IMG/VR virus record: IMGVR_UViG_3300030118_001869
Coordinates: 1 to 64,000 of that record
From: a virus
Length of the DNA: 64,000 nt
Strand: one strand, 5' to 3'
The translations under genes and the position numbers were made by a program. Below, one piece after another: positions 1-64,000 of the stretch; positions within the stretch are counted from its first letter, which is position 1; every line of letters starts with the position of its first letter. The notes beneath the pieces are model-generated. The model worked only from the letters and a program-made list of their open reading frames with translations. It was not told where the DNA came from and ran no database searches.

Positions 1-1
1 T

Positions 2-1243
2 ACAACAACAGTCAATCAAACAAACTTAGATGTATCAGATAATATCATAGGTTTAAATAGAGGTGCTTCATCTAATGCAAATGACTCAGGTTTAATTATA
101 GAAAGAGGAAGCACAGGAGACAATGCAGCATTCTTATGGGATGAGACAGCTGATAAGTTTATATTTGGTACAACTACAGCTACACCAGCAAGCACTGGTA
201 ATGTAAGTTTCACAGCAGCAGCTTTTGGTGGTAAAGGTCTATGGACTACAACATCAGCTGTAACACATTGGGGACCTGGAGTAGATGGAACTGCTTATGG
301 TACTCTAACTTGGGACACTGGTTATGCAGCAGTTCATGCCAATGGTTCAAATGTACTAAGACTAGGTAGTGGTAGTGATACAGATGCTGTTATAATTGAT
401 GGCAGTGACATGAGTGTTGCAGGTAGTGCAACTTTTGGAGGAGGAATAACTGCAAGTGGAAATACCGAAATTACTGGTGATACTTCATCACCACATACTG
501 ATAATGCTTTTGTTGTCAAGAGAGGTAGCAATGGTGATGTTGTTTTAAGAGTTCAGAATAGCGGTGAGGTTGTAGTACAAAATAATTATTTTTATGCTGC
601 TGGTTCAGGAGTGTCAATGTATGTACAAAACACAGCAGTATTTAGAGGTTCTATTATGAATGACAGTGCTGATGCTCCTGTAAGAATCAATGATACTTTA
701 AAGGTTGATGATGATGCAAATATTCATGGAAATCTTTATTTACATAATGTAGATACTAATACAAGCTCTGAAACATCAGCATTATTTGTAAACGGATCTA
801 CAAAGGAAGTTGAAAAAAGAGAACTTGGTACAGGTGCTTTTGCAGATGTTGATACTACATATAACTTTAACATGAGTACACAGTTATCTGCAAATACATG
901 GACAGATACAGGTATTGATAGTAGTGATATGGTAACAGGCACATATATAATGCAGGCTGAAGTTTCTGATTATAGTCTTGGTGGTGGACATTACAGTGAA
1001 TTTTATTCTGCTACAATGAGTTTTTATGGATCAGGTACAAACCAAACAGGTGATTCTGCTGCTGATGAGATTCCTATTCATAGAGCAGGTCATGCACCTA
1101 ATAATGGTGATATACAGTTTAGAACACTTAGAGGATCCTCTGCTAATTTAAAACTTCAAGTAAAACATAATTTAAGTTATAGTGCTGCACCAGATCAAAC
1201 TACAGGTAAAACATTTAAGTTTAAATTTAGAAAAATGATATAA
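2..1243 (+). CDS. Tail fibre protein, 5'-truncated (begins before the window)
   Basis: The reading frame of ORF 410..1243 appears open back to position 2 (TTTVNQTNLDVSDNIIGLNRG...DSGLIIERGSTGDNAAFLWDETADKF), a segment typical of aquatic phage fibres. The protein is Gly/Thr/Ser-rich and beta-strand-like. Confidence 0.75.
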   Translation, partial: TTTVNQTNLDVSDNIIGLNRGASSNANDSGLIIERGSTGDNAAFLWDETADKFIFGTTTATPASTGNVSFTAAAFGGKGLWTTTSAVTHWGPGVDGTAYGTLTWDTGYAAVHANGSNVLRLGSGSDTDAVIIDGSDMSVAGSATFGGGITASGNTEITGDTSSPHTDNAFVVKRGSNGDVVLRVQNSGEVVVQNNYFYAAGSGVSMYVQNTAVFRGSIMNDSADAPVRINDTLKVDDDANIHGNLYLHNVDTNTSSETSALFVNGSTKEVEKRELGTGAFADVDTTYNFNMSTQLSANTWTDTGIDSSDMVTGTYIMQAEVSDYSLGGGHYSEFYSATMSFYGSGTNQTGDSAADEIPIHRAGHAPNNGDIQFRTLRGSSANLKLQVKHNLSYSAAPDQTTGKTFKFKFRKMI

Positions 1244-1245
1244 TT

Positions 1246-4158
1246 ATGGCTATAAGATTTGATCAAATACAATTATCTGATGATGGAAATCATTTACGTC
1301 CTACCATAGACGGTGATAACGGATATCTAACTATTAGAACTACTGGTGGTAAATTACAAATTGGACCAGGCAATAGTACCTTTTCACATTTCTATACGGA
1401 TAGAGGTTCTTATTATTTTAATACTGCAACTGTTAATTTTGATGGTAATATACAAGGATATGGTGGTGATGAAACCATATCAAATTTTTATTCAATAACA
1501 ACAGGCATATTTTACGATAAAGATAATACTAACTATTTTGTAGATCCTAATAGTGTAAGTTATATGAATAGGTTACTACTAGAAAATGCTAGAATTAGTT
1601 CAAATGAGGAATGGCCTGTTGGACACTATACAGGTGGTAAAGAAATATGGTCACTTGATCCAACTTGGACAGATGACCAAATTCAACAATACTTTGGTAG
1701 TTCTAACGTGGAGTGGTTAGAAGATTCAAATGCTCCTGGTGGTTGGGCTATAAAAATTACTGGAGCTGTAAATGTTGGTGGATTATATGACTCTGGTTTT
1801 CCATATATACCAATAGAAGAAGATGCTATATACTATATGGAATGTTATATCAGAGGTTCTGATTCTTCCACACAAGTTAGACACTATATGGGTAGTCAAG
1901 ATTTTACGGAATCATTTGGAGCACCATCATCAGGATCAGGTAACCCAGGAAGTTTTGGATATTGGGTAATGTCTAACACAGCAACAAATGGTAGTAGTTA
2001 TGCAAAAGTTCATGGTATAATTAGAGGGCATCATGATAACACAACAGGACGTTTTGAGACAGGTGCAAAATATTGGACACCTCAAGCACTATTTAATTAT
2101 TCACATCAAGCTGGAACTAGAGCTTGTGTAATATCTGGATGGAAAGTAATTAAAATATCATCACAAGAATATTTTGCAGATGGAACTTCTTCTGTTCCAA
2201 GTATATCATTTGCAGAAGATAAAGATGTTGGTCTGTATAGACCAGGTAGTAATCAATTAGGTTTTGTTGTTGGCGGTGGTCAAAGATTGAGTATGAGTAC
2301 TACAAATGCATCTTTTTCTGTTAATGTAATGCCGTCAGCAGAAAATTCTTATAATATTGGTAGTTCATCTTTAAGATGGGAAGACTTATATGTAGATGAT
2401 GGGTATATTAGAGATGTCTATGTAGATAACTATGTACGTCACAATGGAGATCCAGATACTTATTTTGGGTTTAATGGACAAGATCAATGGAAATTACACT
2501 TAGGTGGTGGTGATAGACTTATAGTAACTACTAGTCAATTTGAAAGTAACTTAGGCATAAAAGCACCTGTTTATTATGATAATAATACAGCTTATTATGC
2601 AGATTTAGGTAGTAGTTCTATAGCATTAAATATAAATGGTATTATAGATCAAAACTTTGAACAATCTAACTTAAACACGGCATGGACAACACCAGGTAAT
2701 AGTTTTGCTGAAGGATTTATAGTTGGTAGATACCAATCAACTGCAAGTAATGTACCTAGTAATAATGATAATGCTAACTGGTTTATGAATATATATTCAC
2801 ATTCTACAGGAGGTACAGCATCATACGGTATACAGTTAGCTGGATCAAATGCAAATAGTGGAGAAAATGCTTTATCATTAAGAAACGTAAGTAATGGTAG
2901 CTTTGGGTCTTGGAGAAAAGTATATCACGAAGGACACAAACCAACTTATGCAGAGCTTGGTAGTATGGCTTATAGCAACCTTACAGGTACACCTACAATA
3001 CCTTCAAGTTCTTCTTTTGTGGATCTGTCATCAAATCAAACTGTAGGTGGAAATAAACTATTTACAGGAAATACTACTTTCCGTAAAGGTGCAAGTGATC
3101 AAAACAATACTTCTGATACAGGATCTATACCTAGTACAACTGGTGCAGAAATGCTTAGACTTGAAGGTGGATATACAAATGGTCAATATACACATGAAAT
3201 TGCTAAAATAGATAGAGGAGGTAACTTACCTTTATATATAAGAGAGTCAAAAAGTAGTGCAAATAGTTTTACAAACCTAGTAAGATTTGGTAACCATAGT
3301 AACTCTCAAAAAGAGTTTCAGGTATTTGGTGATGCCCAAGCAACTAGTTACTATTCAACCGGATCTATAACAGGAACAATCTTTTATGATACAGATAACA
3401 GTGGTAGATATGTAGATCCAGGTAGTACTGGTGACTCAACTTATCTTAGAGGTTATATAAGAAGTACTAAATACAAAAGATTTGCAAACACGTTTGATTC
3501 TGAACTTCCATCAGCAATGCCTATGATTGGTGGTAGTGATTCTTCAATAGGTAGAGGATATGCTACAGTTGGATTTGACACAAACGGTAGATTAGCAATT
3601 TATGAAAGAGTATATACTATCAAAATATCTGGTAGCGGTTGGTTAAATAGAAATACTAACCCAATACCTATATTCCCACCAAGCGGTAACCATTTTGTGG
3701 TTGTAGAAGATTTTGTTGTCTATATAGATTATGAAACAAGAACAGGAATTAGCACTAGTGGTATTGCTAGACTTAATGATACAAATGCATATACAGTTGG
3801 CTTTTATGAAAATGCACAATCTGGAAATAGTCCTGGTAGTGGGCAATTTTACACACTAGGTGTGATGCCTCAGCAGTTTGTTAGAAATGCTACAACAGAT
3901 CAAGGTTACTATAGAGATGTACCGGTTCATCAATCAAAATTACTACCTAATAGAGGATTATTTTTAAGAACAGCTAGAGATTGTACTAGTACAAGTAACG
4001 CTCCAGGTGGTACACATTACGTACAAATTAAATACAGAATTATAAATACTTCTTCAGAAATGGAAAGTGATGTTGATTATAATGTTAATTATGCAGGTAC
4101 AACCAGTAATAGAACAGCTCCTCTACATGATGTAGATGGTAGCTTTATATCTTATTAA
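1246..4158 (+). CDS. Mosaic tail fibre / receptor-binding protein (970 aa)
   Basis: Gly/Ser/Asn/Thr-rich, with three copies of an FYDxDNxxYxxDPxS-type fibre repeat and a 'FADGTSSVPSISF..D.D.GLYR' fibre motif. Lies in the fibre cluster. Confidence 0.75.
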   Translation: MAIRFDQIQLSDDGNHLRPTIDGDNGYLTIRTTGGKLQIGPGNSTFSHFYTDRGSYYFNTATVNFDGNIQGYGGDETISNFYSITTGIFYDKDNTNYFVDPNSVSYMNRLLLENARISSNEEWPVGHYTGGKEIWSLDPTWTDDQIQQYFGSSNVEWLEDSNAPGGWAIKITGAVNVGGLYDSGFPYIPIEEDAIYYMECYIRGSDSSTQVRHYMGSQDFTESFGAPSSGSGNPGSFGYWVMSNTATNGSSYAKVHGIIRGHHDNTTGRFETGAKYWTPQALFNYSHQAGTRACVISGWKVIKISSQEYFADGTSSVPSISFAEDKDVGLYRPGSNQLGFVVGGGQRLSMSTTNASFSVNVMPSAENSYNIGSSSLRWEDLYVDDGYIRDVYVDNYVRHNGDPDTYFGFNGQDQWKLHLGGGDRLIVTTSQFESNLGIKAPVYYDNNTAYYADLGSSSIALNINGIIDQNFEQSNLNTAWTTPGNSFAEGFIVGRYQSTASNVPSNNDNANWFMNIYSHSTGGTASYGIQLAGSNANSGENALSLRNVSNGSFGSWRKVYHEGHKPTYAELGSMAYSNLTGTPTIPSSSSFVDLSSNQTVGGNKLFTGNTTFRKGASDQNNTSDTGSIPSTTGAEMLRLEGGYTNGQYTHEIAKIDRGGNLPLYIRESKSSANSFTNLVRFGNHSNSQKEFQVFGDAQATSYYSTGSITGTIFYDTDNSGRYVDPGSTGDSTYLRGYIRSTKYKRFANTFDSELPSAMPMIGGSDSSIGRGYATVGFDTNGRLAIYERVYTIKISGSGWLNRNTNPIPIFPPSGNHFVVVEDFVVYIDYETRTGISTSGIARLNDTNAYTVGFYENAQSGNSPGSGQFYTLGVMPQQFVRNATTDQGYYRDVPVHQSKLLPNRGLFLRTARDCTSTSNAPGGTHYVQIKYRIINTSSEMESDVDYNVNYAGTTSNRTAPLHDVDGSFISY

Positions 4159-4178
4159 GTTTATTTTATAATTTATTT

Positions 4179-4191
4179 TTTGTATATTTAA
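4179..4191 (+). promoter_or_regulatory. Putative phage promoter motif TTTGTATATT
   Basis: Intergenic copy of a motif recurring at 4990, 9248, 19518, 51905 (+) and 48874-48886 (-). Starts 45 nt before the ATG at 4224. Confidence 0.5.
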
Positions 4192-4223
4192 TTATATATT
4201 AGTTAAACTTAAAAAAAAATATT

Positions 4224-4583
4224 ATGGCTATATCATATGAATGGAAGATCACGGCTTTGAAAAAAGCACCTTCACTAGACGGATTGTCAGATGTGATTAC
4301 ACACGTTAATTTTGAATACAAAGGCTCAGATGATTCTACTGATCCAGCAACAGAAGGAGTATTTTATGGTGCATGTCCTGTAGGACCAGCAGACAAAGAT
4401 AATTTTGTAGCTCTTGCTGACCTTAAAGAATCTGATGTTATTGAGTGGGCAAAAGCAAACCACCCTGTAGAACACATGCAAGATGTAATTCAAAAAGCAA
4501 TAGAAGAAAAATTGACACCTAAAAATGTTGAAGTAGAGGCTCTGCCTTGGGTAGAGGAAGAAGAAGAGTCCTCAGAAGAATAA
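4224..4583 (+). CDS. Fibre-associated small protein (possible fibre assembly chaperone)
   Basis: MAISYEWKITALKK...LSDVI.HV ... LPW pattern of small proteins commonly found after aquatic phage fibre genes. Acidic tail. Confidence 0.55.
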   Translation: MAISYEWKITALKKAPSLDGLSDVITHVNFEYKGSDDSTDPATEGVFYGACPVGPADKDNFVALADLKESDVIEWAKANHPVEHMQDVIQKAIEEKLTPKNVEVEALPWVEEEEESSEE

Positions 4584-4615
4584 TTTGTGAAATAAAAAAA
4601 TATCTAGTATATTTG
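4584..4615 (+). promoter_or_regulatory. Bacteroidota housekeeping-sigma type promoter (-33 TTTG / -7 TAnnTTTG)
   Basis: TTTG at 4584-4587, a 20-nt spacer, then TATATTTG at 4608-4615. Matches the established Bacteroidota consensus and lies about 20 nt before the ATG at 4635. Confidence 0.55.
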
Positions 4616-4634
4616 AAAAATTAAATTTAATATT

Positions 4635-4928
4635 ATGGCAGAAGAAAAACCAATTGTAGAAACTGTACCTGTAACTGAAGAAACTAAAAAAGTATCTGAG
4701 GCAGAATTAAAAGAGATTCAGACTTTGAATCAAACAATGCAACAGATAACTATGGCTATAGGACAAACTTTTATATCAAGCTATAGAATGCTCAAAGACT
4801 TTGAGGGTGAGCAAACCAAACTAAATGATCTATCTAAGAAATTAGAAGACATCTATGGTAAGGTTAACATCAATATCAATGATGGTACTGTTACCCCTAT
4901 AAAAGAAGAAGAGCAACCTAAAGATTAA
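4635..4928 (+). CDS. Small coiled-coil hypothetical protein
   Basis: 97 aa heptad-like helix followed by YGKVNININDGTV. Function not recognised. Confidence 0.6.
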   Translation: MAEEKPIVETVPVTEETKKVSEAELKEIQTLNQTMQQITMAIGQTFISSYRMLKDFEGEQTKLNDLSKKLEDIYGKVNININDGTVTPIKEEEQPKD

Positions 4929-4989
4929 GTATACATAGATATTTTAAAAAACTATAATAAATCAAATTGCTTGTTTGATTTAGCAAAGT

Positions 4990-5002
4990 TTTGTATATTA
5001 TA
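4990..5002 (+). promoter_or_regulatory. Putative phage promoter motif TTTGTATATTATA
   Basis: Exact 13-mer also at 19518-19530 (+) and 48874-48886 (-). Upstream of the ATG at 5043. Confidence 0.55.
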
Positions 5003-5042
5003 CATATACATGTGATATAGTATACTGAAAAAAAAGATATCT

Positions 5043-7283
5043 ATGATTCCAACTAGTTCAAGCTCAGATTCAAACGGATGTAATAATATATCCTCTAACT
5101 GCGTTATTTGGCAAGGTCCAGACATTTCTTGTATTAACTTATGTAATGGTGATACAGTAAGTGACGTAGTAGCAGCATTAGCAGAAAAATTATGTGAACT
5201 TACTGCAGGTATAAGCAATGAGCCTGATCTTACAGGATTTGATTTAAAATGTGCTTTACCTTCAGGAGCAACTCCAACTACATTAGTAGAAAACTTACAA
5301 GCTATTATAACATATATATGTAGTCTACCTACAGATACAGGTACTCCATATACAGAACCTAATATAAATTTATGTGACGCATTACAGTATTCAGATGCTA
5401 ATGGTAATGTAGTAACATCACTACCATTAAGTCAATATGCAGAATTAGTTGGTGGCAAAGTATGTAATATAATTGCTACTATTACTACTATTCAAACTCA
5501 ATTATCATCTATAGATAGTAGAGTAACAGTACTAGAAAGCTTTTTTCCATTACCAACAGCTACTGAAGTACAGATTATACCTAAGTGTGTAACATCTACA
5601 GTTGGTCAACTAACTGATTTATCTATTGTTGTAGCAGCACTAGAAACTGCTTTTTGTGATTTACAAACGGCAACAGGTACTCCTACTATCATAGGTAATG
5701 CTGTTTCACAACAGGCTATTACAAATAATAATAATTTACTTAGTCAACCATCTCAAACCTATTCTGCACAAACAGGGTGGAAACCATCACCTGTTAATAT
5801 GGCTAACTCTTTACAAAATGCATGGATAGTAATTAAAGATCTTTATGATGCTGTAGCAACAATACAAACAAATTGTTGTCCTGGGGCTTGTGAAGATTTG
5901 AATTTCCAATTTTCTATTACACAACAGCTAGGACCAAACGGTATAGCTACTGCTTTAGTTCTTGATTTTTCAGGATCTACAATACCAGCAGGATTTGCAG
6001 ATACAGGAGGTAGTACAGTAATAACAGTTAATGATCAAGATTCAACAACAAACCCAGTAACAACAAGCTCCAACATAACTAGTGATATACAAAATGGTGC
6101 TAATGTAACTATTAATGTGACAAGTTTAAGTGCAGCACAGACTCTAACAGTTAGTATTCCTTCATCCTTTACTAATGCTACTAGTGGTGCAGTTTGTGAG
6201 CAAGTTGTAACACAAACAAGTAAAGGCAGTTTGCCTTGTCCATCAGATACTGCAGCAAGTAGTATTACATCATCAGGCTTTACTGTATCATTTACTAATG
6301 GATTAGGTTCAAGTGCAAGCTATCAAATTAAATTATATGAGATAGTAGGTGGTGTAACTCAGACGGCTGTAGCAGCTGACTCAGGTAACATAACTAGTCC
6401 AGGATCAACTGTTTCACATGCTTTTACAGGACTTACTGCAAATCAAAATTATGCTATTAGAGTATTTGTAACATTCCAAGGTGAAACAAAAGAATGTACT
6501 GATGTAGTTGGAAAAACAGAAGATGCAGCTCCACCGTGTAATGAAGGTATAGATATTGCATTCTTATTTGACTATACAAGTAGTATGCAGAGTTTTATCA
6601 GTACAGCTCAAACTAGTGTAGCAGGTATTATTAGTGATATAAAAACAGCATCAGGACATCCTACATATACATATAGATTGGCTTTAGCAACATTTGATGA
6701 ATATGTAGGTACAGGAACTGGTAATACTGGTCAAGCTTCAAATTATTCTACTAACTCAGAATATACAGGCTTACCTGCTGCACAAAAAGAAATTAATGTT
6801 AATACTGTAGCTAACAGAACGCAATATTATACATGTTGGGAAGATTTTGCTGATAATAATGAAACAGAATTTACTACTCAATTAAACAAATTAGCAAGCA
6901 GTTCTGGAGTACCAATTGGTAGCGGAGCAAGTTTTCCAGAACCTGGTGGAGAACTATTAAGTAGAGTTATTAATACTGGTTTTTGTGGAAACTTTAGACC
7001 TAGTGTAGCTAAAATTATGGTTATTATAACAGATGATAAACCAGGAGGAGATGATGATACTGCTAATGTTACTGATATTAACTTCTTCAATCAACTATCT
7101 CAACAATGTCAAAATGCAGGTATTAAAGTAATTGTATTAGGTTCTGGTGTAGATAAAAGTATTTCTAATGGTGGAGTTAATGTATTCCCATACAGAGATC
7201 TAGCTACACAAACAGGTGGTGCATACAACAATACATTTAATGCAGCTAATATAACAGCTGCTATAACTAACGCATGTGGATAA
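5043..7283 (+). CDS. Cys-rich putative virion appendage protein with FN3-like and C-terminal vWA domains (746 aa)
   Basis: Cys-rich helical N-terminus; FN3-like segment (SSITSSGFTVSF...FTGLTANQNYAIRV); vWA with IDIAFLFDYTSS (MIDAS-like DxTxS) and KIMVIITDD. Confidence 0.7.
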   Translation: MIPTSSSSDSNGCNNISSNCVIWQGPDISCINLCNGDTVSDVVAALAEKLCELTAGISNEPDLTGFDLKCALPSGATPTTLVENLQAIITYICSLPTDTGTPYTEPNINLCDALQYSDANGNVVTSLPLSQYAELVGGKVCNIIATITTIQTQLSSIDSRVTVLESFFPLPTATEVQIIPKCVTSTVGQLTDLSIVVAALETAFCDLQTATGTPTIIGNAVSQQAITNNNNLLSQPSQTYSAQTGWKPSPVNMANSLQNAWIVIKDLYDAVATIQTNCCPGACEDLNFQFSITQQLGPNGIATALVLDFSGSTIPAGFADTGGSTVITVNDQDSTTNPVTTSSNITSDIQNGANVTINVTSLSAAQTLTVSIPSSFTNATSGAVCEQVVTQTSKGSLPCPSDTAASSITSSGFTVSFTNGLGSSASYQIKLYEIVGGVTQTAVAADSGNITSPGSTVSHAFTGLTANQNYAIRVFVTFQGETKECTDVVGKTEDAAPPCNEGIDIAFLFDYTSSMQSFISTAQTSVAGIISDIKTASGHPTYTYRLALATFDEYVGTGTGNTGQASNYSTNSEYTGLPAAQKEINVNTVANRTQYYTCWEDFADNNETEFTTQLNKLASSSGVPIGSGASFPEPGGELLSRVINTGFCGNFRPSVAKIMVIITDDKPGGDDDTANVTDINFFNQLSQQCQNAGIKVIVLGSGVDKSISNGGVNVFPYRDLATQTGGAYNNTFNAANITAAITNACG

Positions 7284-7300
7284 AATAAAAATTAAAAACT

Positions 7301-7867
7301 ATGGCAAACTGTTCAAATTGTAATGATAATGTAAATAGATGCGGATGCGGAGATAAGGCTAAGTCTAATCCTTGCACATACACAAACTGTAGTGTAGGTA
7401 ATGAAAGATGTCATGAAGTCCAAGATGCTGCATGTGTTACATACGGTGGTCACAGCTTTACTATAGGTGATACAAATGCATTACTTGCTGTTGATCAAGG
7501 AGAAAGACTTGATTCTATAATACAGAAGTTTGCTAATATGATTACTAATGGGTTAGGTGCTTGTAATAGTGATGATGTAAATCACAATCCATTTAATGTA
7601 TATTTATCAGGAATTACAAAAGACGAAGTCACAGTTGTATGGAATGGTATATCAAATACAAGTAGTGGTACTAATGTATACTTTGATACACAAAGCTCAT
7701 CATCAGGATGGACATTAGTAAATGCTAGTCCAATACCTCTTACAACATTTACACAAAAGATAACAGGACTAGCTGCAAATACAGCATACAAAGTAAAAGT
7801 TGAAACTTCTTCAGCACCTTCAGGATGTAAGGTTATGGAAGTTTTATTTAAGACTCTTGCTTCATAA
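7301..7867 (+). CDS. Cys-rich protein with C-terminal FN3-like domain
   Basis: N-terminal Cys cluster and a CVTYGG segment resembling CVIWQG of the preceding gene. FN3 signature (VTVVW...ITGLAANTAYKVKV). Confidence 0.65.
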   Translation: MANCSNCNDNVNRCGCGDKAKSNPCTYTNCSVGNERCHEVQDAACVTYGGHSFTIGDTNALLAVDQGERLDSIIQKFANMITNGLGACNSDDVNHNPFNVYLSGITKDEVTVVWNGISNTSSGTNVYFDTQSSSSGWTLVNASPIPLTTFTQKITGLAANTAYKVKVETSSAPSGCKVMEVLFKTLAS

Positions 7868-7913
7868 AAATACAACATTGTGATGGTTTGTTGGTTTTCT
7901 ATTACAAACGTTG

Positions 7914-7946
7914 GAGGGGCCGCATACAAGCGGCCTCTTTTGTTTT
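7914..7946 (+). terminator. Intrinsic terminator
   Basis: GC-rich stem (GGCCGC-ATACAA-GCGGCC, extendable) followed by TTTTGTTTT. Confidence 0.75.
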
Positions 7947-7985
7947 CTGAAATATTTTACATATATTTAACAAATTTAAAACAAC

Positions 7986-9212
7986 ATGTCTTACTTAAAA
8001 AATAAAATAAAAGAGACATTAAAATGGAAAAAGAATCCAAAATATGTCTCAGAGAAGTTAGGAATACCATTAAAAAAATACAAAGAACTCAAAAAAGAAA
8101 TACTTACTGAAAGAAAGAGAATAAAGAAGAAGGCAAAGTTTTTTGAAACAGCAGAAAAAAGCTCTCAACTTGTTGAGTCAATAGATTTAGAAAAAGGTGA
8201 GGGTAAAATATCAGGTACATTTAACTATGAACCTAAAACTCCAGAAGAGATTATTGAGCTACTGAAGATAGACACTAAGAAGTGGAAGCTGTCTCAGTAT
8301 TGGAATAAACAGATGGGTGATCACTGGAGGGTATCTGCTCTTGTAACCAAACTTAAAACACAAGAAGAAGATCTACTTGCAGATATTTTAAATAACTGGA
8401 AGCCAAAAAAATTCAAAGTTCCAAAGTCTAATCTACCTAAGTTAAAGAAAGATAAAGAAAAAGTTTGTGGCATCTTATCTTTACAAGATATACATTTTGG
8501 TAAAGAAGGTAATGAAACTATAGATAAAGACTTTGAAGATACTATGATAAATCTTTTATCTAGAGCAACTGCTAGTCACTACATAGAGAACTTATACTTT
8601 ATTGTTGGAGGAGATCTTTTGAATATGGATACGTTCTGGGGTCAGACTACTAAAGGAACGCACGTAGATAACTGTATAACAGCTACTAAGGCATATGAGC
8701 AAGCTTTTGATGCAATGCACTGGGCTATTAATTATTGTAAAGCTTTTTGTAAGACTCTTACTGTAGTTTATATTCCAGGTAATCATGATAGATTATCTTC
8801 ATTTCATTTAGCACATGCTTTAGGTAAATCTATTGAGTCAAAAGATATAGTGTGGGATCTAGACTATTTAGAAAGAAAAGTTCATGTATGGCATAACAAC
8901 TTTAATGCTTTTGAACATGGAGATAAATATTCTAAGAATACACCTTTGATCTATGCATCTGAATACCCAAGTGAATGGGGTGATACTAAAAACAGAACCT
9001 TATTTACAGGTCATTATCATCAGGAAAGGAAAGTAGAATATATAACAACTGCTGAGACAAGTGGGTTTGTACATAAGACATTACCAAGCCTTTGTAGATC
9101 AGATTATTGGCATTATTCTAAAAAGTTTACTGGCAACAGAAGATCCGGTAAAATAGAACTTCAGCATCCTGTTATGGGAAATATATGTGAATTAACTTAT
9201 CAAGCAATGTAA
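7986..9212 (+). CDS. Calcineurin-like metallophosphoesterase with basic N-terminal extension
   Basis: Ordered motifs DIHFG, GGDLLN, PGNHD, EHGD, TGHYH. Confidence 0.85.
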   Translation: MSYLKNKIKETLKWKKNPKYVSEKLGIPLKKYKELKKEILTERKRIKKKAKFFETAEKSSQLVESIDLEKGEGKISGTFNYEPKTPEEIIELLKIDTKKWKLSQYWNKQMGDHWRVSALVTKLKTQEEDLLADILNNWKPKKFKVPKSNLPKLKKDKEKVCGILSLQDIHFGKEGNETIDKDFEDTMINLLSRATASHYIENLYFIVGGDLLNMDTFWGQTTKGTHVDNCITATKAYEQAFDAMHWAINYCKAFCKTLTVVYIPGNHDRLSSFHLAHALGKSIESKDIVWDLDYLERKVHVWHNNFNAFEHGDKYSKNTPLIYASEYPSEWGDTKNRTLFTGHYHQERKVEYITTAETSGFVHKTLPSLCRSDYWHYSKKFTGNRRSGKIELQHPVMGNICELTYQAM

Positions 9213-9247
9213 AGAGCACCTCTGAAACTTTTTTTAGTGGTGTTTTT

Positions 9248-9260
9248 TTTGTAAATTATA
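9248..9260 (+). promoter_or_regulatory. Putative promoter motif variant TTTGTAAATTATA
   Basis: One mismatch to the 13-mer, starting 21 nt before the ATG at 9269 (same offset as 19518 to 19539). Confidence 0.45.
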
Positions 9261-9268
9261 ATTGTACT

Positions 9269-9814
9269 ATGATCAATAATTTTAAGAAACCTAATCTTAA
9301 AGGTCCTAGATATAGAGAAAAAAGATTAGGATTGTTAAATAAAAAGACTATATCAGAGTTTAAAGATAAAAAACCTTTATATTCTAGTATAGATGATTCA
9401 AAGTTCAAAAGAATAATTAAACTGTATAATAATAATCTGTGGAATGGAGTAATAGAAAATAGAGATGGTGTTGAACTTCCTGACTCACTTGGATTTTTAT
9501 TTATAGGAACTTGTCCAACATTGAAGACAGTAAATACAAATTATCAACTGTCAAGTCAATATGGTAAAGTCATCCAAAATAAAAACTGGGAGACAGATGG
9601 TAAGATTGCTAAAATATTCTATACAAACTATACAACAAAATACAGATTTAGAAACAGAGAATTATGGGGATTTGTAGCGTGTAGAGATTTTAAAAGAAGT
9701 GTAGCTCGTGAGTATCCAAAGAACTGGAACAAATATCCAGTGATGAAAAACAAATACAGAGTTGCTTTTCTATATAAAGAAGAACAAGGTACAGAAAACA
9801 AATTAGACGTATAA
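9269..9814 (+). CDS. IHF/HU-like basic DNA-binding protein (crAss-type)
   Basis: Basic protein with GVELPDSLGFLFI resembling the HU/IHF beta-hairpin signature. Its position just upstream of the tail genes matches the IHF-like genes of crAss-like phages. Confidence 0.55.
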   Translation: MINNFKKPNLKGPRYREKRLGLLNKKTISEFKDKKPLYSSIDDSKFKRIIKLYNNNLWNGVIENRDGVELPDSLGFLFIGTCPTLKTVNTNYQLSSQYGKVIQNKNWETDGKIAKIFYTNYTTKYRFRNRELWGFVACRDFKRSVAREYPKNWNKYPVMKNKYRVAFLYKEEQGTENKLDV

Positions 9815-9833
9815 CAATTATAATAAAACAATT

Positions 9834-10190
9834 ATGGCAACATTAAGCGCAAAATTAACTTTATCCAGTACTGATCTTACTTCTGATGCATTAAATATGA
9901 CAGTCTCAGATGCAATAACTATTAGCAAAGCTGTAGAATTAAAAAGAATTACATTAAGCACTACATCAGTTACTATTGTAGGAGCAGCTAGTTATACTAA
10001 AGCATTTGTATTTGTAAAAAATATGGACAGTGCTATTAGTATCAAATTAGTAAAAGATGAAGGAGGAGACGAATATATGGATTTAGGTCCAGGAGAGTTT
10101 GGATTTTTTCCTTGGTCAACTGCAGTAGATCTTAGAGCAGACGCAGCATCAGGCACACCAATATTAGAGGTGGGTATATTTGAAGTTTAA
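9834..10190 (+). CDS. Small beta-rich putative structural protein
   Basis: 118 aa, beta-strand pattern, located in the tail operon. Confidence 0.55.
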   Translation: MATLSAKLTLSSTDLTSDALNMTVSDAITISKAVELKRITLSTTSVTIVGAASYTKAFVFVKNMDSAISIKLVKDEGGDEYMDLGPGEFGFFPWSTAVDLRADAASGTPILEVGIFEV

Positions 10191-10201
10191 AAAATATTAT
10201 T

Positions 10202-10873
10202 ATGGCAACAATAGCAGACGTGATATCTAGAATTAGAGGTCAGGCAAAAGCTGAAGTACAAGATGCTTTTGTTACAGATAGATATATCTATAGCCTTGTT
10301 ATCAAAAGTGCACAGCTGCTGATGAGAAGACAAGACCATGCTAATAAGTTAATGAAATTTAACTCAGTATGGAAAGCTCTACCTTTTGTAGAAATGATAG
10401 AGGTAGATAAGATTGAGGCAGGTTGTACAGGCATTCAAAGTGGTTGTACATTTATGCGTACTAAGAAAAAGTTACCTGAAATGATAGAAGGATATTGGGG
10501 TCCACTAATTAGAACAGTTAGTTCTATTGATGGCTCAATTGAATTACAACCTACATATCCAGGTACATATGTATCAATGACTAAAACAACGTCATTCAGA
10601 TACAATAAGAAAAAATACTTTTGGTATTTAGATGGTTATATATATTCCCCAAACATAGATTGGGAAGCAATTAAAGTAGAAGCTGTGTTCAATGATGACA
10701 TATCATCATACACATGTGAGAAAACAGATGATTGTGTACCAAGATATAAACAAGAAATATATATACCAGAATCATTATTTCCTGAAATAGAACAACAAGT
10801 TCTGATTTCAATGACAAACACAATGAAATTACCAGAAGATGTAAATGATGATAAACGTAATTTAAATAGATAA
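10202..10873 (+). CDS. Tail ring/tubular protein (crAss-like)
   Basis: Size, position before the muzzle gene, and motifs (KYFWYLDGYIY, IKVEAVF..D) resemble crAss-like ring proteins. Confidence 0.6.
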   Translation: MATIADVISRIRGQAKAEVQDAFVTDRYIYSLVIKSAQLLMRRQDHANKLMKFNSVWKALPFVEMIEVDKIEAGCTGIQSGCTFMRTKKKLPEMIEGYWGPLIRTVSSIDGSIELQPTYPGTYVSMTKTTSFRYNKKKYFWYLDGYIYSPNIDWEAIKVEAVFNDDISSYTCEKTDDCVPRYKQEIYIPESLFPEIEQQVLISMTNTMKLPEDVNDDKRNLNR

Positions 10874-10875
10874 TT

Positions 10876-11751
10876 ATGGCAGTATCACATAAATATAGAA
10901 CATTTGATCAGCTATTAGAAGATGTAATGGTTGATTTCCAAACATATGCTTTGGAAGGTATGATTGAGCCAGCACAGTTAATTAAGGTTGCTACTAGAGT
11001 TAACTATGATTTGGGTTTGAGAATACATAGAACTAAAGAAATAGTACTTGATATAGAACATGGTAAAGCAAAGTTACCAAATGATTTTGCTTACTTAAAT
11101 TATATATTCAAATGTGGTGAGTACAAACTAGGTGACAGAATGCCTGCAGGAACAACTGTAGAGACATTTAATGATGTTCCTTATGTACCAGCACCAAATG
11201 AAAAAGAACCATGCAGCAAAGATGATGATTGTAGTGAGACATGTGTAATACAAACTTGTGATAAAACTAAGAAGCATCAATTAGTTCAAATAATAGGTCC
11301 TAGTAAGTATAGGACTTTTACAGCATTTATGCCTCTTAGAATTAAAAATATAAATGATAAAGTTTGTTCAACATGTGTTGATGTAGGATTGCAAGCTTCT
11401 GATATAGCAGAAATAAAAGATGGTTTTGTTTTAACAACATTTGACACAGGTCATGTTTATATAAGTTATCAAGGAGCTATGGAAGATAATAATGGTAACT
11501 TACTAGTTCTTGATCAACCATATTGTAATGAATATTATGAGTATGCATTAAAACAAAGAATATTAGAGAACATGATTTTTGCTGGTGAAAATGTTGCACA
11601 GCAACTTGGTCTAATTGAAGGAAGGTTAAGAGCTGCTAGAAATAATGCATTAACTTTTGTCAATACGCCTAATTTTGCTGAAATGGAGAAAGTGTGGTGG
11701 CTTAATAGAAAAGCACAATACCATAACTACTACAATATGTTTAAATGCTAA
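10876..11751 (+). CDS. Second tail ring/tubular protein with Cys-rich insert
   Basis: IEHGKAKLPNDF and GHVYISYQG..ED..G..LV.D motifs resemble crAss-like ring proteins. Immediately precedes the muzzle gene. Confidence 0.6.
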   Translation: MAVSHKYRTFDQLLEDVMVDFQTYALEGMIEPAQLIKVATRVNYDLGLRIHRTKEIVLDIEHGKAKLPNDFAYLNYIFKCGEYKLGDRMPAGTTVETFNDVPYVPAPNEKEPCSKDDDCSETCVIQTCDKTKKHQLVQIIGPSKYRTFTAFMPLRIKNINDKVCSTCVDVGLQASDIAEIKDGFVLTTFDTGHVYISYQGAMEDNNGNLLVLDQPYCNEYYEYALKQRILENMIFAGENVAQQLGLIEGRLRAARNNALTFVNTPNFAEMEKVWWLNRKAQYHNYYNMFKC

Positions 11752-11764
11752 ATAAGAGCTAACT

Positions 11765-14700
11765 ATGGCAAAGAAACAACCTGCAAGAAGACAGCCTGCA
11801 AGGAGCAGTAGAGTACCACAGGCAGGCACTCAGTCATTTAGTAAGGGGATGATTAAAGACATTCATGAGTCTATTCAGCCCACTACTAACTGGACGCATG
11901 CACGTAATGTTGCAAATCATTCTTCTGATGGTGATCTTGGTGTTATAGGTAATGAACCAGCAAATTTAAGATGTGCTGAGGTACCATACACAATAATAGG
12001 ATGTATTCATAAATATGGTGATGAGTGGATAATATACTCTACAGATAATAGTAATTCTGAAATAGGATTATTTGATGACAGCAAATGTGAATATACAACT
12101 TTAGTAAGTGCTCCGTGTTTAAACTTTAAGACTTCACATTTAATAACTGGTGCTTCAAAAGAAAACTATGACTGCTCTTGGCAAGTATACTGGGATGATG
12201 GTTTAAATCCTTCACGTACATTAAATTTAGATGATATACCAAGATTACAAGTAGAGACTACTGCGCCAGGTGATGATTGTGTTACATTTATTGATGATCC
12301 TTCAACATGTTTTAATCTAGATTGTGAAAGATTAAGATTAGCTCCTCTAGTTACTGTTCCGTGTTTAAAACTAAGTCAAGCTGAAGATGGTGGACAATTA
12401 AGAAATGGTACATATCAAGCATATGCTGCTTATGTAGTTAATGAACAAAGAGTCACTGACTACATGGGTATTTCTAATTTACAATCACTTTGGGATCATA
12501 AAGGTACAGGTGGTTCTTTAAATATAGAACTATCTAATCTAGACAGAGAAGAGTTTGAATATTTTGAATTAGTAATACTTAGTAACAATCAAAACAATCA
12601 GGTTGCAAAAAAAATAGGAATATATAGCACAGACACAAGTAGTATATCTATTGACTTTATAGATCAAGCATTACCAGTGGTACCATTAGAAATAATACCA
12701 CTTAGGAATCCTGCTTATGAAAAGTCAGATGCAATGTTTGTTGTTAATGATTATCTAATAAGAAAAGGACCTACAACGCAGTTTGATTTTAACTATCAAC
12801 CAAAAGCTAATAAAATTATATCTAAGTGGGTTGTAAAAGAATATCCTGCTAACTATTATCATAAAGGAGGTAATGCTGTAGGTTTTATGAGAGACGAACA
12901 ATATGCATTTTTTATAAGATGGATATATAACACAGGAGAAAAGTCAGCATCATACCATATACCAGGAAGAGCACCTTTAGTTAATGGAACTAATCAATTT
13001 GGTAATAGTATAGATGAGCTTGGTATATCTGCTGGAATAGATACTATAGCTAATGATGAATATAATTTTCAAACATATAATACAGCATTTGTCACGGAAC
13101 CAGCAGTAAATCAAGTTAGTGGTGATGGTGTAATACTATCAAAAGGTAGAATGGGTTATTGGCAGTCTACTGAACGATATGATACAAGAAGACCAGAAAT
13201 ATGGGCAGAATTATGTGGTAAACATATTAGACATCACAAAATGCCTACAGAAGAAATACATGAAACACTTAGGTTAACAAATAGTTCAGGTACAGCTATA
13301 AGAGTATTAGGTGTTGAATTTGATAATATTGAAAGACCTACTTTTAATGATGGAAGTTATATTCCAAATATAGTTGGTTATGAAATATTAAGAGGATCAA
13401 GAGAAGGTGCAAAATCTATTTTAGGTAAAGGTATATTTAAAAATATGCGTAAGTATGATGTACCTGATGCAGAAGACCTAACAAATTCTGGTGTTCAAGG
13501 TCTTTATCCTAACTATCCGTACAATGATTTAAGACCTGATGTATTTTTTGCAGAAAAAAGAACTGAAGATTGTAACACTTTTGTTGGTGGTTTAAGTGAG
13601 TATCCTCCATTATCAGGCTTTACCAAAGACGTATTTACTTTTCATTCTCCAGAGCTTATGTTTAGAAAACCTTTTTTAAACGCATATGAGACTAGATTAT
13701 ATGGTGAGCTAAGTGGTAAAGCATCAGGAAGTTTTTATGCCTCTGAAGAACATCCTCAGTTTAAATTATTAAGAAGTTCTGCTGCATTGATTGCAGGAAT
13801 AATTGGTCTTGGATATGCTATAGGTAGAGTAAGAGGTAATAAAACATTTGGTAGAAGAAGTCCTAGTACTGGTATTGCTGGTATTGGTGGACCTCATTGG
13901 GGATCTGTAGAAATATTAGGTGTAGGTGGAGAAGCTTCTATACCAGGATCTGCAGTAGGGGAAGCAGCATTAGCAGCAGCAGCTGCAGCAGGTGGTAGTG
14001 CTTTAACAGACTTGTTGGGTGCAGTACTTGGTGCTCTGATAGATGATGCAGCTTCTTTAGGTTCTTTATTTACAGGTAGTAGTACAATTATGGAAACTTA
14101 TTTAGCAGGTAAAGATTTATTAGGTGGTGTTAGTGCAGTTATACCTGGTATTGATTCAGGACACATGATAGAGTCATATACAAAAGATCATGCAACCGGT
14201 AATTTACCAAATGTAGTGGGTACATTTTTAGGAAACTCTATAGGTAGAACAAATATTGTAACTGGTGGTGATGAAATTATAGAACTATTTTACAATTTAG
14301 CAAAAGAACAAGATCATGCTTTAAAATACAACAGTTATGGTCAACTTAATAAATTTCAAAATTTAAGTAATGGTAGTGTATTTAGATCTAAAACTCTTGA
14401 CTCAAATTACATAGATTCTACATTTCAATTATTTGACAGCGGCAAGTACAAAGTAAATAATTTATTTAGACCATCAACTGTTATTATATCACAGGAAAAA
14501 GAATTTGCTGTACCACAAAATATAGATAATTCTAGATTTGCTTTAGGTGGTGATGTAGATCAAGATAGACCAGGTAGACTAAAAAGACCAGAAAAGGTAA
14601 GATCATCAAACATATCTAGTCTTTATGGTGCTTTAAAATTTAACTTTGAAAATCAATATGGTCAGCTAGATCAAATTAAGCAAGTTATAATGAGAGGTTG

Positions 14701-17700
14701 CACAGAAAATATTGATTTAGAATTACCTGCAGAAACAAGATATACATCACAACCAATATTTGATGGAGATACATACATAGGAAGATATACTGAAAAATGT
14801 ATAATGCCTATTTTTACAGACTTTTTATACGGTCAACCAAATGGTTTTACTTATGACTACAGAAATAAAGTAAATATACCATTTCCTAGATTTTGGATGG
14901 ATACGCAAAAGTTTGATCTTACAGACATGGCAGCTGAAATTATGTCTTTTGGTCTTGCAGATACTAGTGGTGGTTCTGTAGTACCAGCAGATTTATATTA
15001 TTTAGATAGAGGTTCATCATGTACAGGAACTGCACTAGGTGATTTATTTAGTGGTAGTAATACAAATCCAAAACAACCAAGACTATCATTAAAATATGCT
15101 TATATGTATACACACGTGAATGGTATACATGACTTTTTTGTTGAGTCTGAAATAAATTTAGCTCATAGAGATTGGGATGATAGAGCTGAAGAAAAAATAT
15201 ATTCTGCTTATTATAATAATAATGTAAAAGATTTATTACACGCTGCTATTATTAAAGAAGATAATTTTTATAAATATGATTACTCACTTAGTGCAAGTAG
15301 ATTTATAACAAACTTAGCATCTAATGGTAATATACAACCAAGAGACTATGATCCATTAGTAGCTGAAAAATGTCATGATTACTATCCAAAAAGATTAATC
15401 TACTCAAACAGAGCAATGAATGAGCAGAAGAAAGATTTTTGGAGAGTATTCTTACCTAATAACTATAAGGATTTTAAAAATAGAGTAACATCAATAAACT
15501 CTCTTAATAAGACAGGGGCTATGATGTTCTTCCCATATCAATCACCTGCAATATTCCAAGGTGTAGATACACTTAAATCTGATATGGGTACTGAGGTATA
15601 TCTTGGTGATGGAGGTTTGTTTGCTAGAGAACCACAGAATATAATGAACTCTGAAAAGTCAATAGAGTATGGATCTTGTGAGAGCTTAAGAAGTGTTGTT
15701 AACACTCCGTCAGGATTGTTTTGGATATCACAAGCACAGGGTAAGATATTTCAGTATGCTGGTAGAGGAGCACAGAATATTGCTAACCAAGGTATGAAGT
15801 GGTGGTTTAATAAATATCTACCATCACAACTTATTGCACAGTTACCAGAATTAGAAGAATACACATTAGGAGATAATCCTGTAGCTGGTGTTGGTTGTCA
15901 AACAGTTTATGATGCTAACGATGACATAGTATATTTCTGCAAAAAAGATTTTAGAATCAAAGATGAACATGTAGGTAAAATAATTTATGATACAACAGAC
16001 ACTAAATTTTATTACACTGATGGTCCTAGAATAGAAGTACAACTTGATGATAGTCTATACTTTGAAGATTGCTCATGGACTATATCATATGATCCTAAAG
16101 TAAAAGCATGGATATCATTCCATGACTGGCATCCAGAACTATCAGTGTCTAGCATTAATCACTTCTTAACTACAAAAAAGAACAAAAAGGTTACAGAAGG
16201 TTTGTGTCCTCCAGGTTTTACTTTTAATACTTCAACACAATTATGTGAGTGTGGAGGAACAGAAACAAATCCTGCACCTATTACTGTAGAAGAAGTTGCA
16301 GCTAATATTTCTGGTGGACCTGAGAATTGTTTAGTTGATATTGTTATTGGGATGGATATTTCAACTAGTACTAATACAGGTAATAGAAAACAAGCACAAG
16401 AAGATTTTGTACAAGCATTTATAAGTAATAGCACCATAACTAATGGTATATCTAATGGAAGTATACAGATTGGTTTTACTAGGTGGCATGGTGTTCATGT
16501 GGATAGTTTAAATCCAGGAGGATTTAGTATGAGTAATACGGCAGCAGATATAGCAGGTTCAGCAGCATACTATGGTCAGAATGCTGTAAATGGTACTAAC
16601 ATAACTAATGGAGTAAATGGTGCAGCTGGTGTTTTAGCACAGAAGAGTACATCAGAACTAGGAGACAGAAGTGCTGATCCTAATTTTAGAAACGTATTAA
16701 TAATTATTACAGATGGAACTGCATCTGTTGATAATCCACAAACAAGTGGCCCAGGCGGCACACAAGTTGGATGTCAATATCAGAATCAAGCAAACTATGA
16801 TGTTATAGCAGTGTTTTGTGATCCAACAAATCCAAACCCTCCAGGTGGTGGTCAAGCTATTTTAAATGCTATTACATGTAATGTTGCAGCAAATCAATTT
16901 ACAATAGCAGCTAATCAAACAACTGGACCTAATGCTCCAAGTGCTGTTGCTAATGCTGTAACTGGTGTAGCTTGTGGTACAGACTATCAATGTGAGTGTC
17001 CACCAGGATTTACTTTAGTTTATCCAGATGCAAATGGTAACCATACACAGGCTAGTGGTACTTGCACACCAAGTATACCACCTGATATAGCTCCTATATG
17101 TAGAAGAGTTATTTGTGAGTGTCCTCCACCTGTTGGTTTATTTGGTACTGTAACTGAGACAGGGGTTTGTGATGATTTCTTTTTGTTAGGTGATCCTACG
17201 TATGTTAATCCAACACCTAAAATGTGTACAGTAAATACACTAACTACAACTGAAGCAGCTGAATTCAGCACAAGTTTCTGGAGACACAACTATAGATGTG
17301 ATGAATATGCAAACTTCTATGGAGAAGATTATCCATGGGAAGTAGAGGTAGTTAATCACACAGGTCAACTTGTTACTACATTACGTAGTATAGAGTATCA
17401 TTTAGAAAGCTTTATCTATAAAGGGGATATGCATAACGGATGTAATGATGATAAGTGGCATGATCTTGACTATAACTTTGATGAGGTTATAATACATAAC
17501 ACAGAACAAGTATCTGGTAAATTAGTATTATCACTTACACCAAAAGAACAACCTATACAAGCTTTAGCATATCCTATAATAAATGCTACAGACATAAATA
17601 TATTATATTCTAAAGAAGAACAAAAGTATAGATTTAATCAGTTCTGGGATATAACAAATGATAGAGGTGAGTTTAGTATAGCACAACAAACTATATTTAA

Positions 17701-17884
17701 TACTCAACCTAATGGATATATTAGAGATTTAAATATTAATAATTTAAACTATGATAAATCAGAAACACAACGCAAAAAGTTTAGACATTACTACAATAAG
17801 ATGCTTTTAAGAAAGACTAAATCAGAAGGTAGAAAGATGATACTTAGACTTAACAACTTTAAATTTCAAACATCACAAAGATAA
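11765..17884 (+). CDS. Tail stabilisation / muzzle protein (P22 gp10-like role) with inserted vWA domain, 2039 aa
   Basis: N-terminal FSKGMIKD...NEPAN, VYWDDGLNPSR, GFMRDEQYAFFIRW and C-terminal WTISYDP...WISFHDW.P motifs resemble crAss-like muzzle proteins. vWA insert at about 16320-16980 (DISTS, IIITDG). Confidence 0.75.
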   Translation: MAKKQPARRQPARSSRVPQAGTQSFSKGMIKDIHESIQPTTNWTHARNVANHSSDGDLGVIGNEPANLRCAEVPYTIIGCIHKYGDEWIIYSTDNSNSEIGLFDDSKCEYTTLVSAPCLNFKTSHLITGASKENYDCSWQVYWDDGLNPSRTLNLDDIPRLQVETTAPGDDCVTFIDDPSTCFNLDCERLRLAPLVTVPCLKLSQAEDGGQLRNGTYQAYAAYVVNEQRVTDYMGISNLQSLWDHKGTGGSLNIELSNLDREEFEYFELVILSNNQNNQVAKKIGIYSTDTSSISIDFIDQALPVVPLEIIPLRNPAYEKSDAMFVVNDYLIRKGPTTQFDFNYQPKANKIISKWVVKEYPANYYHKGGNAVGFMRDEQYAFFIRWIYNTGEKSASYHIPGRAPLVNGTNQFGNSIDELGISAGIDTIANDEYNFQTYNTAFVTEPAVNQVSGDGVILSKGRMGYWQSTERYDTRRPEIWAELCGKHIRHHKMPTEEIHETLRLTNSSGTAIRVLGVEFDNIERPTFNDGSYIPNIVGYEILRGSREGAKSILGKGIFKNMRKYDVPDAEDLTNSGVQGLYPNYPYNDLRPDVFFAEKRTEDCNTFVGGLSEYPPLSGFTKDVFTFHSPELMFRKPFLNAYETRLYGELSGKASGSFYASEEHPQFKLLRSSAALIAGIIGLGYAIGRVRGNKTFGRRSPSTGIAGIGGPHWGSVEILGVGGEASIPGSAVGEAALAAAAAAGGSALTDLLGAVLGALIDDAASLGSLFTGSSTIMETYLAGKDLLGGVSAVIPGIDSGHMIESYTKDHATGNLPNVVGTFLGNSIGRTNIVTGGDEIIELFYNLAKEQDHALKYNSYGQLNKFQNLSNGSVFRSKTLDSNYIDSTFQLFDSGKYKVNNLFRPSTVIISQEKEFAVPQNIDNSRFALGGDVDQDRPGRLKRPEKVRSSNISSLYGALKFNFENQYGQLDQIKQVIMRGCTENIDLELPAETRYTSQPIFDGDTYIGRYTEKCIMPIFTDFLYGQPNGFTYDYRNKVNIPFPRFWMDTQKFDLTDMAAEIMSFGLADTSGGSVVPADLYYLDRGSSCTGTALGDLFSGSNTNPKQPRLSLKYAYMYTHVNGIHDFFVESEINLAHRDWDDRAEEKIYSAYYNNNVKDLLHAAIIKEDNFYKYDYSLSASRFITNLASNGNIQPRDYDPLVAEKCHDYYPKRLIYSNRAMNEQKKDFWRVFLPNNYKDFKNRVTSINSLNKTGAMMFFPYQSPAIFQGVDTLKSDMGTEVYLGDGGLFAREPQNIMNSEKSIEYGSCESLRSVVNTPSGLFWISQAQGKIFQYAGRGAQNIANQGMKWWFNKYLPSQLIAQLPELEEYTLGDNPVAGVGCQTVYDANDDIVYFCKKDFRIKDEHVGKIIYDTTDTKFYYTDGPRIEVQLDDSLYFEDCSWTISYDPKVKAWISFHDWHPELSVSSINHFLTTKKNKKVTEGLCPPGFTFNTSTQLCECGGTETNPAPITVEEVAANISGGPENCLVDIVIGMDISTSTNTGNRKQAQEDFVQAFISNSTITNGISNGSIQIGFTRWHGVHVDSLNPGGFSMSNTAADIAGSAAYYGQNAVNGTNITNGVNGAAGVLAQKSTSELGDRSADPNFRNVLIIITDGTASVDNPQTSGPGGTQVGCQYQNQANYDVIAVFCDPTNPNPPGGGQAILNAITCNVAANQFTIAANQTTGPNAPSAVANAVTGVACGTDYQCECPPGFTLVYPDANGNHTQASGTCTPSIPPDIAPICRRVICECPPPVGLFGTVTETGVCDDFFLLGDPTYVNPTPKMCTVNTLTTTEAAEFSTSFWRHNYRCDEYANFYGEDYPWEVEVVNHTGQLVTTLRSIEYHLESFIYKGDMHNGCNDDKWHDLDYNFDEVIIHNTEQVSGKLVLSLTPKEQPIQALAYPIINATDINILYSKEEQKYRFNQFWDITNDRGEFSIAQQTIFNTQPNGYIRDLNINNLNYDKSETQRKKFRHYYNKMLLRKTKSEGRKMILRLNNFKFQTSQR

Positions 17885-19494
17885 TGCATAGTAAAAAGTT
17901 TACAAAGACTGAAAGAAGAGGATTACCAGGTGGACCTAATGAAGTGTTTACCTACGTAACAGGTGTGTTCTCTACTGAAGGATATAAAAATGATAGTCCA
18001 GACAAAGACAATCCTTTTAATATTATTCCGTCAGGTAATATTACTATGAAAGATGTAGACTTTCCTGTTATGGGTATAGATAACTTAGGTAATAGCAAAA
18101 TGATGATGCCAGGTGGAGAGTATGAGTTTCCTGGTGATATGGTATTTGAAATGCCTATGGGTAAGTCAGGTATAGAAATAAAGCCTGAGAATAGAGGTAA
18201 GTTTACAAGATGGGCTAAGAAGCGTGGTATGACTGTTAAACAAGCATATGCAAAGGTTTTAGCAAATAAAGATAAGTACCCTCCATCAATAGTAAAGATG
18301 GCTAATTTTGCACGTAATGCAGCAGGATGGAAAAAGCAAGACGGTGGTCCTATTGAGCCTCTAACATTTTTTAAAACTCTAGTAAATCCCGTAGCACCTC
18401 TTATAACTGGTCTTATACAAAAAGGTAAAGAAAATATATCAGAAAATATTTTGCCAGTAGGATACATGGATGATAGATCATTATCTGGACAACCTGATGG
18501 GCAATTTATACAATCAGGAAGTAAGCTAGTTAATAAATTTTCTAATCAATCAACTATACCGAAAGAACGTGGTTTAGTAAATGATGCATCAATTCCACAG
18601 ATAAGCAAAGTTTTACGTGCTCTTACTAATATGCCAAAGTCTGAAGGTCAAATAAGAAGAGAAGAAAGATTAGCTGAGAATCCAGCTAACAATCTTGCAC
18701 TTGCAGAAAGAGAAGATCTTTTAAATATTCTTTTAGGTTTAGATCAAAAGCATAATAGTATACCTATACAAGATCAATATAAACCTTCTAAATCTAAAGA
18801 TCCTGACTCAGTATATTACAGATCTCCAGCTACAGAAAAATTTATACAAAATCAGTTAGAGGAAAATCCTGAAGAGTTTATAAGAGAAATTTATAGACAT
18901 AAAGGTGGTATTGACTACTGGGCAGAAGATTATCAACAGATAAATTCACTAGGTCAATTTACTTTAAATGTAGGAGAAGATGAAAAAGGTAAATATATAT
19001 CTTATTATGATGTATGGGATTTACAACCATTTAAAAATAAAACTGCAACTGCTATTTCAGATGCAGCTCAATCTTTGGTAGGAATAAAACCACCAGAAAT
19101 ATATGGTAGAGTATATTTACCTGAATTAAATGTGCGCTCTAGTGCAACTTCTACAAAAAAAAGAAATATACAAGATGAAATAAAACGTGGTGGTCAAGTA
19201 AGTTGGAACTTTAAAGGTAAAACTTATTCTGGTACACTTATACCTAGTATGGAAGATGCTAACAATAGATATGCTAGAACTCACAATGGTAAAATTAAAA
19301 CATTACCTAAAAAGAAAATGGGTGGTAAACTTAGAATATATAAGGACTTTGTAAATGGTGTATATGATAATAGTTCAAACATAGATTTTGTGCAAAGCGT
19401 GTTTGATAAAGTAAATAGAATCTATCATAGTCAAGCAAAAGAAGCAAATATGAGTACACCAAACTATGTAATGTCATTTTTAGTAGATGGTTAA
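17884..19494 (+). CDS. Modular internal virion (cargo) protein
   Basis: Contains modules I recognise from crAss-like phages (SGNITMKDVDFPVMGID...; IEIKPENRGKFT...ANFARNA) separated by KxxGG-type motifs. TAATG-coupled to the muzzle gene. Confidence 0.6.
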   Translation: MHSKKFTKTERRGLPGGPNEVFTYVTGVFSTEGYKNDSPDKDNPFNIIPSGNITMKDVDFPVMGIDNLGNSKMMMPGGEYEFPGDMVFEMPMGKSGIEIKPENRGKFTRWAKKRGMTVKQAYAKVLANKDKYPPSIVKMANFARNAAGWKKQDGGPIEPLTFFKTLVNPVAPLITGLIQKGKENISENILPVGYMDDRSLSGQPDGQFIQSGSKLVNKFSNQSTIPKERGLVNDASIPQISKVLRALTNMPKSEGQIRREERLAENPANNLALAEREDLLNILLGLDQKHNSIPIQDQYKPSKSKDPDSVYYRSPATEKFIQNQLEENPEEFIREIYRHKGGIDYWAEDYQQINSLGQFTLNVGEDEKGKYISYYDVWDLQPFKNKTATAISDAAQSLVGIKPPEIYGRVYLPELNVRSSATSTKKRNIQDEIKRGGQVSWNFKGKTYSGTLIPSMEDANNRYARTHNGKIKTLPKKKMGGKLRIYKDFVNGVYDNSSNIDFVQSVFDKVNRIYHSQAKEANMSTPNYVMSFLVDG

Positions 19495-19517
19495 ACATTA
19501 GATATTGTCCTTATTAA

Positions 19518-19530
19518 TTTGTATATTATA
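19518..19530 (+). promoter_or_regulatory. Putative phage promoter motif TTTGTATATTATA
   Basis: Exact 13-mer in the short intergenic gap before the cargo/RNAP gene run. Confidence 0.55.
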
Positions 19531-19538
19531 GATATAGT

Positions 19539-21854
19539 ATGAGTATTAGAAAGTTACATAAAAAAAGTTTAAACAAAGCAGTGGAAGGCAGAGACTTCAG
19601 GTATCGTCCTAGATACATGCCATTGAACTATGGTATGGAGGCTGGGAACTTTAATATTGGAGATGCATTCAATGTTTTAAAAAGTGGCTTCCAAGACTTT
19701 TTTGGTGGTAAAGATACTGACGGAGATGGATTCAAAGATGGTATCTTCAGAGATATGAAAGATAAAAGAGAGTTCCGTAAGAATGTAGTAGTACCTAGAA
19801 TGTATGATTACAAGGTTATGTATGATGATGATACTACACCAGGACTGTATGAATATGATGCAAAAGATTTGTTTGAGGCATCAAAGTTTGGTAAAAGATT
19901 ACTTGGTAATAATACAATAGATCCTACAGGGCAACTAAACTATAGTAATGATCCTAATGATCCTACTAATACTTTCTATACAGATCCTACTATAACTTTT
20001 AAAAATAGAGATAGTATTAATGCACCTGATGGTCTCACTACTCTGAGACCTAGTATGCTTAAAACAATAAGAGATGCATCATCAACTATAATGGGAATGC
20101 CTCCTGTACAGGAAGAAGTTAAAGATAACAAGATCAATGATGCATTAGAAGGAGTAGGTAATGCAATAAAAGATGCAGGCAGTAAGTTAACAGATTTTAC
20201 TAATGATTTATTAGAAAAAGGAGAACTAACACTTGATGATATTAAAAATAATACTCAAAATTTTATTGACAAAACTAAAGGTTTTATTCAATCTGATATT
20301 GCGCCTTTATTGAATCCTAGACTTAATAAATTTCAAAAGAAAGGTGAAGTAAATGAAACTAATACTAGATCATATGATCAACGTAGACTATTGGAGATAC
20401 AAGAAGAGATAAACAAAGGAAATCTTTCAGATGAACAAAAAAGTAATCTTTTTGCAGAACTTACTAATTATGGTATTGCAGAAGAAAACTTTTTAAAAAA
20501 CTTTAGATTAGGTATTTCACAACTAGATGAAAGACTTGAAGAAGGTACTTTACCAAATAGAGAATCTAGCTTATACACAGATGCAGAAGGCAACCCTGAC
20601 ATAATTCCAGGAGCTGGATTTTTAAGTAAACCAATGTTCAACTATTTAGAAAAAGAAGGATTTGCATGTAATACATACGCTTGTTCTATTCTAAGAGATG
20701 CTAATGTAACATACCCTATAAATATGAAACCTATGGTTATTAATAATAGAACATACTACGGAGGAGACAAAGTAGCAGTTATTCCTGGTAATTTGCAACA
20801 AGATGGTATTTATAACTATGTAACAGGTGACCAAGGTTTTAAATTTGTTGACGTTGCTACAGGTGAGGAAATGCCTGGAGACTATGCAAGAGTAGGTTAT
20901 CCAAAAACAAATCATGCAGTAATATATACAGGTGATGAAAACAACCCAGGAGAATCTATTTATAATCCAGGTAGTGTAACAACTGGTTTAAAAACTAGCA
21001 CTGCATTTAGTCCAGGCGAAGATGATATGATTAAAGTAGTAAGATACACAGGAAATCAAGATTTTATAAATAGTTTAATAGATCAAGTTAGTGATGGACA
21101 AACAAAAGTAGCAGGTACAAATGATGATGCTGGTATACCAAAAGGACAATATGGGTTTAATTTTCAAGGTACACCTCTACCAGTTATGCAAACATTCCCT
21201 ATAATGGAGGAACAAACTACTATGGTACCAAACCCAGATTTTAACTTTATGAGTTTGCTAAGTCCACAAACAGATTTAGCAAGCAGTATGCAGAATATGC
21301 AAGACTTAGAGTTACAGCAAAGATTCCCTGATTTAGGACCTACACCTGCACAGCAACAACAGTCCAATCAACCATTTATAGAAAATACAGAAATGGTACA
21401 AGTAGGAGAAGAAGAGAGACAAGTAGGTATAGAAAACCCTGCAGCACCTGAAGTTCAAGGAGCTACAGTAAAAAGAGATTTTGGAAAAGGTTTAGAAGGA
21501 TTGGGGAACAGAGCATTAACAGCACTTAATAGACTAGAGAGTAGTGTACCATTTCAAATATATCTAAAAGGTTCTGACTTTGCAGTAGGTGCAGCATCTG
21601 TAATAAATGATTATTTTCAAGATAGAAAAGTTGCTGAAGCAAAAGAAGAAATGAGAAGACTTAACATGGCAGATAATATGTTTGGTACATCAGAAAGAAC
21701 AGATAGAGGTTTATATGATACTAATACTGGACTACTTATGCCTGACATGTCTGTAACAACATCATATGGAGAGCATGGTGGTGAAGTAGAAGTAGACGAT
21801 ACAACATTAAAACAACTTATGGCAGCAGGTGCTGACATAGAAATAATAGAATAA
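19539..21854 (+). CDS. Cargo/ejection protein with putative NlpC/P60-CHAP-like peptidase domain
   Basis: ACNTYACSIL ... PGDYARVGYPKTNHAVIYTG gives the Cys...GD...H-x-x-I-Y-x-G pattern. Located in the cargo gene run. Confidence 0.55.
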   Translation: MSIRKLHKKSLNKAVEGRDFRYRPRYMPLNYGMEAGNFNIGDAFNVLKSGFQDFFGGKDTDGDGFKDGIFRDMKDKREFRKNVVVPRMYDYKVMYDDDTTPGLYEYDAKDLFEASKFGKRLLGNNTIDPTGQLNYSNDPNDPTNTFYTDPTITFKNRDSINAPDGLTTLRPSMLKTIRDASSTIMGMPPVQEEVKDNKINDALEGVGNAIKDAGSKLTDFTNDLLEKGELTLDDIKNNTQNFIDKTKGFIQSDIAPLLNPRLNKFQKKGEVNETNTRSYDQRRLLEIQEEINKGNLSDEQKSNLFAELTNYGIAEENFLKNFRLGISQLDERLEEGTLPNRESSLYTDAEGNPDIIPGAGFLSKPMFNYLEKEGFACNTYACSILRDANVTYPINMKPMVINNRTYYGGDKVAVIPGNLQQDGIYNYVTGDQGFKFVDVATGEEMPGDYARVGYPKTNHAVIYTGDENNPGESIYNPGSVTTGLKTSTAFSPGEDDMIKVVRYTGNQDFINSLIDQVSDGQTKVAGTNDDAGIPKGQYGFNFQGTPLPVMQTFPIMEEQTTMVPNPDFNFMSLLSPQTDLASSMQNMQDLELQQRFPDLGPTPAQQQQSNQPFIENTEMVQVGEEERQVGIENPAAPEVQGATVKRDFGKGLEGLGNRALTALNRLESSVPFQIYLKGSDFAVGAASVINDYFQDRKVAEAKEEMRRLNMADNMFGTSERTDRGLYDTNTGLLMPDMSVTTSYGEHGGEVEVDDTTLKQLMAAGADIEIIE

Positions 21855-21856
21855 TT

Positions 21857-24529
21857 ATGGCACATCACGGTAAAAAGAAAAAGAAAAAGGTTAAAATCAA
21901 AATCAAAAAAGTTCCACAAGGCTTTGAGATTAGGAATGGTAAGATTATGGCAAAAGCTTCCTATGGTGGTGGCTTTGTAACTGGTGATCAAATGGATTAC
22001 GGTCTAGTTACAACTTATGCTAATAACGGTAATGGTGAAAAGAAAGATGATGTAAGATATTCACTCTCTTCTGTGCCGAGAGAGTTTGCTAATATTGAAG
22101 CAGAAGGTGGTGAGACAGTATTATCTGATTTAAATAATAATGGAACGTTTGGATTATACAATATAACAGGACCAAGACATAGTCAAGGTGGTGTACCTAT
22201 GTTTTTACCAGATCAATCTTTTATTTTTTCTGACACACCAAAGATGAGAATGAAACCAGATGAGATAGCTGGCTTTGGAATAGAAACTAAAAAACGTATG
22301 ACACCTGCAGAATTATCTAAAAAGTTTCCATTGAATGAATTTATAGCAGCTGCTGGTAGTCCTGACTCAGATAATATAACTGAGAGAAGTGCAGAGTTAA
22401 TGTTGGATAAGAATATGATGAGTTTATCTAAACTTGCATTTGGTCAAGAAATGAAAAAAGGATTTGAAGATGGTGTGCCTACTGCAGCGTTTCCTTTTAT
22501 ACAATCACAGGGACAAGATCCTGTAAACTTTGCTGCTATGATGGATGCACAGATAGCACAGAATAGAGCAAAAGCATCTTACGGTATGCAGATAGTAGAA
22601 GATGAACAACCTGTTTTACCAAAAGGACAAGATGGTGTAGATGTTGAGACATCAAGAATATCTCCTGATGGAAAAAGTGTTCAACTTTTTTTGAATGATA
22701 GTTTAGCTAATGAAATACCAAATCCATATAGCAAAGATGTGTTCAGACAAATGCATGAGATGCAAATGCAAAAATATAAGGAAAATTTGCAGAGGCAAAG
22801 ATTGATGTATGATTTGGAAATGCAGAAAAGATTAGAAGAGTTACGAAAAGAAAGAGAATCAGGTAGGGGTATGACTTTAGAAATACCTAAAGCACAAACT
22901 GGTGGTGATAGAACAGACTTTTCTGATTTACCTAAAGCTATAGAGAATACTATACAGTCTATTCTTGAAGCTGCACCAGACCCACGAGCACCAGAAGTGC
23001 AACAACAAATAAAAGCAATTATTGATAAGGTTAATCAAGTATCACAAAACACAGATATATCTAATGAAGAGCAAGAAGAAACAGTTAATGAGATAGTTAA
23101 AATTGTAGCTGACAATATTGAAGATCTTGGTGAAGGAAGAAGTCCTCTTATTACTGCAGCTTTAGCAAAAATTGATAATATGCTGCAAGATAAAGGTATA
23201 GAGATAAGACCTACTATGGATGTTGGTGATCAAGGAATAGAAGACACTCAACAGAAACAAGAGTCAGGTTTATATGGTGATGTGACTGAAGAAAACTTAA
23301 AACAGTGGTTTGACAATAATAAAGAAACCATGAAAGTCATGGGTTATGATAACTATGACGCTCTTGTAGAAGATAAAGGAAAAGATTGGTTTGATAATGA
23401 TGCCTTTGTACTAGAGTATCAAAAAAATGTAAATAGTGCACTAGAAGCAAAGTATGAAGAAGACCCTGAGCTTAGAGCACAACTTGAAGAACTAGATATA
23501 AGCAAAGAAGAGTTTATTAAAACATATGGGTTTGACCCAAACGCTACTGGTAAAAATAAAAAAGCAGCTCTTGATGGTAAGTTTGGTGAGTATACACTAA
23601 ATAGAAGAGACTTTACAGGATTACCTGAGAAAGAAGAACCAGAAGAAGAAGATCCACAAGAAGATCCACTGCCACCAGGTAAAGTACCACCAATTCCTGA
23701 TTTCTACAGACAGGATATGGTCAAGATGGACGCACTATCCAAAAGAGATAGAGATTTGCTTACACCAAGTAGAATGGCAGTAGAACAGATAGAATTAGAT
23801 CCAGTATTGTTAGATCCAACTAGAGCTATAGCTGCTATAAATGAACAAGCAGCTATTGGTGCTGACGCAGCAGGTATGTTTGGTCCGCAAACACTTAGTG
23901 CTAATATAGCTAGAAATACAGGTACAGCATTTAAAAATATTGCTAATACTTTAGGTAAGTATGATGCAGCTAACGTAGGTATACTTAACAAAGCAGATGC
24001 TCTACAAGCCCAAATTGATATGAGAACGGATGCTGCAGAGCGTGCTAATTATGCAGATGTTTTTGACGGAACTAATTTAGCTATACAAAACTACATGGAT
24101 GAAAGAAATCTTGACAGAGAACAGTTTGCTGATTTATATGCTAATGCTTTAACTAATAGAGCTAATACATATAACTTAAATACATTAACACCTTACTTTG
24201 ATATTGATCCTAGATCAGGAGGTATGGTTATGAACGTAGATACTGCAGGATTATTTAAGCCTAGTCAGCCAGCAGATCCATATGCACAGTTAGAAAAATT
24301 AATGGACTTATCTAAACTTGCAAATGCAGCAGGATTAGAAACAAAACCAATAGACATTAATCAACTTTTTGGTCAAAGCTCAGGTGTAACACCAGCAGAT
24401 CAATTACGTGGATCTATAGTAAGTATGAATCAAGGTAATCAAGGAACACCTGTTAGTAAATTTGGTACAGGAATTAAAGCACCAGTAGTACCATTTTATA
24501 TAGGAACAACAGACGGAAGAAGAAAGTAA
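21857..24529 (+). CDS. Internal virion (cargo) protein, 890 aa
   Basis: ANIEAEGGET...GPRHSQGGVP...FIFSD motif typical of crAss-like cargo proteins. Helical Ala/Asn/Gln-rich C-terminal half. Confidence 0.65.
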   Translation: MAHHGKKKKKKVKIKIKKVPQGFEIRNGKIMAKASYGGGFVTGDQMDYGLVTTYANNGNGEKKDDVRYSLSSVPREFANIEAEGGETVLSDLNNNGTFGLYNITGPRHSQGGVPMFLPDQSFIFSDTPKMRMKPDEIAGFGIETKKRMTPAELSKKFPLNEFIAAAGSPDSDNITERSAELMLDKNMMSLSKLAFGQEMKKGFEDGVPTAAFPFIQSQGQDPVNFAAMMDAQIAQNRAKASYGMQIVEDEQPVLPKGQDGVDVETSRISPDGKSVQLFLNDSLANEIPNPYSKDVFRQMHEMQMQKYKENLQRQRLMYDLEMQKRLEELRKERESGRGMTLEIPKAQTGGDRTDFSDLPKAIENTIQSILEAAPDPRAPEVQQQIKAIIDKVNQVSQNTDISNEEQEETVNEIVKIVADNIEDLGEGRSPLITAALAKIDNMLQDKGIEIRPTMDVGDQGIEDTQQKQESGLYGDVTEENLKQWFDNNKETMKVMGYDNYDALVEDKGKDWFDNDAFVLEYQKNVNSALEAKYEEDPELRAQLEELDISKEEFIKTYGFDPNATGKNKKAALDGKFGEYTLNRRDFTGLPEKEEPEEEDPQEDPLPPGKVPPIPDFYRQDMVKMDALSKRDRDLLTPSRMAVEQIELDPVLLDPTRAIAAINEQAAIGADAAGMFGPQTLSANIARNTGTAFKNIANTLGKYDAANVGILNKADALQAQIDMRTDAAERANYADVFDGTNLAIQNYMDERNLDREQFADLYANALTNRANTYNLNTLTPYFDIDPRSGGMVMNVDTAGLFKPSQPADPYAQLEKLMDLSKLANAAGLETKPIDINQLFGQSSGVTPADQLRGSIVSMNQGNQGTPVSKFGTGIKAPVVPFYIGTTDGRRK

Positions 24530-24587
24530 ACAATAAAAGTGTATAGATTTAATTTCTTACACATTAAAAATTTTAGTAATTTAGATT

Positions 24588-27500
24588 ATGGCAACATATG
24601 TACAAGGTTATAAGATGTATGATAGGGAAGCAACTCCCTTTGTACCTGATTATAAGTTTTTGTCTAATGTATTAAGTACAAGGCAAACAAGATATGATCA
24701 GAACTATAAAGCTATCAATGATGCTTATAGTAGAGTTGTATTTGCTGATTTAAGTAAAGAAGAAAACAAAGAGAAAAGAGATCAGTTTGCACAACAGATA
24801 GCACCTAAAATGGCACAAATATCAGGGTATGACTTGTCACTACGTCAAAATGCAGATATGGCTGCAGGTGTATTTGCACCTTTCTATGAAGATGATAATA
24901 TAGTTAGAGACTTAACTAACACAGCTAATTACAAATTTGGAACTAGATATGCTGATGCTTTATCTCGTTCACCTGACAAATCACAAAGAGATTTATGGTG
25001 GCAACCGGGTGTAGATCATTTAAATATGCAAATGGAAAAATATTTAGCAGCATCTCCAGAGGAAGCTCTTAATATGACTATAGGTAAGTATACACCTAAT
25101 CCAAATCTATATGAATACTCACTAGCTTTACTTGATGAACAAGGTTTTTCTGTAGAGAAAGATATACTTACTGAGGATGGTAGATGGATTGTAAAACAAA
25201 AAAATGGTGATTTAGTTACAGACCAAGCATATGCCTATTTAAATAGAGCATTGATGGATGATCCTAGAGTAATAAATGGTTACCGTGTAAAGTCTGAAGT
25301 AGATGCGTACAACTTTGCTAAAAATGCAGTGCAGAACGGAGAGTTTGCAAATTTTGCACAAGCAGAAGAGTTTTGGGCTAGAGATACTATAGACAAGATA
25401 TCAACACAAGCTGCATTAGAATTAGGTGAAGATAAAAAGAAAGCTGAAGAAATGGGTGACATGGCAGCTAGATGGGAAGAGTACAATGCAAAATATGATT
25501 TTCCTGAAGGACACTCATCTGAAAAGATTGCAAATGATTTTAAATCTAGATATAAAGCATTGATTTTAGGTGTAGAAGATAAAAGAAATATAATTAATAT
25601 GGGTATAAATGCTGAGTCAACTAACAAGGACTTAATGAATCAAGCATTTATGATGTATATGGGTGTTAACATACAAAAGGATCTAGCAGCAGCTGCTAAG
25701 TCATATAGTATGAAAGACTTTAAAATGGAGATTGATACTAATCCATATGGTTTAGCTAAATATAATGCAGAACTAAAATCTATACTTCAAAGAGAAAAAG
25801 CAGAACTAGATAAAAGAAATATTGACTATGAAAATGCATTGATTCAACAAAGAAATAATTCATTGTTAATAAATGAAAGTGGTGCTGGTGGTATAGATAT
25901 TTCTAATATTTCAGATGATGGTAAGGTAGTTACTACTTCACCTAACCTACAAATGGATGCAGAGGCTATGAAACGTTATCTTGAACAGATGAAAAGTGAT
26001 CAGGTTGACTTTGTATTAAAATATCACCAACTAAGTGAGGGTTTAAAAGATGGTGGAGATGCAGCTAACATAGTTATAAATGGTAATACAATGAGTATGG
26101 ACCAAGCTAAAACTTTTTTATCTCAACCTGGAAACTCAAGATTTTTAAAAGAGCTTTATGAGTCAGCAGCTACTACAGTAAAAACAGAAAATTCTTTTCC
26201 TGAAGCAGATTTAAGTAATGCTAATAAAGATTTATTAAGACAGCTAAGACTTGTTCCTGGTGATTTAAATAAAAGAGAGGCACGTTATGTTGCATTAAAA
26301 GAAATGCAGTTTGATGCAGCTTTTAATAACTATAATGCATTATTACAAATACCAAAAGGTTATGGCAAAGACCTAGTAAATCTTAAAAACAAAGGTATTC
26401 CTAATATATTTAATAATGAGATACTTCTACCACCTGGGGTAGATGCTGTAAGTGGTGCTGATACTCCAGCCCCAACTTCTATACTATCAGAAGAAGAATA
26501 TATTACAAAATATGTTAATTGGGCACGAGGTAGAAATATACATACTAAAAGAGTAGCAGATGGTACAACTACTTCATTTAGTTCACCAACAACAGGTATA
26601 GGTACTACTTCAACAAATTATAAAACAGTATTTAGCCCAGAAAAAGCAGAAAAGAAAGCTAAAGAATATTATCAAGAGCAAGTAAAATATATTAATGCTA
26701 CTTTAAATGGTGCTATAGATATACACCGTAATGATAAAGGTGATGAAAATTTTGTATCACCATTCAAAAGATTTTCTTTTGTTGAAGGTAGTATTGGTAT
26801 TAGCTCAGACCAAATGACTGGTGCTTCTGCAAATATGGTAAGTGGTCAAAAGAATCAATTTAATCCTCAAGTTACAAGAGAAGGAGATGAGGCATACTAT
26901 GATTTCAAAACTTTAGTAGCTGAACTAAATCAAGGTACAAACATTATATCTATAGAAAGAGGTAGTGTCCTTAATAAAGATAATATGAGTGGTGAGATTG
27001 ATCAGATGAGTAAAAATTTACTTATAGCTTTATCATCAGAGGTTACACAATGGTTAAATGCACCAAGAGATACTAATGGTAATATAAAGACCACTGGTCT
27101 AGGCAAGAATCCTACTTTTGATATACAATACATGGGTATATTAGGAGGTGCAAGAGATGAAAATAAACAAGCAGGTTACATAGTTAATATGAATAATGAC
27201 TTTATTAGTGAAACTTTAACTAGTTATGGATATGAAAAGGATGAGATAAGAACCTTTTTAGAAGAGCAAGATGGAACTAAAGTATCTGTAATAGTAGATA
27301 AAAGATTTGATATGAACAGTAGAAGTCTAAATAATGTACAAGACGCTGTATCTGATGTAAACGCAAGTATTAATTTATCAGGAAATAATTCTTATATATT
27401 TGATGACTATTCAAGATCTGGTGGTTATCTTAAAGTGTATAGTCAAGGAGCACAATTCTTTTATGAGTTTCAAACTAAAACATTTAACTCAGACACAGGA

Positions 27501-27677
27501 GAGTTTGAGGTAGATCAAAGAGGAGCGGGTGTACCACTAGTAGATGGTAATAATGTACCTATACCTCTGACACAACTAGATGCAGTTATAAACGCTTTAG
27601 AAATTGATTTCTATAATATTAGTCAAAGAAATGAAAAAGCAGAAGAAGCTTATTTAAAAAGCAAAAAAAATAAATAA
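24588..27677 (+). CDS. Internal virion (cargo) protein, 1029 aa
   Basis: Large helical protein directly upstream of the vRNAP gene, the usual crAss-like synteny. Confidence 0.6.
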   Translation: MATYVQGYKMYDREATPFVPDYKFLSNVLSTRQTRYDQNYKAINDAYSRVVFADLSKEENKEKRDQFAQQIAPKMAQISGYDLSLRQNADMAAGVFAPFYEDDNIVRDLTNTANYKFGTRYADALSRSPDKSQRDLWWQPGVDHLNMQMEKYLAASPEEALNMTIGKYTPNPNLYEYSLALLDEQGFSVEKDILTEDGRWIVKQKNGDLVTDQAYAYLNRALMDDPRVINGYRVKSEVDAYNFAKNAVQNGEFANFAQAEEFWARDTIDKISTQAALELGEDKKKAEEMGDMAARWEEYNAKYDFPEGHSSEKIANDFKSRYKALILGVEDKRNIINMGINAESTNKDLMNQAFMMYMGVNIQKDLAAAAKSYSMKDFKMEIDTNPYGLAKYNAELKSILQREKAELDKRNIDYENALIQQRNNSLLINESGAGGIDISNISDDGKVVTTSPNLQMDAEAMKRYLEQMKSDQVDFVLKYHQLSEGLKDGGDAANIVINGNTMSMDQAKTFLSQPGNSRFLKELYESAATTVKTENSFPEADLSNANKDLLRQLRLVPGDLNKREARYVALKEMQFDAAFNNYNALLQIPKGYGKDLVNLKNKGIPNIFNNEILLPPGVDAVSGADTPAPTSILSEEEYITKYVNWARGRNIHTKRVADGTTTSFSSPTTGIGTTSTNYKTVFSPEKAEKKAKEYYQEQVKYINATLNGAIDIHRNDKGDENFVSPFKRFSFVEGSIGISSDQMTGASANMVSGQKNQFNPQVTREGDEAYYDFKTLVAELNQGTNIISIERGSVLNKDNMSGEIDQMSKNLLIALSSEVTQWLNAPRDTNGNIKTTGLGKNPTFDIQYMGILGGARDENKQAGYIVNMNNDFISETLTSYGYEKDEIRTFLEEQDGTKVSVIVDKRFDMNSRSLNNVQDAVSDVNASINLSGNNSYIFDDYSRSGGYLKVYSQGAQFFYEFQTKTFNSDTGEFEVDQRGAGVPLVDGNNVPIPLTQLDAVINALEIDFYNISQRNEKAEEAYLKSKKNK

Positions 27678-27683
27678 CATAAG

Positions 27684-30600
27684 ATGGCAGAAGAAAGACC
27701 AAACATTAGACCATCTGATCAACTTTTACCAGGTGCGTTAGGAAGTACGACACAAGATCCATTAGTAAATGAAAGAATGGATTCATTACCTATATCAGAT
27801 GTATTTTCAATACCATTAACTGATATACCTGTAGATGGTATGCAAAACCCAGTAAATGAACAAATGTTTGATGCAGCTAGAAGAGCTAATCAATTTATTA
27901 TACCTCAAACATTTACAAGCGGTACAAGAGATGATTCTACAACAGGATTTGATATGTCAGACCCTATGGCTTCTGTTAGAAGAAATAATGTTTCTCTTCA
28001 ACCAGACAAACCTTTACCTGAAATACCTAGATATTTTAGTGCTGCTGATACAGGATTTGATAGATATTTTGCACACAACAAATTTACTGAGTTAGGTTTT
28101 ACACCATATAATCCAAACACAGAGGCAATTTACAATAGCAATTCTGGATTAACTGATGATATGGAAAGGATGCGTGGTGAGTTTTCTGGTTTGTTTGGTA
28201 ATGCTTTTATGAGTGGTTATAGAGCTATAGGTGATCTATTTACAGGTGAGTATGGAGATCCTGACTTTGAAGGAGCAATGGCTTTTGAAAATGCTATGCG
28301 AGTTGGTAACACAACCAGAGATGGTGTAGGTGCTTTTACTAACAACTTTCTTTTAAATAGTGCTTATACAATGGGTATTATAGGTTCTATTGCAGTAGAA
28401 GAATTAGCTCTTGCTATGGGATCCGCTGCTATGACATCAACTGGTGTAGGTGCGCCAACTGGTATAGGTGCTTTTGTTGCAGGTACTTTTAGAAATCTAA
28501 AAAGAACAGGTAAGGCTATTAAAGACACATTTGCTATTGGTAGAATGGCATCAGCTACCTATGATATGATTAGAGGATTTAATAGTGTAGATAGAGCAAG
28601 AAACTTTTATCAAGCTGTAAAATTAGGTAAGCAACCTGTTGTTAAATTTTTATTGCCTGGTACTATGCGTGCTATAAGAGATCTTAATAGTAGTAAGAAA
28701 TCTATACAGTCATTGGGTAATATTGGTAAAGGAGCAATTGCATTTGGAGGATTTTATAGGGATTTAAGAGCATTGAACTTAGCTATAGCAGAAAGTAAAA
28801 TGGAATCTGGTATAACATATAATGAACAATATGCTAATGCAGTAAATATAGCACAGAAAAAATTAGGAAGAGAACTTACATTTGCAGAATTAAGTAAAGC
28901 AAATGATAATGCAGCACAGGCAGCATTTAGAACATTGCAATGGAATGCACCTGCTATATTTCTTACAAATCAGATTGTACTAAGAAGATCACTAGCAGGA
29001 TTTGGTGGCAGACTTGGTAGAATATTTGATGAGTCACTAACTAATCTTGGTAGAAGAATTGTAAGAACTAAGCCAGTTAGAGACGCTGCAGGTAAAGCAA
29101 GTAAAGATGTATTTGAAGACGCAGGTGAAGGTTTCTTAGGGTTGCCTTCTCTGAAGAGAATAAAGTCTTGGACAGTTGGTGGTACAGCTAGATTAGGTGC
29201 TCATGGTGCATTAAGATATTTTGCTGCTAATATATCAGAAGGTTTACAAGAAGTATATCAAGAAGCTGTTAATGTTGGAACACAAGATTATTTTTCAGAG
29301 TTGTTAGAAAGCAATTCAGCTCAAGATATTAATGCTATGTGGGGTGGTATTAATCAAAGCTTTTTTGGAGGACTTGGTCAAATAAACTTAGGTAAAGGTA
29401 TAGGAGAGCAAATGTCTGCACAAGGTTTTGAAACATTTATGTCAGGTTTTTTGATGGGTGGTTTAGTACAAGGACCTCAAAGGTTTGTATTTGGGTTTGT
29501 ACCAAATCAATTTAACAGATTTACTAATCCAGAACAGTATAAAGAATACCAGAAACAAAAAGAAGAATATATAAAAAATCTTGTAAAAACCTATAATGAT
29601 GCATACAATGAAAGTTTAGACAATCCTGATTTTCAATGGAATGATAAAAAATTAAACTTTGCTGCAATTCATGACGCAGCAAAAGAAATGGATTCCTATA
29701 ATTATGAAGGTGATCCATTAGGTTTCTATGACGCTAAAGATTTTATAAAGTTTCAAAACTACCAGCGTCTATTTGACAATGGTGCACACATAGAGTTTAC
29801 TAGAGGACTAAGAGATCTTACAAACCTAAGCGATGAAGAACTAGCACAAGCATTTCCTGAACAAAAAGAAGATGCTTTAAGTGGTAAGTTAAGAACTAGC
29901 TTAGAAAATCAGATAAAAGAAATAAATGATAAGGCTGATAGATATAAACAATTTAAGTCTAAGTACGAAAACAAGTATGATCCAAATAGATATGAAAAAG
30001 ATACAAGAGAATATTTTCAAGAGCTTGTAAAGTATAGAGCATTTGAGCATGCTAAATATCTATATCTATTTACAGAAAATGGTTTTGAAAGAGCACTAGA
30101 AAGAAGTAATAAAATATATAGTGAGCTAGCATCAGATCCATTATTATCTAAGATAGAAGCAAATGATTTACAACTTCTTGCTGATGCACCATCTATTCAA
30201 AATGAAATAAACCTGTTATTACAAGAAATAGATACATTAAAGAATACTCCAGGTAATAAAAGATCAGAGATAGCAGCAAAGAAAAGAAAGATAAAAGCTT
30301 TACAAAACTACTTGGGTGTATTTACAGCTAAAGAGAATCAAATTAAAGATGGTAGTAGATATAGTAGAACACCAGCTAATATTAAAAAATTAAGAGCTGC
30401 TTTATTAAACTATGTAAATACTATTGCAGAAGAAAGAGGTGACTTTGTAAATATACAAAACATAGATAGTGCACTTAGAAAGTTAATTGATTATGGTGAG
30501 TTAAAAGGAAGAACACGTACTTATGATAAAGCTATACAAATATTAGCAGATCCTAAAGCATTAGATAAACTTGCAGAAAGGATTGAGCCTATAATGGAAA

Positions 30601-33600
30601 ACTTATTTAATAATAATAAGAAAATATTTAGGAAGTTAATTAGACAAAAAATAGCAAAGACTGAAAGAACAGAAACATTAAAGGCTTTAGATAAACTTGG
30701 TATATTAGTGCCACCAGGAGAGGCAATGGAGTTTATAATGACTGGTGATGTAACTAAACTAAAAACTTTTGAAAATAGAAAAGGTAGAGTTACAGAAGAA
30801 GGTAGTCCAGAATTATTTCAAGCAGTACAAGAAATTTTATTAAAGTATGAAAAGCTTGTTACACCTGAAGAAGTAAAAAAAGAAGAAGAAGCACAAGATA
30901 CTCAAGACTTTGAGAATGCTAAAGCTACACAGGAGCAAGACTTTAATGATGCAGCAGAATCAGGTAGCCCTTTACCTGCAATAAATACTGATTTAATTAC
31001 TGATAGAGAGTCTAAAGTATTAAATAAACTATATGAAAAATATAAAAAGTCTGTTGCTGCTGATGGTAATATACTTACAGAAGATCAATGGTTAGAACTT
31101 AACAGTACCAAGAGACAGTATAATGGTATGCAAAAACTGTTTAAGTTATATGATGATGCTGCTAGTAAGATGCAGCCATCTGGGGTATCAACAGCAGAGG
31201 GGCAGGAAATAGGTGGTCCAGCACTAACATTTGATGAGTGGTATAAAGATAATAGAAACAGTAAGAATGTTAGATTAATCTTATTAACTAATGGATTAGC
31301 TGCTTCAGACTTTGTAGAAGGAGAAAAAGCTGCACAACCACCAAAGTTACCTCCAAATCAAAAGTTTATAAAGAAGGGTAAAGGGATAAACATACTAGAG
31401 ATTACACTGGTAGATCCACAAGGAGCTACTAGAAAAATTTATAGAATAGTAGATAATGATATACAACCAGTATCTCCTTCTTTATATCAAAGAGCTAATC
31501 TAGATAATGTTGATGCACATGCTAATATACAGTCAGCTGATAAGGTGTTTAATATGCTAAACAAGTTTGTTGCTGAAGACACTAAATATAACTTTGACGG
31601 TATAGAACTTGGATACGGAGATACAATAATAGATGACAAAGGCCAAAAGTATTTTGTTATTGGTACGCCAAATAATGTTGTTGATGGTTCTAAACTAAGA
31701 GTAAGAAAGTTATCAGATAGTACAGAAATACTACTTGATGAGGTAGGGTTTGCAGAAACATACAAGAAGGATGACAGATCATTTAAGGAGAAGATTGATA
31801 GACCAGAAAAGACTAAGATTACTAGAATTAAAACAGGTGAGCTAAATAGCATTTATCCTGATAGAACAAAGCCTAGTGCTATATATGATTTGATTGATGA
31901 CGCTGACTTTGATATCAACAATATAAGCTTTAGTGTATTTATTAATCCTGAGAGAGCAGAGGCACCATTTACAATCCCTGGATCTACTTTACAAGCTAAC
32001 CCATTTATTAAAAAACTAGGTGACAAATATACTGTAGCAGTTAAATACAAAGGTGAGACAGTAGGATTTGTAGCAAATGGACAGTATAAATTTGAGTTTG
32101 AAGGCAAACCTTTGAACTTAAACTCTAGTCAAGATAGCCTGCAGTTCTTATTTGATATGAATAAAGCTGACATTGTTGAACAAGTTTTAGCAGCACAACA
32201 TTTAGAAGCTACTCTAGACAAGCTGTATAAAGGAAAGACAGGAACAATAGATTTAAGTGTAGAAGATTTAAAGAAAGAAGGTATTAACTTTAATCTTAGA
32301 GGTGAAATATTTAACTATGAAGGAACACCTAAAGCATTAGATACTTATGAAAATAATACATTTGAAGGTGGTCAACTAATAATTATTAGGAGAAAAACTG
32401 CAGATGAGTTTGGTAATTTAGTAATTACTACAGATTATGTTTCTGGATTAGAAGAAGGAGCACAAGAGCAATTTGAAAAAGCAATCAAAGAAATAGATCA
32501 AGATAAAAAGCTTAAAGAACAGCTATTAAGAAAAGGTTATACAGCTGTTTCAAGAAGACTTAATGGAAAAATACTTTTAATACCTCTTGATGTAGACTCT
32601 GACGCACAAGAATTCCAAGACTTATTAGGAGAAATATCTGAAAAATCTAAAACTTTAAGTACAACTAATATAGATGATAAGGGTAAAGTAAAAGATGCTG
32701 CTGCGTCAAAAGAAATAAATGCGGATATAAAAAGCAAAGTGTTTATTTCTGGCAAACCTGGTGATAAACTAACACTATCAATCAATGCAAAAGGTGATGT
32801 TATACTGCAAGGTAAACAAGGTGGTAAAAGTGTCAATGCAAGCCTAACAGCAGAAGAGTATTCTATTAAAGGATTCAAAGGCTTGATAGATAAGTTTAAT
32901 GAAAAGGGCAATATATCAACTAATAACTTTAGAGTTAATATACCTAAAGAAGCAACATTACAACAAATAAAAGACTCTACTACCTCTACTCTGCAAAGAA
33001 TCAGACCTGCAACAAATAGAGTAATATATTTTAGTGTAGACTCTGAAAGAAAAGAATCATCTAAGATTATTGAGAATCCACAACCTAAAGATCAAAATAC
33101 TAAAACAAATGACAAAGTAGACTTAGGTAAGGTATCAGAGATGTCTAAGAACTCTGATACAGTTGCACCAACTGACCAAATAGCTGAAGAGGTTAATGCT
33201 GCTATAGCTGCTAGAGATGCACTTAAGAAAAAAATATACAAAGAAGCAAAAGCTCAAGGATTAAATAGAGGTAAAGCACTAAAAGAAAGTAAAGAGTATA
33301 AAGCTGCTGTAGAAAAAGTAAATGAAGCAAAGAAAAAATTAAATGGTGAAGCATATAAAATATTACCTGAGAACTTTAATGGAGTTGAAACAGAGAAAGT
33401 AGATGCTTTTATAACTTGGGCTAATGAAAACTTACCAGAGTTTATTACTGTTGGTAATGTAAATGAAATAGGTAACAGGCTAAAGAACAATGGTATAACT
33501 GCTGGTGCATTTATTATGGCACTCAATGATATAGCAGGTAAAGTAAATATTAATGGTACCATATATGTAGGCACACATGGTTTCAGATACCATGAAGCAT

Positions 33601-36600
33601 TCCATTCTGTATTTAGAATGCTATTGACACCTGAAGAACAAAAGCAATACTTAGCTATTGCAAACAAAGAGTTGAGAGCTAAGCTAAGAAGAGAGGGTAA
33701 AAACTTTGAGGTTGAGTTACAAAACTTTAGAAATCTATCTGCACTATATAAAGGATTTAGTAGAGCAAGACTAGAGCAAGAGTTTTTAGAAGAATATATG
33801 GCAGATGAATTTGAGAAGTTCAAACAAGGACCTAAAAATTCTACTGCTGGCGGATTTATTAAATCTTTATTTACAAGAATACTTAACTGGATTAAGACTG
33901 TACTAGGAGGATTTAGTAAGAATCAACTAAAAACTCTGTTTGAAAACATAGATGCAGGTAAGTATAAGTCTAGGGGTATTGCTAATAATATGTTTACTAA
34001 TGCTTTGACACAAGGTATTACAGTTGATGCATATAAACTTCTACCTACTAAAGAGATAGCAGGAGACAGAAGAATAACATATGAATACCTAGATCCTAAT
34101 ACTGCAACGTTTTTAGTAAATAGTTTTGTATCAAGATTAATACAATTGAATGATAAGCCTGGGAGTAGATCATTAACTGAGATAGAAGATCAAGTATTTG
34201 ATGAGTTTGCTGACTTATATGACTCAACTAATTCTAGGTATGATAATATAACAGATGAGCAATATGACAGACTATTAGAGATAGAAGAAGCAATCAACTA
34301 CATGTCTGATACATCTTCTGCAGACTCACGTCCTCAGCTGATGTTAGCTGCTAGAGAAATGATAGATACATTCCAGCTTAAGTTAGATAATAATGCTGAT
34401 ATAAATGAAGTCTTTGAAAATAATCTAGGCCTTAGAACTACAGATCAGTTTGATACTGATGCTAGTATGAAAGGTGGTGTAACAGCTTTACCATTAAAGT
34501 TAAGACTATATATTGCTACAACAACCTTAGAAGATACAGACTACTTTGGTAATCAATTCTTAATTGATCCCGTTACTGATGAAAAAGGTAATATAACTAC
34601 AGAGGGAGAAAAACTAATTGTTCCAGTTGATATAGATGCTGTATATAATGGTATACTAAAAGCAGTGAAAAACAAAACAGATGCTTTTGACATATTATCT
34701 AGCTTATACGTATTTGGTAGAACAAATAAACACACTAAAGCATTTGTTGACAGATTGTTCAATGATATGGGTATAAATGGTGAAGAAATGATTGAGTCAG
34801 GTCAGTTACCAGAACTTGTAGGAAGACCTGGATTTGTAATGCAAGTAATTAAGTCATTCCAGAATGCAAGAGTAAATTATTTATTTATTCAAACTGACAC
34901 AGCAACAGGTAAAAACTTTTATTATGATGCTGCAACAAGAGATGCTGCTAAAACTCAGCTAGGTGCTTGGCAACAAATGTATGATCAAAAACTTAGTATA
35001 ATAAAGTCAGATCCTAGATTTAAAGGTAGAGTTCAAGCTACACTAAAAAGAGCAATAGGTAGACTTCAAGCAACTAGAGGAAGAATAGATAATACTAAGT
35101 TTGAGCTAGAGGCTATGAGATTATCTCAAGATATATTTGACGCTATAGGTATAAGATTTTCTCCAGCTTATTTGCAATTGAGTATGTTAAAAGCAAGTCC
35201 AGAAAACATAGCTAAAAAAACAAAAGCACAGCAGATATTATTAGATAACAATATTAATGTAAGATCTTTGAGTGTAGAGGATTTGTCTGCAATAAAGGAT
35301 ATTGTATTAGCAGGAGGTAATATATACGCAGAAAGTAGTGGTGCTGCATCAAGACTAACTGCACTAGCAATAGGTAATCAAAAACTAGATGAACAAGTAG
35401 GAGCAACAACATTTACAAATGCAGATGGTAATTTAGTTTATGCACATCAAATGCCTACATTCCATACAAGAATAATAGCAAAATTAAATGATGAAGACTT
35501 TATTGAAGAGTTGATAGAAAGATTCCCAAACAATCCTTTGATACAAAGTGAAGCATTTAGAACACTGTCAGCTGATAATAAAATAGAGCTTATAAGACTT
35601 GCAGGATTTAGAAAAGGTAGAATATCATTATCAGAACAAAATGAGATTATAAGTGATGGTACTAAAAGTGTTGCATATGCTAAAACCTACGGTAAGCAAT
35701 CACCTCAAGAATTTATTATAAACTTAGTAAAAGCATATACATTTAATTTCAATACAAATACTTTACAGAATAAACTAAGTAATGGACAGGCGCTGGTACC
35801 AACATTGATAAGAGTAATGGAAGCAAGTAATACAGGTGATATGATTAATCTACCTGTTATAAAAGCAGCGGAGTTACAAAACAAAACTTTGAGCATACCT
35901 AAAGAGGCACTAGATATATTTGTAACACAGATACAAAATGAATATGCAAGAATAGTTAGAGAAGTGCAGACTCCAACTCAGGATCTAATAGTAGGCTATA
36001 ATGCTGATAACAATGGTGTTTCTACACTAGATACAAAAGATGGTAGAGCATATAAATTGTTTAATACTAGGTATTTACTACCTGCAGATTCTGTAAAAAT
36101 ATTAGAAGAAGAAGCATATAAAGGTACACCATTTGCTGACGCAGCAAAGTTAGCAGTAGAGGGTGGATTTTATAATGCAGTTAAAAAGAGCTTACTAGAT
36201 GAATTTAATAAATTCTTTGACTTGGTAGGTAGTGATATAGCTAATGACGCAGGTTTTATAGCAGGAGTACAAAATGCTGATGGTAGTGTACAAGGAGAAG
36301 ATATAGCTATAGCTAATCAACAACTTAACTTAGTTCCAGGACAGTTTAAATTAAATCTAGCACAGATATATTTTAATGATAAAATTAATACCACTGCAAT
36401 AAATGAACTTATATTAGGTGATGAAGCAGTAACATTAAAAGATTCAATTGATAAAATCAAAAGAGCAAAAGGTCAAAATGGTGCTATACGTTCAATAGAC
36501 TTTGGCTTTACAGCACCAGAGTTAGGTATTAGACACAAATTAGAAAACATAGAAATATATCCTTTTACTGATCCTACATTTGAAAAGCAATCTGGAGAAG

Positions 36601-39600
36601 GAATGCAAGAACAAACTGATGGTCAAATATATAATACTGTAAAAGGATTCAGATATTCACAGTTTGGTATGGGTAATCTTACTGAGTCAATGGCAGATAT
36701 TCTTGATGATGTTCAGTTTGGTGACAATGTTCCTTCTGTAAGAATTAATAGTTATGTTAGTAAACAAAATGCTTTAAATTCTAAAAAGTTTGTATACTTT
36801 GATGGTCAAACATATATGAAGATGTCTAGTATTACTCTTTCTCCTGAGTTTACATCTCTTAAAGATGAGAACGGACTTTATACTATACCTAAACCAAATA
36901 AAGTAGAGCTACATAATCTTAGAGTTAAGATGGAGGCTTATGAAGAAACTAATGATGCTGTTGTCTTTGGTGCGCCTACTAGTGCATTAAAGATGTTAAA
37001 AAAGAATATAGATACATCTGATCAAGCATTTAGTGAAACTGCTTTAACCAAAGGTGATCTAACAACAGTTAAAGCAGAATTTATGGGCTTACAAATGGTA
37101 AATCCATCAAACAAGATTGAGATTACTTCTGGTACACAGATGAGAGTATTGCTTACAAGTGAACAGAATAATGTTGAAGAAGTAACAATAGATGGAGTAA
37201 AACTAAAGGTAAGAGATTTAAGAAATCTTTACAATGATAATATAGCAGGTAAAGTAGGATTAGCATATGGTCTAAAGAAAAAATTATTAATAGATGAACA
37301 AGGTAATATAGATTTATTTACCTTTTTAAAGTATGCAATCAGAAACTTAAAGTCTGCTAAAACAACAAGTAATATCATAGAACAATTTGAGATTGATGAG
37401 AACGGGCAAATGAAGTATGGTCTTAACTCACCACATATGGTAGAAAAAGCAGAGCAGCTATTCTTATCATATTTTAGTACTGCATTAAAAGATAAACAAC
37501 CAGGTATGAGTTTGGCTCTTATGTCAGATGCTGGTGTTAAGATATATAGAAGGGTATTTGAAGTAGATGAGAACGGAGTACCAACTAGATTTGAAGTAAT
37601 TAGAGAGAATGCATTCCATACATCTGGTTTAGCTGCAGACATAAATATATCCACAGATAATTTTACAGACTTACAAAATGCTCTTAAAAATACTGATGCA
37701 GGTGTTATTGTAGTTGATAGACTTAGATCTGATTTAGTAGATTCAGACGGATCAAAATACTCTGAGTTTATTATGCCAGCTCATTTCCAGTCTGTACATG
37801 ATGCTTTTTACAATAATGATCAGCCTTTACCAGATGTATTACAAAAGCATTTTGGTTTACGTATTCCATCTCAGGATAAACATTCCTCTATAAATTTAAG
37901 ACTTGTAGATTTCATGCCACATTATATGGGCTCTACCGGTGTATTTGCTAGAGAAATACTAGAGAGATCTGGGGCTGACTTTGATATTGATAAGCTATAC
38001 ACACATATGAAAGAGTTCTATGCAGAAGATGGAAAATTCTTTGAGTATGGTAAAAATGGATACAAGGATTATATGACTTATGTAGATAAAATGCTTTTAT
38101 CTGGTAAACCTAATATATTCAAAGACGCTTATGAAAAGTACAGTCAAGGTGTAGATAATGTAAAACCAGAGGATGTGAAAGCTGAAGTTCTCAACACATT
38201 AGGATTACCTATGACAGAGGAAGCTTATGATGCATATGTAAAAGAAAAGGGTGAACCATACGCTGCAGCTTACTCAAATAAAGACTTAGATTATAAGTAT
38301 GCTCTTTTAGGTAGTAAAGCAATGACAGAAGCAGCACCCGGTGAGACACCAATAGTTGCACAAGAAGCTGCATTGTCAAGATTACAAGCAGCTAGAACAT
38401 ATATGGAAAAAGAGGTTCCTGAGTGGGCTGCAGAAAATGCTGACGTAGATGTAGATGTTAATGGACTATTAGGTAAGTTTTTATCATATAAGAATAACAA
38501 AGAAGGAGCAGCAAACATTGGATTAGCTGTTAAACCTAATCTTGTATATAGTATAATGAGAGAATATAATGTTACTAATGATTTTAGAAAATCATTTACT
38601 ATAAATAAAAATAAAGCAGGAAATTTTGTAAGTAAAACTGAAAAAGAAAGAACAGCAATATTATTTGATGAGCTTATAACTGCAATGGTAGATAACGCAA
38701 AAGAAAGAATGGCAGTTAAGTTAGGTCTTAATAAAGAAAATTTACCTTTAGTATCTGCTGCAGTTGCAGTAGGTATACCATTGAATGACATAATATTATT
38801 TTTGAATGCTCCACTATTTAAACAAGATCCTAGACTACCAGCTATTGATGGTAAAGCTGTTTCTATAACTACAACAGAGATATTAAAAGATTATAAAGGC
38901 AAATCCTCTAGGGAGATACAACGCAAAATGAAGCAAATAAAATCAAGGTTAACTTCCATAGCTGCTGAAGCAAGAACTATGGGCTCTGTTATGAACTTAG
39001 ATAAAGGATTAGGAAAAGATTTTTCTAGTGTTTTGCAAACATCAAATGAAATAGCAAGATTAACAGATGATGGAACAGATGTGATATACAAAACATACTT
39101 TAATCAATACATAGAAATATTTGAAGATATTACTGATAATGTATTACCAAAAGTATTTTTTAGAGCTAATCCTAGATTTGTAGCTGCATTATCTAATATT
39201 TTAAAAGAGCAGGTATCAAGAACATTATTTGACACAACTAATCAAATCAATCTACAAAAGGTAAATAAAATATCATTAGACTTTTTGTCTTTCTTATTAA
39301 TTAAAAAATATCAAGATAAACTTTTAGAAAGCAATAGTAAAAGCGTAGGTTCTTTAAGTAATGAATTTATATATGAAACTGGTAAAGGAGAGTCTGTTAT
39401 TGATGTTGTAAAAAAATTAAGAAAGCTTTCAAAACAAGATAATTATTTCTTAAATAATTTCTTACAAACAGTAGAAGCAACAGATCCTAATAGCAAAGAT
39501 GGTTTAAATAAAGTAGTATCTAACACCTTTGCTAGATTAAGTGATAATCAAAAAGTCAAAATACAGAATGGTTTTGCAGCATTGTATGGAGATGCACTTA

Positions 39601-40535
39601 CAAGACCAGATGCAATAAAATTATTACACTACATTATAATCAAAGATGGCTTACAATTTAATACGGGATCTATAATGGAAGCATTATCACCATTTGTACT
39701 AGAACACTTTTTAGATAAAACACAAGATGGCATAGAGGTTACAGATGAACTAAGAGATGAGTTTATTAATGGGTATTTTGCAAGTCCAACATCACAAGGA
39801 TATTTGACAACAATACTTCCTAAAGATGTAAGCGACAGTAAAAAAATAGTAGATAAAAAAGAAACCTATAGTTTTGACCCTGAACAAGCTTTTGAAACAG
39901 GGATAGAAGGTCAAGAATATATAATGATTGGCAACGGGTTATTCAAAAAACAACCAGCAACTAGTAAAAATATTGATTATGCTAGAGTTGAGTTTATGGG
40001 TAGTGTAGGTCAAAATGGTATTGGTTTTATGTTTAATACTCCAGGATTTCAAAGACCTAGTACTAGAAGCATACAGAATAAACAAGACAACAAATCATCA
40101 AAAAATCTAAAAGAAACATTAGCTGATCAAGCTGAACTAAATAGATTAGATGCATTAGGTTTTGATCCTGGTGCAGATATCACAGCTAATGAAAAAATGA
40201 TAGAAGTTGGCAAGCAAAAAATTAGTAACTTAGTAAAAGAAAGAACTGAGGCAGTAGAAGTACCTGAAGAACAAGCAGATCAATTTGATTCTGTTGAGGG
40301 AGAAGTTTTACCTCAAACAACTAGTAAGATAAGAGATTTACTGAAAAGTAAAACAGGTATTAATGAACAAGTACTAGGAGACTTTTGGAACAGTGAGATA
40401 AATGATAACCAAGAAAGAAAACAAAAGCTTGGATATGACACATATGGTAATATGCTAGCTGCATACAGAAGTGTGAATAATGTGTTTCCATTAACAGAAG
40501 AAGAGTTTATAGAACAAACAAGATGTAAATTTTAA
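27684..40535 (+). CDS. Giant virion-packaged DNA-dependent RNA polymerase polyprotein (4283 aa) with zincin-like motif
   Basis: Catalytic SGADFDIDKL (DFDID at 37977-37991) preceded by GLRIPSQDKHS, as in the crAss-like / phi14:2 gp66 RNAP family. HEAFH at 33591-33605. Hydrophobic Gly/Ala segments near the N-terminus. Confidence 0.9.
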   Translation: MAEERPNIRPSDQLLPGALGSTTQDPLVNERMDSLPISDVFSIPLTDIPVDGMQNPVNEQMFDAARRANQFIIPQTFTSGTRDDSTTGFDMSDPMASVRRNNVSLQPDKPLPEIPRYFSAADTGFDRYFAHNKFTELGFTPYNPNTEAIYNSNSGLTDDMERMRGEFSGLFGNAFMSGYRAIGDLFTGEYGDPDFEGAMAFENAMRVGNTTRDGVGAFTNNFLLNSAYTMGIIGSIAVEELALAMGSAAMTSTGVGAPTGIGAFVAGTFRNLKRTGKAIKDTFAIGRMASATYDMIRGFNSVDRARNFYQAVKLGKQPVVKFLLPGTMRAIRDLNSSKKSIQSLGNIGKGAIAFGGFYRDLRALNLAIAESKMESGITYNEQYANAVNIAQKKLGRELTFAELSKANDNAAQAAFRTLQWNAPAIFLTNQIVLRRSLAGFGGRLGRIFDESLTNLGRRIVRTKPVRDAAGKASKDVFEDAGEGFLGLPSLKRIKSWTVGGTARLGAHGALRYFAANISEGLQEVYQEAVNVGTQDYFSELLESNSAQDINAMWGGINQSFFGGLGQINLGKGIGEQMSAQGFETFMSGFLMGGLVQGPQRFVFGFVPNQFNRFTNPEQYKEYQKQKEEYIKNLVKTYNDAYNESLDNPDFQWNDKKLNFAAIHDAAKEMDSYNYEGDPLGFYDAKDFIKFQNYQRLFDNGAHIEFTRGLRDLTNLSDEELAQAFPEQKEDALSGKLRTSLENQIKEINDKADRYKQFKSKYENKYDPNRYEKDTREYFQELVKYRAFEHAKYLYLFTENGFERALERSNKIYSELASDPLLSKIEANDLQLLADAPSIQNEINLLLQEIDTLKNTPGNKRSEIAAKKRKIKALQNYLGVFTAKENQIKDGSRYSRTPANIKKLRAALLNYVNTIAEERGDFVNIQNIDSALRKLIDYGELKGRTRTYDKAIQILADPKALDKLAERIEPIMENLFNNNKKIFRKLIRQKIAKTERTETLKALDKLGILVPPGEAMEFIMTGDVTKLKTFENRKGRVTEEGSPELFQAVQEILLKYEKLVTPEEVKKEEEAQDTQDFENAKATQEQDFNDAAESGSPLPAINTDLITDRESKVLNKLYEKYKKSVAADGNILTEDQWLELNSTKRQYNGMQKLFKLYDDAASKMQPSGVSTAEGQEIGGPALTFDEWYKDNRNSKNVRLILLTNGLAASDFVEGEKAAQPPKLPPNQKFIKKGKGINILEITLVDPQGATRKIYRIVDNDIQPVSPSLYQRANLDNVDAHANIQSADKVFNMLNKFVAEDTKYNFDGIELGYGDTIIDDKGQKYFVIGTPNNVVDGSKLRVRKLSDSTEILLDEVGFAETYKKDDRSFKEKIDRPEKTKITRIKTGELNSIYPDRTKPSAIYDLIDDADFDINNISFSVFINPERAEAPFTIPGSTLQANPFIKKLGDKYTVAVKYKGETVGFVANGQYKFEFEGKPLNLNSSQDSLQFLFDMNKADIVEQVLAAQHLEATLDKLYKGKTGTIDLSVEDLKKEGINFNLRGEIFNYEGTPKALDTYENNTFEGGQLIIIRRKTADEFGNLVITTDYVSGLEEGAQEQFEKAIKEIDQDKKLKEQLLRKGYTAVSRRLNGKILLIPLDVDSDAQEFQDLLGEISEKSKTLSTTNIDDKGKVKDAAASKEINADIKSKVFISGKPGDKLTLSINAKGDVILQGKQGGKSVNASLTAEEYSIKGFKGLIDKFNEKGNISTNNFRVNIPKEATLQQIKDSTTSTLQRIRPATNRVIYFSVDSERKESSKIIENPQPKDQNTKTNDKVDLGKVSEMSKNSDTVAPTDQIAEEVNAAIAARDALKKKIYKEAKAQGLNRGKALKESKEYKAAVEKVNEAKKKLNGEAYKILPENFNGVETEKVDAFITWANENLPEFITVGNVNEIGNRLKNNGITAGAFIMALNDIAGKVNINGTIYVGTHGFRYHEAFHSVFRMLLTPEEQKQYLAIANKELRAKLRREGKNFEVELQNFRNLSALYKGFSRARLEQEFLEEYMADEFEKFKQGPKNSTAGGFIKSLFTRILNWIKTVLGGFSKNQLKTLFENIDAGKYKSRGIANNMFTNALTQGITVDAYKLLPTKEIAGDRRITYEYLDPNTATFLVNSFVSRLIQLNDKPGSRSLTEIEDQVFDEFADLYDSTNSRYDNITDEQYDRLLEIEEAINYMSDTSSADSRPQLMLAAREMIDTFQLKLDNNADINEVFENNLGLRTTDQFDTDASMKGGVTALPLKLRLYIATTTLEDTDYFGNQFLIDPVTDEKGNITTEGEKLIVPVDIDAVYNGILKAVKNKTDAFDILSSLYVFGRTNKHTKAFVDRLFNDMGINGEEMIESGQLPELVGRPGFVMQVIKSFQNARVNYLFIQTDTATGKNFYYDAATRDAAKTQLGAWQQMYDQKLSIIKSDPRFKGRVQATLKRAIGRLQATRGRIDNTKFELEAMRLSQDIFDAIGIRFSPAYLQLSMLKASPENIAKKTKAQQILLDNNINVRSLSVEDLSAIKDIVLAGGNIYAESSGAASRLTALAIGNQKLDEQVGATTFTNADGNLVYAHQMPTFHTRIIAKLNDEDFIEELIERFPNNPLIQSEAFRTLSADNKIELIRLAGFRKGRISLSEQNEIISDGTKSVAYAKTYGKQSPQEFIINLVKAYTFNFNTNTLQNKLSNGQALVPTLIRVMEASNTGDMINLPVIKAAELQNKTLSIPKEALDIFVTQIQNEYARIVREVQTPTQDLIVGYNADNNGVSTLDTKDGRAYKLFNTRYLLPADSVKILEEEAYKGTPFADAAKLAVEGGFYNAVKKSLLDEFNKFFDLVGSDIANDAGFIAGVQNADGSVQGEDIAIANQQLNLVPGQFKLNLAQIYFNDKINTTAINELILGDEAVTLKDSIDKIKRAKGQNGAIRSIDFGFTAPELGIRHKLENIEIYPFTDPTFEKQSGEGMQEQTDGQIYNTVKGFRYSQFGMGNLTESMADILDDVQFGDNVPSVRINSYVSKQNALNSKKFVYFDGQTYMKMSSITLSPEFTSLKDENGLYTIPKPNKVELHNLRVKMEAYEETNDAVVFGAPTSALKMLKKNIDTSDQAFSETALTKGDLTTVKAEFMGLQMVNPSNKIEITSGTQMRVLLTSEQNNVEEVTIDGVKLKVRDLRNLYNDNIAGKVGLAYGLKKKLLIDEQGNIDLFTFLKYAIRNLKSAKTTSNIIEQFEIDENGQMKYGLNSPHMVEKAEQLFLSYFSTALKDKQPGMSLALMSDAGVKIYRRVFEVDENGVPTRFEVIRENAFHTSGLAADINISTDNFTDLQNALKNTDAGVIVVDRLRSDLVDSDGSKYSEFIMPAHFQSVHDAFYNNDQPLPDVLQKHFGLRIPSQDKHSSINLRLVDFMPHYMGSTGVFAREILERSGADFDIDKLYTHMKEFYAEDGKFFEYGKNGYKDYMTYVDKMLLSGKPNIFKDAYEKYSQGVDNVKPEDVKAEVLNTLGLPMTEEAYDAYVKEKGEPYAAAYSNKDLDYKYALLGSKAMTEAAPGETPIVAQEAALSRLQAARTYMEKEVPEWAAENADVDVDVNGLLGKFLSYKNNKEGAANIGLAVKPNLVYSIMREYNVTNDFRKSFTINKNKAGNFVSKTEKERTAILFDELITAMVDNAKERMAVKLGLNKENLPLVSAAVAVGIPLNDIILFLNAPLFKQDPRLPAIDGKAVSITTTEILKDYKGKSSREIQRKMKQIKSRLTSIAAEARTMGSVMNLDKGLGKDFSSVLQTSNEIARLTDDGTDVIYKTYFNQYIEIFEDITDNVLPKVFFRANPRFVAALSNILKEQVSRTLFDTTNQINLQKVNKISLDFLSFLLIKKYQDKLLESNSKSVGSLSNEFIYETGKGESVIDVVKKLRKLSKQDNYFLNNFLQTVEATDPNSKDGLNKVVSNTFARLSDNQKVKIQNGFAALYGDALTRPDAIKLLHYIIIKDGLQFNTGSIMEALSPFVLEHFLDKTQDGIEVTDELRDEFINGYFASPTSQGYLTTILPKDVSDSKKIVDKKETYSFDPEQAFETGIEGQEYIMIGNGLFKKQPATSKNIDYARVEFMGSVGQNGIGFMFNTPGFQRPSTRSIQNKQDNKSSKNLKETLADQAELNRLDALGFDPGADITANEKMIEVGKQKISNLVKERTEAVEVPEEQADQFDSVEGEVLPQTTSKIRDLLKSKTGINEQVLGDFWNSEINDNQERKQKLGYDTYGNMLAAYRSVNNVFPLTEEEFIEQTRCKF

Positions 40536-40537
40536 TT

Positions 40538-43500
40538 ATGGCATGTTTTAATAAAAATACAGCAGAGTACAAAGAACTAAAAGCAGAGTTTGGTCAGGAT
40601 ATAATTGTTGACGCAGCAATTATCAATTACCAAAGAACTACTAATAGTACTATTATACCTAATCTTGTTCAGGTACAGCAAATGGAATCTGATATGAAGG
40701 TAATGTACTCAACTATGAAGAGGGAGTTTGGTCAAGCTTTAGTAAGAAACCTAATTGAAAAAAAGCTAGCCACTAAAAAATACAAAGGATACCATTATGT
40801 AAATGCTACTGACGGCCTAAGCTTTGTTGCTAATCAAAGTATACTGAATAAAAATATTGAAAAGATATATAAATATTTGGATGCTAATAATATTCCTGCG
40901 GATACAGTTAGTATAGAGAGAACTAAGAGATCAGCACGTATAACAGTTAATGATGGTCTCTTTAAGATAAATGATATAGTTCCTGAGAACAGACCTGCGG
41001 ATACTACAAGGACTCTTGCAATAGTAGAACATCTAGGAAGAATGTTTCCACAAGTTCAGATAGATGTTGTATCTGTAGCACAAGCTAGAGAATACTATAA
41101 CTCTTTAGACCCAAGACAAAAGGCTAGAGTAAAGTTTGATGATATAAAATCATATTATGTAAATGGTAGAGCTGTCCTAATTCAAGGTAGAGTAAACTCT
41201 AATACTGCAATAGAAGAAATACTACATCCATTTGTAGATGCAATAAAAGTAGAGAACTCTGAGTTGTTTGATAACCTATTAGAAGAATCCAAAGAAACCT
41301 TTGCAGAACTAAAACAACAGATAGATGATACGTATAGTAACAAAAATGGATTTAATCAATTACATAGAGATCTAGAACTAGTTACACAATCATTAACTAG
41401 ACACTTTGCATTAGAGTATGAGACTACACCTTCTCAATCATTCTTACAAAGAGTAAAGGATTTCCTTGCATGGTTTGCAGGAGTTTTAAACAACTTACAT
41501 AAGTACATTACGGGTGATGCTACGCCTGTATTTAAGGTGAGTCAGATTCAAGCAAGAACAAATCTTTCTGACATAGCAAAGATACTTAACACAACTGATG
41601 TAAGTTTTCAGCTGGAAATGAAAGCAGATGGAAAGGTTAGATATGCTTTATCACCTGAAAAGCAGAAGATAGTAAATCATATTAAAACTCAAGCAAATGA
41701 TACTCAAAAGCAGATAATAGATAGACTTTTTAGTATTGCACAAAAACAATCAGATAGTATTGACTCACTATCAGCAGGGTCAGTAGTAGGTGAAAGCATT
41801 GTAATACTAAATGAGGAAAACCACACTTATTATGATATCACAACAGGTGAAGCATTTACATCCGCCACAAGAGCTATTTATGGTAAGTTAGAAAATGAAG
41901 CAGAGCTACAGGAAAACTTAGCAGTAGGTAATGACTTTGATGCAGTTGTAAATGCTATTTTATCAGATATAACTGCAGACCAGTTATTTGAAGATTTACA
42001 ACAAGTAGAAAACAGTAAGTTTAAGAATGACAAAGCACTAGTAGATAAAGTCTATACTGATATAAGTACATTTTTATTAGGTTTAAGAGCAGATGGTACT
42101 GTTTTCATACCCCAGGTAGTTGTATTTGATAAGAACGCTAAAATAGCAGGAACTGCAGATATTGTAGGAATTACACCAAAAGGCACAATAAAGATTATAG
42201 ATCTTAAGACTAGCAAAACACCGTATGCTAGCACTGCAAGAGAACAGTACAAAAGACAATGGGCTGTACAAAATGATAGTTTTCTAAAACCAAAAGGTGT
42301 AGAAATGTTATCTACTAGAGCTAGACATGGTATGCAAGTAAATATGTATAGAAGAATGTTTGAGAATATGGGCTATGAAGTTGAGACAGGTCCTTTTTCT
42401 GCACAGACATTCCATATTCATGTAGATATCTCAGGCAAAGGTGTAAATCAAAAATTCTTAGGTACATATAGAATGGATGGTATGGTAGTGCATCCTCCAT
42501 CTTTAAATCAAGATTATATTGATATGCTGATACCTGAAGATCCAGATATTATAGCACAAGATAAAATAAAGGAGATAAGAAAACAAGGTAGAATGTATGA
42601 TCCAGTAAATGATCCTGATTTTATAGAAGATGATTTAGAGTATCCAACAAGCCCACAGTTTGACCAAACGAGATATCAAAGTATTAATAGTAGTATAAAA
42701 AATTATCAGAAACATTTACAAGAACGTAAGCAAGCCCTAGAAAATTATAAGAAAAGATTATTTGTAGATAAGACGAATGAACAGGCATTACAGTATACGA
42801 ACAATGCATTAGCCACTATAATGCTTGCGTTGGATACGACTAACCCTGATCAAGTTGCACTACAAAGTAATGTTTTTGTTCAGCTTATACGTGATGCAAT
42901 AAAGGAGATGGACACATTTCTTAACTTTATAAAAGATGAAAAGAACTTTAATGATCCTAACTTTATTACATATTTATTGAATATTAAAAAGTTTACTAAC
43001 TCTTACCTTGCTTTAAGAAGTATTTCTGAGTCAGGTATTCTCAATAAGACAGAGGGACAACTATTAAATACACTTACTACTAAAGTACAAAGCTTGGACG
43101 GCACTGATTATGATCAAGGCTTGATAAGACAAGCAATGTTAGACTGGGCCGAGAACTATGTAAAGAATAACTCTAACAGAGATTTTACTAAAGAACAGCT
43201 AAAAGATCTTGTGAGACAAGCAGAAGATATTAGTTTTCTAGATTTAAATACCAGAGACTTAGCTACTTTGCCTGACACACTACTTGCTCTTATTGCAAAA
43301 GAATTTAGTAGAGCCAGATTAAGAGGACAGGCTAGAGCAGAAGAGGCAAATACAAAGACAAGAGCTTTGGGTAATACATTATATAGACTTAGTGATAGTA
43401 AAAAACCAGAAGAAGTTTTTGAGTTTATGGCTGAAATGGATAATGGTAAGTTTACAGGAAGATTTGTACAAAAACTAGGTGATAAATATTATGGTAAGTT

Positions 43501-46228
43501 AGAAGAGCTAAGATCTAAACTTGTTCATGAAAATGGAGATTGGAAAGAGTATAGAGAAATCAAAAATTTAGAAGAGGATGTAGAAGATATAAAATATAAT
43601 TTAGAGTTGTATGCAGATAGACAAGCACATGCAGCATTTTGGAGAGCAGAAACTAAAGATGAAAACGGTAACCCTGTAGCAGGAGAGTTTCATGAGTATA
43701 CACAAGAGTGGAAAGATATTAGATCTAAGTATATGAGTTTTATTCCACAAGGTGAGAATGGTTATTGGATATTCAAGGCGGGTATAAAACCTGAGCAACA
43801 AGAAGAATTTTACTTAAAACACTATGATGTAGTAGAGGATGGGCAAATTATGGAAAAGAAAAATGGTGTGCCTACAGGTAGAATGATACCTGCTAAACTA
43901 CAGTTTCCAAAAAGAAAATACAGACAAGCTAGAGCTGACAGAACAGATTTACAAAGTGATAAGTATAATAAACTTATGTCTGACAATACTGCTTTAGGTG
44001 TAGCAAGAAGAGATTTTTATAATCACTTTATGCAAGAGTATAACAGACAACTAAAGAAGTTACCTATGTCTGTCAGAGATCAAATGTTAGGATATGCTCC
44101 TATTGTACAGGGTCAAATATTATCAGAAGCACGTAAAAAAGGTATTCTACCAGCGTTCCTTAGAACCATGGGTAGACAAATAAAAGATACATTTACATCT
44201 AGCATGTCATTTAGAAGGGTAGCAACAGATGAAAATGGTAATTTAATTGATTCAATACCTATAATGTTTGTGGGTAGACCTAGAACAGATAAACAATTAC
44301 AAGTCATAGATGATAAGATAGCAGAAGTAGAACAAGCTAGAAAGGATGGAACTCTTTCAGGAGAAAAATATCAAGCAGAGATTTCACGGCTAACTAGTCA
44401 AAGAAAAGCTGTCCTTGGAAAACCTAGAGCAGATGAAGTAAGTATGGACTTTGCTGATTCCTTGATCAAATTTACTGGTATGTCATCTATGTATGAAGCT
44501 ATGGATGACATAGAAGATACACTTCTTGGTATTAAAGAAATAGTAGATAAGAGAACTTATAGAGAAAATGAGTCAAAAGGTGTTATTAGATATGTAAAAG
44601 GAACAAGAGATTTCTTTGCTGGTAAACGAGGTAACAAATCCAAAGAACAAGAAAATACAAAGAAAAGACTAGCCGCATGGTTTTCAATGGTATTTTATAA
44701 TAGTGATGAAATGTCAAGAACAAGGTTAGATAAACTTACAAATGCTGCCATATCATATTCTTCTTTATCATACGTTGCATTTAACGCAATAGGTAACTTA
44801 AACAACTTAGCTATTGCATCTGCTAACAACTCTATAGAAGCTCTAGGTCAAAGATTCTTTTCAAGAAAGAATTATGCTAGAGCAAACGCTGAGTTTTATG
44901 GATTGAATGTAGCACAAGGTTTAATTAAGAGATTAGGTATGTCATCAATAAAAGGTGGTGGAGATAGATATGATCCTAAAAAACCTATGAACAAATGGGA
45001 GGCAATGGCATTAGATAATCAAATGATGGATGCTTATGCAGATATACGTGAATCTATTCAAGGTCAAGGAGCACTAAATGATGATTTCTTTACATACTCT
45101 GGCTTTATGGACAGACTTAAAACTTTTGGTTATTCTTTACAGGATGCTGCTGAGTACAAGGTACAAACAACTGTAGGTACTGCACTACTTATGGATTTAA
45201 CAATGATGAACAGTACAACAGGTGAAAGAATGAGTTACTATGATGCGCATGATTTTGACTCTAAAACTCAAACAGTAAAATTAAAAGAAGGTTTTGATAC
45301 TGTTGTTGAGAAAAGCTTAACAGGTGAAGAAACTCTAGTTCCCTTCACTGAGAATTATAAGTTTGATTTAAGAATGAAGATCCGTGAAGTTAATAAACAG
45401 ATTCATGGTAACTATGCAAGAGAAGATAGAACAGTATTACAAAGACATAATATTGGCCAGTTAATATTTCAGTTTAAAAAATGGTTGGCCCCTGCTATTA
45501 GAGCTAGATGGCAAAGAGAATACTATGATGAAAATCTAGGATGGATGGAAGGTAGATACAGGTCTGCCTTAAGATTCTTTGCATACTTTATGAAACAGGT
45601 TGGGCAAGCTAACTTTAGAGCTGCTAACTTTAGAGATTATATGAAGTCACAATATGGTAAAGAAGGTACAGGAGCTCAAGAACAAGAAAGATTACAGAAT
45701 CAAGTAAAGGGTATTCAAAGAACAGTTGCTGACATATCTATGATAGCAGCTGCTCTTTTAACTCATTCATTACTCATGGCTCTATTTGAAGATGATGATG
45801 ATGATATGGATCCAACTCTTAGAAGATTAAGGAACCTTGCTATTTATCAAGCTGATAGAACATACAAAGAACTTGTAATGTTTATACCTGTAACAGGTAC
45901 AGCAATAAATCAAGCAGGTGATTTTATTAGTGATCCTATAGCATCTACTAGAAACTTAGGTGCAATAGGTGAAGCACTTAGTTCATCTATGTATTTTGGT
46001 TACAGAAAACTTAAAATGGCATCACCTGTTGGTGGACTAGATGGTGAGTGGGGTATATCAAGAAGAGAGCATAGAGCTTTACTTGAAGACTCTGACTTAT
46101 ACTATCAGTATAAACCTAGAAAGGGAGATCTCAAAGCATGGAAGGAAATTAGAGATGCCGTACCTGCATTATATACTATACAAAAGTGGGAAGGGTTCCT
46201 CAAACGTCAAGACTTCTATATTGATTAA
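40538..46228 (+). CDS. Large cargo protein (1896 aa) with degenerate zincin-like motif and PD-(D/E)XK nuclease domain
   Basis: AIEEILHPFV (about 41210); IAGTADIV...IKIIDLKTS...QVNMY (about 42143-42350), a RecB-like PD-(D/E)XK pattern. Helical C-terminal region follows. Confidence 0.75.
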   Translation: MACFNKNTAEYKELKAEFGQDIIVDAAIINYQRTTNSTIIPNLVQVQQMESDMKVMYSTMKREFGQALVRNLIEKKLATKKYKGYHYVNATDGLSFVANQSILNKNIEKIYKYLDANNIPADTVSIERTKRSARITVNDGLFKINDIVPENRPADTTRTLAIVEHLGRMFPQVQIDVVSVAQAREYYNSLDPRQKARVKFDDIKSYYVNGRAVLIQGRVNSNTAIEEILHPFVDAIKVENSELFDNLLEESKETFAELKQQIDDTYSNKNGFNQLHRDLELVTQSLTRHFALEYETTPSQSFLQRVKDFLAWFAGVLNNLHKYITGDATPVFKVSQIQARTNLSDIAKILNTTDVSFQLEMKADGKVRYALSPEKQKIVNHIKTQANDTQKQIIDRLFSIAQKQSDSIDSLSAGSVVGESIVILNEENHTYYDITTGEAFTSATRAIYGKLENEAELQENLAVGNDFDAVVNAILSDITADQLFEDLQQVENSKFKNDKALVDKVYTDISTFLLGLRADGTVFIPQVVVFDKNAKIAGTADIVGITPKGTIKIIDLKTSKTPYASTAREQYKRQWAVQNDSFLKPKGVEMLSTRARHGMQVNMYRRMFENMGYEVETGPFSAQTFHIHVDISGKGVNQKFLGTYRMDGMVVHPPSLNQDYIDMLIPEDPDIIAQDKIKEIRKQGRMYDPVNDPDFIEDDLEYPTSPQFDQTRYQSINSSIKNYQKHLQERKQALENYKKRLFVDKTNEQALQYTNNALATIMLALDTTNPDQVALQSNVFVQLIRDAIKEMDTFLNFIKDEKNFNDPNFITYLLNIKKFTNSYLALRSISESGILNKTEGQLLNTLTTKVQSLDGTDYDQGLIRQAMLDWAENYVKNNSNRDFTKEQLKDLVRQAEDISFLDLNTRDLATLPDTLLALIAKEFSRARLRGQARAEEANTKTRALGNTLYRLSDSKKPEEVFEFMAEMDNGKFTGRFVQKLGDKYYGKLEELRSKLVHENGDWKEYREIKNLEEDVEDIKYNLELYADRQAHAAFWRAETKDENGNPVAGEFHEYTQEWKDIRSKYMSFIPQGENGYWIFKAGIKPEQQEEFYLKHYDVVEDGQIMEKKNGVPTGRMIPAKLQFPKRKYRQARADRTDLQSDKYNKLMSDNTALGVARRDFYNHFMQEYNRQLKKLPMSVRDQMLGYAPIVQGQILSEARKKGILPAFLRTMGRQIKDTFTSSMSFRRVATDENGNLIDSIPIMFVGRPRTDKQLQVIDDKIAEVEQARKDGTLSGEKYQAEISRLTSQRKAVLGKPRADEVSMDFADSLIKFTGMSSMYEAMDDIEDTLLGIKEIVDKRTYRENESKGVIRYVKGTRDFFAGKRGNKSKEQENTKKRLAAWFSMVFYNSDEMSRTRLDKLTNAAISYSSLSYVAFNAIGNLNNLAIASANNSIEALGQRFFSRKNYARANAEFYGLNVAQGLIKRLGMSSIKGGGDRYDPKKPMNKWEAMALDNQMMDAYADIRESIQGQGALNDDFFTYSGFMDRLKTFGYSLQDAAEYKVQTTVGTALLMDLTMMNSTTGERMSYYDAHDFDSKTQTVKLKEGFDTVVEKSLTGEETLVPFTENYKFDLRMKIREVNKQIHGNYAREDRTVLQRHNIGQLIFQFKKWLAPAIRARWQREYYDENLGWMEGRYRSALRFFAYFMKQVGQANFRAANFRDYMKSQYGKEGTGAQEQERLQNQVKGIQRTVADISMIAAALLTHSLLMALFEDDDDDMDPTLRRLRNLAIYQADRTYKELVMFIPVTGTAINQAGDFISDPIASTRNLGAIGEALSSSMYFGYRKLKMASPVGGLDGEWGISRREHRALLEDSDLYYQYKPRKGDLKAWKEIRDAVPALYTIQKWEGFLKRQDFYID

Positions 46229-46390
46229 ATGAAAGCTATTTTAGAACTGATATTAATTGCAGTGTTATTCCTTATAGGAACTGTAATTATAAGTATACTC
46301 AGTTTACTATATAGTCTAAAGAATACAGTTAAAAGATTGATTAGTTTATTAAGTAACCGTAAGGGGTTGACTCTACATCTGTACCTATAA
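46229..46390 (+). CDS. Possible small membrane peptide (53 aa, below the ORF-track cutoff)
   Basis: ATG directly after the stop at 46228, encoding a hydrophobic helix (MKAILELILIAVLFLIGTVIISILSLLYSLK...). Overlaps the 3' end of the opposing gene. Confidence 0.3.
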   Translation: MKAILELILIAVLFLIGTVIISILSLLYSLKNTVKRLISLLSNRKGLTLHLYL

Positions 46391-46886
46391 GCATATTTTC
46401 TATTTTGAATTCTGCTACTTGTACTGCATCTATATATGGGTTATAGAACTCACCACTACCTTCTAGACTTATTCTATCTCCTACAACTGACTGTACATCA
46501 ACATATGCCCAGTTAACATAGTCATTTTCTCCTATGATTTCTAGACCTGCTAGTTTATCATCAGTTCCTAGATGATCATAGATTCCAGTATCTAGTAAGT
46601 CATCATCCATGTCTCCTTCTAAGTCATAGGTAAATAAAGCAAAGTGTTGTCTATCTAATCTGGGTTGTCCATCATCTACTTGTAGATAAAGTACAAAGAT
46701 TTTTCTTCTGAAGCCGTCTACATCTTTGACTGCTCCATATGTATTGATAACAGAGTATCTTTCATATGGGTCAAATGCAACGCCATCTAATGATATTTCA
46801 AAAACAACTTCTGGTTCAGATATGACTTCTTCCTTTTCACATCCTAGTAATAGAAGTAAAGTAAGTAATAATAATAATTTTTTCAT
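46341..46886 (-). CDS. Lipoprotein, probably surface-exposed
   Basis: Likely start MKKLLLLLTLLLLLGC (SPII lipobox) followed by EKEE, matching the Bacteroidota lipoprotein export signal C-x-K-(D/E)2. The mature part is acidic and beta-rich. Confidence 0.75.
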   Translation of the reverse strand: MKKLLLLLTLLLLLGCEKEEVISEPEVVFEISLDGVAFDPYERYSVINTYGAVKDVDGFRRKIFVLYLQVDDGQPRLDRQHFALFTYDLEGDMDDDLLDTGIYDHLGTDDKLAGLEIIGENDYVNWAYVDVQSVVGDRISLEGSGEFYNPYIDAVQVAEFKIENMLIGTDVESTPYGYLIN

Positions 46887-46896
46887 GATTGTAAAT

Positions 46897-47295
46897 TTAA
46901 AACTGTGATGCTTGATTTGCTTGTTCAATTGCTTCCTCTATTTCTTGCAATGTAACTGGACATTCTAAGTCCAATCCTGCTTTCCACACTTCTTCTTTGA
47001 AACCTTCTTTAAATAAGATTATTGTTGGTGCCATACGCACTTTGTACTTCTTTTTTGCTTGGGGTGCTTTACCTATATCAACACGCACATAAGGGATATC
47101 TATTTTACTCCAGTCAGCAAATGCATTGGCCTCATTGAACTTAGCCCAAAACTCTACTATTACTAAAGGCTCATCCTCACCATAGGCACTCTTACCACTG
47201 ATAACATCTTCTATATTTGAGTCATCTGCCCATTGCTGTGAAAAACTTAATAAGGGCAGAAGTAATAGTATTACTATTATGAATTTTTTTAACAT
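46897..47295 (-). CDS. Secreted thioredoxin-fold protein lacking CxxC
   Basis: Signal peptide MLKKFIIVILLLLPLLSFSQ. Trx pattern LVIVEFWAKFN (CxxC replaced), VRVDI...KKYKVRMAPTIILFKEG. Confidence 0.75.
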   Translation of the reverse strand: MLKKFIIVILLLLPLLSFSQQWADDSNIEDVISGKSAYGEDEPLVIVEFWAKFNEANAFADWSKIDIPYVRVDIGKAPQAKKKYKVRMAPTIILFKEGFKEEVWKAGLDLECPVTLQEIEEAIEQANQASQF

Positions 47296-47297
47296 TA

Positions 47298-47582
47298 CTA
47301 TCTTCTTTGTTGTAATTCATACAATCTTTCATCAATTTTATCAAGTTGCTCTTTCATTGATTCTACATCTTCTTGTGTATCTAAAATTGTTTGACGAATT
47401 AATTCATCTTTAAGATCATACTCTATTCTGTCTATAACAGGAGCAGGTAATTCTTTTGCCTCAGCAATGTCTGCTTGGAGTGCAAACCACATACCTACTA
47501 ATGCTGCTATACCTGTACCAATCATTCCTAATGTTTTTAAATCTAAAGTTACTTTAGTATCTTCACCTATTTGCTTTGCCAT
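47298..47582 (-). CDS. Single-pass membrane protein with C-terminal coiled coil
   Basis: TM segment LGMIGTGIAALVGMWFAL followed by heptad repeats (TQEDVESMKEQLDKIDERLYEL). Confidence 0.7.
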   Translation of the reverse strand: MAKQIGEDTKVTLDLKTLGMIGTGIAALVGMWFALQADIAEAKELPAPVIDRIEYDLKDELIRQTILDTQEDVESMKEQLDKIDERLYELQQRR

Positions 47583-47591
47583 TTTATTTTA

Positions 47592-48830
47592 TTATTTAAA
47601 TGAAAAGTTCAGACCTACACTGCTCTGAAATAATTCACTGTCCCAAAATTTTGCGTACTCTCCTTCAATAAATATTCCCAATGTTTTGCTCAGCCTCCAG
47701 CCAAAGTTAACTCCTGCTGAATAATCATCCCATTGCTCTGGCTCAGCATCTTGTCTTAATCCTCCTTTACCCCAGTTATTTCTATTTAGATAACTAAAGT
47801 TTTCATCTCCTGCAATGTACTTGTGATAAGGAAGAATCCAGTTAGCATATGCATGTAACCAGAAGTTAGGCTTATAGTGATAAAAATCAAATCCTACAAT
47901 TGGTGCTACTTCTCCAAATGGGTCTATTAGATCCCACTGCTCATTATTAAATCTGTTAATTAAATCTCTGAATACTGTATTACGGAAGTCTAAGTCTGAG
48001 TATGCTACAATTCTATCTTCTGAATCTCTCCATATCCAGTCAAATGTTGTATCACCTGTTTGCTCATCAGTGTAAGTTGTAGCATGGTCCGTATATCCAT
48101 ACTCATAACCTAAGCTATACCATGGATTAGCAGGATACTCTATAACTTCTCCTGTCTGAGGATTTGTCCATGTCTCAGTTTCATTTAACCATATTTCAAT
48201 TGGATTGTATCCATAAGCACGTTCATGCGTACGGTAGATTGCACCGGCTGATATACTAAACTTTTTACCAATTGGTAGTCTAGCTCTGACCTCAGCTGAC
48301 TGATAGTCTAAGTTAATCTTTCCTACAGCTCTTGACTCAGCTTTTATAATGTGATATTTTCCTGTCCACTTAACAAAGAATCTGTGATTATCAAATACTT
48401 CTCCCCTGTTTCTTTCTTTACCTACATCAAACTGATATTCTAATCCTGTTAATGCTGAGCTAGGTGCAGTAAATGCTAACTGCTGCTCTGTACCATCATA
48501 CCAGTTTCTTGGCTTTCTTTCATAATTAAAACGTGCAAGCTTTCTAATACCAAAGCTCCATCTGTAGTCAAATTCAAAGTATTCAGTTACGTCTATTACA
48601 CGTGGAATACCGTAGAGATCACCATCTGCAGGTCTCTCTACAAAGAAGTCTTGTCTGCTTGATTCATAAGAACTACGTGCATCACCGGCTGCATACACAG
48701 TACCGTACTGTAGAAAGTCTTTGTATAAGGCTTTGAAGAATTTACCTTTTTCCTTTTCTTCTTGACCATGAGAAAGGTTTGGTAAGCACAATAAGAGCAT
48801 AAAAACCAACAGACCTAAATATTTTTTCAT
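47592..48830 (-). CDS. Putative outer-membrane beta-barrel protein (412 aa)
   Basis: Sec signal peptide; Tyr/Trp/Phe-rich amphipathic strands (FSISAGAIYR, PIVGFDFYHY, YSAGVNFGWRL, LGIFIEGEY); C-terminal beta-signal-like SSVGLNFSFK. Confidence 0.7.
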   Translation of the reverse strand: MKKYLGLLVFMLLLCLPNLSHGQEEKEKGKFFKALYKDFLQYGTVYAAGDARSSYESSRQDFFVERPADGDLYGIPRVIDVTEYFEFDYRWSFGIRKLARFNYERKPRNWYDGTEQQLAFTAPSSALTGLEYQFDVGKERNRGEVFDNHRFFVKWTGKYHIIKAESRAVGKINLDYQSAEVRARLPIGKKFSISAGAIYRTHERAYGYNPIEIWLNETETWTNPQTGEVIEYPANPWYSLGYEYGYTDHATTYTDEQTGDTTFDWIWRDSEDRIVAYSDLDFRNTVFRDLINRFNNEQWDLIDPFGEVAPIVGFDFYHYKPNFWLHAYANWILPYHKYIAGDENFSYLNRNNWGKGGLRQDAEPEQWDDYSAGVNFGWRLSKTLGIFIEGEYAKFWDSELFQSSVGLNFSFK

Positions 48831-48873
48831 ATTTAAAGTTTAATATTAATCTATGTTTGTGTTGGTTATATAA

Positions 48874-48886
48874 TATAATATACAAA
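48874..48886 (-). promoter_or_regulatory. Putative phage promoter motif TTTGTATATTATA (minus strand)
   Basis: Exact reverse-complement copy, oriented towards the beta-barrel gene. Confidence 0.55.
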
Positions 48887-48908
48887 TAAGAGTTTAAATA
48901 AACAATAT

Positions 48909-50534
48909 TTATCCCTCACAACTTGCACATTCAAGTATATTTCTGGAAAAAGCTTGTGCTGAGCTTTGGCTGAACTGATAGTATAATGTCTTTACACCTA
49001 ACTCCCAAGCACTTAGATATAGTTGATTTATATCTTTTGCAGGCACACTAGGATGTATCATTAAATTTAAACTTTGAGATTGATCAATATACTTCTGTCT
49101 TTGTGCAGCTTGTATAATTAATTCTTTAGGTGATATCTCAATAAAAGATTTAAACACAGCTTTTGTAGGAAAGTCTAGATGCTGGACAGACCCATCTTTC
49201 TTTAAAATGTCTTCCCAGGTTTCTTCATTATCTAAACCGTACTTGTTTAACTCTTGTTTTAAGAAAGGGTTTTTGTATATGGTTTTAGTCTTAGCTAAGT
49301 CTTTTATAAAATAGTTAGATTTGATTGGCTCAATACCCATAGAAACAGCACCATGTATGAAACTACTTGATTTAGTGGGTGCTATAGCCATTAGAGTAGT
49401 GTTTGCGTACCCCTCCCTTATACACTCATAACCTTTCTCATTAGCTAAGTATCTTGATGCAACTTCTGATTCTTCTTTTAAATGTTTAAATATCTGATTG
49501 TTTAAACTTTTAGCTTCCATTGACTCAAACTCAATAAGTTTAGATTGTAGTAAACTATGATAGCCTAGCACACCTAAACCTATAGCTCTATGCTTCTTAG
49601 CAAATGTATAAGCTCTTTTTAGGCCAGCCTTTACTTCTGCTTTTGCAATGAACTCATTCATTACAGCATTCAAGAAGAATACATATGTACCTATTGCATC
49701 AGTTTGGATAATATCATCCCAGTGTAATAAGTTTATAGAACCTAAACAACATACAAAAGAGTTGTAACTATCTGTTGGAAGTTGTATTTCTGAACATAAA
49801 TTAGATGCGGTTATCTCTAAACCTAGATCTTTATAAGGAGAATTGTTATTACTATTATCTTTGAACATTATATAAGGGAAGCCAAACTCATTCCTTCTTT
49901 GAATTACTTTGGCCCACAATGCACGCTTCTCTTGATCACCTTCTTTCATTTCATTGAGCCACTGATCACTAACTGTGACACCATACTGTAAATTTTGTAT
50001 TGGGTTTCCCTCAGTTCCAATATCTAGAAAGTCTGCAGCGTCTGGATGTTCAAGTGGTAAATACACTGCACATGCACCTCTTCTTGCCTCAGACTGTTTA
50101 CAAACATCTACAACAGTATCATAGATCTTTGCGTAATGCACAGGGCCATCTGCTAAACCTCCAGTAGAAATTACTGATCCTCTAGGTCTAATGTTACCTA
50201 AGTATGCACTGGTTCCTCCACCATACTTTGACATCATACCTATTTCTCTCCCTGCATTTAGTATACTATCTAAATTGTCATCAACGTTACTACCATAACA
50301 ACTAATAGGTAATCCTTTTTGTTTACCAAAGTTAATCCATACAGGTGTAGATAAACTATAGTAACCCAAAGACATATAGTGCTCAAACTTTTGTGCAAAG
50401 CCTGGCATCTGCAAATACTTTTCTGCTGTATTTGCTATATCTTTTATTCTTTGTTCTGGTGATTCTGATATATATCCTCTTGATAAAAATTTACGGCTAT
50501 CTTCATTTAGCCAATAGTACTTACTAAATTCCAT
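48909..50534 (-). CDS. nrdA: Ribonucleotide reductase alpha subunit, compact, no ATP cone
   Basis: PISCY, SNLCSEI, VCCLGSINL, APTKSSS, KTLYY and C-terminal CASCEG. Confidence 0.95.
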   Translation of the reverse strand: MEFSKYYWLNEDSRKFLSRGYISESPEQRIKDIANTAEKYLQMPGFAQKFEHYMSLGYYSLSTPVWINFGKQKGLPISCYGSNVDDNLDSILNAGREIGMMSKYGGGTSAYLGNIRPRGSVISTGGLADGPVHYAKIYDTVVDVCKQSEARRGACAVYLPLEHPDAADFLDIGTEGNPIQNLQYGVTVSDQWLNEMKEGDQEKRALWAKVIQRRNEFGFPYIMFKDNSNNNSPYKDLGLEITASNLCSEIQLPTDSYNSFVCCLGSINLLHWDDIIQTDAIGTYVFFLNAVMNEFIAKAEVKAGLKRAYTFAKKHRAIGLGVLGYHSLLQSKLIEFESMEAKSLNNQIFKHLKEESEVASRYLANEKGYECIREGYANTTLMAIAPTKSSSFIHGAVSMGIEPIKSNYFIKDLAKTKTIYKNPFLKQELNKYGLDNEETWEDILKKDGSVQHLDFPTKAVFKSFIEISPKELIIQAAQRQKYIDQSQSLNLMIHPSVPAKDINQLYLSAWELGVKTLYYQFSQSSAQAFSRNILECASCEG

Positions 50535-51514
50535 TAAAATAAATCATTTACTGTTATACTTTTACTTTTCTTATTATAATCTATTTGCTTTTTATAGAAG
50601 AAGTCACCTTCTTTTGTAGACTTCATTTCAACTTCAAACCACTTAGTAGCTTCAAGCATATTCTTATCTACATCAAACAAAGGTAACATATCTATCTTTT
50701 TTAGGGAATTATTAAATCTATTTTTGATAAAGTTCTTTATTGTTTCTTTGGGTAGGAAACTTAACTCACCTGTTTCAAAGATCCAGTCAAGTATATCACA
50801 CTCAGCTATATAAGCTTTTTTACATGCAGAGTGTATTAAGTTATGAAACTCTTCATCAAACCACTCAGGGTTTTCTTTTCTGATTATATTTATAATCTCT
50901 GCTCCAAAGTTACCGTGAATGTCCTCTTCTTTGGATGTTGCCTCAACTACATTAGATATACCTTTTAATATACTTCTATCTTTATTAAAAGACATCATAA
51001 TTAAAAACTGGCTAAATAAACTTACATGCTCAATAAATAAAGAAAACAATAGTACAGACTTAGTGTACATCTTATTGTCTCTACTTCTAGAACCATCTAA
51101 GTACTTTTTTAAGTATTTAATTCTACCTGCTATAGCTGGTATCTCAACCACACTTTTAAATTCATCTTCTAGGCCTAATATTCTAATTAGTCTAGCATAG
51201 GCATCTTTATGTCTAACTTCTGATTCAGCAAATGTAAATCCTACATCTCCTATTTCTGTTATAGGCATACGCTTATATAGATCACCCCAAAATGTTTTTA
51301 CATTGACTTCTATCTGTGCTATAGCTAACATAGTCTTCTTGATAACATCACGTTCTTGATTTGTAATATTTACTTTGAAGTCTTGTATGTCTTCTGTAAA
51401 GTTAAACTCTGTATCAATCCAATAAGAGTGTCTTATAGCATCTTTATATGCTAGTAGTTGGGGATATTCATATGGTAATATGTTAGTTCTGGGCATAAAA
51501 ATGTTCTTGTTCAT
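50534..51514 (-). CDS. nrdB: Ribonucleotide reductase beta subunit, class Id-like
   Basis: LAIAQIEVNVKTFW (E69/K73), ESEVRHKDAY (E99/H102/Y106), IEHVSLFSQF, EEDIH, DFF near the C-terminus. Overlaps the nrdA start by 1 nt. Confidence 0.93.
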   Translation of the reverse strand: MNKNIFMPRTNILPYEYPQLLAYKDAIRHSYWIDTEFNFTEDIQDFKVNITNQERDVIKKTMLAIAQIEVNVKTFWGDLYKRMPITEIGDVGFTFAESEVRHKDAYARLIRILGLEDEFKSVVEIPAIAGRIKYLKKYLDGSRSRDNKMYTKSVLLFSLFIEHVSLFSQFLIMMSFNKDRSILKGISNVVEATSKEEDIHGNFGAEIINIIRKENPEWFDEEFHNLIHSACKKAYIAECDILDWIFETGELSFLPKETIKNFIKNRFNNSLKKIDMLPLFDVDKNMLEATKWFEVEMKSTKEGDFFYKKQIDYNKKSKSITVNDLF

Positions 51515-51539
51515 AATTTAAAATTTAAGGGTTGAAGAC

Positions 51540-51574
51540 AAAAAGAAGCATATAGCTAGAATACTATATGCTTC
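51540..51574 (-). terminator. Intrinsic terminator-like hairpin just upstream of nrdB
   Basis: Perfect 11-bp inverted repeat GAAGCATATAG / CTATATGCTTC, followed on the - strand by TTTTT. Confidence 0.6.
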
Positions 51575-51629
51575 AGGACTATTCACTATAATAATCTATA
51601 AAAATAAATTATCCCTTACAAGTTTTTTT

Positions 51630-51824
51630 TTATATTTTCCAATCAACGTACGTAATCTGGATTGTCAAGAATAAAAATCCTAATTCTAAACCATAAAAAG
51701 GTCTGAATTTTTCATCTTCACATTTCACTGTACAGTTGATAGTTTTGAACCCTAACAGGGTTTCATTAGGTAGAACATTAAAGTATACTCCTAATCTATT
51801 TTGATTTTTAGAAATTGTATTCAT
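51630..51824 (-). CDS. Hypothetical protein (64 aa)
   Basis: ORF co-oriented with the nrd genes, hydrophobic C-terminus. Confidence 0.5.
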   Translation of the reverse strand: MNTISKNQNRLGVYFNVLPNETLLGFKTINCTVKCEDEKFRPFYGLELGFLFLTIQITYVDWKI

Positions 51825-51904
51825 ATAAAATTTGGTTTTTGAATATTAAAAATAGGACAGTGTCCGTAAACAAATATAATGTTAATTGTATTAACCACAT
51901 AATT

Positions 51905-51917
51905 TTTGTATATTAAA
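51905..51917 (+). promoter_or_regulatory. Putative promoter motif TTTGTATATTAAA
   Basis: One mismatch to the 13-mer, located at the strand switch at the head of the + strand small-gene/holin/fibre run. Confidence 0.5.
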
Positions 51918-51941
51918 TATATAACCAATAAACGAAGAATT

Positions 51942-52193
51942 ATGTTTAAGAATATTTTAGATGGCATCTGGAACTTCTCTTTAAAAAAAGGGTGGAACTG
52001 GATATGGTCAAAAACGGATATAGATGAAAAGGCAGTAGCTACAGTTAAAGAGATTAAGAAAAGATATAAGCTTACTGCACAAGAATTAGCTGATGTAGCT
52101 GATGCTATTAAAGAAGTAGGAAACCAGATAGGGGATCTTGATGATGCTGTATCAGGTGGCAAACGTAGAGGTAGACCAAAAAAGAATGGCTAG
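51942..52193 (+). CDS. Hypothetical amphipathic/coiled-coil protein with basic tail
   Basis: Probable start MFKNILDGIWNF. Ends KRRGRPKKNG (AT-hook-like RGRP). Confidence 0.6.
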   Translation: MFKNILDGIWNFSLKKGWNWIWSKTDIDEKAVATVKEIKKRYKLTAQELADVADAIKEVGNQIGDLDDAVSGGKRRGRPKKNG

Positions 52194-52320
52194 AGTAATA
52201 CTCAGACCCTACGTTAAGCCTAGTAAAAAGAAAAGACCAGGCATCCATTCTAAGACTAAACAGTCTAATCAGAAAGGAAGCAAACTATATTTTAAAAAGT
52301 ATAGAGGTCAAGGTAGATAA
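52186..52320 (+). CDS. Tiny basic protein (44 aa)
   Basis: MARVILRPYVKPSKKKRPGIHSK...KKYRGQGR. ATG overlaps the end of the upstream gene. Confidence 0.6.
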   Translation: MARVILRPYVKPSKKKRPGIHSKTKQSNQKGSKLYFKKYRGQGR

Positions 52321-52346
52321 ATGTTTAACAATTAAAAATTAGAATC

Positions 52347-52592
52347 ATGGCTGAAAAATTATTTAAAGCTTTAGCTAAAAAAATGGGCAAAGACAAATCT
52401 ATGAGCATCTTACAAAAGATGGCTAATGGAGGAGGCAATATGCCTAAAGACGTAACAGAACTTATGCAAGCTAGAAATGGAATGGGATCAATGATAAACC
52501 CAGAACTAAGTAAGGCAGAAATGGGCACAGAATATGAGTATGGTTACGGAGGTATGGTTAAAAAGAAGAAGAAGTCTAAAAAAAAAAAGTAA
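52347..52592 (+). CDS. Small Met/Gly/Lys-rich protein with repeated cargo-type GG motifs
   Basis: KMANGGG, QARNGMG, SKAEMG, YGYGGMV and a poly-Lys tail. Confidence 0.6.
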   Translation: MAEKLFKALAKKMGKDKSMSILQKMANGGGNMPKDVTELMQARNGMGSMINPELSKAEMGTEYEYGYGGMVKKKKKSKKKK

Positions 52593-52657
52593 AAAATAAA
52601 TATCAGATAGGAGGGCAGCACTCAACTGCAGCCACTTACTCTGGAAAATAATTTACT

Positions 52658-53263
52658 ATGAATATTTTAACTGATATACTTAGTTTAATTAAGCAGGACA
52701 AATACGCAAGTTCCGCAGCAGACAATGATGTTATAGCAATAGGTGTACACGAACCACCAGACATGTTAGGCATAGCATCTCCCGTTCCCTATAAGTCTGT
52801 TAAAGTAATCAAACTCAAGGACTTACAAATACCTGCACAGATTTGTACCTATGTAAATGTTCCTGAGACAATACTTGGCAATACTGCTGGAGTATACAAG
52901 GAGACCGTTACAACAACAAATCCGCAAACTTGCACAGTCAAGTTGCGTAAACTCAAGTCCCTATCAGTTAACACTACAATCCAGGAAAACGGTGATTATA
53001 TTGACATAACCACTACTGGGGAGCCTAACAAGGCCGAGAATCTATCTACTACAACTGGCTTAGGTGTATTTGCACAGAAGAATGGGGAAACGCTACAGTT
53101 TAAGTCTATTAAGGCAGATGGAGCAGGAGGTAAGTTTAGTGCTAACTCAGAGCTTATAGAGTTAGCCTATGCTAAAGATATCAGATTAACGTCACCTAAC
53201 GGTAAAGTTTGGAAGATTAATGTAAGTGATGAAGGTACGTTGTCAGCAGTAGAAGTAACATAA
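52658..53263 (+). CDS. Short fibre/spike-like structural protein
   Basis: N-terminus similar to 55530 and 57706; GVYKE...LRKLKS / GVFAQK...LQFKSI repeats; C-terminal LTSPNGKVWKINVSDEGTLS fibre motif. Confidence 0.6.
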   Translation: MNILTDILSLIKQDKYASSAADNDVIAIGVHEPPDMLGIASPVPYKSVKVIKLKDLQIPAQICTYVNVPETILGNTAGVYKETVTTTNPQTCTVKLRKLKSLSVNTTIQENGDYIDITTTGEPNKAENLSTTTGLGVFAQKNGETLQFKSIKADGAGGKFSANSELIELAYAKDIRLTSPNGKVWKINVSDEGTLSAVEVT

Positions 53264-53274
53264 AATTTAAAGTA

Positions 53275-53475
53275 ATGCCAGCAAAGAAAAAGAAAAAGAG
53301 TACAGTAAACGCATCAGGTAATTACACAAAGCCAACTATGCGTAAAAGATTGTTTAACCAAATCAAAGCCGGTAGCAAAGGTGGTAGACCAGGACAGTGG
53401 TCAGCACGTAAAGCTCAAATGCTAGCTAAAAGATATAAAGCTGCAGGTGGAGGTTATAGAGGAAAAAAGAAATAA
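53275..53475 (+). CDS. Small basic protein
   Basis: NYTKPTMRKRLF..IKAGSKGG.PGQWSARKAQ.LA..YKAAGGGY, a motif I recognise from aquatic phages. Function unknown. Confidence 0.7.
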   Translation: MPAKKKKKSTVNASGNYTKPTMRKRLFNQIKAGSKGGRPGQWSARKAQMLAKRYKAAGGGYRGKKK

Positions 53476-53942
53476 TGTCAAAACCTAAGAAAAAATTTAA
53501 GGATACTAAAGTAGGCCAGTTTCTTACAGATAAAGTACCAGGTATACTTGGTGTAGTAGGAGATGTTTTGCCTGACGCAGGTGTATTAGGTGTAGTAAAA
53601 GGATTAATTGAAAAAGAAGATCCTGTAGTACTACCACCAGAGGATAAAGAGAAAGCAATGAAGCTGCTTGAACTTGATATGATAGAGATGCAAGAAATTA
53701 GTAAAAGATGGGATAGTGATATGAAGTCAGATTCCTGGCTCAGTAAGAATACTAGACCTATGAGTCTAATTTTTTTGACATTATCTATGGTTTTATTAAT
53801 TTTACTAGATAGCTTTGAGTGGAGCTTCAATGTATCAACCGGTTGGGTAGATCTTTTGCAGACACTTTTAGTTACAGTCTATGTAGCTTATTTTGGTTCA
53901 AGAGGGGCAGAGAAGTTTCAATCAATAACTAAAAATAAATAA
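53475..53942 (+). CDS. Holin (GTA-type 3TM holin-like)
   Basis: RWDSDMKSDSWLSKNTRP followed by two TM segments and YFGSRGAEK. Confidence 0.75.
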   Translation: MSKPKKKFKDTKVGQFLTDKVPGILGVVGDVLPDAGVLGVVKGLIEKEDPVVLPPEDKEKAMKLLELDMIEMQEISKRWDSDMKSDSWLSKNTRPMSLIFLTLSMVLLILLDSFEWSFNVSTGWVDLLQTLLVTVYVAYFGSRGAEKFQSITKNK

Positions 53943-53944
53943 AA

Positions 53945-54169
53945 TTGAATATATCTAAAGAAGTATATAAGTATTTAAAAACCAAAGCTGAGGCTGATAA
54001 GGCTAAGGCTCTTTTAAGTTTAGAACTACTAGGTAATAATGCAGTTGGTATTGGAGATCACTCTACTGGTGATTTCTATAAGAATGTAGATGAAGCATTT
54101 GAAGGACTGTGTGATGCACTTGATAGATTAGACGTATTAGATAAAAATTTTGAAGTAGAATGGGACTAA
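53945..54169 (+). CDS. Hypothetical acidic helical protein
   Basis: ORF with TTG start containing AVGIGDHS, tightly packed between its neighbours. Confidence 0.55.
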   Translation: MNISKEVYKYLKTKAEADKAKALLSLELLGNNAVGIGDHSTGDFYKNVDEAFEGLCDALDRLDVLDKNFEVEWD

Positions 54170-54402
54170 CAAAAAGACAAAAGAGTCTTAAGAGATGGAC
54201 AAAACAGAAGTGGAGAACACCTTCAGGGAAAAAAAGTTCAGAGACTGGAGAAGTTTATGCTCCGTCAAGAACAATAAAGAAACTTAAGTCTACTAAAAAG
54301 GGTAGAGCTAAGTTAGCAGCTGCTAATAAAAAGAAAAGGGCTGCAACTAAGAAAGGTAAACAACACGCAAGACATGGATTGCACAAAGGTAAAAAAAGAT
54401 AA
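54160..54402 (+). CDS. Small basic protein
   Basis: QKSLKRWTKQKWRT.SGK.S..TGE.Y.P motif; very Lys/Arg-rich. Confidence 0.7.
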   Translation: MGLTKRQKSLKRWTKQKWRTPSGKKSSETGEVYAPSRTIKKLKSTKKGRAKLAAANKKKRAATKKGKQHARHGLHKGKKR

Positions 54403-54404
54403 CT

Positions 54405-54680
54405 ATGGCAAAGCATAAAAAACAACAAGCAGCAATTGCAATAAGTATGAAAAAGAAAGGTAAGAAGCCTAAAGGAGCAAAGCCTATGGCTAAGTCACTT
54501 GTAAAGAAGAAAGCTGGTGGTTCAGTTTCTTCTAAAGGTGTCAAAGCTCCAGCAGGTTTTCACTGGATGAAAGCAGGATCAGGATTTAAGTTAATGAAGA
54601 ATCCACCAAGTGGATATAAAAAACATCCTGGCTCATCACTTGTTGCTAAGTTTAAGATACAAAAGGTACATAAGAAGTAA
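54405..54680 (+). CDS. Small basic protein
   Basis: QQAAIAISMKKKGKKPK ... KKKAGG ... VKAPAGFHWMK. Confidence 0.65.
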   Translation: MAKHKKQQAAIAISMKKKGKKPKGAKPMAKSLVKKKAGGSVSSKGVKAPAGFHWMKAGSGFKLMKNPPSGYKKHPGSSLVAKFKIQKVHKK

Positions 54681-54991
54681 TGCCTAGAAAGAAAAAAGAC
54701 CCTAAAGTAGGGACTGGTAAAAAACCAAAAGGTAGTGGTAGAAGGCTATATACAGATGAGAATCCTAAAGATACCGTACGTATAAAGTTTGCTACACCTG
54801 CAGATGCTAGAGCAACTGTAGCTAAGGTTAAAAAAATAAATAAACCTTTTGCTAGAAAGATACAGATATTAACTGTAGGGGAACAAAGAGCAAAGGTTAT
54901 GAAAAAGACACAAGTTGCTTCAATATTTAAAAAAGGTAAAGAAGCTATAAGAAAGAAACATGGCAAAAAAAAGAGATCCAAGACTAGCTAG
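54680..54991 (+). CDS. Small basic protein
   Basis: KDPKVGTGKKPKGSGRRLYTDENPKDTV.IKFAT. TAATG-coupled to the upstream gene. Confidence 0.7.
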   Translation: MPRKKKDPKVGTGKKPKGSGRRLYTDENPKDTVRIKFATPADARATVAKVKKINKPFARKIQILTVGEQRAKVMKKTQVASIFKKGKEAIRKKHGKKKRSKTS

Positions 54992-55250
54992 AGCAGGAGT
55001 ATCAGGTTTTAATAAACCTAAAAGAACTCCTAACCATCCTAAGAAATCACATATTGTGGTAGCTAAGGAAGGTAATAAGATTAAAACCATACGCTTTGGT
55101 CAGCAAGGAGCAAAGACAGCAGGTAAACCTAAAGCAGGTGAGTCAAGTAGAATGACTAAAAAGAGAAAGTCTTTCAAAGCTAGACACGCTAAAAATATTG
55201 CTAAGGGTAAAATGTCTGCTGCTTATTGGGCTAATAGAGTAAAATGGTAA
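54960..55250 (+). CDS. Small basic protein
   Basis: KSHIVVAKEG..IKTIRFGQQG...RKSFKARH...SAAYWA...W. Confidence 0.7.
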   Translation: MAKKRDPRLARAGVSGFNKPKRTPNHPKKSHIVVAKEGNKIKTIRFGQQGAKTAGKPKAGESSRMTKKRKSFKARHAKNIAKGKMSAAYWANRVKW

Positions 55251-55254
55251 AGAT

Positions 55255-55527
55255 ATGTGGGAGTTATTCAAAGATCATAATGACATTAATGAGAAATCCA
55301 TTATTGGGTTTATCTCATTCTTTGTTATGGTGGTTTTTGCATGCGCAGATCTTCTAACAGGATACTTTGGAAAAGATTTAGTGATAAATGAGTTTATATA
55401 CAATTCATTTGTATGGGTAACATTAGGTTGCTTTGGAATTGCAGAGGTAGGTGCAGTACTAAATGGTAAAAAGAAAAATCCTCCAAAGAAAGAGGATGCA
55501 GATATTAATATAAATATAAGTAAGTAA
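55255..55527 (+). CDS. Two-TM membrane protein (possible second holin or antiholin)
   Basis: Two hydrophobic helices and a basic C-terminal tail. Confidence 0.55.
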   Translation: MWELFKDHNDINEKSIIGFISFFVMVVFACADLLTGYFGKDLVINEFIYNSFVWVTLGCFGIAEVGAVLNGKKKNPPKKEDADININISK

Positions 55528-55529
55528 TA

Positions 55530-57686
55530 ATGAATTTATTTCAGGAACTAACTAGTATGTTTTCAAGGAACCAGTTTGTGGTCAAGCCTCCTAAAGGCAC
55601 TGACTACTTTCCTTTGGGTATACATAAAGGTAATAGAAGGGGTTCTATAACAAAATACCCGGAAGTAAAGTTAGTTACTCTTAAAGAGGTTGCAGACTAT
55701 ATAGCAACTGTCAATGATCAGAGACTTGATGAAGTACTAATTGTAGGTAATTATACTGGTGGTAGAGATATATTTGTTACTGCAGGTGACAGTGTTAGAT
55801 TTACATCTACTTCTAAAATTACTATGGGAGATGATACTAATGATAATATTAATGACTCAAAGTTTGATATATTTCACAATGGTACTAATGCTGTAATCAA
55901 CAATAAAAAAGGTAAACTTGCTTTAATTAATGAAGAAGAAGATGCTATAATGCCTTTTCAACTAAATGAAGGCTCTGGAGTTACAACATACTTTGAAGCA
56001 GATCCTAGTGGAGCTGCTAGGTTAGTTAGATATTATAAAGATATATTACTTAAAGATAATGTATTACTAAATGCAGGTGATGGAAAAGACTTTAGGTTTT
56101 ATCATACTGGTTCACATTCTTATTTAGAAGTAGGCCCTAGTGCACCAGGTAATCTATATATTAGAAATAGAAATGAAACTGGTGATATTTTATTTGCTGC
56201 AGACACGGATGGAATGGGTACTACAGATACCTACTTTATGATAGATTCTTCTGCACTACAAACTCAATTTTTTTATAATGTAGAGCTTCAAGATCATGTA
56301 AGACTTGGTTTAGGAGACACAATGGATATGTCTTTGTATCACACAGGAAGTCAAGCTTACATAAGTAATACTACAGGTATACTAGATATCAAAAGTACAA
56401 ATGGTAATCTGCAACTTTCTTCTGGAACACAAATAGATATTGGTAATAACTCCGGTGTTCTATATACATTACCGCTTGCAGATGGTACTGCAGGTCAAAG
56501 TGTAATAACTGATGGCTCAGGTGCATTATCTTTTGGTAATGCTGGTCTTGCTAACGGAGTTGTAGTTAATGACTCAAATGCAAACACAGACTTTCCAGTT
56601 GTATTCCATGATGAAAATAATAATTTATTAGATGATACGGGAACATTTACATATAGTCCTGGTAATAGTAGATTAAAAATAGATGCATTAACAATAGATA
56701 GCACAAAACTATCAGGAGTAAACATAGTTATAAACTCAGATCTATTAAGATTAGGTGAAGAAGGTACTAGTAAAAATTATTTGCAAGGTAGTGCAGGCGG
56801 TCCAGTTATAATATCTTATGATGGTGATAATAGATTCTCTACACAACCAGATGGTATTAAATCTATAGGTGTAGTAAAAGTAGCTAATACAAGCAATCAA
56901 TTACAATTTACAATACCAGCAGCTCAAGGTACCGCAGGTCAGGTTCTAAAGTATCCTTCTTCTGGATCCACATTAGAATGGGGTAGTGTAGGAAACCAAA
57001 ATCTATATGAAACAATTGCAATTCAAAATGCTAATGGTACTACTAATATACCAGCAACTACTACAACAGATACATTTACTATTAAAGAAGGAGCAGGTAT
57101 AATACTTGATGAAGATGCAAGTAATCAACTAGTAGCTATTAAGCAATCTTCTGAAAGTCTACATACTAAAGGTAGTTGGCTTCCAACACTTAATGCAAGA
57201 ATTGGTGTAACCCAACAAGCAGGATTTGAGGTAACTAATTATGCTATACAACAAGGTAGATGGCATAGACATGGTAACTTAGTAACTGCAATGTTCAAAC
57301 TTAGAATAAATACTGATCAAATAACTCTATCTAGTAATACTAAGGGTGTATTATACATAGAAACTTTTCCATATGATTTGGCATCAGGTAATGCTTTTCA
57401 TAGTGTTGCAATGCAAAGAGTTGAAGGTTTGCTACCCCTTTCTTCTGGAAGTGGTCATGGTCAATGGATGCTAACCAGTGTATTTGGGACACACTTTAAT
57501 AGTGATGGTGCAATAGAAATTAGAAGATTAAATTATAATAATAATACTATTCCAGGTATTACAGAGTTAATGCTAGAAGAAGATATTCCTACAGGCTCTA
57601 GTGTCTACAGTATCTATTTAGAAGGTGTTATTACATATGAAACAAACGATGCAACTATACATAGTACTGCGTCAGTAGATAGTTAA
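55530..57686 (+). CDS. Fibre/spike protein (718 aa)
   Basis: Repeats GDxxDxxxYHTGSxxY and (Y/F)TxPxAxGTAGQ; C-terminal GSW.PTL...GRW.R.GNLV receptor-tip-like domain. Confidence 0.75.
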   Translation: MNLFQELTSMFSRNQFVVKPPKGTDYFPLGIHKGNRRGSITKYPEVKLVTLKEVADYIATVNDQRLDEVLIVGNYTGGRDIFVTAGDSVRFTSTSKITMGDDTNDNINDSKFDIFHNGTNAVINNKKGKLALINEEEDAIMPFQLNEGSGVTTYFEADPSGAARLVRYYKDILLKDNVLLNAGDGKDFRFYHTGSHSYLEVGPSAPGNLYIRNRNETGDILFAADTDGMGTTDTYFMIDSSALQTQFFYNVELQDHVRLGLGDTMDMSLYHTGSQAYISNTTGILDIKSTNGNLQLSSGTQIDIGNNSGVLYTLPLADGTAGQSVITDGSGALSFGNAGLANGVVVNDSNANTDFPVVFHDENNNLLDDTGTFTYSPGNSRLKIDALTIDSTKLSGVNIVINSDLLRLGEEGTSKNYLQGSAGGPVIISYDGDNRFSTQPDGIKSIGVVKVANTSNQLQFTIPAAQGTAGQVLKYPSSGSTLEWGSVGNQNLYETIAIQNANGTTNIPATTTTDTFTIKEGAGIILDEDASNQLVAIKQSSESLHTKGSWLPTLNARIGVTQQAGFEVTNYAIQQGRWHRHGNLVTAMFKLRINTDQITLSSNTKGVLYIETFPYDLASGNAFHSVAMQRVEGLLPLSSGSGHGQWMLTSVFGTHFNSDGAIEIRRLNYNNNTIPGITELMLEEDIPTGSSVYSIYLEGVITYETNDATIHSTASVDS

Positions 57687-57705
57687 ACTTAAAAATTATA
57701 AAACA

Positions 57706-58713
57706 ATGAATATATTTCAAGACTTAGCAAGCATGTTTAACAAGAATCAATTTGTTATAGGCGGTGTGCCTAAAGCAAAGGATTACATTCCTATTGGTAT
57801 AGATAAGGGTAATAGACCTGGTACACCAGTACATAATCCAGAAGCCAAGCTAGTTACTGTTAGTAACTTGGCCAGTGCTGTAGCAAATGTTCTTGAGACA
57901 GCCTCAGATTTTAATAGACTTAGAGTATTAAATTCTTCAGAGGCACAATTTAACCCAGTAGAAAATACATCTTTAGTTACATTTGCGAAGAGAAGCAATG
58001 ACAATGGATTATCAATAGCATTTAACGAGAAGGTTCAGTTCCACGGTTCTCAAGCGAGTGGCACAAACCAATACGGTAGAATGCTTGGATTAGAGATTGA
58101 AACTGCATACACTGGTGGATTCCCACAACTTGTTGCACAACAGGTTAAGAGTGAGTTCAAGGGAACTGGCAATGCCTACTTCGTTATAGGGCAGATCAAT
58201 ATTGCAGAGATGGATGGTGCTAATAATAAACAAGTAAATAGTGTATATGGTCACAGTAATCAAGTGAGACTCAAGGGATCAGGTACAGATACAACTGAGT
58301 TTGTTATTGCTCACCACAATACAATTGATGTAGACAATGCAACACAAGATATCAATAATATCTATTCAGGATACTATGAAATGGATATCAATGCAGGTGC
58401 TACAATAAATGATGCATACCAGATATACCTTAACTACAAGAAGTCATCAGAGACATTAGTAAATTATAAAGGTCTATATCATAAGTATGATGGATCTGCA
58501 ACAGGAACTGCACAGTTTATACATAATGAAGCAGACTTGCCTCTAGATACTGCAGGAGCTGTTAATGCTAAAGAGTTTAATCTTAATGCACTTAACGCAG
58601 GCCCAGCAGCTAATGCTACAGGAACTCCTGGACAGATCAGAATAGATGCTGATTATATCTATGTATGTGTTTCAGATAACACTTGGAAAAGAGCCGCATT
58701 ATCAACCTTTTAA
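57706..58713 (+). CDS. Fibre/spike protein (335 aa)
   Basis: N-terminus paralogous to 55530; beta-rich middle; C-terminal GTPGQIRIDADYIYVCV..NTWKRAALSTF fibre motif. Confidence 0.7.
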   Translation: MNIFQDLASMFNKNQFVIGGVPKAKDYIPIGIDKGNRPGTPVHNPEAKLVTVSNLASAVANVLETASDFNRLRVLNSSEAQFNPVENTSLVTFAKRSNDNGLSIAFNEKVQFHGSQASGTNQYGRMLGLEIETAYTGGFPQLVAQQVKSEFKGTGNAYFVIGQINIAEMDGANNKQVNSVYGHSNQVRLKGSGTDTTEFVIAHHNTIDVDNATQDINNIYSGYYEMDINAGATINDAYQIYLNYKKSSETLVNYKGLYHKYDGSATGTAQFIHNEADLPLDTAGAVNAKEFNLNALNAGPAANATGTPGQIRIDADYIYVCVSDNTWKRAALSTF

Positions 58714-58821
58714 TTAAATAGACATGAACAATAGATTATCAAGAAAAGATGGAGAGCCAGCACCGGTACCTCCATTATGGGATTAGAGTAGTTAAATTTA
58801 AGGAATAACTATACTACTCTA

Positions 58822-58852
58822 AAGAAGAAGGGCCCTAACCGGCCCTTTTTTT
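58822..58852. terminator. Bidirectional intrinsic terminator at the convergence of + and - blocks
   Basis: AAGGGCC-CTAACC-GGCCCTT with a T-tract on the right and an A-rich tract on the left. Confidence 0.75.
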
Positions 58853-59011
58853 ATCTTCTTTATCATAGCTCATCACTGATGGTAAACCAGAGTAATGGCA
58901 TATATCAGGATATTTCTCTTCTTCCTTCTGCTCTTTACGTATATCCCATACTAAACAACATGCATAAGTTATAAATATAAATGCCCCTATAATAAACATT
59001 ATAACATTCAC
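58835..59011 (-). CDS. Small membrane-anchored protein (54-58 aa, not in the ORF track)
   Basis: GTG overlapping the upstream TGA (alternative ATG at 58999): MFIIGAFIFITYACCLVWDIRKEQKEEEKYPDICHYSGLPSVMSYDKEDKKRAG. Confidence 0.5.
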   Translation of the reverse strand: MNVIMFIIGAFIFITYACCLVWDIRKEQKEEEKYPDICHYSGLPSVMSYDKEDKKRAG

Positions 59012-59364
59012 AACAAATATGCAGCTTCAGTTCCAGCATCTCCCGGCTGGATTTTATAATCTTTAGCTTTCTTTGTTATCTTTCTCTCAGCCTCTATTTC
59101 TTTTTGTAAGTTAGCTAAAGCTCTCCAGGCAACCTTGGCAGAGTGACGTTGTCCATCATCATCCAATTTACCTGCATCTATAAGGTGGCGAGCTAGTGCA
59201 TCAAGTTCATCTGTGCTCTTTGCTCTATCCCAATGCAAAGGTTTATCTGGATGGTGCTGTTGATTTCCAGCTAAGGAAACTTTAGCAACCTCCATTATTG
59301 CATCAGGAAAATACTTTAACACTCCTGTGTATACAGGGCGTTCCTTTCTTTGTTTTGCATCCAT
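59008..59364 (-). CDS. dATP/dGTP diphosphohydrolase N-terminal-like (DUF5664-type) protein
   Basis: Likely start MDAKQRKERP; YFPDAIMEVAKVS..GN..H...HW.......DALARHL......D.DG..H.A..AWRALA. Confidence 0.7.
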   Translation of the reverse strand: MDAKQRKERPVYTGVLKYFPDAIMEVAKVSLAGNQQHHPDKPLHWDRAKSTDELDALARHLIDAGKLDDDGQRHSAKVAWRALANLQKEIEAERKITKKAKDYKIQPGDAGTEAAYLL

Positions 59365-59365
59365 A

Positions 59366-59596
59366 TTATTCCCATAAACTATCATGTGCAAGACTTCTAT
59401 GATACTCCCATCTTTTGCGGGCGTCCATAATAGAGTCTTGTTTCTTATATATAATGGTATCATTATTATCTATATACCAATCTAACACCTCTGGATCTTT
59501 ATCCGGGTTATATACATTTTGCTTACATCCTAAGAAGTGAAACAAAACCAACATATATAACAATGTCAATAGTATAAAATAAAGTCTTTCTTTCAT
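59366..59596 (-). CDS. Small putative lipoprotein
   Basis: Hydrophobic N-terminus ending in FLGC (lipobox-like). Confidence 0.5.
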   Translation of the reverse strand: MKERLYFILLTLLYMLVLFHFLGCKQNVYNPDKDPEVLDWYIDNNDTIIYKKQDSIMDARKRWEYHRSLAHDSLWE

Positions 59597-59761
59597 AAAT
59601 CATATTTTAAGAGTAAGATGGGCTGCTGGCTTAATTTAATCAATTATGTTCCAGTTGGTTGCAGCCCATTCAAACTCAAGTTTAATCATGCCATGAGTCA
59701 GAGAAAACTATATACCTTAACAATACATATATTAATAAGATACTAAAAGCAAACTTCCAGA

Positions 59762-60661
59762 TCACCTTACTAAGTTCTCTACTCTGTTTTGGACAATGTC
59801 TACATCTACTGTATTAGGTACTTCTAACCAATCAGTATCATCTATCTTTGTTTCTGATACCTTAGTGTTAGGGTCATACATAGTAGTAACAACAGTTTTT
59901 GTCTCACTATTAATATTAGTACCATTTAGTTGTGCAGTAATGTAATCATGAAACTTCTGCATGTCTCTCAACCATGTACGTGGATGAGATTTTTTAAGTG
60001 CATGTGTTACATGATTATAAAATGACCAAGCCTTATCACTGCTACAATTGTAGTTATATGATGGCTTATTCATTTCTGCTTTGACAATACTCATTTGTGT
60101 ATTATCTAGGATATCAAGATCACAATATAACATTCCAAGCATCTTAGCTTGCTCTTCTTTTGTAAGATTTGTATTTCTTAAGAAGTCTCTGTCATCAATA
60201 ATCTTTCTAAATGTTAGCTCAGCTCTTTTTATTTGACTTGATATCTGCGCTGAGATATCTGCATCAGCTGAACCAGTGTGCTTACGTGCAAAGTTCATAA
60301 GATCTCCACTACATGTACCATTGTAGCATACCATAACGTATCCTCCAATAGAACATTGAAATCTAGTGGACTTATCATATGAGTTTGTCCAGGCAAACAT
60401 CATTCCAAGTTCAGTCTCTGTGCTGACCTTTTCATCTGTAGTTGTAAGTGGACTAATATGATATATCCCCTGTGCTACATTGGCATTCATATTAGCTCTA
60501 TACATCTCTTTTGTTACACTAAATCCGCTATCATTTAGCATCTTTAATGTTGTGTCTATTACCCTAGCATGGGGTATGACTGTATAGCTTTTACCATGTG
60601 TTGGTAAAGGTTGCGACTCAAGATATGTTCTTGTAGTCTCTGTTGGTTTTGTGTATCCCAT
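59762..60661 (-). CDS. DUF932-like protein
   Basis: Y.VIPH..VID...; NSYDKS..F....G..V.VC.NG....RKHTG; C-terminal WSFYNHVTHALK. Confidence 0.7.
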   Translation of the reverse strand: MGYTKPTETTRTYLESQPLPTHGKSYTVIPHARVIDTTLKMLNDSGFSVTKEMYRANMNANVAQGIYHISPLTTTDEKVSTETELGMMFAWTNSYDKSTRFQCSIGGYVMVCYNGTCSGDLMNFARKHTGSADADISAQISSQIKRAELTFRKIIDDRDFLRNTNLTKEEQAKMLGMLYCDLDILDNTQMSIVKAEMNKPSYNYNCSSDKAWSFYNHVTHALKKSHPRTWLRDMQKFHDYITAQLNGTNINSETKTVVTTMYDPNTKVSETKIDDTDWLEVPNTVDVDIVQNRVENLVR

Positions 60662-60696
60662 AATATATAAACTTTAAAAGTGTAAATATAAGTAAA

Positions 60697-60897
60697 TCAT
60701 TTTGATATAGCAAGTTTTTCTTCCTCAATCCACTTGATAAATCCGTCTTCTTCTGCTATTTTCTTAGCATGTTTTTCTGACAGAGCCCAAACACCCATCC
60801 ATTTTTTGTGAACATCAGGGTTTGGTGCACTCCACATTTTTTCATGTGGAATGTACCATACATTGAAGAACTTTTGCCCTTTAAATTTATTTTTCAT
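60697..60897 (-). CDS. Hypothetical protein (66 aa)
   Basis: Tightly packed directly downstream of the polymerase gene. Confidence 0.55.
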   Translation of the reverse strand: MKNKFKGQKFFNVWYIPHEKMWSAPNPDVHKKWMGVWALSEKHAKKIAEEDGFIKWIEEEKLAISK

Positions 60898-60899
60898 AA

Positions 60900-62891
60900 T
60901 TAAAATAATTCTAGTTGACTTGTAGAAACTTTAAGTATATTATTTATCTCTTGTTCTATTGCAGATATATAATATGCCTTATCAATATTATATGCTTCCC
61001 ATTGTGGTTCTACTTTCATTTTATTGAATATAGTTTGTAACCACTTACCAGATTCTAATTGTATCTCTCTATGATCATTCTTATTGACTTTAATAATCTT
61101 GACACCAGTTTTGGAAATATAATATCTATTAATCTTTTGTAACTTATTCTCAATAAACTCTCCTCCATCAATAGTTCTAGAAACTTGTTGCCAATCACCT
61201 TTAGACTTACCACCTATGCAGTAATCTAAAATGTTTTTGTTTTGTTCTAAATAATCTTGAGGAAGCATATCATGAATAAAATAATAAAAGATAGCTTTTG
61301 GTATAATAAGTTTAGATTTGTTCTTATGTAACATTAAGTTATGGAAGTCAAACCTACCCTTGAGCTTTGTTGGAGCACAATAGAACTTATCTTTATCTAC
61401 TTTGTATAGATAATGAGGATTCTTTTGCTTCAACGTTCTGAACTCTTCTATTGATACTTGTCTAAATTTGTTTAACCCTATGTAATTATTTACATCACCA
61501 AGTATTAACTTCTGATATTCATCATGCTCAAGTTGTAGATTTGTTATATCTTCCCATTCCTTACATACCTCTAGATACTTATCTTTCTGATCCCTAGGTA
61601 TTCTAATCTCTATACCATCTGTATTCTGTAGTAATGATACTGAACCAGGTATAGCTTCCATAATCATTTCATACAGCATCATCAACGTTAGTTGACCGTT
61701 TACTGTAATCTTCATACAGAGCTCTGGATCATAGAAGAAACTATTCACATCATTACTCAAGCCAAATGTTGAGTTTAATATAATCTTATAAACATAGTTC
61801 ATAGGATTACTTTTAGGTATCTTCTTTCTTTCTTTGAAGAACCATTCATACTGATCACAAAACATATCCGCAGGGAAATGTCCTGGTGACCATCTGTTCT
61901 TGATAACAAGATTTGGATAGAATGAAGTAACATCTGAAGACATTATAATATTATCTTCATCTGATTCATAAACTCCAGGTTGACGTGCACCATGTGCACC
62001 ACCTAAACCAAAGTGTGTAGTTACACCTTTATAACTAACATTGTATTTAAATCCACGTCTTGAGTTAGATGGATCTAGCTCAACATGCTTAAATCTATCT
62101 AATAATACATTAAACTCTGGAGACTTAAAATTTATATAAGGCAGTATTATATCTTTGAACTTTATAGTTTCTCTATAAGTTCTCATTCTTTTTAATTCTG
62201 CCTTTGGTATATTTAAAAGGTTAGATAAGTAATAACCAAATAGTTCTTTACTTATCCTTGGTTCAGATGCACTAAACAAGTTGATACCATACTCCTTAGT
62301 CAATGCTTTACGTAAACTAACTAAAGACTTTGACCTATTAAATATTTCTTTTGTTGATTCAACATCATTAATACAATATTCAATTACAGTATCTATTTGT
62401 TCTTGTGTCTCAATTCTTGTCTCATGAGACAATGGCATGTCTAATATATTTTGCCAATCCATACTGTACTGAATCCACTTCAAGCTTGAACGCTTTGCTG
62501 GATTATCCCAGTGATGCATTTTAAATATATCTATCTGCCCAATAACCATCTTCCAAAGAGGATACTCTGAAAACTTTTTATTGTTTGCATCTGATATTGT
62601 CTTTTGTGCATACCTATAAATAGCCCTGGCTACCTCATCAGCTGTTCCTTCAGTCCAGTCCTGATAGTTATCTATAATATAATGAGTGACTTGTGCATCA
62701 AAGGCTAAGCCGTTGAATGATATGTGCCACTCTCTGTTATTTACATTTTGTTTTAGGAACTCTATGAATTTATCTCTGTCATCTCTAAGCTCATGTATTA
62801 CAAATACTTTCTGCTCTTCTCCTTTGTAGTGTTTGAATACTGCCACAAAGCAATTAGACAAAGTCTCATAGTCCATTATCCAATGAGTCAT
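60900..62891 (-). CDS. polB: Family B DNA polymerase (crAss-type) with 3'-5' exonuclease
   Basis: Exo motifs DYET, FNGLAFD, YCINDV; polymerase motifs SDVTSFYPN, KIILNSTFG, NTDGI. Confidence 0.92.
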   Translation of the reverse strand: MTHWIMDYETLSNCFVAVFKHYKGEEQKVFVIHELRDDRDKFIEFLKQNVNNREWHISFNGLAFDAQVTHYIIDNYQDWTEGTADEVARAIYRYAQKTISDANNKKFSEYPLWKMVIGQIDIFKMHHWDNPAKRSSLKWIQYSMDWQNILDMPLSHETRIETQEQIDTVIEYCINDVESTKEIFNRSKSLVSLRKALTKEYGINLFSASEPRISKELFGYYLSNLLNIPKAELKRMRTYRETIKFKDIILPYINFKSPEFNVLLDRFKHVELDPSNSRRGFKYNVSYKGVTTHFGLGGAHGARQPGVYESDEDNIIMSSDVTSFYPNLVIKNRWSPGHFPADMFCDQYEWFFKERKKIPKSNPMNYVYKIILNSTFGLSNDVNSFFYDPELCMKITVNGQLTLMMLYEMIMEAIPGSVSLLQNTDGIEIRIPRDQKDKYLEVCKEWEDITNLQLEHDEYQKLILGDVNNYIGLNKFRQVSIEEFRTLKQKNPHYLYKVDKDKFYCAPTKLKGRFDFHNLMLHKNKSKLIIPKAIFYYFIHDMLPQDYLEQNKNILDYCIGGKSKGDWQQVSRTIDGGEFIENKLQKINRYYISKTGVKIIKVNKNDHREIQLESGKWLQTIFNKMKVEPQWEAYNIDKAYYISAIEQEINNILKVSTSQLELF

Positions 62892-62910
62892 ATGCTAAAT
62901 ATTATTAGTT

Positions 62911-62936
62911 AAAAAAAGGGCCACAATGTAGCCCTT
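62911..62936 (-). terminator. Intrinsic terminator-like hairpin just upstream of the DNA polymerase gene
   Basis: The - strand reads AAGGGCTAC-ATT-GTGGCCCTT-TTTTT: a 9-bp stem with one G.U pair, then a U-tract. Confidence 0.65.
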
Positions 62937-62965
62937 CATTTAAAATCAAAAAAACAAAAACAAAA

Positions 62966-63379
62966 TTACAGTTCTGTGATGATCTTAGATACTTTAGTAT
63001 CTTTGATTTCTACATCCGTGAACTGTTTATAATCAAACGTATCTGCATTAATTGCAAATATGTTTATGAAATTATCTATATCATTTTTCTCAGCAATATA
63101 GTATTCTGAATAAGTTTGTTGACTTACTCTTTGTTCTTTTACAGTTTTACCGGTTGTCTTATTAGGAACCTTAAGCCTCATTGGTTGACCTTCATCATTT
63201 AATCTTGGTACCATATGAAATGATTGTTTACTATTCACTCCAATACATGCTAAGATACCTGATGATGGATCAAACATGGCTTCAATATACGGAGCATCTT
63301 TGCTCACAGGAATTAAATTAAAACTCTTAGCTCCTCTAAAAGAAGAGTTAACAAGCATCATGTTTTTACCTATACTCAT
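62966..63379 (-). CDS. Hypothetical protein (137 aa), replication module
   Basis: Full-length ORF co-oriented with polB. No family recognised. Confidence 0.7.
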   Translation of the reverse strand: MSIGKNMMLVNSSFRGAKSFNLIPVSKDAPYIEAMFDPSSGILACIGVNSKQSFHMVPRLNDEGQPMRLKVPNKTTGKTVKEQRVSQQTYSEYYIAEKNDIDNFINIFAINADTFDYKQFTDVEIKDTKVSKIITEL

Positions 63380-63966
63380 ATTTGATTTTTATCCAAAGAT
63401 AATGAATTTTTGAAATTATGCAAATCTATTTTCATAGGATATGAATAAAATAATGTTTCTTTTATCTCATCAGGCGGACTACAAACTTCATATACATCCT
63501 GTATAAGTTCAAGATCAACATCAAAGTAATTTGCATACAATTTATGTATCTCTTCTTCTGGTGTAAGAAAAGACTTCACATATGATGATATCCTACCTTG
63601 TCCTCCAAAGAACTCCAAGATAGCTATCTTACTGTTTATGCTAAATGCAGAATATCTTCCCTCAATAAATTTATCATAGTCATGCCTATAATCTTTCATG
63701 TCAAAGATTATAAGTTGTTCATCACCTAGATCATAGTGTTCCATTTGATTTTGTAATAACGGTAAATGGTCTAGCTGAAACTTAATAAATGCCTCATTAC
63801 ACTTAGTTTTGTATACACAAATAAATTTATAATCAAGATGGTCATAGATTTCATCCCAAAAACAATAAGTTTCTGATGGGACAAAGTCTATTCCCTTCTT
63901 TAATCTTAGTAAAGGATATAAAAATACTTTACTTTTTTGAAAATATTCTGTATATACACCTCTCAT
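63376..63966 (-). CDS. Hypothetical protein (196 aa), replication module
   Basis: ATGA overlap with the downstream gene. No family recognised. Confidence 0.7.
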   Translation of the reverse strand: MRGVYTEYFQKSKVFLYPLLRLKKGIDFVPSETYCFWDEIYDHLDYKFICVYKTKCNEAFIKFQLDHLPLLQNQMEHYDLGDEQLIIFDMKDYRHDYDKFIEGRYSAFSINSKIAILEFFGGQGRISSYVKSFLTPEEEIHKLYANYFDVDLELIQDVYEVCSPPDEIKETLFYSYPMKIDLHNFKNSLSLDKNQI

Positions 63967-64000
63967 ACTTATAAATTAACCCTTCTTACTAAGAATTCAT

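Follow-up and report, generated by a model that had tools for sequence, protein, structure and literature searches.

Three consecutive genes of this phage carry a short conserved peptide, with K-x-Q-x-G-G as its core unit, at almost every joint between the modules of their products. As judged from sequence comparison, the pattern, which we call a seam, is real and widespread, and its positions are shown to coincide with the points at which modules are gained, lost or moved. The observation is solid because of this comparative evidence; the loose motif in the single genome is by itself not enriched. The peptide is apparently new to the literature.

Results

Cargo block

The window is the whole stretch of 64,000 nucleotides that was analysed. 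The phage is a marine crAss-like phage, a member of Crassvirales; the Pfam families for the muzzle, ring 1, ring 2 and Crass capsid proteins are all matched at the locus and give its identity. The muzzle gene anchors the cargo block, and the three genes directly 3' of it encode C1-like cargo (ejection) proteins, beads on a string in which the N-terminal leader and the C-terminal tail are conserved and the small modules between them form a variable set, most of them without a recognised enzymatic family. The three products are most likely located inside the phage particle. Searches for a prohead protease detected none.

11765–17884, + strand: muzzle protein gene, 2039 aa (PF25731, crAss_MUZ, E 2.3e-30)
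17884–19494, + strand: cargo gene 1, P0001, slot -2, 536 aa
19539–21854, + strand: cargo gene 2, P0002, slot -1, 771 aa
21857–24529, + strand: cargo gene 3, P0003, slot 0, 890 aa, more than 1000 homologues

Consensus and distribution of the seam

In its full form the seam reads aromatic-[KRQ]-x-G-G-x-L-P-K-A-Q-x-G-[NT]-E, which amounts to a tandem pair of units. Ahead of K-A-Q-x-G the flanking G, G, L and P are conserved at 54%, 35%, 61% and 60%, and [NT] and then E follow on the other side. Proteins carry 0–4 copies, the majority of them internal. A sequence-only reading of the window had listed 11 strings under the motif K-[AG]-[QSE]-x-G. All 11 are present in the three ORFs, as translations and coordinates confirm, and each aligns with a seam-type variant in homologues, most of these variants being canonical; only 5 of the 11, however, fit the regular expression as it was proposed, and two N-terminal copies, NKAVEG (P0002, degenerate) and GLPGGPNE (P0001), were absent from the list.

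The enrichment expected by that reading depends on the form of the motif and on the sample. In this genome alone, the loose form K[AGM][QS].G gives 6 matches against 2.75 ± 1.85 in shuffles, which is not significant, whereas the tight core PK[AGM]Q.G gives 3 against an expected 0.05. Counts of P[KM][AGM]Q.G in the unique proteins of 80 syntenic loci, as compared to composition-matched shuffles, are clearly enriched in slots -2, -1 and 0:

Slot -2: 63 observed, 0 expected
Slot -1: 32 observed, 0 expected
Slot 0: 13 observed, 1 expected
Muzzle: 3 observed, 0 expected
Next cargo gene: 1 observed, 0 expected
vRNAP: 0 observed, 0 expected

Q.GG and GGE have the same gene distribution. The seam is shown to be confined to slots -2, -1 and 0, with 0–3 copies in the muzzle, the next cargo gene and the vRNAP; muzzle orthologues have no enrichment of seam motifs, and a motif scan of the portal, the major capsid protein and the other head-module ORFs of this genome found no seam. 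Beyond these loci, at least 148 matches were returned when IMG/VR was searched for DNA that encodes GGxLPKAQxG; among the matches listed, 147 of 148 are in frame, in open frames of 157–2689 aa and often with two or three per protein. The peptide is conserved down to ~35% protein identity.

The sequence-only reading had named a candidate protease in the vRNAP gene:

33591–33605, + strand: HEAFH of the zincin-like domain, 4283-aa vRNAP ORF

The full 4283-aa vRNAP of the window contains one K[AGM]Q.G match, at aa 2929.

P0001

17914–17943, + strand: N-terminal RRGLPGGPNE, leader-end Gly-Gly element, aa 11–20, conserved
18148–18171, + strand: seam copy EMPMGKSG, degenerate, aa 89–96; homologues EVPMAQxG or EVPKAQYG
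18328–18348, + strand: seam copy WKKQDGG, end of module B, aa 149–155; homologues WKKGQEG, WKKEEGGE, WDKGKKAQTG
19177–19194, + strand: seam copy EIKRGG, degenerate, aa 432–437; homologues PKAQKGGG, PKAQKGGGSVSW
19300–19326, + strand: seam copy TLPKKKMGG, degenerate, aa 473–481; homologues TLPKAQYG or TLPKGQMG

The leader element is a property of the slot, with 53 of the 67 slot -2 proteins having G[LV][PKV]GGPN among their first 45 residues. The claim that the motif separates modules of P0001 is borne out by homology breakpoints, which cluster at aa ~99 (137 HSP ends) and aa ~472 (54 HSP ends). Homologues diverge directly after the site equivalent to EMPMGKSG and again after that equivalent to WKKQDGG; between them lies module B (aa 99–156), which matches phrog_20603 and is also found in gp45-family C1 proteins of gut crassviruses. 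EIKRGG opens a module of ~45 aa (GGxVSWNWKGK...).

P0002

19572–19589, + strand: N-terminal seam NKAVEG, degenerate here, aa 12–17; orthologues KKSLNKAQxG
20325–20348, + strand: seam copy NKFQKKGE, aa 263–270; orthologues KFQxGGE
21135–21155, + strand: seam copy IPKGQYG (DNA copy at 21138), aa 533–539
21762–21785, + strand: seam copy SYGEHGGE, aa 742–749, just before the conserved tail EVEVDDTTLKQLMAAGADIEIIE; orthologues SYGKxGGE

P0002 has no Pfam or PHROG family match. It contains a conserved C-terminal tail and a conserved Cys377...His459 region, whose Cys and His are invariant in aligned orthologues and which has homologues in close relatives only (18 matches). The copies at aa 263–270 and 533–539 flank the Cys-His region, in agreement with the earlier description of a putative peptidase domain bracketed by the motif. 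Other slot -1 proteins begin M..NLNKKSVKQQGG; one orthologue has KLQDGGDLPKAQKG and an inserted module at the NKFQKKGE site, and of the 17 orthologues in the alignment most keep PK[GA]QYG. Otherwise unrelated slot -1 proteins have the tail ..GGE.I.VD...LAKLIAAGADIEIL in common.

P0003

21950–21973, + strand: seam copy AKASYGGG, aa 32–39; homologues KKMQQGG
22565–22585, + strand: seam half-unit RAKASYG, aa 237–243; homologues ARAQYG or MAKYGxELPKAQxG
22616–22636, + strand: seam copy LPKGQDG (DNA copy at 22619), aa 254–260; homologues ELPKAQxG
22643–22882, + strand: 80-aa cassette, present or absent among near-identical relatives, aa 263–342
22883–22906, + strand: seam copy IPKAQTGG, aa 343–350, low-confidence segment 335–352; homologues ELPKAQxG

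A conserved N-domain (aa ~12–240) and a conserved C-domain (aa ~450–883) surround a variable middle. The seams of P0003 are predicted to lie in disordered linkers: in the AlphaFold2 model all four copies are at or in segments with pLDDT <50, AKASYGGG within segment 33–82 and RAKASYG at the edge of segment 242–292, close to a breakpoint cluster of 77 HSP ends at aa ~235. P0020 and P0021, which are ~98% identical in the flanks, and P0022–P0027 are without residues 263–342, and their joint reads VLPKAQTGGDR. Residues 122–200 show weak similarity to the domain of gp45 that is bound to the portal (hhalign E 3.6e-4, 37% probability), and PF25725 does not match P0003.

Module exchange and selection on the peptide

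The suggestion that the motif is a junction at which payload domains are swapped is supported by the behaviour of relatives. Of 149 internal seams, 110 (74%) have a cluster of homology breakpoints no more than 15 aa away, as compared to 44.8 ± 5.4 under the null (30% expected); identical modules occur in different genes, slots and positions among different phages; and the 80-aa cassette comes and goes between seams. The two DNA copies at 21138 and 22619 do match in 16 of 17 bases, as had been observed, but this near-identity only follows from the shared residues and from a bias in codon usage. At 129 distinct seam sites synonymous codons are used freely (e.g., CCT 69 and CCA 54 for P, GCT 70 and GCA 52 for A), and selection therefore acts on the peptide rather than on the DNA.

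Discussion

A conserved motif in a disordered linker is predicted alike by hinge, docking and cleavage readings. That the seam is a protease site, with the cargo cut in maturation or after ejection, is possible but doubtful. Under such circumstances cleavage would remove N-terminal leaders and C-terminal tails and free the modules as separate effectors, and the enzyme could be the vRNAP zincin, the P0002 Cys-His domain, a prohead protease not yet recognised or a protease of the host. In favour of it, the seam is a short and strongly conserved motif located in predicted disordered linkers; seams follow short conserved leaders (M..NLNKKSVKQQGG, MAKIKINKLP...GG, ..GLPGGPNE), and one copy precedes a conserved 25-aa tail, a layout that resembles the capsid-targeting propeptides of T4 and double-glycine leaders. 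Modules are also found as stand-alone genes in other crassviruses, and the zincin (YHEAFH...EEYMAD) is kept in the co-packaged vRNAP of at least 40 relatives. However, the N-terminal ~2,200 aa of vRNAP, zincin included, are without the core seam across 76 relatives, and the ORF of the window has no K[AGM]Q.G or K.Q.GG match near the expected zincin/polymerase joint (aa ~2100) and no seam in aa 1931–2080; the portal, major capsid protein and other head-module ORFs are likewise without it, no prohead protease was found, and the P0002 Cys-His domain is restricted to close relatives (18 matches) while the seam is clade-wide. A stand-alone module of cr50_1 retains GG on both sides, which suggests that the GG belongs to the module. 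In virions of phiCrAss001, SDS-PAGE bands of 85–100, 150, 270 and >300 kDa lie close to the sizes of the full-length large cargo proteins, and gp45 is modelled as one chain, read by its authors as spanning tail and capsid (PMC10172136). That crAss-like and polyvalent virion proteins are processed by a zincin has already been proposed (PMC5512222 for polyvalent proteins). Polyvalent proteins (Iyer et al. 2017, PMC5512222) are similarly multi-module, virion-delivered and extensively shuffled, but that study defines no junction or cleavage motif ('linker' occurs 0 times, 'cleavage' 3).

Other proteins in which short motifs punctuate modules offer partial parallels. The seam leaders, like bacteriocin double-glycine leaders cut by C39 peptidases, are N-terminal stretches of ~10–30 aa ending in G-G; the bacteriocin leader consensus is acidic or hydrophobic, whereas the leaders here are basic, come with no C39 peptidase or ABC transporter, and most seam copies are internal. 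In T4-type gp38 adhesins, glycine-rich motifs delimit hypervariable segments and mark exchange points; there too conserved Gly peptides frame variable segments, but they are structural elements of one folded receptor-binding domain, whereas the seams, for which disorder is predicted, lie between separate modules of internal proteins. As with the seams, the short cleavage-site consensus of the prohead proteases of T4 (gp21) and of phiKZ-like or SPN3US giant phages is met repeatedly in internal or ejection proteins, where it follows N-terminal leaders and separates segments; in those phages, however, cleavage is proven by mass spectrometry, the protease is known, and capsid and scaffold carry the site (PMC5694885, PMC10052503), whereas here neither a protease nor a head protein with the motif was found.

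Alternatively, one could envision the seam and its adjacent leader or tail as a loading tag for scaffold or portal recruitment into the procapsid, the internal copies being remnants that moved with exchanged modules. Each slot does have its own conserved terminal peptides beside the seam while the interior varies, and the motif is found only in three genes whose gut homologue, gp45, attaches to portal and tail barrel; with most copies internal and 0–4 per protein, we nevertheless think this unlikely, and the seam cannot be a general encapsidation code because the packaged C2-like protein and vRNAP are without it. A DNA-level recombination signal, in which repeated coding sequence drives exchange and the peptide is incidental, is disfavoured and very improbable: the 16 shared bases of the 21138 and 22619 copies and a cassette indel ending inside two copies would fit it, but synonymous codons are free at every position of the 129 sites, the two P0003 copies on either side of the cassette agree in only ~10 of 12 bases (cca aaa gga caa vs cct aaa gca caa), and the peptide persists to ~35% protein identity. 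There is an equally slight chance that seams are cross-linked by Lys-Gln isopeptide bonds. A transglutaminase-like activity, for which the papain-like Cys-His domain is a possible candidate, would join the K in the seam of one chain to the Q in that of another and so tie the cargo into a conduit. Just two side chains, those of K and Q, are invariant, both in predicted flexible loops, and P0002 has its invariant Cys and His; the idea is nonetheless purely inferential, the Cys-His region has no family match and is missing from most seam-bearing phages, and M can take the place of K at one site class (PMAQxG). Chance recurrence in Gly- and Lys-rich low-complexity proteins, with which the loose count in this genome (6 against 2.75) is compatible, is refuted by the tens-fold enrichment over composition-matched shuffles in 80 loci, the conserved flanks and the in-frame position of 147 of the 148 IMG/VR matches listed.

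We give about an even chance to the explanation that the seam is an uncut hinge or docking site between modules of C1-like ejection proteins. Its closest precedent is C1 of phiCrAss001, gp45 (Bayfield et al. 2023, PMC10172136; PDB 7QOG and others; Pfam PF25725), whose gene also directly follows the muzzle gene, which shares module B (..RGKFT...ANFARNA..W..GG) with P0001 and which has the same beads-on-a-string architecture. Its ordered segments 214–245 and 425–552 bind tail barrel and portal, respectively (PMC10172136), and in our alignment aromatic-x-x-GG strings at aa 206–210 and 426–428 stand just before or at the start of these segments. The precedent has its limits: in the present phage three genes share the content, gut C1 proteins have GG boundaries without the KAQxG half, the homology between P0003 and gp45 is weak, with no match to PF25725, and the gp45 study describes no junction motif (PMC10172136). 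Against a hinge as such, ~11 conserved positions, K, Q and G being invariant among them, exceed the needs of a passive linker, and seams 10–30 aa from the N-terminus or ~25 aa from the C-terminus look like propeptide junctions.

[quoted passage not shown] The invariant Lys, Gln and Gly may be read in trans by a repeated virion-internal site, such as portal, ring or muzzle subunits. We propose that in-frame cassettes would be exchangeable without harm to their neighbours because each module brings its own seam.

Results

Gene neighbourhood of the cargo proteins

The three cargo genes lie directly downstream of the muzzle gene, in the crassvirus virion module of an uncultured metagenomic phage; its viral record is 114 kb long (CheckV completeness ~99%), and the first 64 kb form the window. 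By Pfam, genes for tail ring proteins 2 and 1 are directly upstream of the muzzle gene, and a crassvirus major capsid protein is encoded elsewhere in the genome. Crassvirales are among the most abundant gut phages and are common in the sea. Five long plus-strand ORFs follow the muzzle gene, a 1896-aa ORF comes next, and a 2147-aa open frame spans 106-113 kb of the genome.

11765-17884, + strand: muzzle protein (Pfam PF25731)
17884-19494, + strand: P0001, first cargo gene (slot -2), 536 aa
19539-21854, + strand: P0002, second cargo gene (slot -1), 771 aa
21857-24529, + strand: P0003, third cargo gene (slot 0), 890 aa
24588-27677, + strand: 1029-aa protein
27684-40535, + strand: vRNAP-type ORF, 4283 aa; carries a conserved zincin motif (aa ~1970-2040) and, at E <= 0.01, matches no Pfam family

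Searched as a single sequence, P0003 found no relatives in IMG/VR or GenBank phages, a DNA search with the region returned a sole match of 78 nt in gut phage cr128_1, and Pfam and PHROGs gave no family for P0002, P0003, the 1029-aa protein or the vRNAP. A profile of P0003 homologues, of which metagenomes hold more than 1000, retrieved 80 syntenic IMG/VR loci that keep the gene order: muzzle, cargo A, cargo B, P0003-like protein, ~1030-aa protein, vRNAP. By its position, the 1029-aa protein would correspond to C2 (gp46); its N-terminus, MATY.PG....P...PFTPDYKFLS, is highly conserved in 77 of 77 loci, and the protein as a whole contains no seam, the name used here for the short conserved peptide at module joints of P0001-P0003. 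The vRNAP ORF is about twice the size of phi14:2 gp66 (2180 aa). With this length and its zincin motif, it resembles the fused "polyprotein" form that Drobysheva et al. mention.

A tandem peptide motif in three cargo slots

The sequence-only reading had described a recurrent K-[AG]-[QSE]-x-G(G) motif punctuating the three cargo proteins; all eleven strings that it quoted are present in the translations, but just five of them fit that regular expression. Shuffling the genome's 103 ORFs showed no enrichment of the loose pattern K[AGM][QS].G (6 hits vs 2.75 +/- 1.85 expected), whereas the tight core PK[AGM]Q.G was enriched (3 hits vs 0.05). Taken by itself, this genome would thus make a weak, post hoc case. 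The genome-wide scan confined the motif to the cargo ORFs and two small basic ORFs, with none in capsid, scaffold or portal. These two ORFs carry the Gly-rich, seam-like strings QKMANGGG and KRYKAAGGGY, the sole non-cargo hits of the loosest expression. Both belong to a cluster of short, strongly basic ORFs (66-103 aa) at 52347-55250, which may encode DNA-binding proteins or stand-alone proteins related to the cargo modules.

Across the relatives, the enrichment that the earlier reading proposed to test is seen for the core in all three cargo slots, with 0-3 core hits in the muzzle protein, the ~1030-aa protein and the vRNAP.

Table. Motif counts in unique proteins of the 80 syntenic loci, as observed/composition-shuffled expectation (vRNAP, first ~2200 aa)
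Protein: P[KM][AGM]Q.G; Q.GG
Slot -2: 63/0; 95/16
Slot -1: 32/0; 144/20
Slot 0: 13/1; 36/26
Muzzle: 3/0; 15/14
~1030-aa protein: 1/0; 21/16
vRNAP: 0/0; 12/29

Sites with K[AGM]Q.G, filtered for redundancy to 101, have conserved flanks (Y at -6; G at -5 in 54% and at -4 in 35%; L at -2 in 61%; P at -1 in 60%; N or T at +5; E or G at +6), and we therefore extend the consensus. As read from these sites, the full seam is aromatic-[KRQ]-x-G-G-x-L-P-K-A-Q-x-G-[NT]-E. It amounts to a tandem pair of K-x-Q-x-G-G units, either of which may stand alone. A DNA scan of IMG/VR for GGxLPKAQxG gave at least 148 matches in at least 120 loci; among the matches listed, 147 of 148 keep the reading frame of an ORF of 157-2689 aa, and a protein often carries two or three. 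The matches listed fall in 122 carrier frames, of which BLAST relates 83 to the three cargo slots and leaves 39 unrelated; of the cargo-unrelated frames sampled, one has an Amidase_2 domain and the others no family.

The weaker instances quoted from the window phage are real sites, homologues carrying seam-type strings at the aligned positions. Homologues of P0001 have EVPMAQxG and EVPKAQYG opposite EMPMGKSG, WKKGQEG and WKKEEGGE opposite WKKQDGG, PKAQKGGG opposite EIKRGG, and TLPKAQYG opposite TLPKKKMGG, and they diverge completely after each of these four strings. In P0002, KFQxGGE stands opposite NKFQKKGE (one orthologue shows KLQDGGDLPKAQKG there, together with an inserted segment), SYGKxGGE stands opposite SYGEHGGE, and PKGQYG is conserved. 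P0003 homologues conserve KKMQxGG at aa ~23, and ELPKAQxG directly after the N-terminal domain is kept down to ~35% overall identity. Two further copies had gone unlisted: a degenerate NKAVEG at the N-terminus of P0002 (KKSLNKAQxG in orthologues), and GLPGGPNE at aa 13-20 of P0001, found in 53 of 67 slot -2 proteins.

Seams as sites of module exchange

It had further been suggested that payload domains are swapped at the motif. In an all-against-all BLAST of 232 cargo proteins, breakpoints did coincide with it, a cluster lying no more than 15 aa from 110 of 149 internal seams (44.8 +/- 5.4 for randomly placed sites). Other boundaries also exist, since just ~6% of all breakpoint clusters coincide with a strict seam. 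A given module can occupy different genes and positions in different phages: the window phage carries module B (IKPENRGKFT...ANFARNAAGWKK) in slot -2 and many relatives carry it in slot -1, and a ~45-aa module, GGSVSWNWKGK...KTLPKAQxG, lies at aa 99, 301, 328, 639 or 791 depending on the phage. Residues 263-342 of P0003, between LPKGQDG and IPKAQTGG, are missing exactly in eight relatives, P0020, P0021 and six others; the two named proteins are ~98% identical to P0003 in the flanks, and the joint reads VLPKAQTGGDR in relatives without the segment. This segment is a recent cassette gain or loss with both ends inside seams.

The two motif copies reported as near-identical DNA, at 21138 and 22619, indeed agree at 16 of 17 bases, a likeness explained by identical residues and AT-rich codon bias. 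The P0003 copies that flank the cassette read cca aaa gga caa vs cct aaa gca caa, and at 129 distinct GGxLPKAQxG sites synonymous codons are free at every position (P, CCT 69 and CCA 54; A, GCT 70 and GCA 52; G, GGT and GGA about equal). Judged by codon usage, the conserved unit of the seam is the peptide and not the DNA.

Predicted structure and protein termini

The AlphaFold2 model of P0003 (79 homologues, mean pLDDT 64) falls below pLDDT 50 at residues 33-82, 242-292 and 335-352; in this model, three of the four seam copies are predicted to lie inside such low-confidence segments and the fourth (aa 237-243) at a segment edge, between better-defined modules. The P0002 model was unusable (mean pLDDT 38.6). 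Foldseek with the P0003 model returned nothing at E <= 0.001, and a profile search of solved structures with the P0003 family gave just one low-complexity, Q-rich hit. Residues 608-780 of P0003 (window ~23680-24196) include in the model a very long helical hairpin (H677-777); for this region VIA-align found only generic long-helix or coiled-coil matches. The T7 tail complex and translocator-type proteins are among these matches, whose Z is ~7-8; though not significant, they would be in keeping with a channel-forming ejection protein.

The terminal peptides adjoining a seam are conserved within each slot and differ between slots. Slot -2 proteins start M..KKSIGLPGGPNE and end ..YDKLNRVYY.AK..GMS.PNYIMT, slot -1 proteins start M..NLNKKSVKQQGG and end K.Q.GGE.I.VD...LAKLIAAGADIEIL, and slot 0 proteins start MAKIKINKLP.GF...GG..TGDQ and end ..KKGKEIK..VPFYTGKMG; none of 65 sequences of the ~1030-aa protein has GG in its first 45 residues. 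The slot -1 tail, ..E.I.VD...LAKLIAAGADIE(I/M)L (P0002 aa 750-771, window 21786-21854), is near-invariant in the syntenic relative loci, the remainder of the proteins being unrelated, and may be an attachment or targeting peptide. No fused forms with an internal slot -2 tail or slot -1 leader were seen, which has no bearing either way. Residues 56-72 of P0002 (window 19704-19754), GGKDTDGDGFKDGIFRD, resemble a thrombospondin-type-3 Ca-binding loop (DxDGDGxxD), with a D-G-F-K-D-G core invariant in 17 orthologues; P0003 homologues have similar loops, DSDGDGVINRFD and DWDGDGIPNNVD, in their variable middle.

Relation to C1 proteins

No protein of the genome matches PF25725 (crAss_CARG1), which models the portal-bound domain of phiCrAss001 cargo protein 1 (C1, gp45), at E <= 1, and Pfam finds no C1 family in P0001-P0003. 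In hhalign, the P0003 N-domain aligned weakly with a 32-sequence alignment of the gp45 domain (E 3.6e-4, 37% probability, 62 columns), P0003 aa 122-200 pairing with the second half of the portal-bound domain; neither Foldseek nor VIA-align of the whole P0003 model listed the gp45 structure (7QOG). Module B of P0001 (aa 99-156, phrog_20603) is 45-60% identical to segments of gut crassviruses, with the best match in the C1 protein of cr128_1, which itself matches gp45 at E 1.5e-148. Some gut crassviruses carry module B within C1 proteins, others as a stand-alone 72-aa gene. In several gut crassviruses this gene, annotated "transcriptional regulator", sits between portal and major capsid protein.

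L204:1444-1662 (phage cr50_1): stand-alone module B gene, with YKDGG before the module and FGG after it

Gut C1 proteins have aromatic-x-x-GG boundaries (SAYGGP, YSKGGA, YELGGP, KYAGGGVLP) but lack KAQxG. Alignment places SAYGG at aa 206-210 of gp45 and FGG at 426-428, at or just before its two segments resolved by cryo-EM, 214-245 on the tail barrel and 425-552 on the portal (PMC10172136). Position, a shared module and architecture point to C1 while PF25725 is unmatched and the hhalign result weak; we therefore call P0001-P0003 C1-like, sequence comparison leaving them short of proven family members.

Discussion

In the first three cargo proteins, one conserved seam peptide sits at nearly all joints between modules. 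We favour the reading that seams are uncut, serving as hinge or docking elements, and give it about an even chance, since the points against cleavage outweigh those for it. That they are instead protease sites is a rather unlikely alternative, although the seams are strongly conserved, are predicted to be disordered, and follow short leaders and precede a conserved tail. A candidate enzyme also lies nearby, at least 40 relatives keeping the zincin motif YHEAFH...EEYMAD in their vRNAP, and zincins have been proposed as processors of polyvalent proteins and of fused crAss vRNAP polyproteins (PMC5512222; Drobysheva et al.). However, the N-terminal ~2,200 aa of the vRNAP, zincin included, hold no core seam in 76 relatives, and near the expected zincin/polymerase joint the window vRNAP has no hit to the regular expression and no seam in aa 1931-2080. 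The seam is likewise absent from every head protein in the genome-wide scan, and Pfam and PHROGs recognised no prohead protease among the head-module ORFs, including one of 431 aa encoded between the portal and the major capsid protein, although a protease may escape such family matching. This ORF, considered as a candidate prohead protease, has no family and no similarity to the 431-aa "peptidase" at the same position in cr50_1. The "NlpC/P60-like peptidase" that the sequence-only reading placed in P0002 does have an invariant Cys and His but matches no Pfam or PHROG family, so the label rests only on these two residues, and the Cys-His region is limited to close relatives.

Evidence from phiCrAss001 also speaks against cleavage. 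Its virion gel bands of 85-100, 150, 270 and >300 kDa approximate the full sizes of gp45, gp49, gp47 and gp50, although the supplements assign no band to gp45, and the structure authors handled gp45 as one chain (PMC10172136). In cr50_1, moreover, the stand-alone module keeps GG on both sides. A combined processing and packaging code, in which the leaders and tails beside terminal seams would target cargo into procapsid or tail and a protease, either co-packaged or from the host, would afterwards cleave K-x-Q-x-G-G, we consider unlikely. If true, the cargo genes would in effect be polyproteins releasing separately acting, exchangeable effectors, which would account for C1 parts in both tail and capsid of crassviruses. 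Less weight still goes to readings of the seam as a loading tag, as a signal for DNA recombination, as a Lys-Gln cross-link or as chance.

The concepts nearest to the seam are maturation-protease site codes and interdomain linkers; Gly-rich motifs framing variable segments of T4 gp38 are another. In the T4 and phiKZ codes the site recurs in capsid and scaffold proteins, whereas here the seam is absent from capsid, scaffold and portal. GG-ended leaders recall the double-glycine leader/C39 system, but the leaders here are basic, and a check for that system found no peptidase family in the window. Polyvalent proteins (Iyer et al. 2017, PMC5512222) unite several effector or enzyme domains with a zincin-like peptidase in one chain delivered by the virion. 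Here modularity is clear, the zincin motif is in the neighbouring vRNAP ORF, and Pfam and PHROGs matched no enzyme family in the modules of P0001-P0003. The polyvalent-protein paper never uses the word "linker". Cleavage is not mentioned in the phiCrAss001 papers, the structure paper containing none of "cleav", "proteoly" or "protease", and a literature search for the string LPKAQ in phage gave nothing relevant.

For annotation, the seam gives a simple rule for splitting dark-matter proteins of 500-2700 aa into modules. If permissive for insertion, seams would be a natural site for foreign cargo in phage particles. They also offer experiment a precise handle on whether crassvirus cargo threads the tail intact or arrives as processed pieces. 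In evolutionary terms, the payload changes by cassette exchange at seams, as seen between ~98% identical relatives.

Follow-up and report, generated by a model that had tools for sequence, protein, structure and literature searches.

Two-component spanins, such as Rz/Rz1 of phage lambda and PseT.3/PseT.2 of T4, consist of an i-spanin, which is anchored in the inner membrane by its N-terminus and extends into the periplasm as a coiled coil, and an o-spanin, an outer-membrane lipoprotein with a mature length of ~20–70 aa; ~96% of these systems have periplasmic cysteines (Kongari et al. 2018, PMC6139136). According to the same study, ~13–15% of phages of Gram-negative hosts are without recognisable spanins, including Bacteroides and marine flavobacterium phages, and Bacteroides and Croceibacter phages are listed as spanin-less (PMC6139136). 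It is an open question by what means these phages disrupt the outer membrane. An outer-membrane protein has been suggested as a possible o-spanin (Kongari et al. 2018, PMC6139136); the literature that we searched contained no example of this arrangement.

A 2026 preprint counts 1,603 phage-encoded outer-membrane barrels in huge phages (10.64898/2026.10.24.761521), which makes dated the statement, in an earlier sequence-only reading of the locus described here, that such barrels are uncommon. We analysed the first 64 kb (the window) of a 114,106-bp IMG/VR virus record, rated 99% complete, from an uncultured marine crAss-like phage. Three adjacent genes in this window, referred to below as the trio, encode a predicted outer-membrane β-barrel, a single-pass membrane protein with a coiled coil (TMcc) and an exported thioredoxin-fold protein (TRX). 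We tentatively propose that the trio may be a lysis-associated trans-envelope module which does the outer-membrane step, by analogy with a spanin.

Gene layout and predicted products

The locus had been described as four tightly packed minus-strand genes whose products each carry an envelope-targeting signal. All four open reading frames were confirmed, with gaps of 9, 2 and 10 nt between the barrel, TMcc, TRX and lipoprotein genes (Table 1), and each of the signals was found in the sequence. The barrel and TMcc genes are in frame with each other across their 9-nt gap. The lipoprotein frame spans 46341–46928 (195 aa) from a TTG start; the start is likely the ATG at 46886, giving 181 aa beginning MKKLLLLLTLLLLLGC. 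As the trio genes and the lipoprotein gene are kept across thousands of metagenomic protein clusters, they are not chance reading frames. A scan of the phage genome found no tRNAs, a scan for promoter and terminator consensus sequences gave a result no better than shuffles, and the seemingly gene-free 106–114 kb of the genome is a ~2,580-codon frame running off the record end.

Table 1 Features of the locus and holin genes in the window.
Feature	Position	Strand	Description	Basis
Barrel gene	47592-48830	-	412 aa, secreted, predicted 14-strand outer-membrane beta-barrel	ORF call + AF2 model
TMcc gene	47298-47582	-	94 aa, single-pass membrane protein with coiled coil	ORF call, topology
Thioredoxin-fold (TRX) gene	46897-47295	-	132 aa, exported	ORF call, Pfam PF00085
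Lipoprotein gene	46341-46886	-	181 aa, lipobox LLGC	ORF call, family N-termini
Holin gene	53475-53942	+	phrog_3427 holin, E 4.8e-19	
g55255, holin-like gene	55255-55527	+	90 aa, two hydrophobic segments, basic C-tail; label inferred from topology	

The barrel protein has the N-terminus MKKYLGLLVFMLLLCLPNLSHGQ, with a hydrophobic signal peptide in which its sole Cys is found; conserved His, Asp and Glu residues are also present in the protein. Aromatic residues make up 18.7% of the sequence. BAM inserts β-barrels via a C-terminal β-signal, and this signal (G-x-x-aromatic-x-aromatic) is present in the C-terminus GLNFSFK, where the family alignment shows G406 to be invariant and N408 nearly so. 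An AF2 model built from a 30-sequence input was all-β (pLDDT 75.5), and every top Foldseek and VIA-align match to it was an outer-membrane barrel, with VIA-align Z scores of 11.3 for CymA, 10.3 for OmpG, 10.0 for Tsx and 9.8 for Omp33. The 412-aa protein therefore models as a predicted 14-strand, BAM-assembled outer-membrane β-barrel, the strand count and the sides of the loops being deduced from the DSSP string of the AF2 model. This agrees with the sequence-only reading, for which a soluble fold would have been the contrary outcome; none was seen by AF2, Foldseek or VIA-align.

No Pfam, NCBIfam or PHROG family matched the barrel at E ≤ 1, and its alignment had no match among PDB sequence profiles. 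Membership of the OmpA, Ail/Lom, porin, PorP/SprF, FadL or autotransporter families was considered and rejected, given that no profile matched and the structures favour no single family. In the model, the N-terminal helix is placed in the periplasm, a conserved basic loop (~residues 94–128, motif RKLARFxYE...YDGTE) would also be periplasmic, and a folded insert of ~100 aa (residues 203–304) is placed extracellularly. Folded alone, the insert (residues 200–306) reached pLDDT 88.5. No enzyme or binding fold can be assigned to it, as its model does not convincingly resemble any structure searched (best VIA-align Z 4.1, best Foldseek E 0.16).

The fold matches also include barrel subunits of the Bacteroidota BAM complex (Z 7.8), which would suit a role like that of PorP/SprF, keeping a type IX secretion cargo attached to the cell surface. 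Three distant loci point the same way: a large protein is encoded immediately upstream of the barrel in L020 and L023 and close to it in L019, and the one in L020 carries a Por_Secre_tail CTD at 50 bits. A role as surface anchor is nevertheless extremely doubtful: it applies to only 3 of ~100 loci, a Por_Secre_tail search of this genome found no CTD protein, and no PorP_SprF or other Pfam match is listed for the barrel at the E-value limit given above.

TMcc contains one hydrophobic segment (~residues 17–35, KD 1.72), preceded by a short conserved N-terminus (LDxKT) and followed by an acidic helical/coiled-coil tail of ~55 aa. Judging from the sequence, its architecture would be i-spanin-like, with an N-terminal transmembrane anchor and a predicted periplasmic coiled coil. 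At least 8000 metagenomic clusters contain homologues, and none of 78 distinct homologues has a Cys. PHROG matches were weak and to families of unknown function, the only family matches were weak ones of coiled-coil type, and no spanin family of PHROGs or Pfam was among the matches listed at E ≤ 0.1.

TRX has a signal peptide and matches Pfam PF00085 at 26.6 bits (cut-off 23.5), and its best PDB sequence matches are thioredoxins (E 1.4e-4). The sequence-only reading had placed WAKFN where WCxxC would be expected. The absence of CxxC was borne out, but the stretch aligned to WCGPC is FNEAN, with WAK directly before it, so that both active-site cysteines are replaced by Asn while the cis-Pro loop is retained. 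All 77 of 77 distinct homologues carry the motif EFWA(E/K)FNxxN(A/C/S)F, and R..PT is conserved. TRX thus resembles the thioredoxin superfamily in its sequence-level fold and conserved cis-proline loop and differs from it in being exported via a signal peptide and having no catalytic cysteines; it cannot reduce the adjacent ribonucleotide reductase.

The fourth protein has the lipobox LLGC, from whose cysteine the sequence reads C-E-K-E-E, and its mature length is 165 aa. The N-termini of its family follow C-[ETSD]-K-[DE]-[DE] in 11 of 11 distinct members, and the Bacteroidota lipoprotein export signal (LES) is K-(D/E)2 (Lauber et al. 2016, PMC5080379). The protein therefore carries an LES-type surface-export signal and is a predicted surface lipoprotein, as had been proposed. 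It shares with LES surface lipoproteins (PMC5080379) the C-x-K-(D/E)2 sequence after the lipobox and a gene next to an outer-membrane barrel, as in Sus-like pairs. Unlike them, it is phage-encoded, lacks similarity to SusD or named lipoproteins (its homologues fall in 513 unnamed metagenomic clusters) and accompanies the barrel in only some of the loci.

Linkage, inheritance and distribution

Across 101 loci with many different gene contexts, the barrel was found in 97, TMcc in 88 and TRX in 89. The trio occurs together in ~100 phage loci, also where the barrel is only 26–31% identical, and even in these loci TMcc is 45–53% identical. The TMcc gene always adjoins the barrel and thioredoxin genes, with median gaps within the trio of 3 and −1 nt. 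The lipoprotein gene is present in 13 of the 101 loci, always beside the trio, so that the conserved unit consists of three genes rather than four, and the lipoprotein is an optional, lineage-specific add-on. The expected co-occurrence of four genes is hence borne out for the trio and not for the lipoprotein.

Among 11 complete or near-complete relatives found through their DNA polymerase, five have all three genes and six have none of them. In a tree of 31 core proteins, the trio-less genomes G007 and G008 are sisters of the trio-bearing G005 and G010 (support 1.0), which implies at least 3 gain or loss events. The best explanation is that the trio is a mobile three-gene module. In the present genome it lies in a variable region flanked by the last giant cargo gene and nrdA; in 3 trio-less relatives this region is empty. 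Accessory or moron genes typically occupy such a place.

An origin as part of a host operon, which the sequence-only reading had named as a contrary outcome, was rejected: every relative is on a phage contig or a phage-like contig of a MAG. A scan of 185,579 species genomes with a single peptide pattern, by which distant chromosomal relatives could be missed, returned 12 loci, each of them on a MAG contig and surrounded by phage genes. Searches of 50,697 GenBank phage records with the module, the barrel and TMcc (blastn/tblastn) gave no match, and thus no cultured carrier there.

The gene nrdA is near the trio in 54 of the 101 loci, which would be explained if the barrel were an auxiliary uptake channel, a porin, for instance for nucleosides, that feeds phage DNA synthesis. 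The structural neighbours of the barrel include the substrate channels CymA, OmpG and Tsx (Z 10–11), but similarity among 12–16-strand barrels is generic. Moreover, the orientation of the trio relative to nrdAB flips between lineages, trio-less relatives keep nrdAB, the inner-membrane coiled coil and the dead thioredoxin would be superfluous for a porin, and the proximity to endolysin and holin genes described below would be left unexplained. We therefore regard this role as very improbable.

Position among lysis genes

In most related phages the trio lies among lysis genes. In 42 of 69 dereplicated loci, a count in which adjacency is not independent across related phages, a recognised endolysin is encoded no more than 3 genes away from the trio, and the same holds for 24 of the 31 loci with full flanks. 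The endolysin gene is often 0–24 nt from the trio (median gaps of 24 nt after TRX and −4 nt after the barrel) and is followed by a holin gene. Four kinds of protein occupy the endolysin slot, namely a long Amidase_2, a short Amidase_2, Peptidase_M15_3/phrog_894 and a phrog_33083-like protein, and two kinds of holin follow it, phrog_3427/GTA_holin_3TM and Phage_holin_4_1. Homologues of the holin of this genome come directly after barrel and endolysin in several relatives, and their cluster, c11, adjoins the trio in L008, L009, L011, L012, L039, L067, L076, L077 and L095. A homologue of g55255, for which family searches including NCBIfam gave no match, precedes the barrel in 19 loci with a median gap of 2 nt.

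In the present genome the trio is detached from the lysis genes (holin, 53475; amidase, genome position 86718). Six complete trio-less relatives keep the same amidase, so lysis in this clade does not require the trio. In a pangenome of 12 genomes (6 with the trio and 6 without it), four clusters were enriched in the trio-less genomes, and two adjacent genes, cl66 and cl80, came nearest to a full opposite pattern to that of the trio. The first (104 aa, transmembrane segment and coiled coil) is present in 6/6 trio-less and 1/6 trio genomes, and the second (130 aa, multi-TM) in 5/6 and 0/6, respectively; in the trio-less relative L196 the pair is found at 16017–16707. cl66 matches 'hol-like' PHROGs (E 1.6e-9) and, weakly, Rz-like spanin PHROGs; no lipoprotein reading frame lies beside it in the trio-less relatives. 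Homology between TMcc and cl66 was considered and rejected (BLASTP E 1.1). A whole-genome lipobox scan yielded four lipoprotein candidates and no canonical i-spanin/o-spanin pair. The 181-aa lipoprotein was rejected as an o-spanin on account of its mature length, its surface-export signal and its presence in a minority of loci.

The same gene order could also reflect control of lysis timing, with the trio passing an envelope signal to the holin, as an antiholin, a lysis-inhibition-like device or a holin partner, without breaking the outer membrane itself. The trio does lie beside holins and holin-like genes, the cytoplasmic N-terminus of TMcc is conserved, as expected for contact with an inner-membrane partner, and the replacing gene cl66 has its best matches among 'hol-like' families and adjoins a multi-TM gene. 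The sequences give no hint of a sensor, however, and no known antiholin system uses an outer-membrane barrel, making this role distinctly unlikely.

A further alternative is superinfection exclusion or receptor masking, in which the surface domain of the barrel, with the lipoprotein where present, would alter the cell surface against adsorption or injection, the inner partners aiding assembly or signalling. Phage outer-membrane barrels and lipoproteins are known for such a function, one cited case being lambda Lom blocking LamB (preprint 10.64898/2026.10.24.761521). The barrel described here resembles Lom, Bor and the outer-membrane proteins of huge phages in being a phage-encoded, accessory, partly surface-exposed barrel with a signal peptide, made in the infected cell. 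Lom differs in being an 8-strand Ail/Lom barrel that acts alone, whereas the present barrel would have 14 strands, belongs to no named family and has two partners, one inner-membrane and one periplasmic, with which it is always co-inherited. Exclusion is consistent with the confidently modelled extracellular domain, with the conserved export signal of the lipoprotein family and with the accessory nature of the module, which is missing from some complete relatives and here sits in a variable hot spot. The lambda bor gene also sits near lysis genes. However, exclusion leaves unexplained both the constant co-inheritance of the inner-membrane coiled coil and periplasmic TRX with the barrel and the near-zero-gap position between holin-like genes and endolysins in most lineages, and genes of this kind are usually expressed early rather than in a late lysis operon. 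We consider it unlikely. Of the roles that had been listed for the locus, outer-membrane disruption, or another part in lysis, gains positive evidence from the endolysin and holin adjacency, while exclusion or receptor remodelling and nutrient uptake gain none.

A possible outer-membrane step

In the spanin-like role that we favour, the trio would put one protein in each layer of the envelope. TMcc would be anchored in the inner membrane with its acidic coiled coil in the periplasm, TRX could act as a periplasmic adaptor and not as a redox enzyme, and the host's BAM complex would put the barrel into the outer membrane, the basic loop facing the periplasm and the folded domain the surface. By linking inner and outer membrane in the manner of a spanin complex, the trio may carry out or aid the final step of lysis, in which the outer membrane is breached once holin and endolysin have done their work. 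The place of the small lipoprotein of canonical spanins would then be taken by a barrel, and the surface lipoprotein would be an optional accessory in this lineage. Somewhat more tentatively still, the trio could be a three-component spanin analogue, and so a third architecture of phage outer-membrane disruption, in which the barrel stands in for the o-spanin lipoprotein and the dead TRX bridges it to TMcc.

If so, the trio would explain how lysis is completed in many 'spanin-less' Bacteroidota phages. It is abundant in ocean viromes (thousands of protein clusters) and holds the spanin position in many lysis cassettes and, being also clearly delimited and inherited as a unit, is a concrete candidate for cloning and testing. 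Should the lysis role be wrong, the trio would still stand as a three-layer envelope module that is widespread among marine phages and calls for an explanation, with a thioredoxin fold turned non-redox.

The likeness to two-component spanins (PMC6139136) lies in the pairing of an outer-membrane protein with an inner-membrane one that would have an N-terminal anchor and a coiled coil in the periplasm, in genes which abut each other and, in most relatives, endolysin and holin genes, and in dispensability in some related phages. The trio differs from them in having as outer-membrane partner a predicted 14-strand BAM-type barrel of ~390 aa instead of a short lipoprotein, in its obligatory third, periplasmic component, and in its lack of periplasmic cysteines, shorter coiled coil and lack of sequence similarity to spanin families. 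Several observations speak against a spanin-like role: cysteines and homology to spanins are lacking, six complete relatives do without the trio, the periplasmic tail of TMcc is short for bridging the periplasm, the folded surface domain of the barrel has no obvious use in membrane fusion, and the trio lies away from the lysis genes here, in an accessory-type slot. The products of the three genes may form a physical complex; TMcc and TRX are both acidic (pI 4.45 and 4.72), and the most conserved motif of the barrel is its basic loop, which is placed in the periplasm.

The gene cluster and its products

The genome of the IMG/VR virus record (114,106 bp, rated 99% complete, its first 64 kb forming the window) looks crAss-like; it carries three giant virion or cargo genes (2039, 4283 and 1896 aa), has a G+C content of about 33% and encodes a DNA polymerase sharing approximately 32% identity with its counterpart in Cellulophaga phage phi14:2. 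The four ORFs proposed in the sequence-only reading, separated by 9, 2 and 10 nt, lie on the same strand as nrdB-nrdA and downstream of it. All four were confirmed in the ORF listing, and each of the features described for them is there: the N-terminal signals, the lipobox LLGC, GLNFSFK at the C-terminus of the 412-aa protein and one hydrophobic segment in the 94-aa protein. A very hydrophobic 53-aa ORF, which opens directly after the 1896-aa gene stops and shares 50 nt with the 3' end of the lipoprotein gene, drew no tblastn match in loci L002-L013 and so is probably no real gene.

Coordinates of features in the window, the complete genome and related loci (window positions unless marked)
Feature	Position	Strand	Length or remark
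Barrel	47592-48830	-	412 aa
Transmembrane coiled coil	47298-47582	-	94 aa
Thioredoxin fold	46897-47295	-	132 aa
Lipoprotein	46341-46886	-	181 aa from ATG
Hydrophobic ORF, probably not a gene	46229-46390	+	53 aa
Holin	53475-53942		
Holin-like protein g55255	55255-55527	+	90 aa
ORF with revised candidate start	59008-59463		151 aa
ORF with lipobox FHFLGC	59366-59596	-	76 aa
Lipobox ORF	genome 83441-83881	-	146 aa; beyond window
Lipobox ORF	genome 83945-84100	-	51 aa; beyond window
Secreted protein	L103:498-872 (genome 86075-86449)		124 aa; beyond window
Homologue of 296-aa Amidase_2	genome 86718-87677		
Protein with sorting domain	L020:3015-5999		994 aa
Slot genes of relative G007	L186:1990-3701		
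cl80 and cl66 pair	L196:16017-16707 (G004:96017-96707)		equivalents in G006-G009, G011

The 412-aa protein matched nothing in Pfam, PHROG or NCBIfam. Its relatives form at least 2395 metagenomic clusters at 90% identity (242 representatives at 50%), all unnamed, and its ESM-Atlas neighbours are 100% viral. Its suggested identity as an outer-membrane beta-barrel was upheld by an all-beta AF2 model (30 sequences, pLDDT 75.5), whose leading Foldseek and VIA-align matches were outer-membrane barrels without exception (CymA, Z 11.3; OmpG, 10.3; Tsx, 10.0; Omp33, 9.8; also the TamA/CdiB/BamA barrels). These matches bring to mind an uptake channel, a role we consider very improbable. Counting DSSP strands backward from the C-terminus, without coordinates, suggests a 14-strand barrel whose N- and C-terminus both face the periplasm. 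On that count an unusually long periplasmic loop would hold the sequence that the family conserves best, RKLARFxYE...YDGTE (residues 94-115), and residues 203-304, a folded insert of some 100 aa, would be exposed on the cell surface. Modelled by itself the insert is confident (pLDDT 88.5), and a search with this isolated model found no convincing structural neighbour. The premise that phage-encoded barrels are uncommon did not hold, since 1,603 have been described in huge phages (preprint 10.64898/2026.10.24.761521).

The 132-aa protein scores above the Pfam threshold for thioredoxin. All 77 distinct homologues carry EFWA(E/K)FNxxN, with both cysteines replaced, and the cis-Pro loop is kept. 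The predicted loss of the redox cysteines therefore stands, with a shift in register: it is FNEAN, rather than WAKFN, that aligns to the WCGPC of thioredoxins. The 94-aa protein is strikingly conserved, its short cytoplasmic N-terminus included, and its family has no cysteine.

The barrel, coiled coil and thioredoxin fold as a unit

Among 101 related loci from IMG/VR and MAG contigs, the barrel was called in 97, the coiled coil in 88 and the thioredoxin fold in 89, most of the missing calls being due to contig truncation or to ORFs called on the antisense strand. The order is either barrel-coiled coil-thioredoxin or coiled coil-thioredoxin-barrel, and the trio is intact even in loci L019-L023, where barrel identity falls to 26-31%. 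Of the module first proposed, three genes thus co-occur, whereas the lipoprotein, present in only 13 of the 101 loci, does not belong.

In order to avoid circularity, a second set of relatives was gathered via the DNA polymerase. The trio proved all-or-none in the 11 near-complete genomes searched, five having all three genes and six none. A tree built on 31 single-copy core proteins (19,341 columns) makes the trio-less G007 and G008 sisters of the trio-bearing G005 and G010 (support 1.0 for both), and groups the remaining four trio-less genomes in a clade of their own. The trio has therefore been gained or lost at least three times, on each occasion with all three genes together, and is accessory, not core, among these relatives.

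In the present genome and its closest relatives the module occupies the interval from the last giant cargo gene to nrdA and may point either way. This slot is a variable hot spot, as it is empty in three trio-less relatives and otherwise filled in a fourth, G007, by genes for a PAS histidine kinase and a response regulator together with three for membrane or secreted proteins. The G007 genes amount to a phage-encoded two-component system.

A pangenome of 12 complete genomes, six with and six without the trio, yielded four clusters enriched in trio-less genomes. Closest to the full opposite pattern are cl66 (104 aa, an N-terminal transmembrane segment and a long coiled coil; 6/6 trio-less, 1/6 trio genomes) and cl80 (130 aa, multiple transmembrane segments; 5/6 and 0/6), adjacent to each other just beyond nrdB. 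The pair is found in trio-less relatives and missing from trio-bearing ones, with G005 as the exception. Against PHROGs, cl66 matched 'hol-like' at E 1.6e-9 and Rz-like spanin only weakly; no lipoprotein ORF was found beside it. It has no detectable homology to the 94-aa protein and was rejected as its homologue. The distribution agrees with modules that replace one another in a single envelope or lysis task, and does not indicate which task.

Lysis-gene neighbourhood and possible role

After dereplication at 90% barrel identity, 42 of 69 loci have a recognised endolysin at most three genes from the trio, as do 24 of the 31 with at least three flanking genes on each side. By chance about 5% would be expected (one endolysin per ~120 genes), with the caveat that related loci are not independent. 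The endolysin is a 296-aa Amidase_2 with a homologue in the present genome, a 139-aa Amidase_2, a Peptidase_M15_3/phrog_894 or a phrog_33083-like protein, and is followed by a holin, of two kinds. A frequent string, g55255-barrel-coiled coil-thioredoxin-amidase-holin, looks like one operon given its median gaps of 2, 3, -1, 24 and 3 nt. In the present genome the holin, g55255 and amidase (~87 kb, beyond the window) genes are scattered.

Two hydrophobic segments and a basic tail make the g55255 protein holin-like. Its homologues end a median 2 nt ahead of the barrel gene in 19 related loci; in the window it lies 6.4 kb from the barrel, directly ahead of a tail-fibre-like gene. A 124-aa secreted protein with a polybasic C-terminal tail (KKSKRKKKRRPRSKG) has a weak YfiM-family match (42.5 bits, under the cut-off). 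In 15 loci its homologues (cluster c14) adjoin the trio or the endolysin, and it may be a further envelope-active lysis accessory.

The best-supported reading, which we hold tentatively, is that the trio is a lysis-associated trans-envelope module, spanin-like at the outer-membrane step. The coiled coil would sit in the inner membrane, the thioredoxin fold would serve as a non-redox periplasmic adaptor, and the barrel would act at the outer membrane as a spanin does. Both barrel partners are acidic (pI 4.45 and 4.72) and the predicted periplasmic loop of the barrel is basic, suggesting that the proteins might touch through these surfaces. No canonical spanin pair was found across the genome; Bacteroides and Croceibacter phages are listed as spanin-less by Kongari et al. 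(PMC6139136), who consider that an outer-membrane protein could serve as o-spanin. Our caution is due to several points: the trio is dispensable in close relatives retaining the same amidase, its slot in the present genome is moron-like, the coiled coil is short, cysteines are absent, and the barrel surface domain has no obvious part in membrane fusion. With such a surface domain and slot, exclusion or receptor masking comes into consideration; set beside the frequent endolysin neighbours, we judge it unlikely. Control of lysis timing, to which the adjoining holins could point, appears distinctly unlikely.

Unlike two-component spanins, the trio has an outer-membrane partner that is not a lipoprotein, and it lacks both the cysteines and any sequence similarity to spanins. 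By these tests of membership the module falls outside that class and should not be placed in it; by analogy, it may work like one. A literature search found no description of the trio or of a barrel within a lysis cassette.

Lipoproteins and host

Throughout the lipoprotein family the lipobox is followed by C-[ETSD]-K-[DE]-[DE], in agreement with the Bacteroidota lipoprotein export signal K-(D/E)2 (PMC5080379). In the distant relative L020, the gene immediately upstream of the barrel encodes a 994-aa phage protein with a C-terminal Por_Secre_tail type IX sorting domain (50 bits). These two features point to a Bacteroidota host. L019 and L023 have homologues of the 994-aa protein (c109) close to the trio; that the barrel anchors such type IX cargo seems extremely improbable.

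Unrelated lipoproteins occasionally occupy nearby slots at other loci. The window also holds an o-spanin-sized ORF (76 aa) whose lipobox is good, with no i-spanin partner nearby; it overlaps the annotated start of a 151-aa ORF, whose true start is probably Met34. Beyond the window lie two further lipobox ORFs, of 51 aa and 146 aa, the latter with C-S-K-D-D-D after the lipobox and so of the export-signal type.
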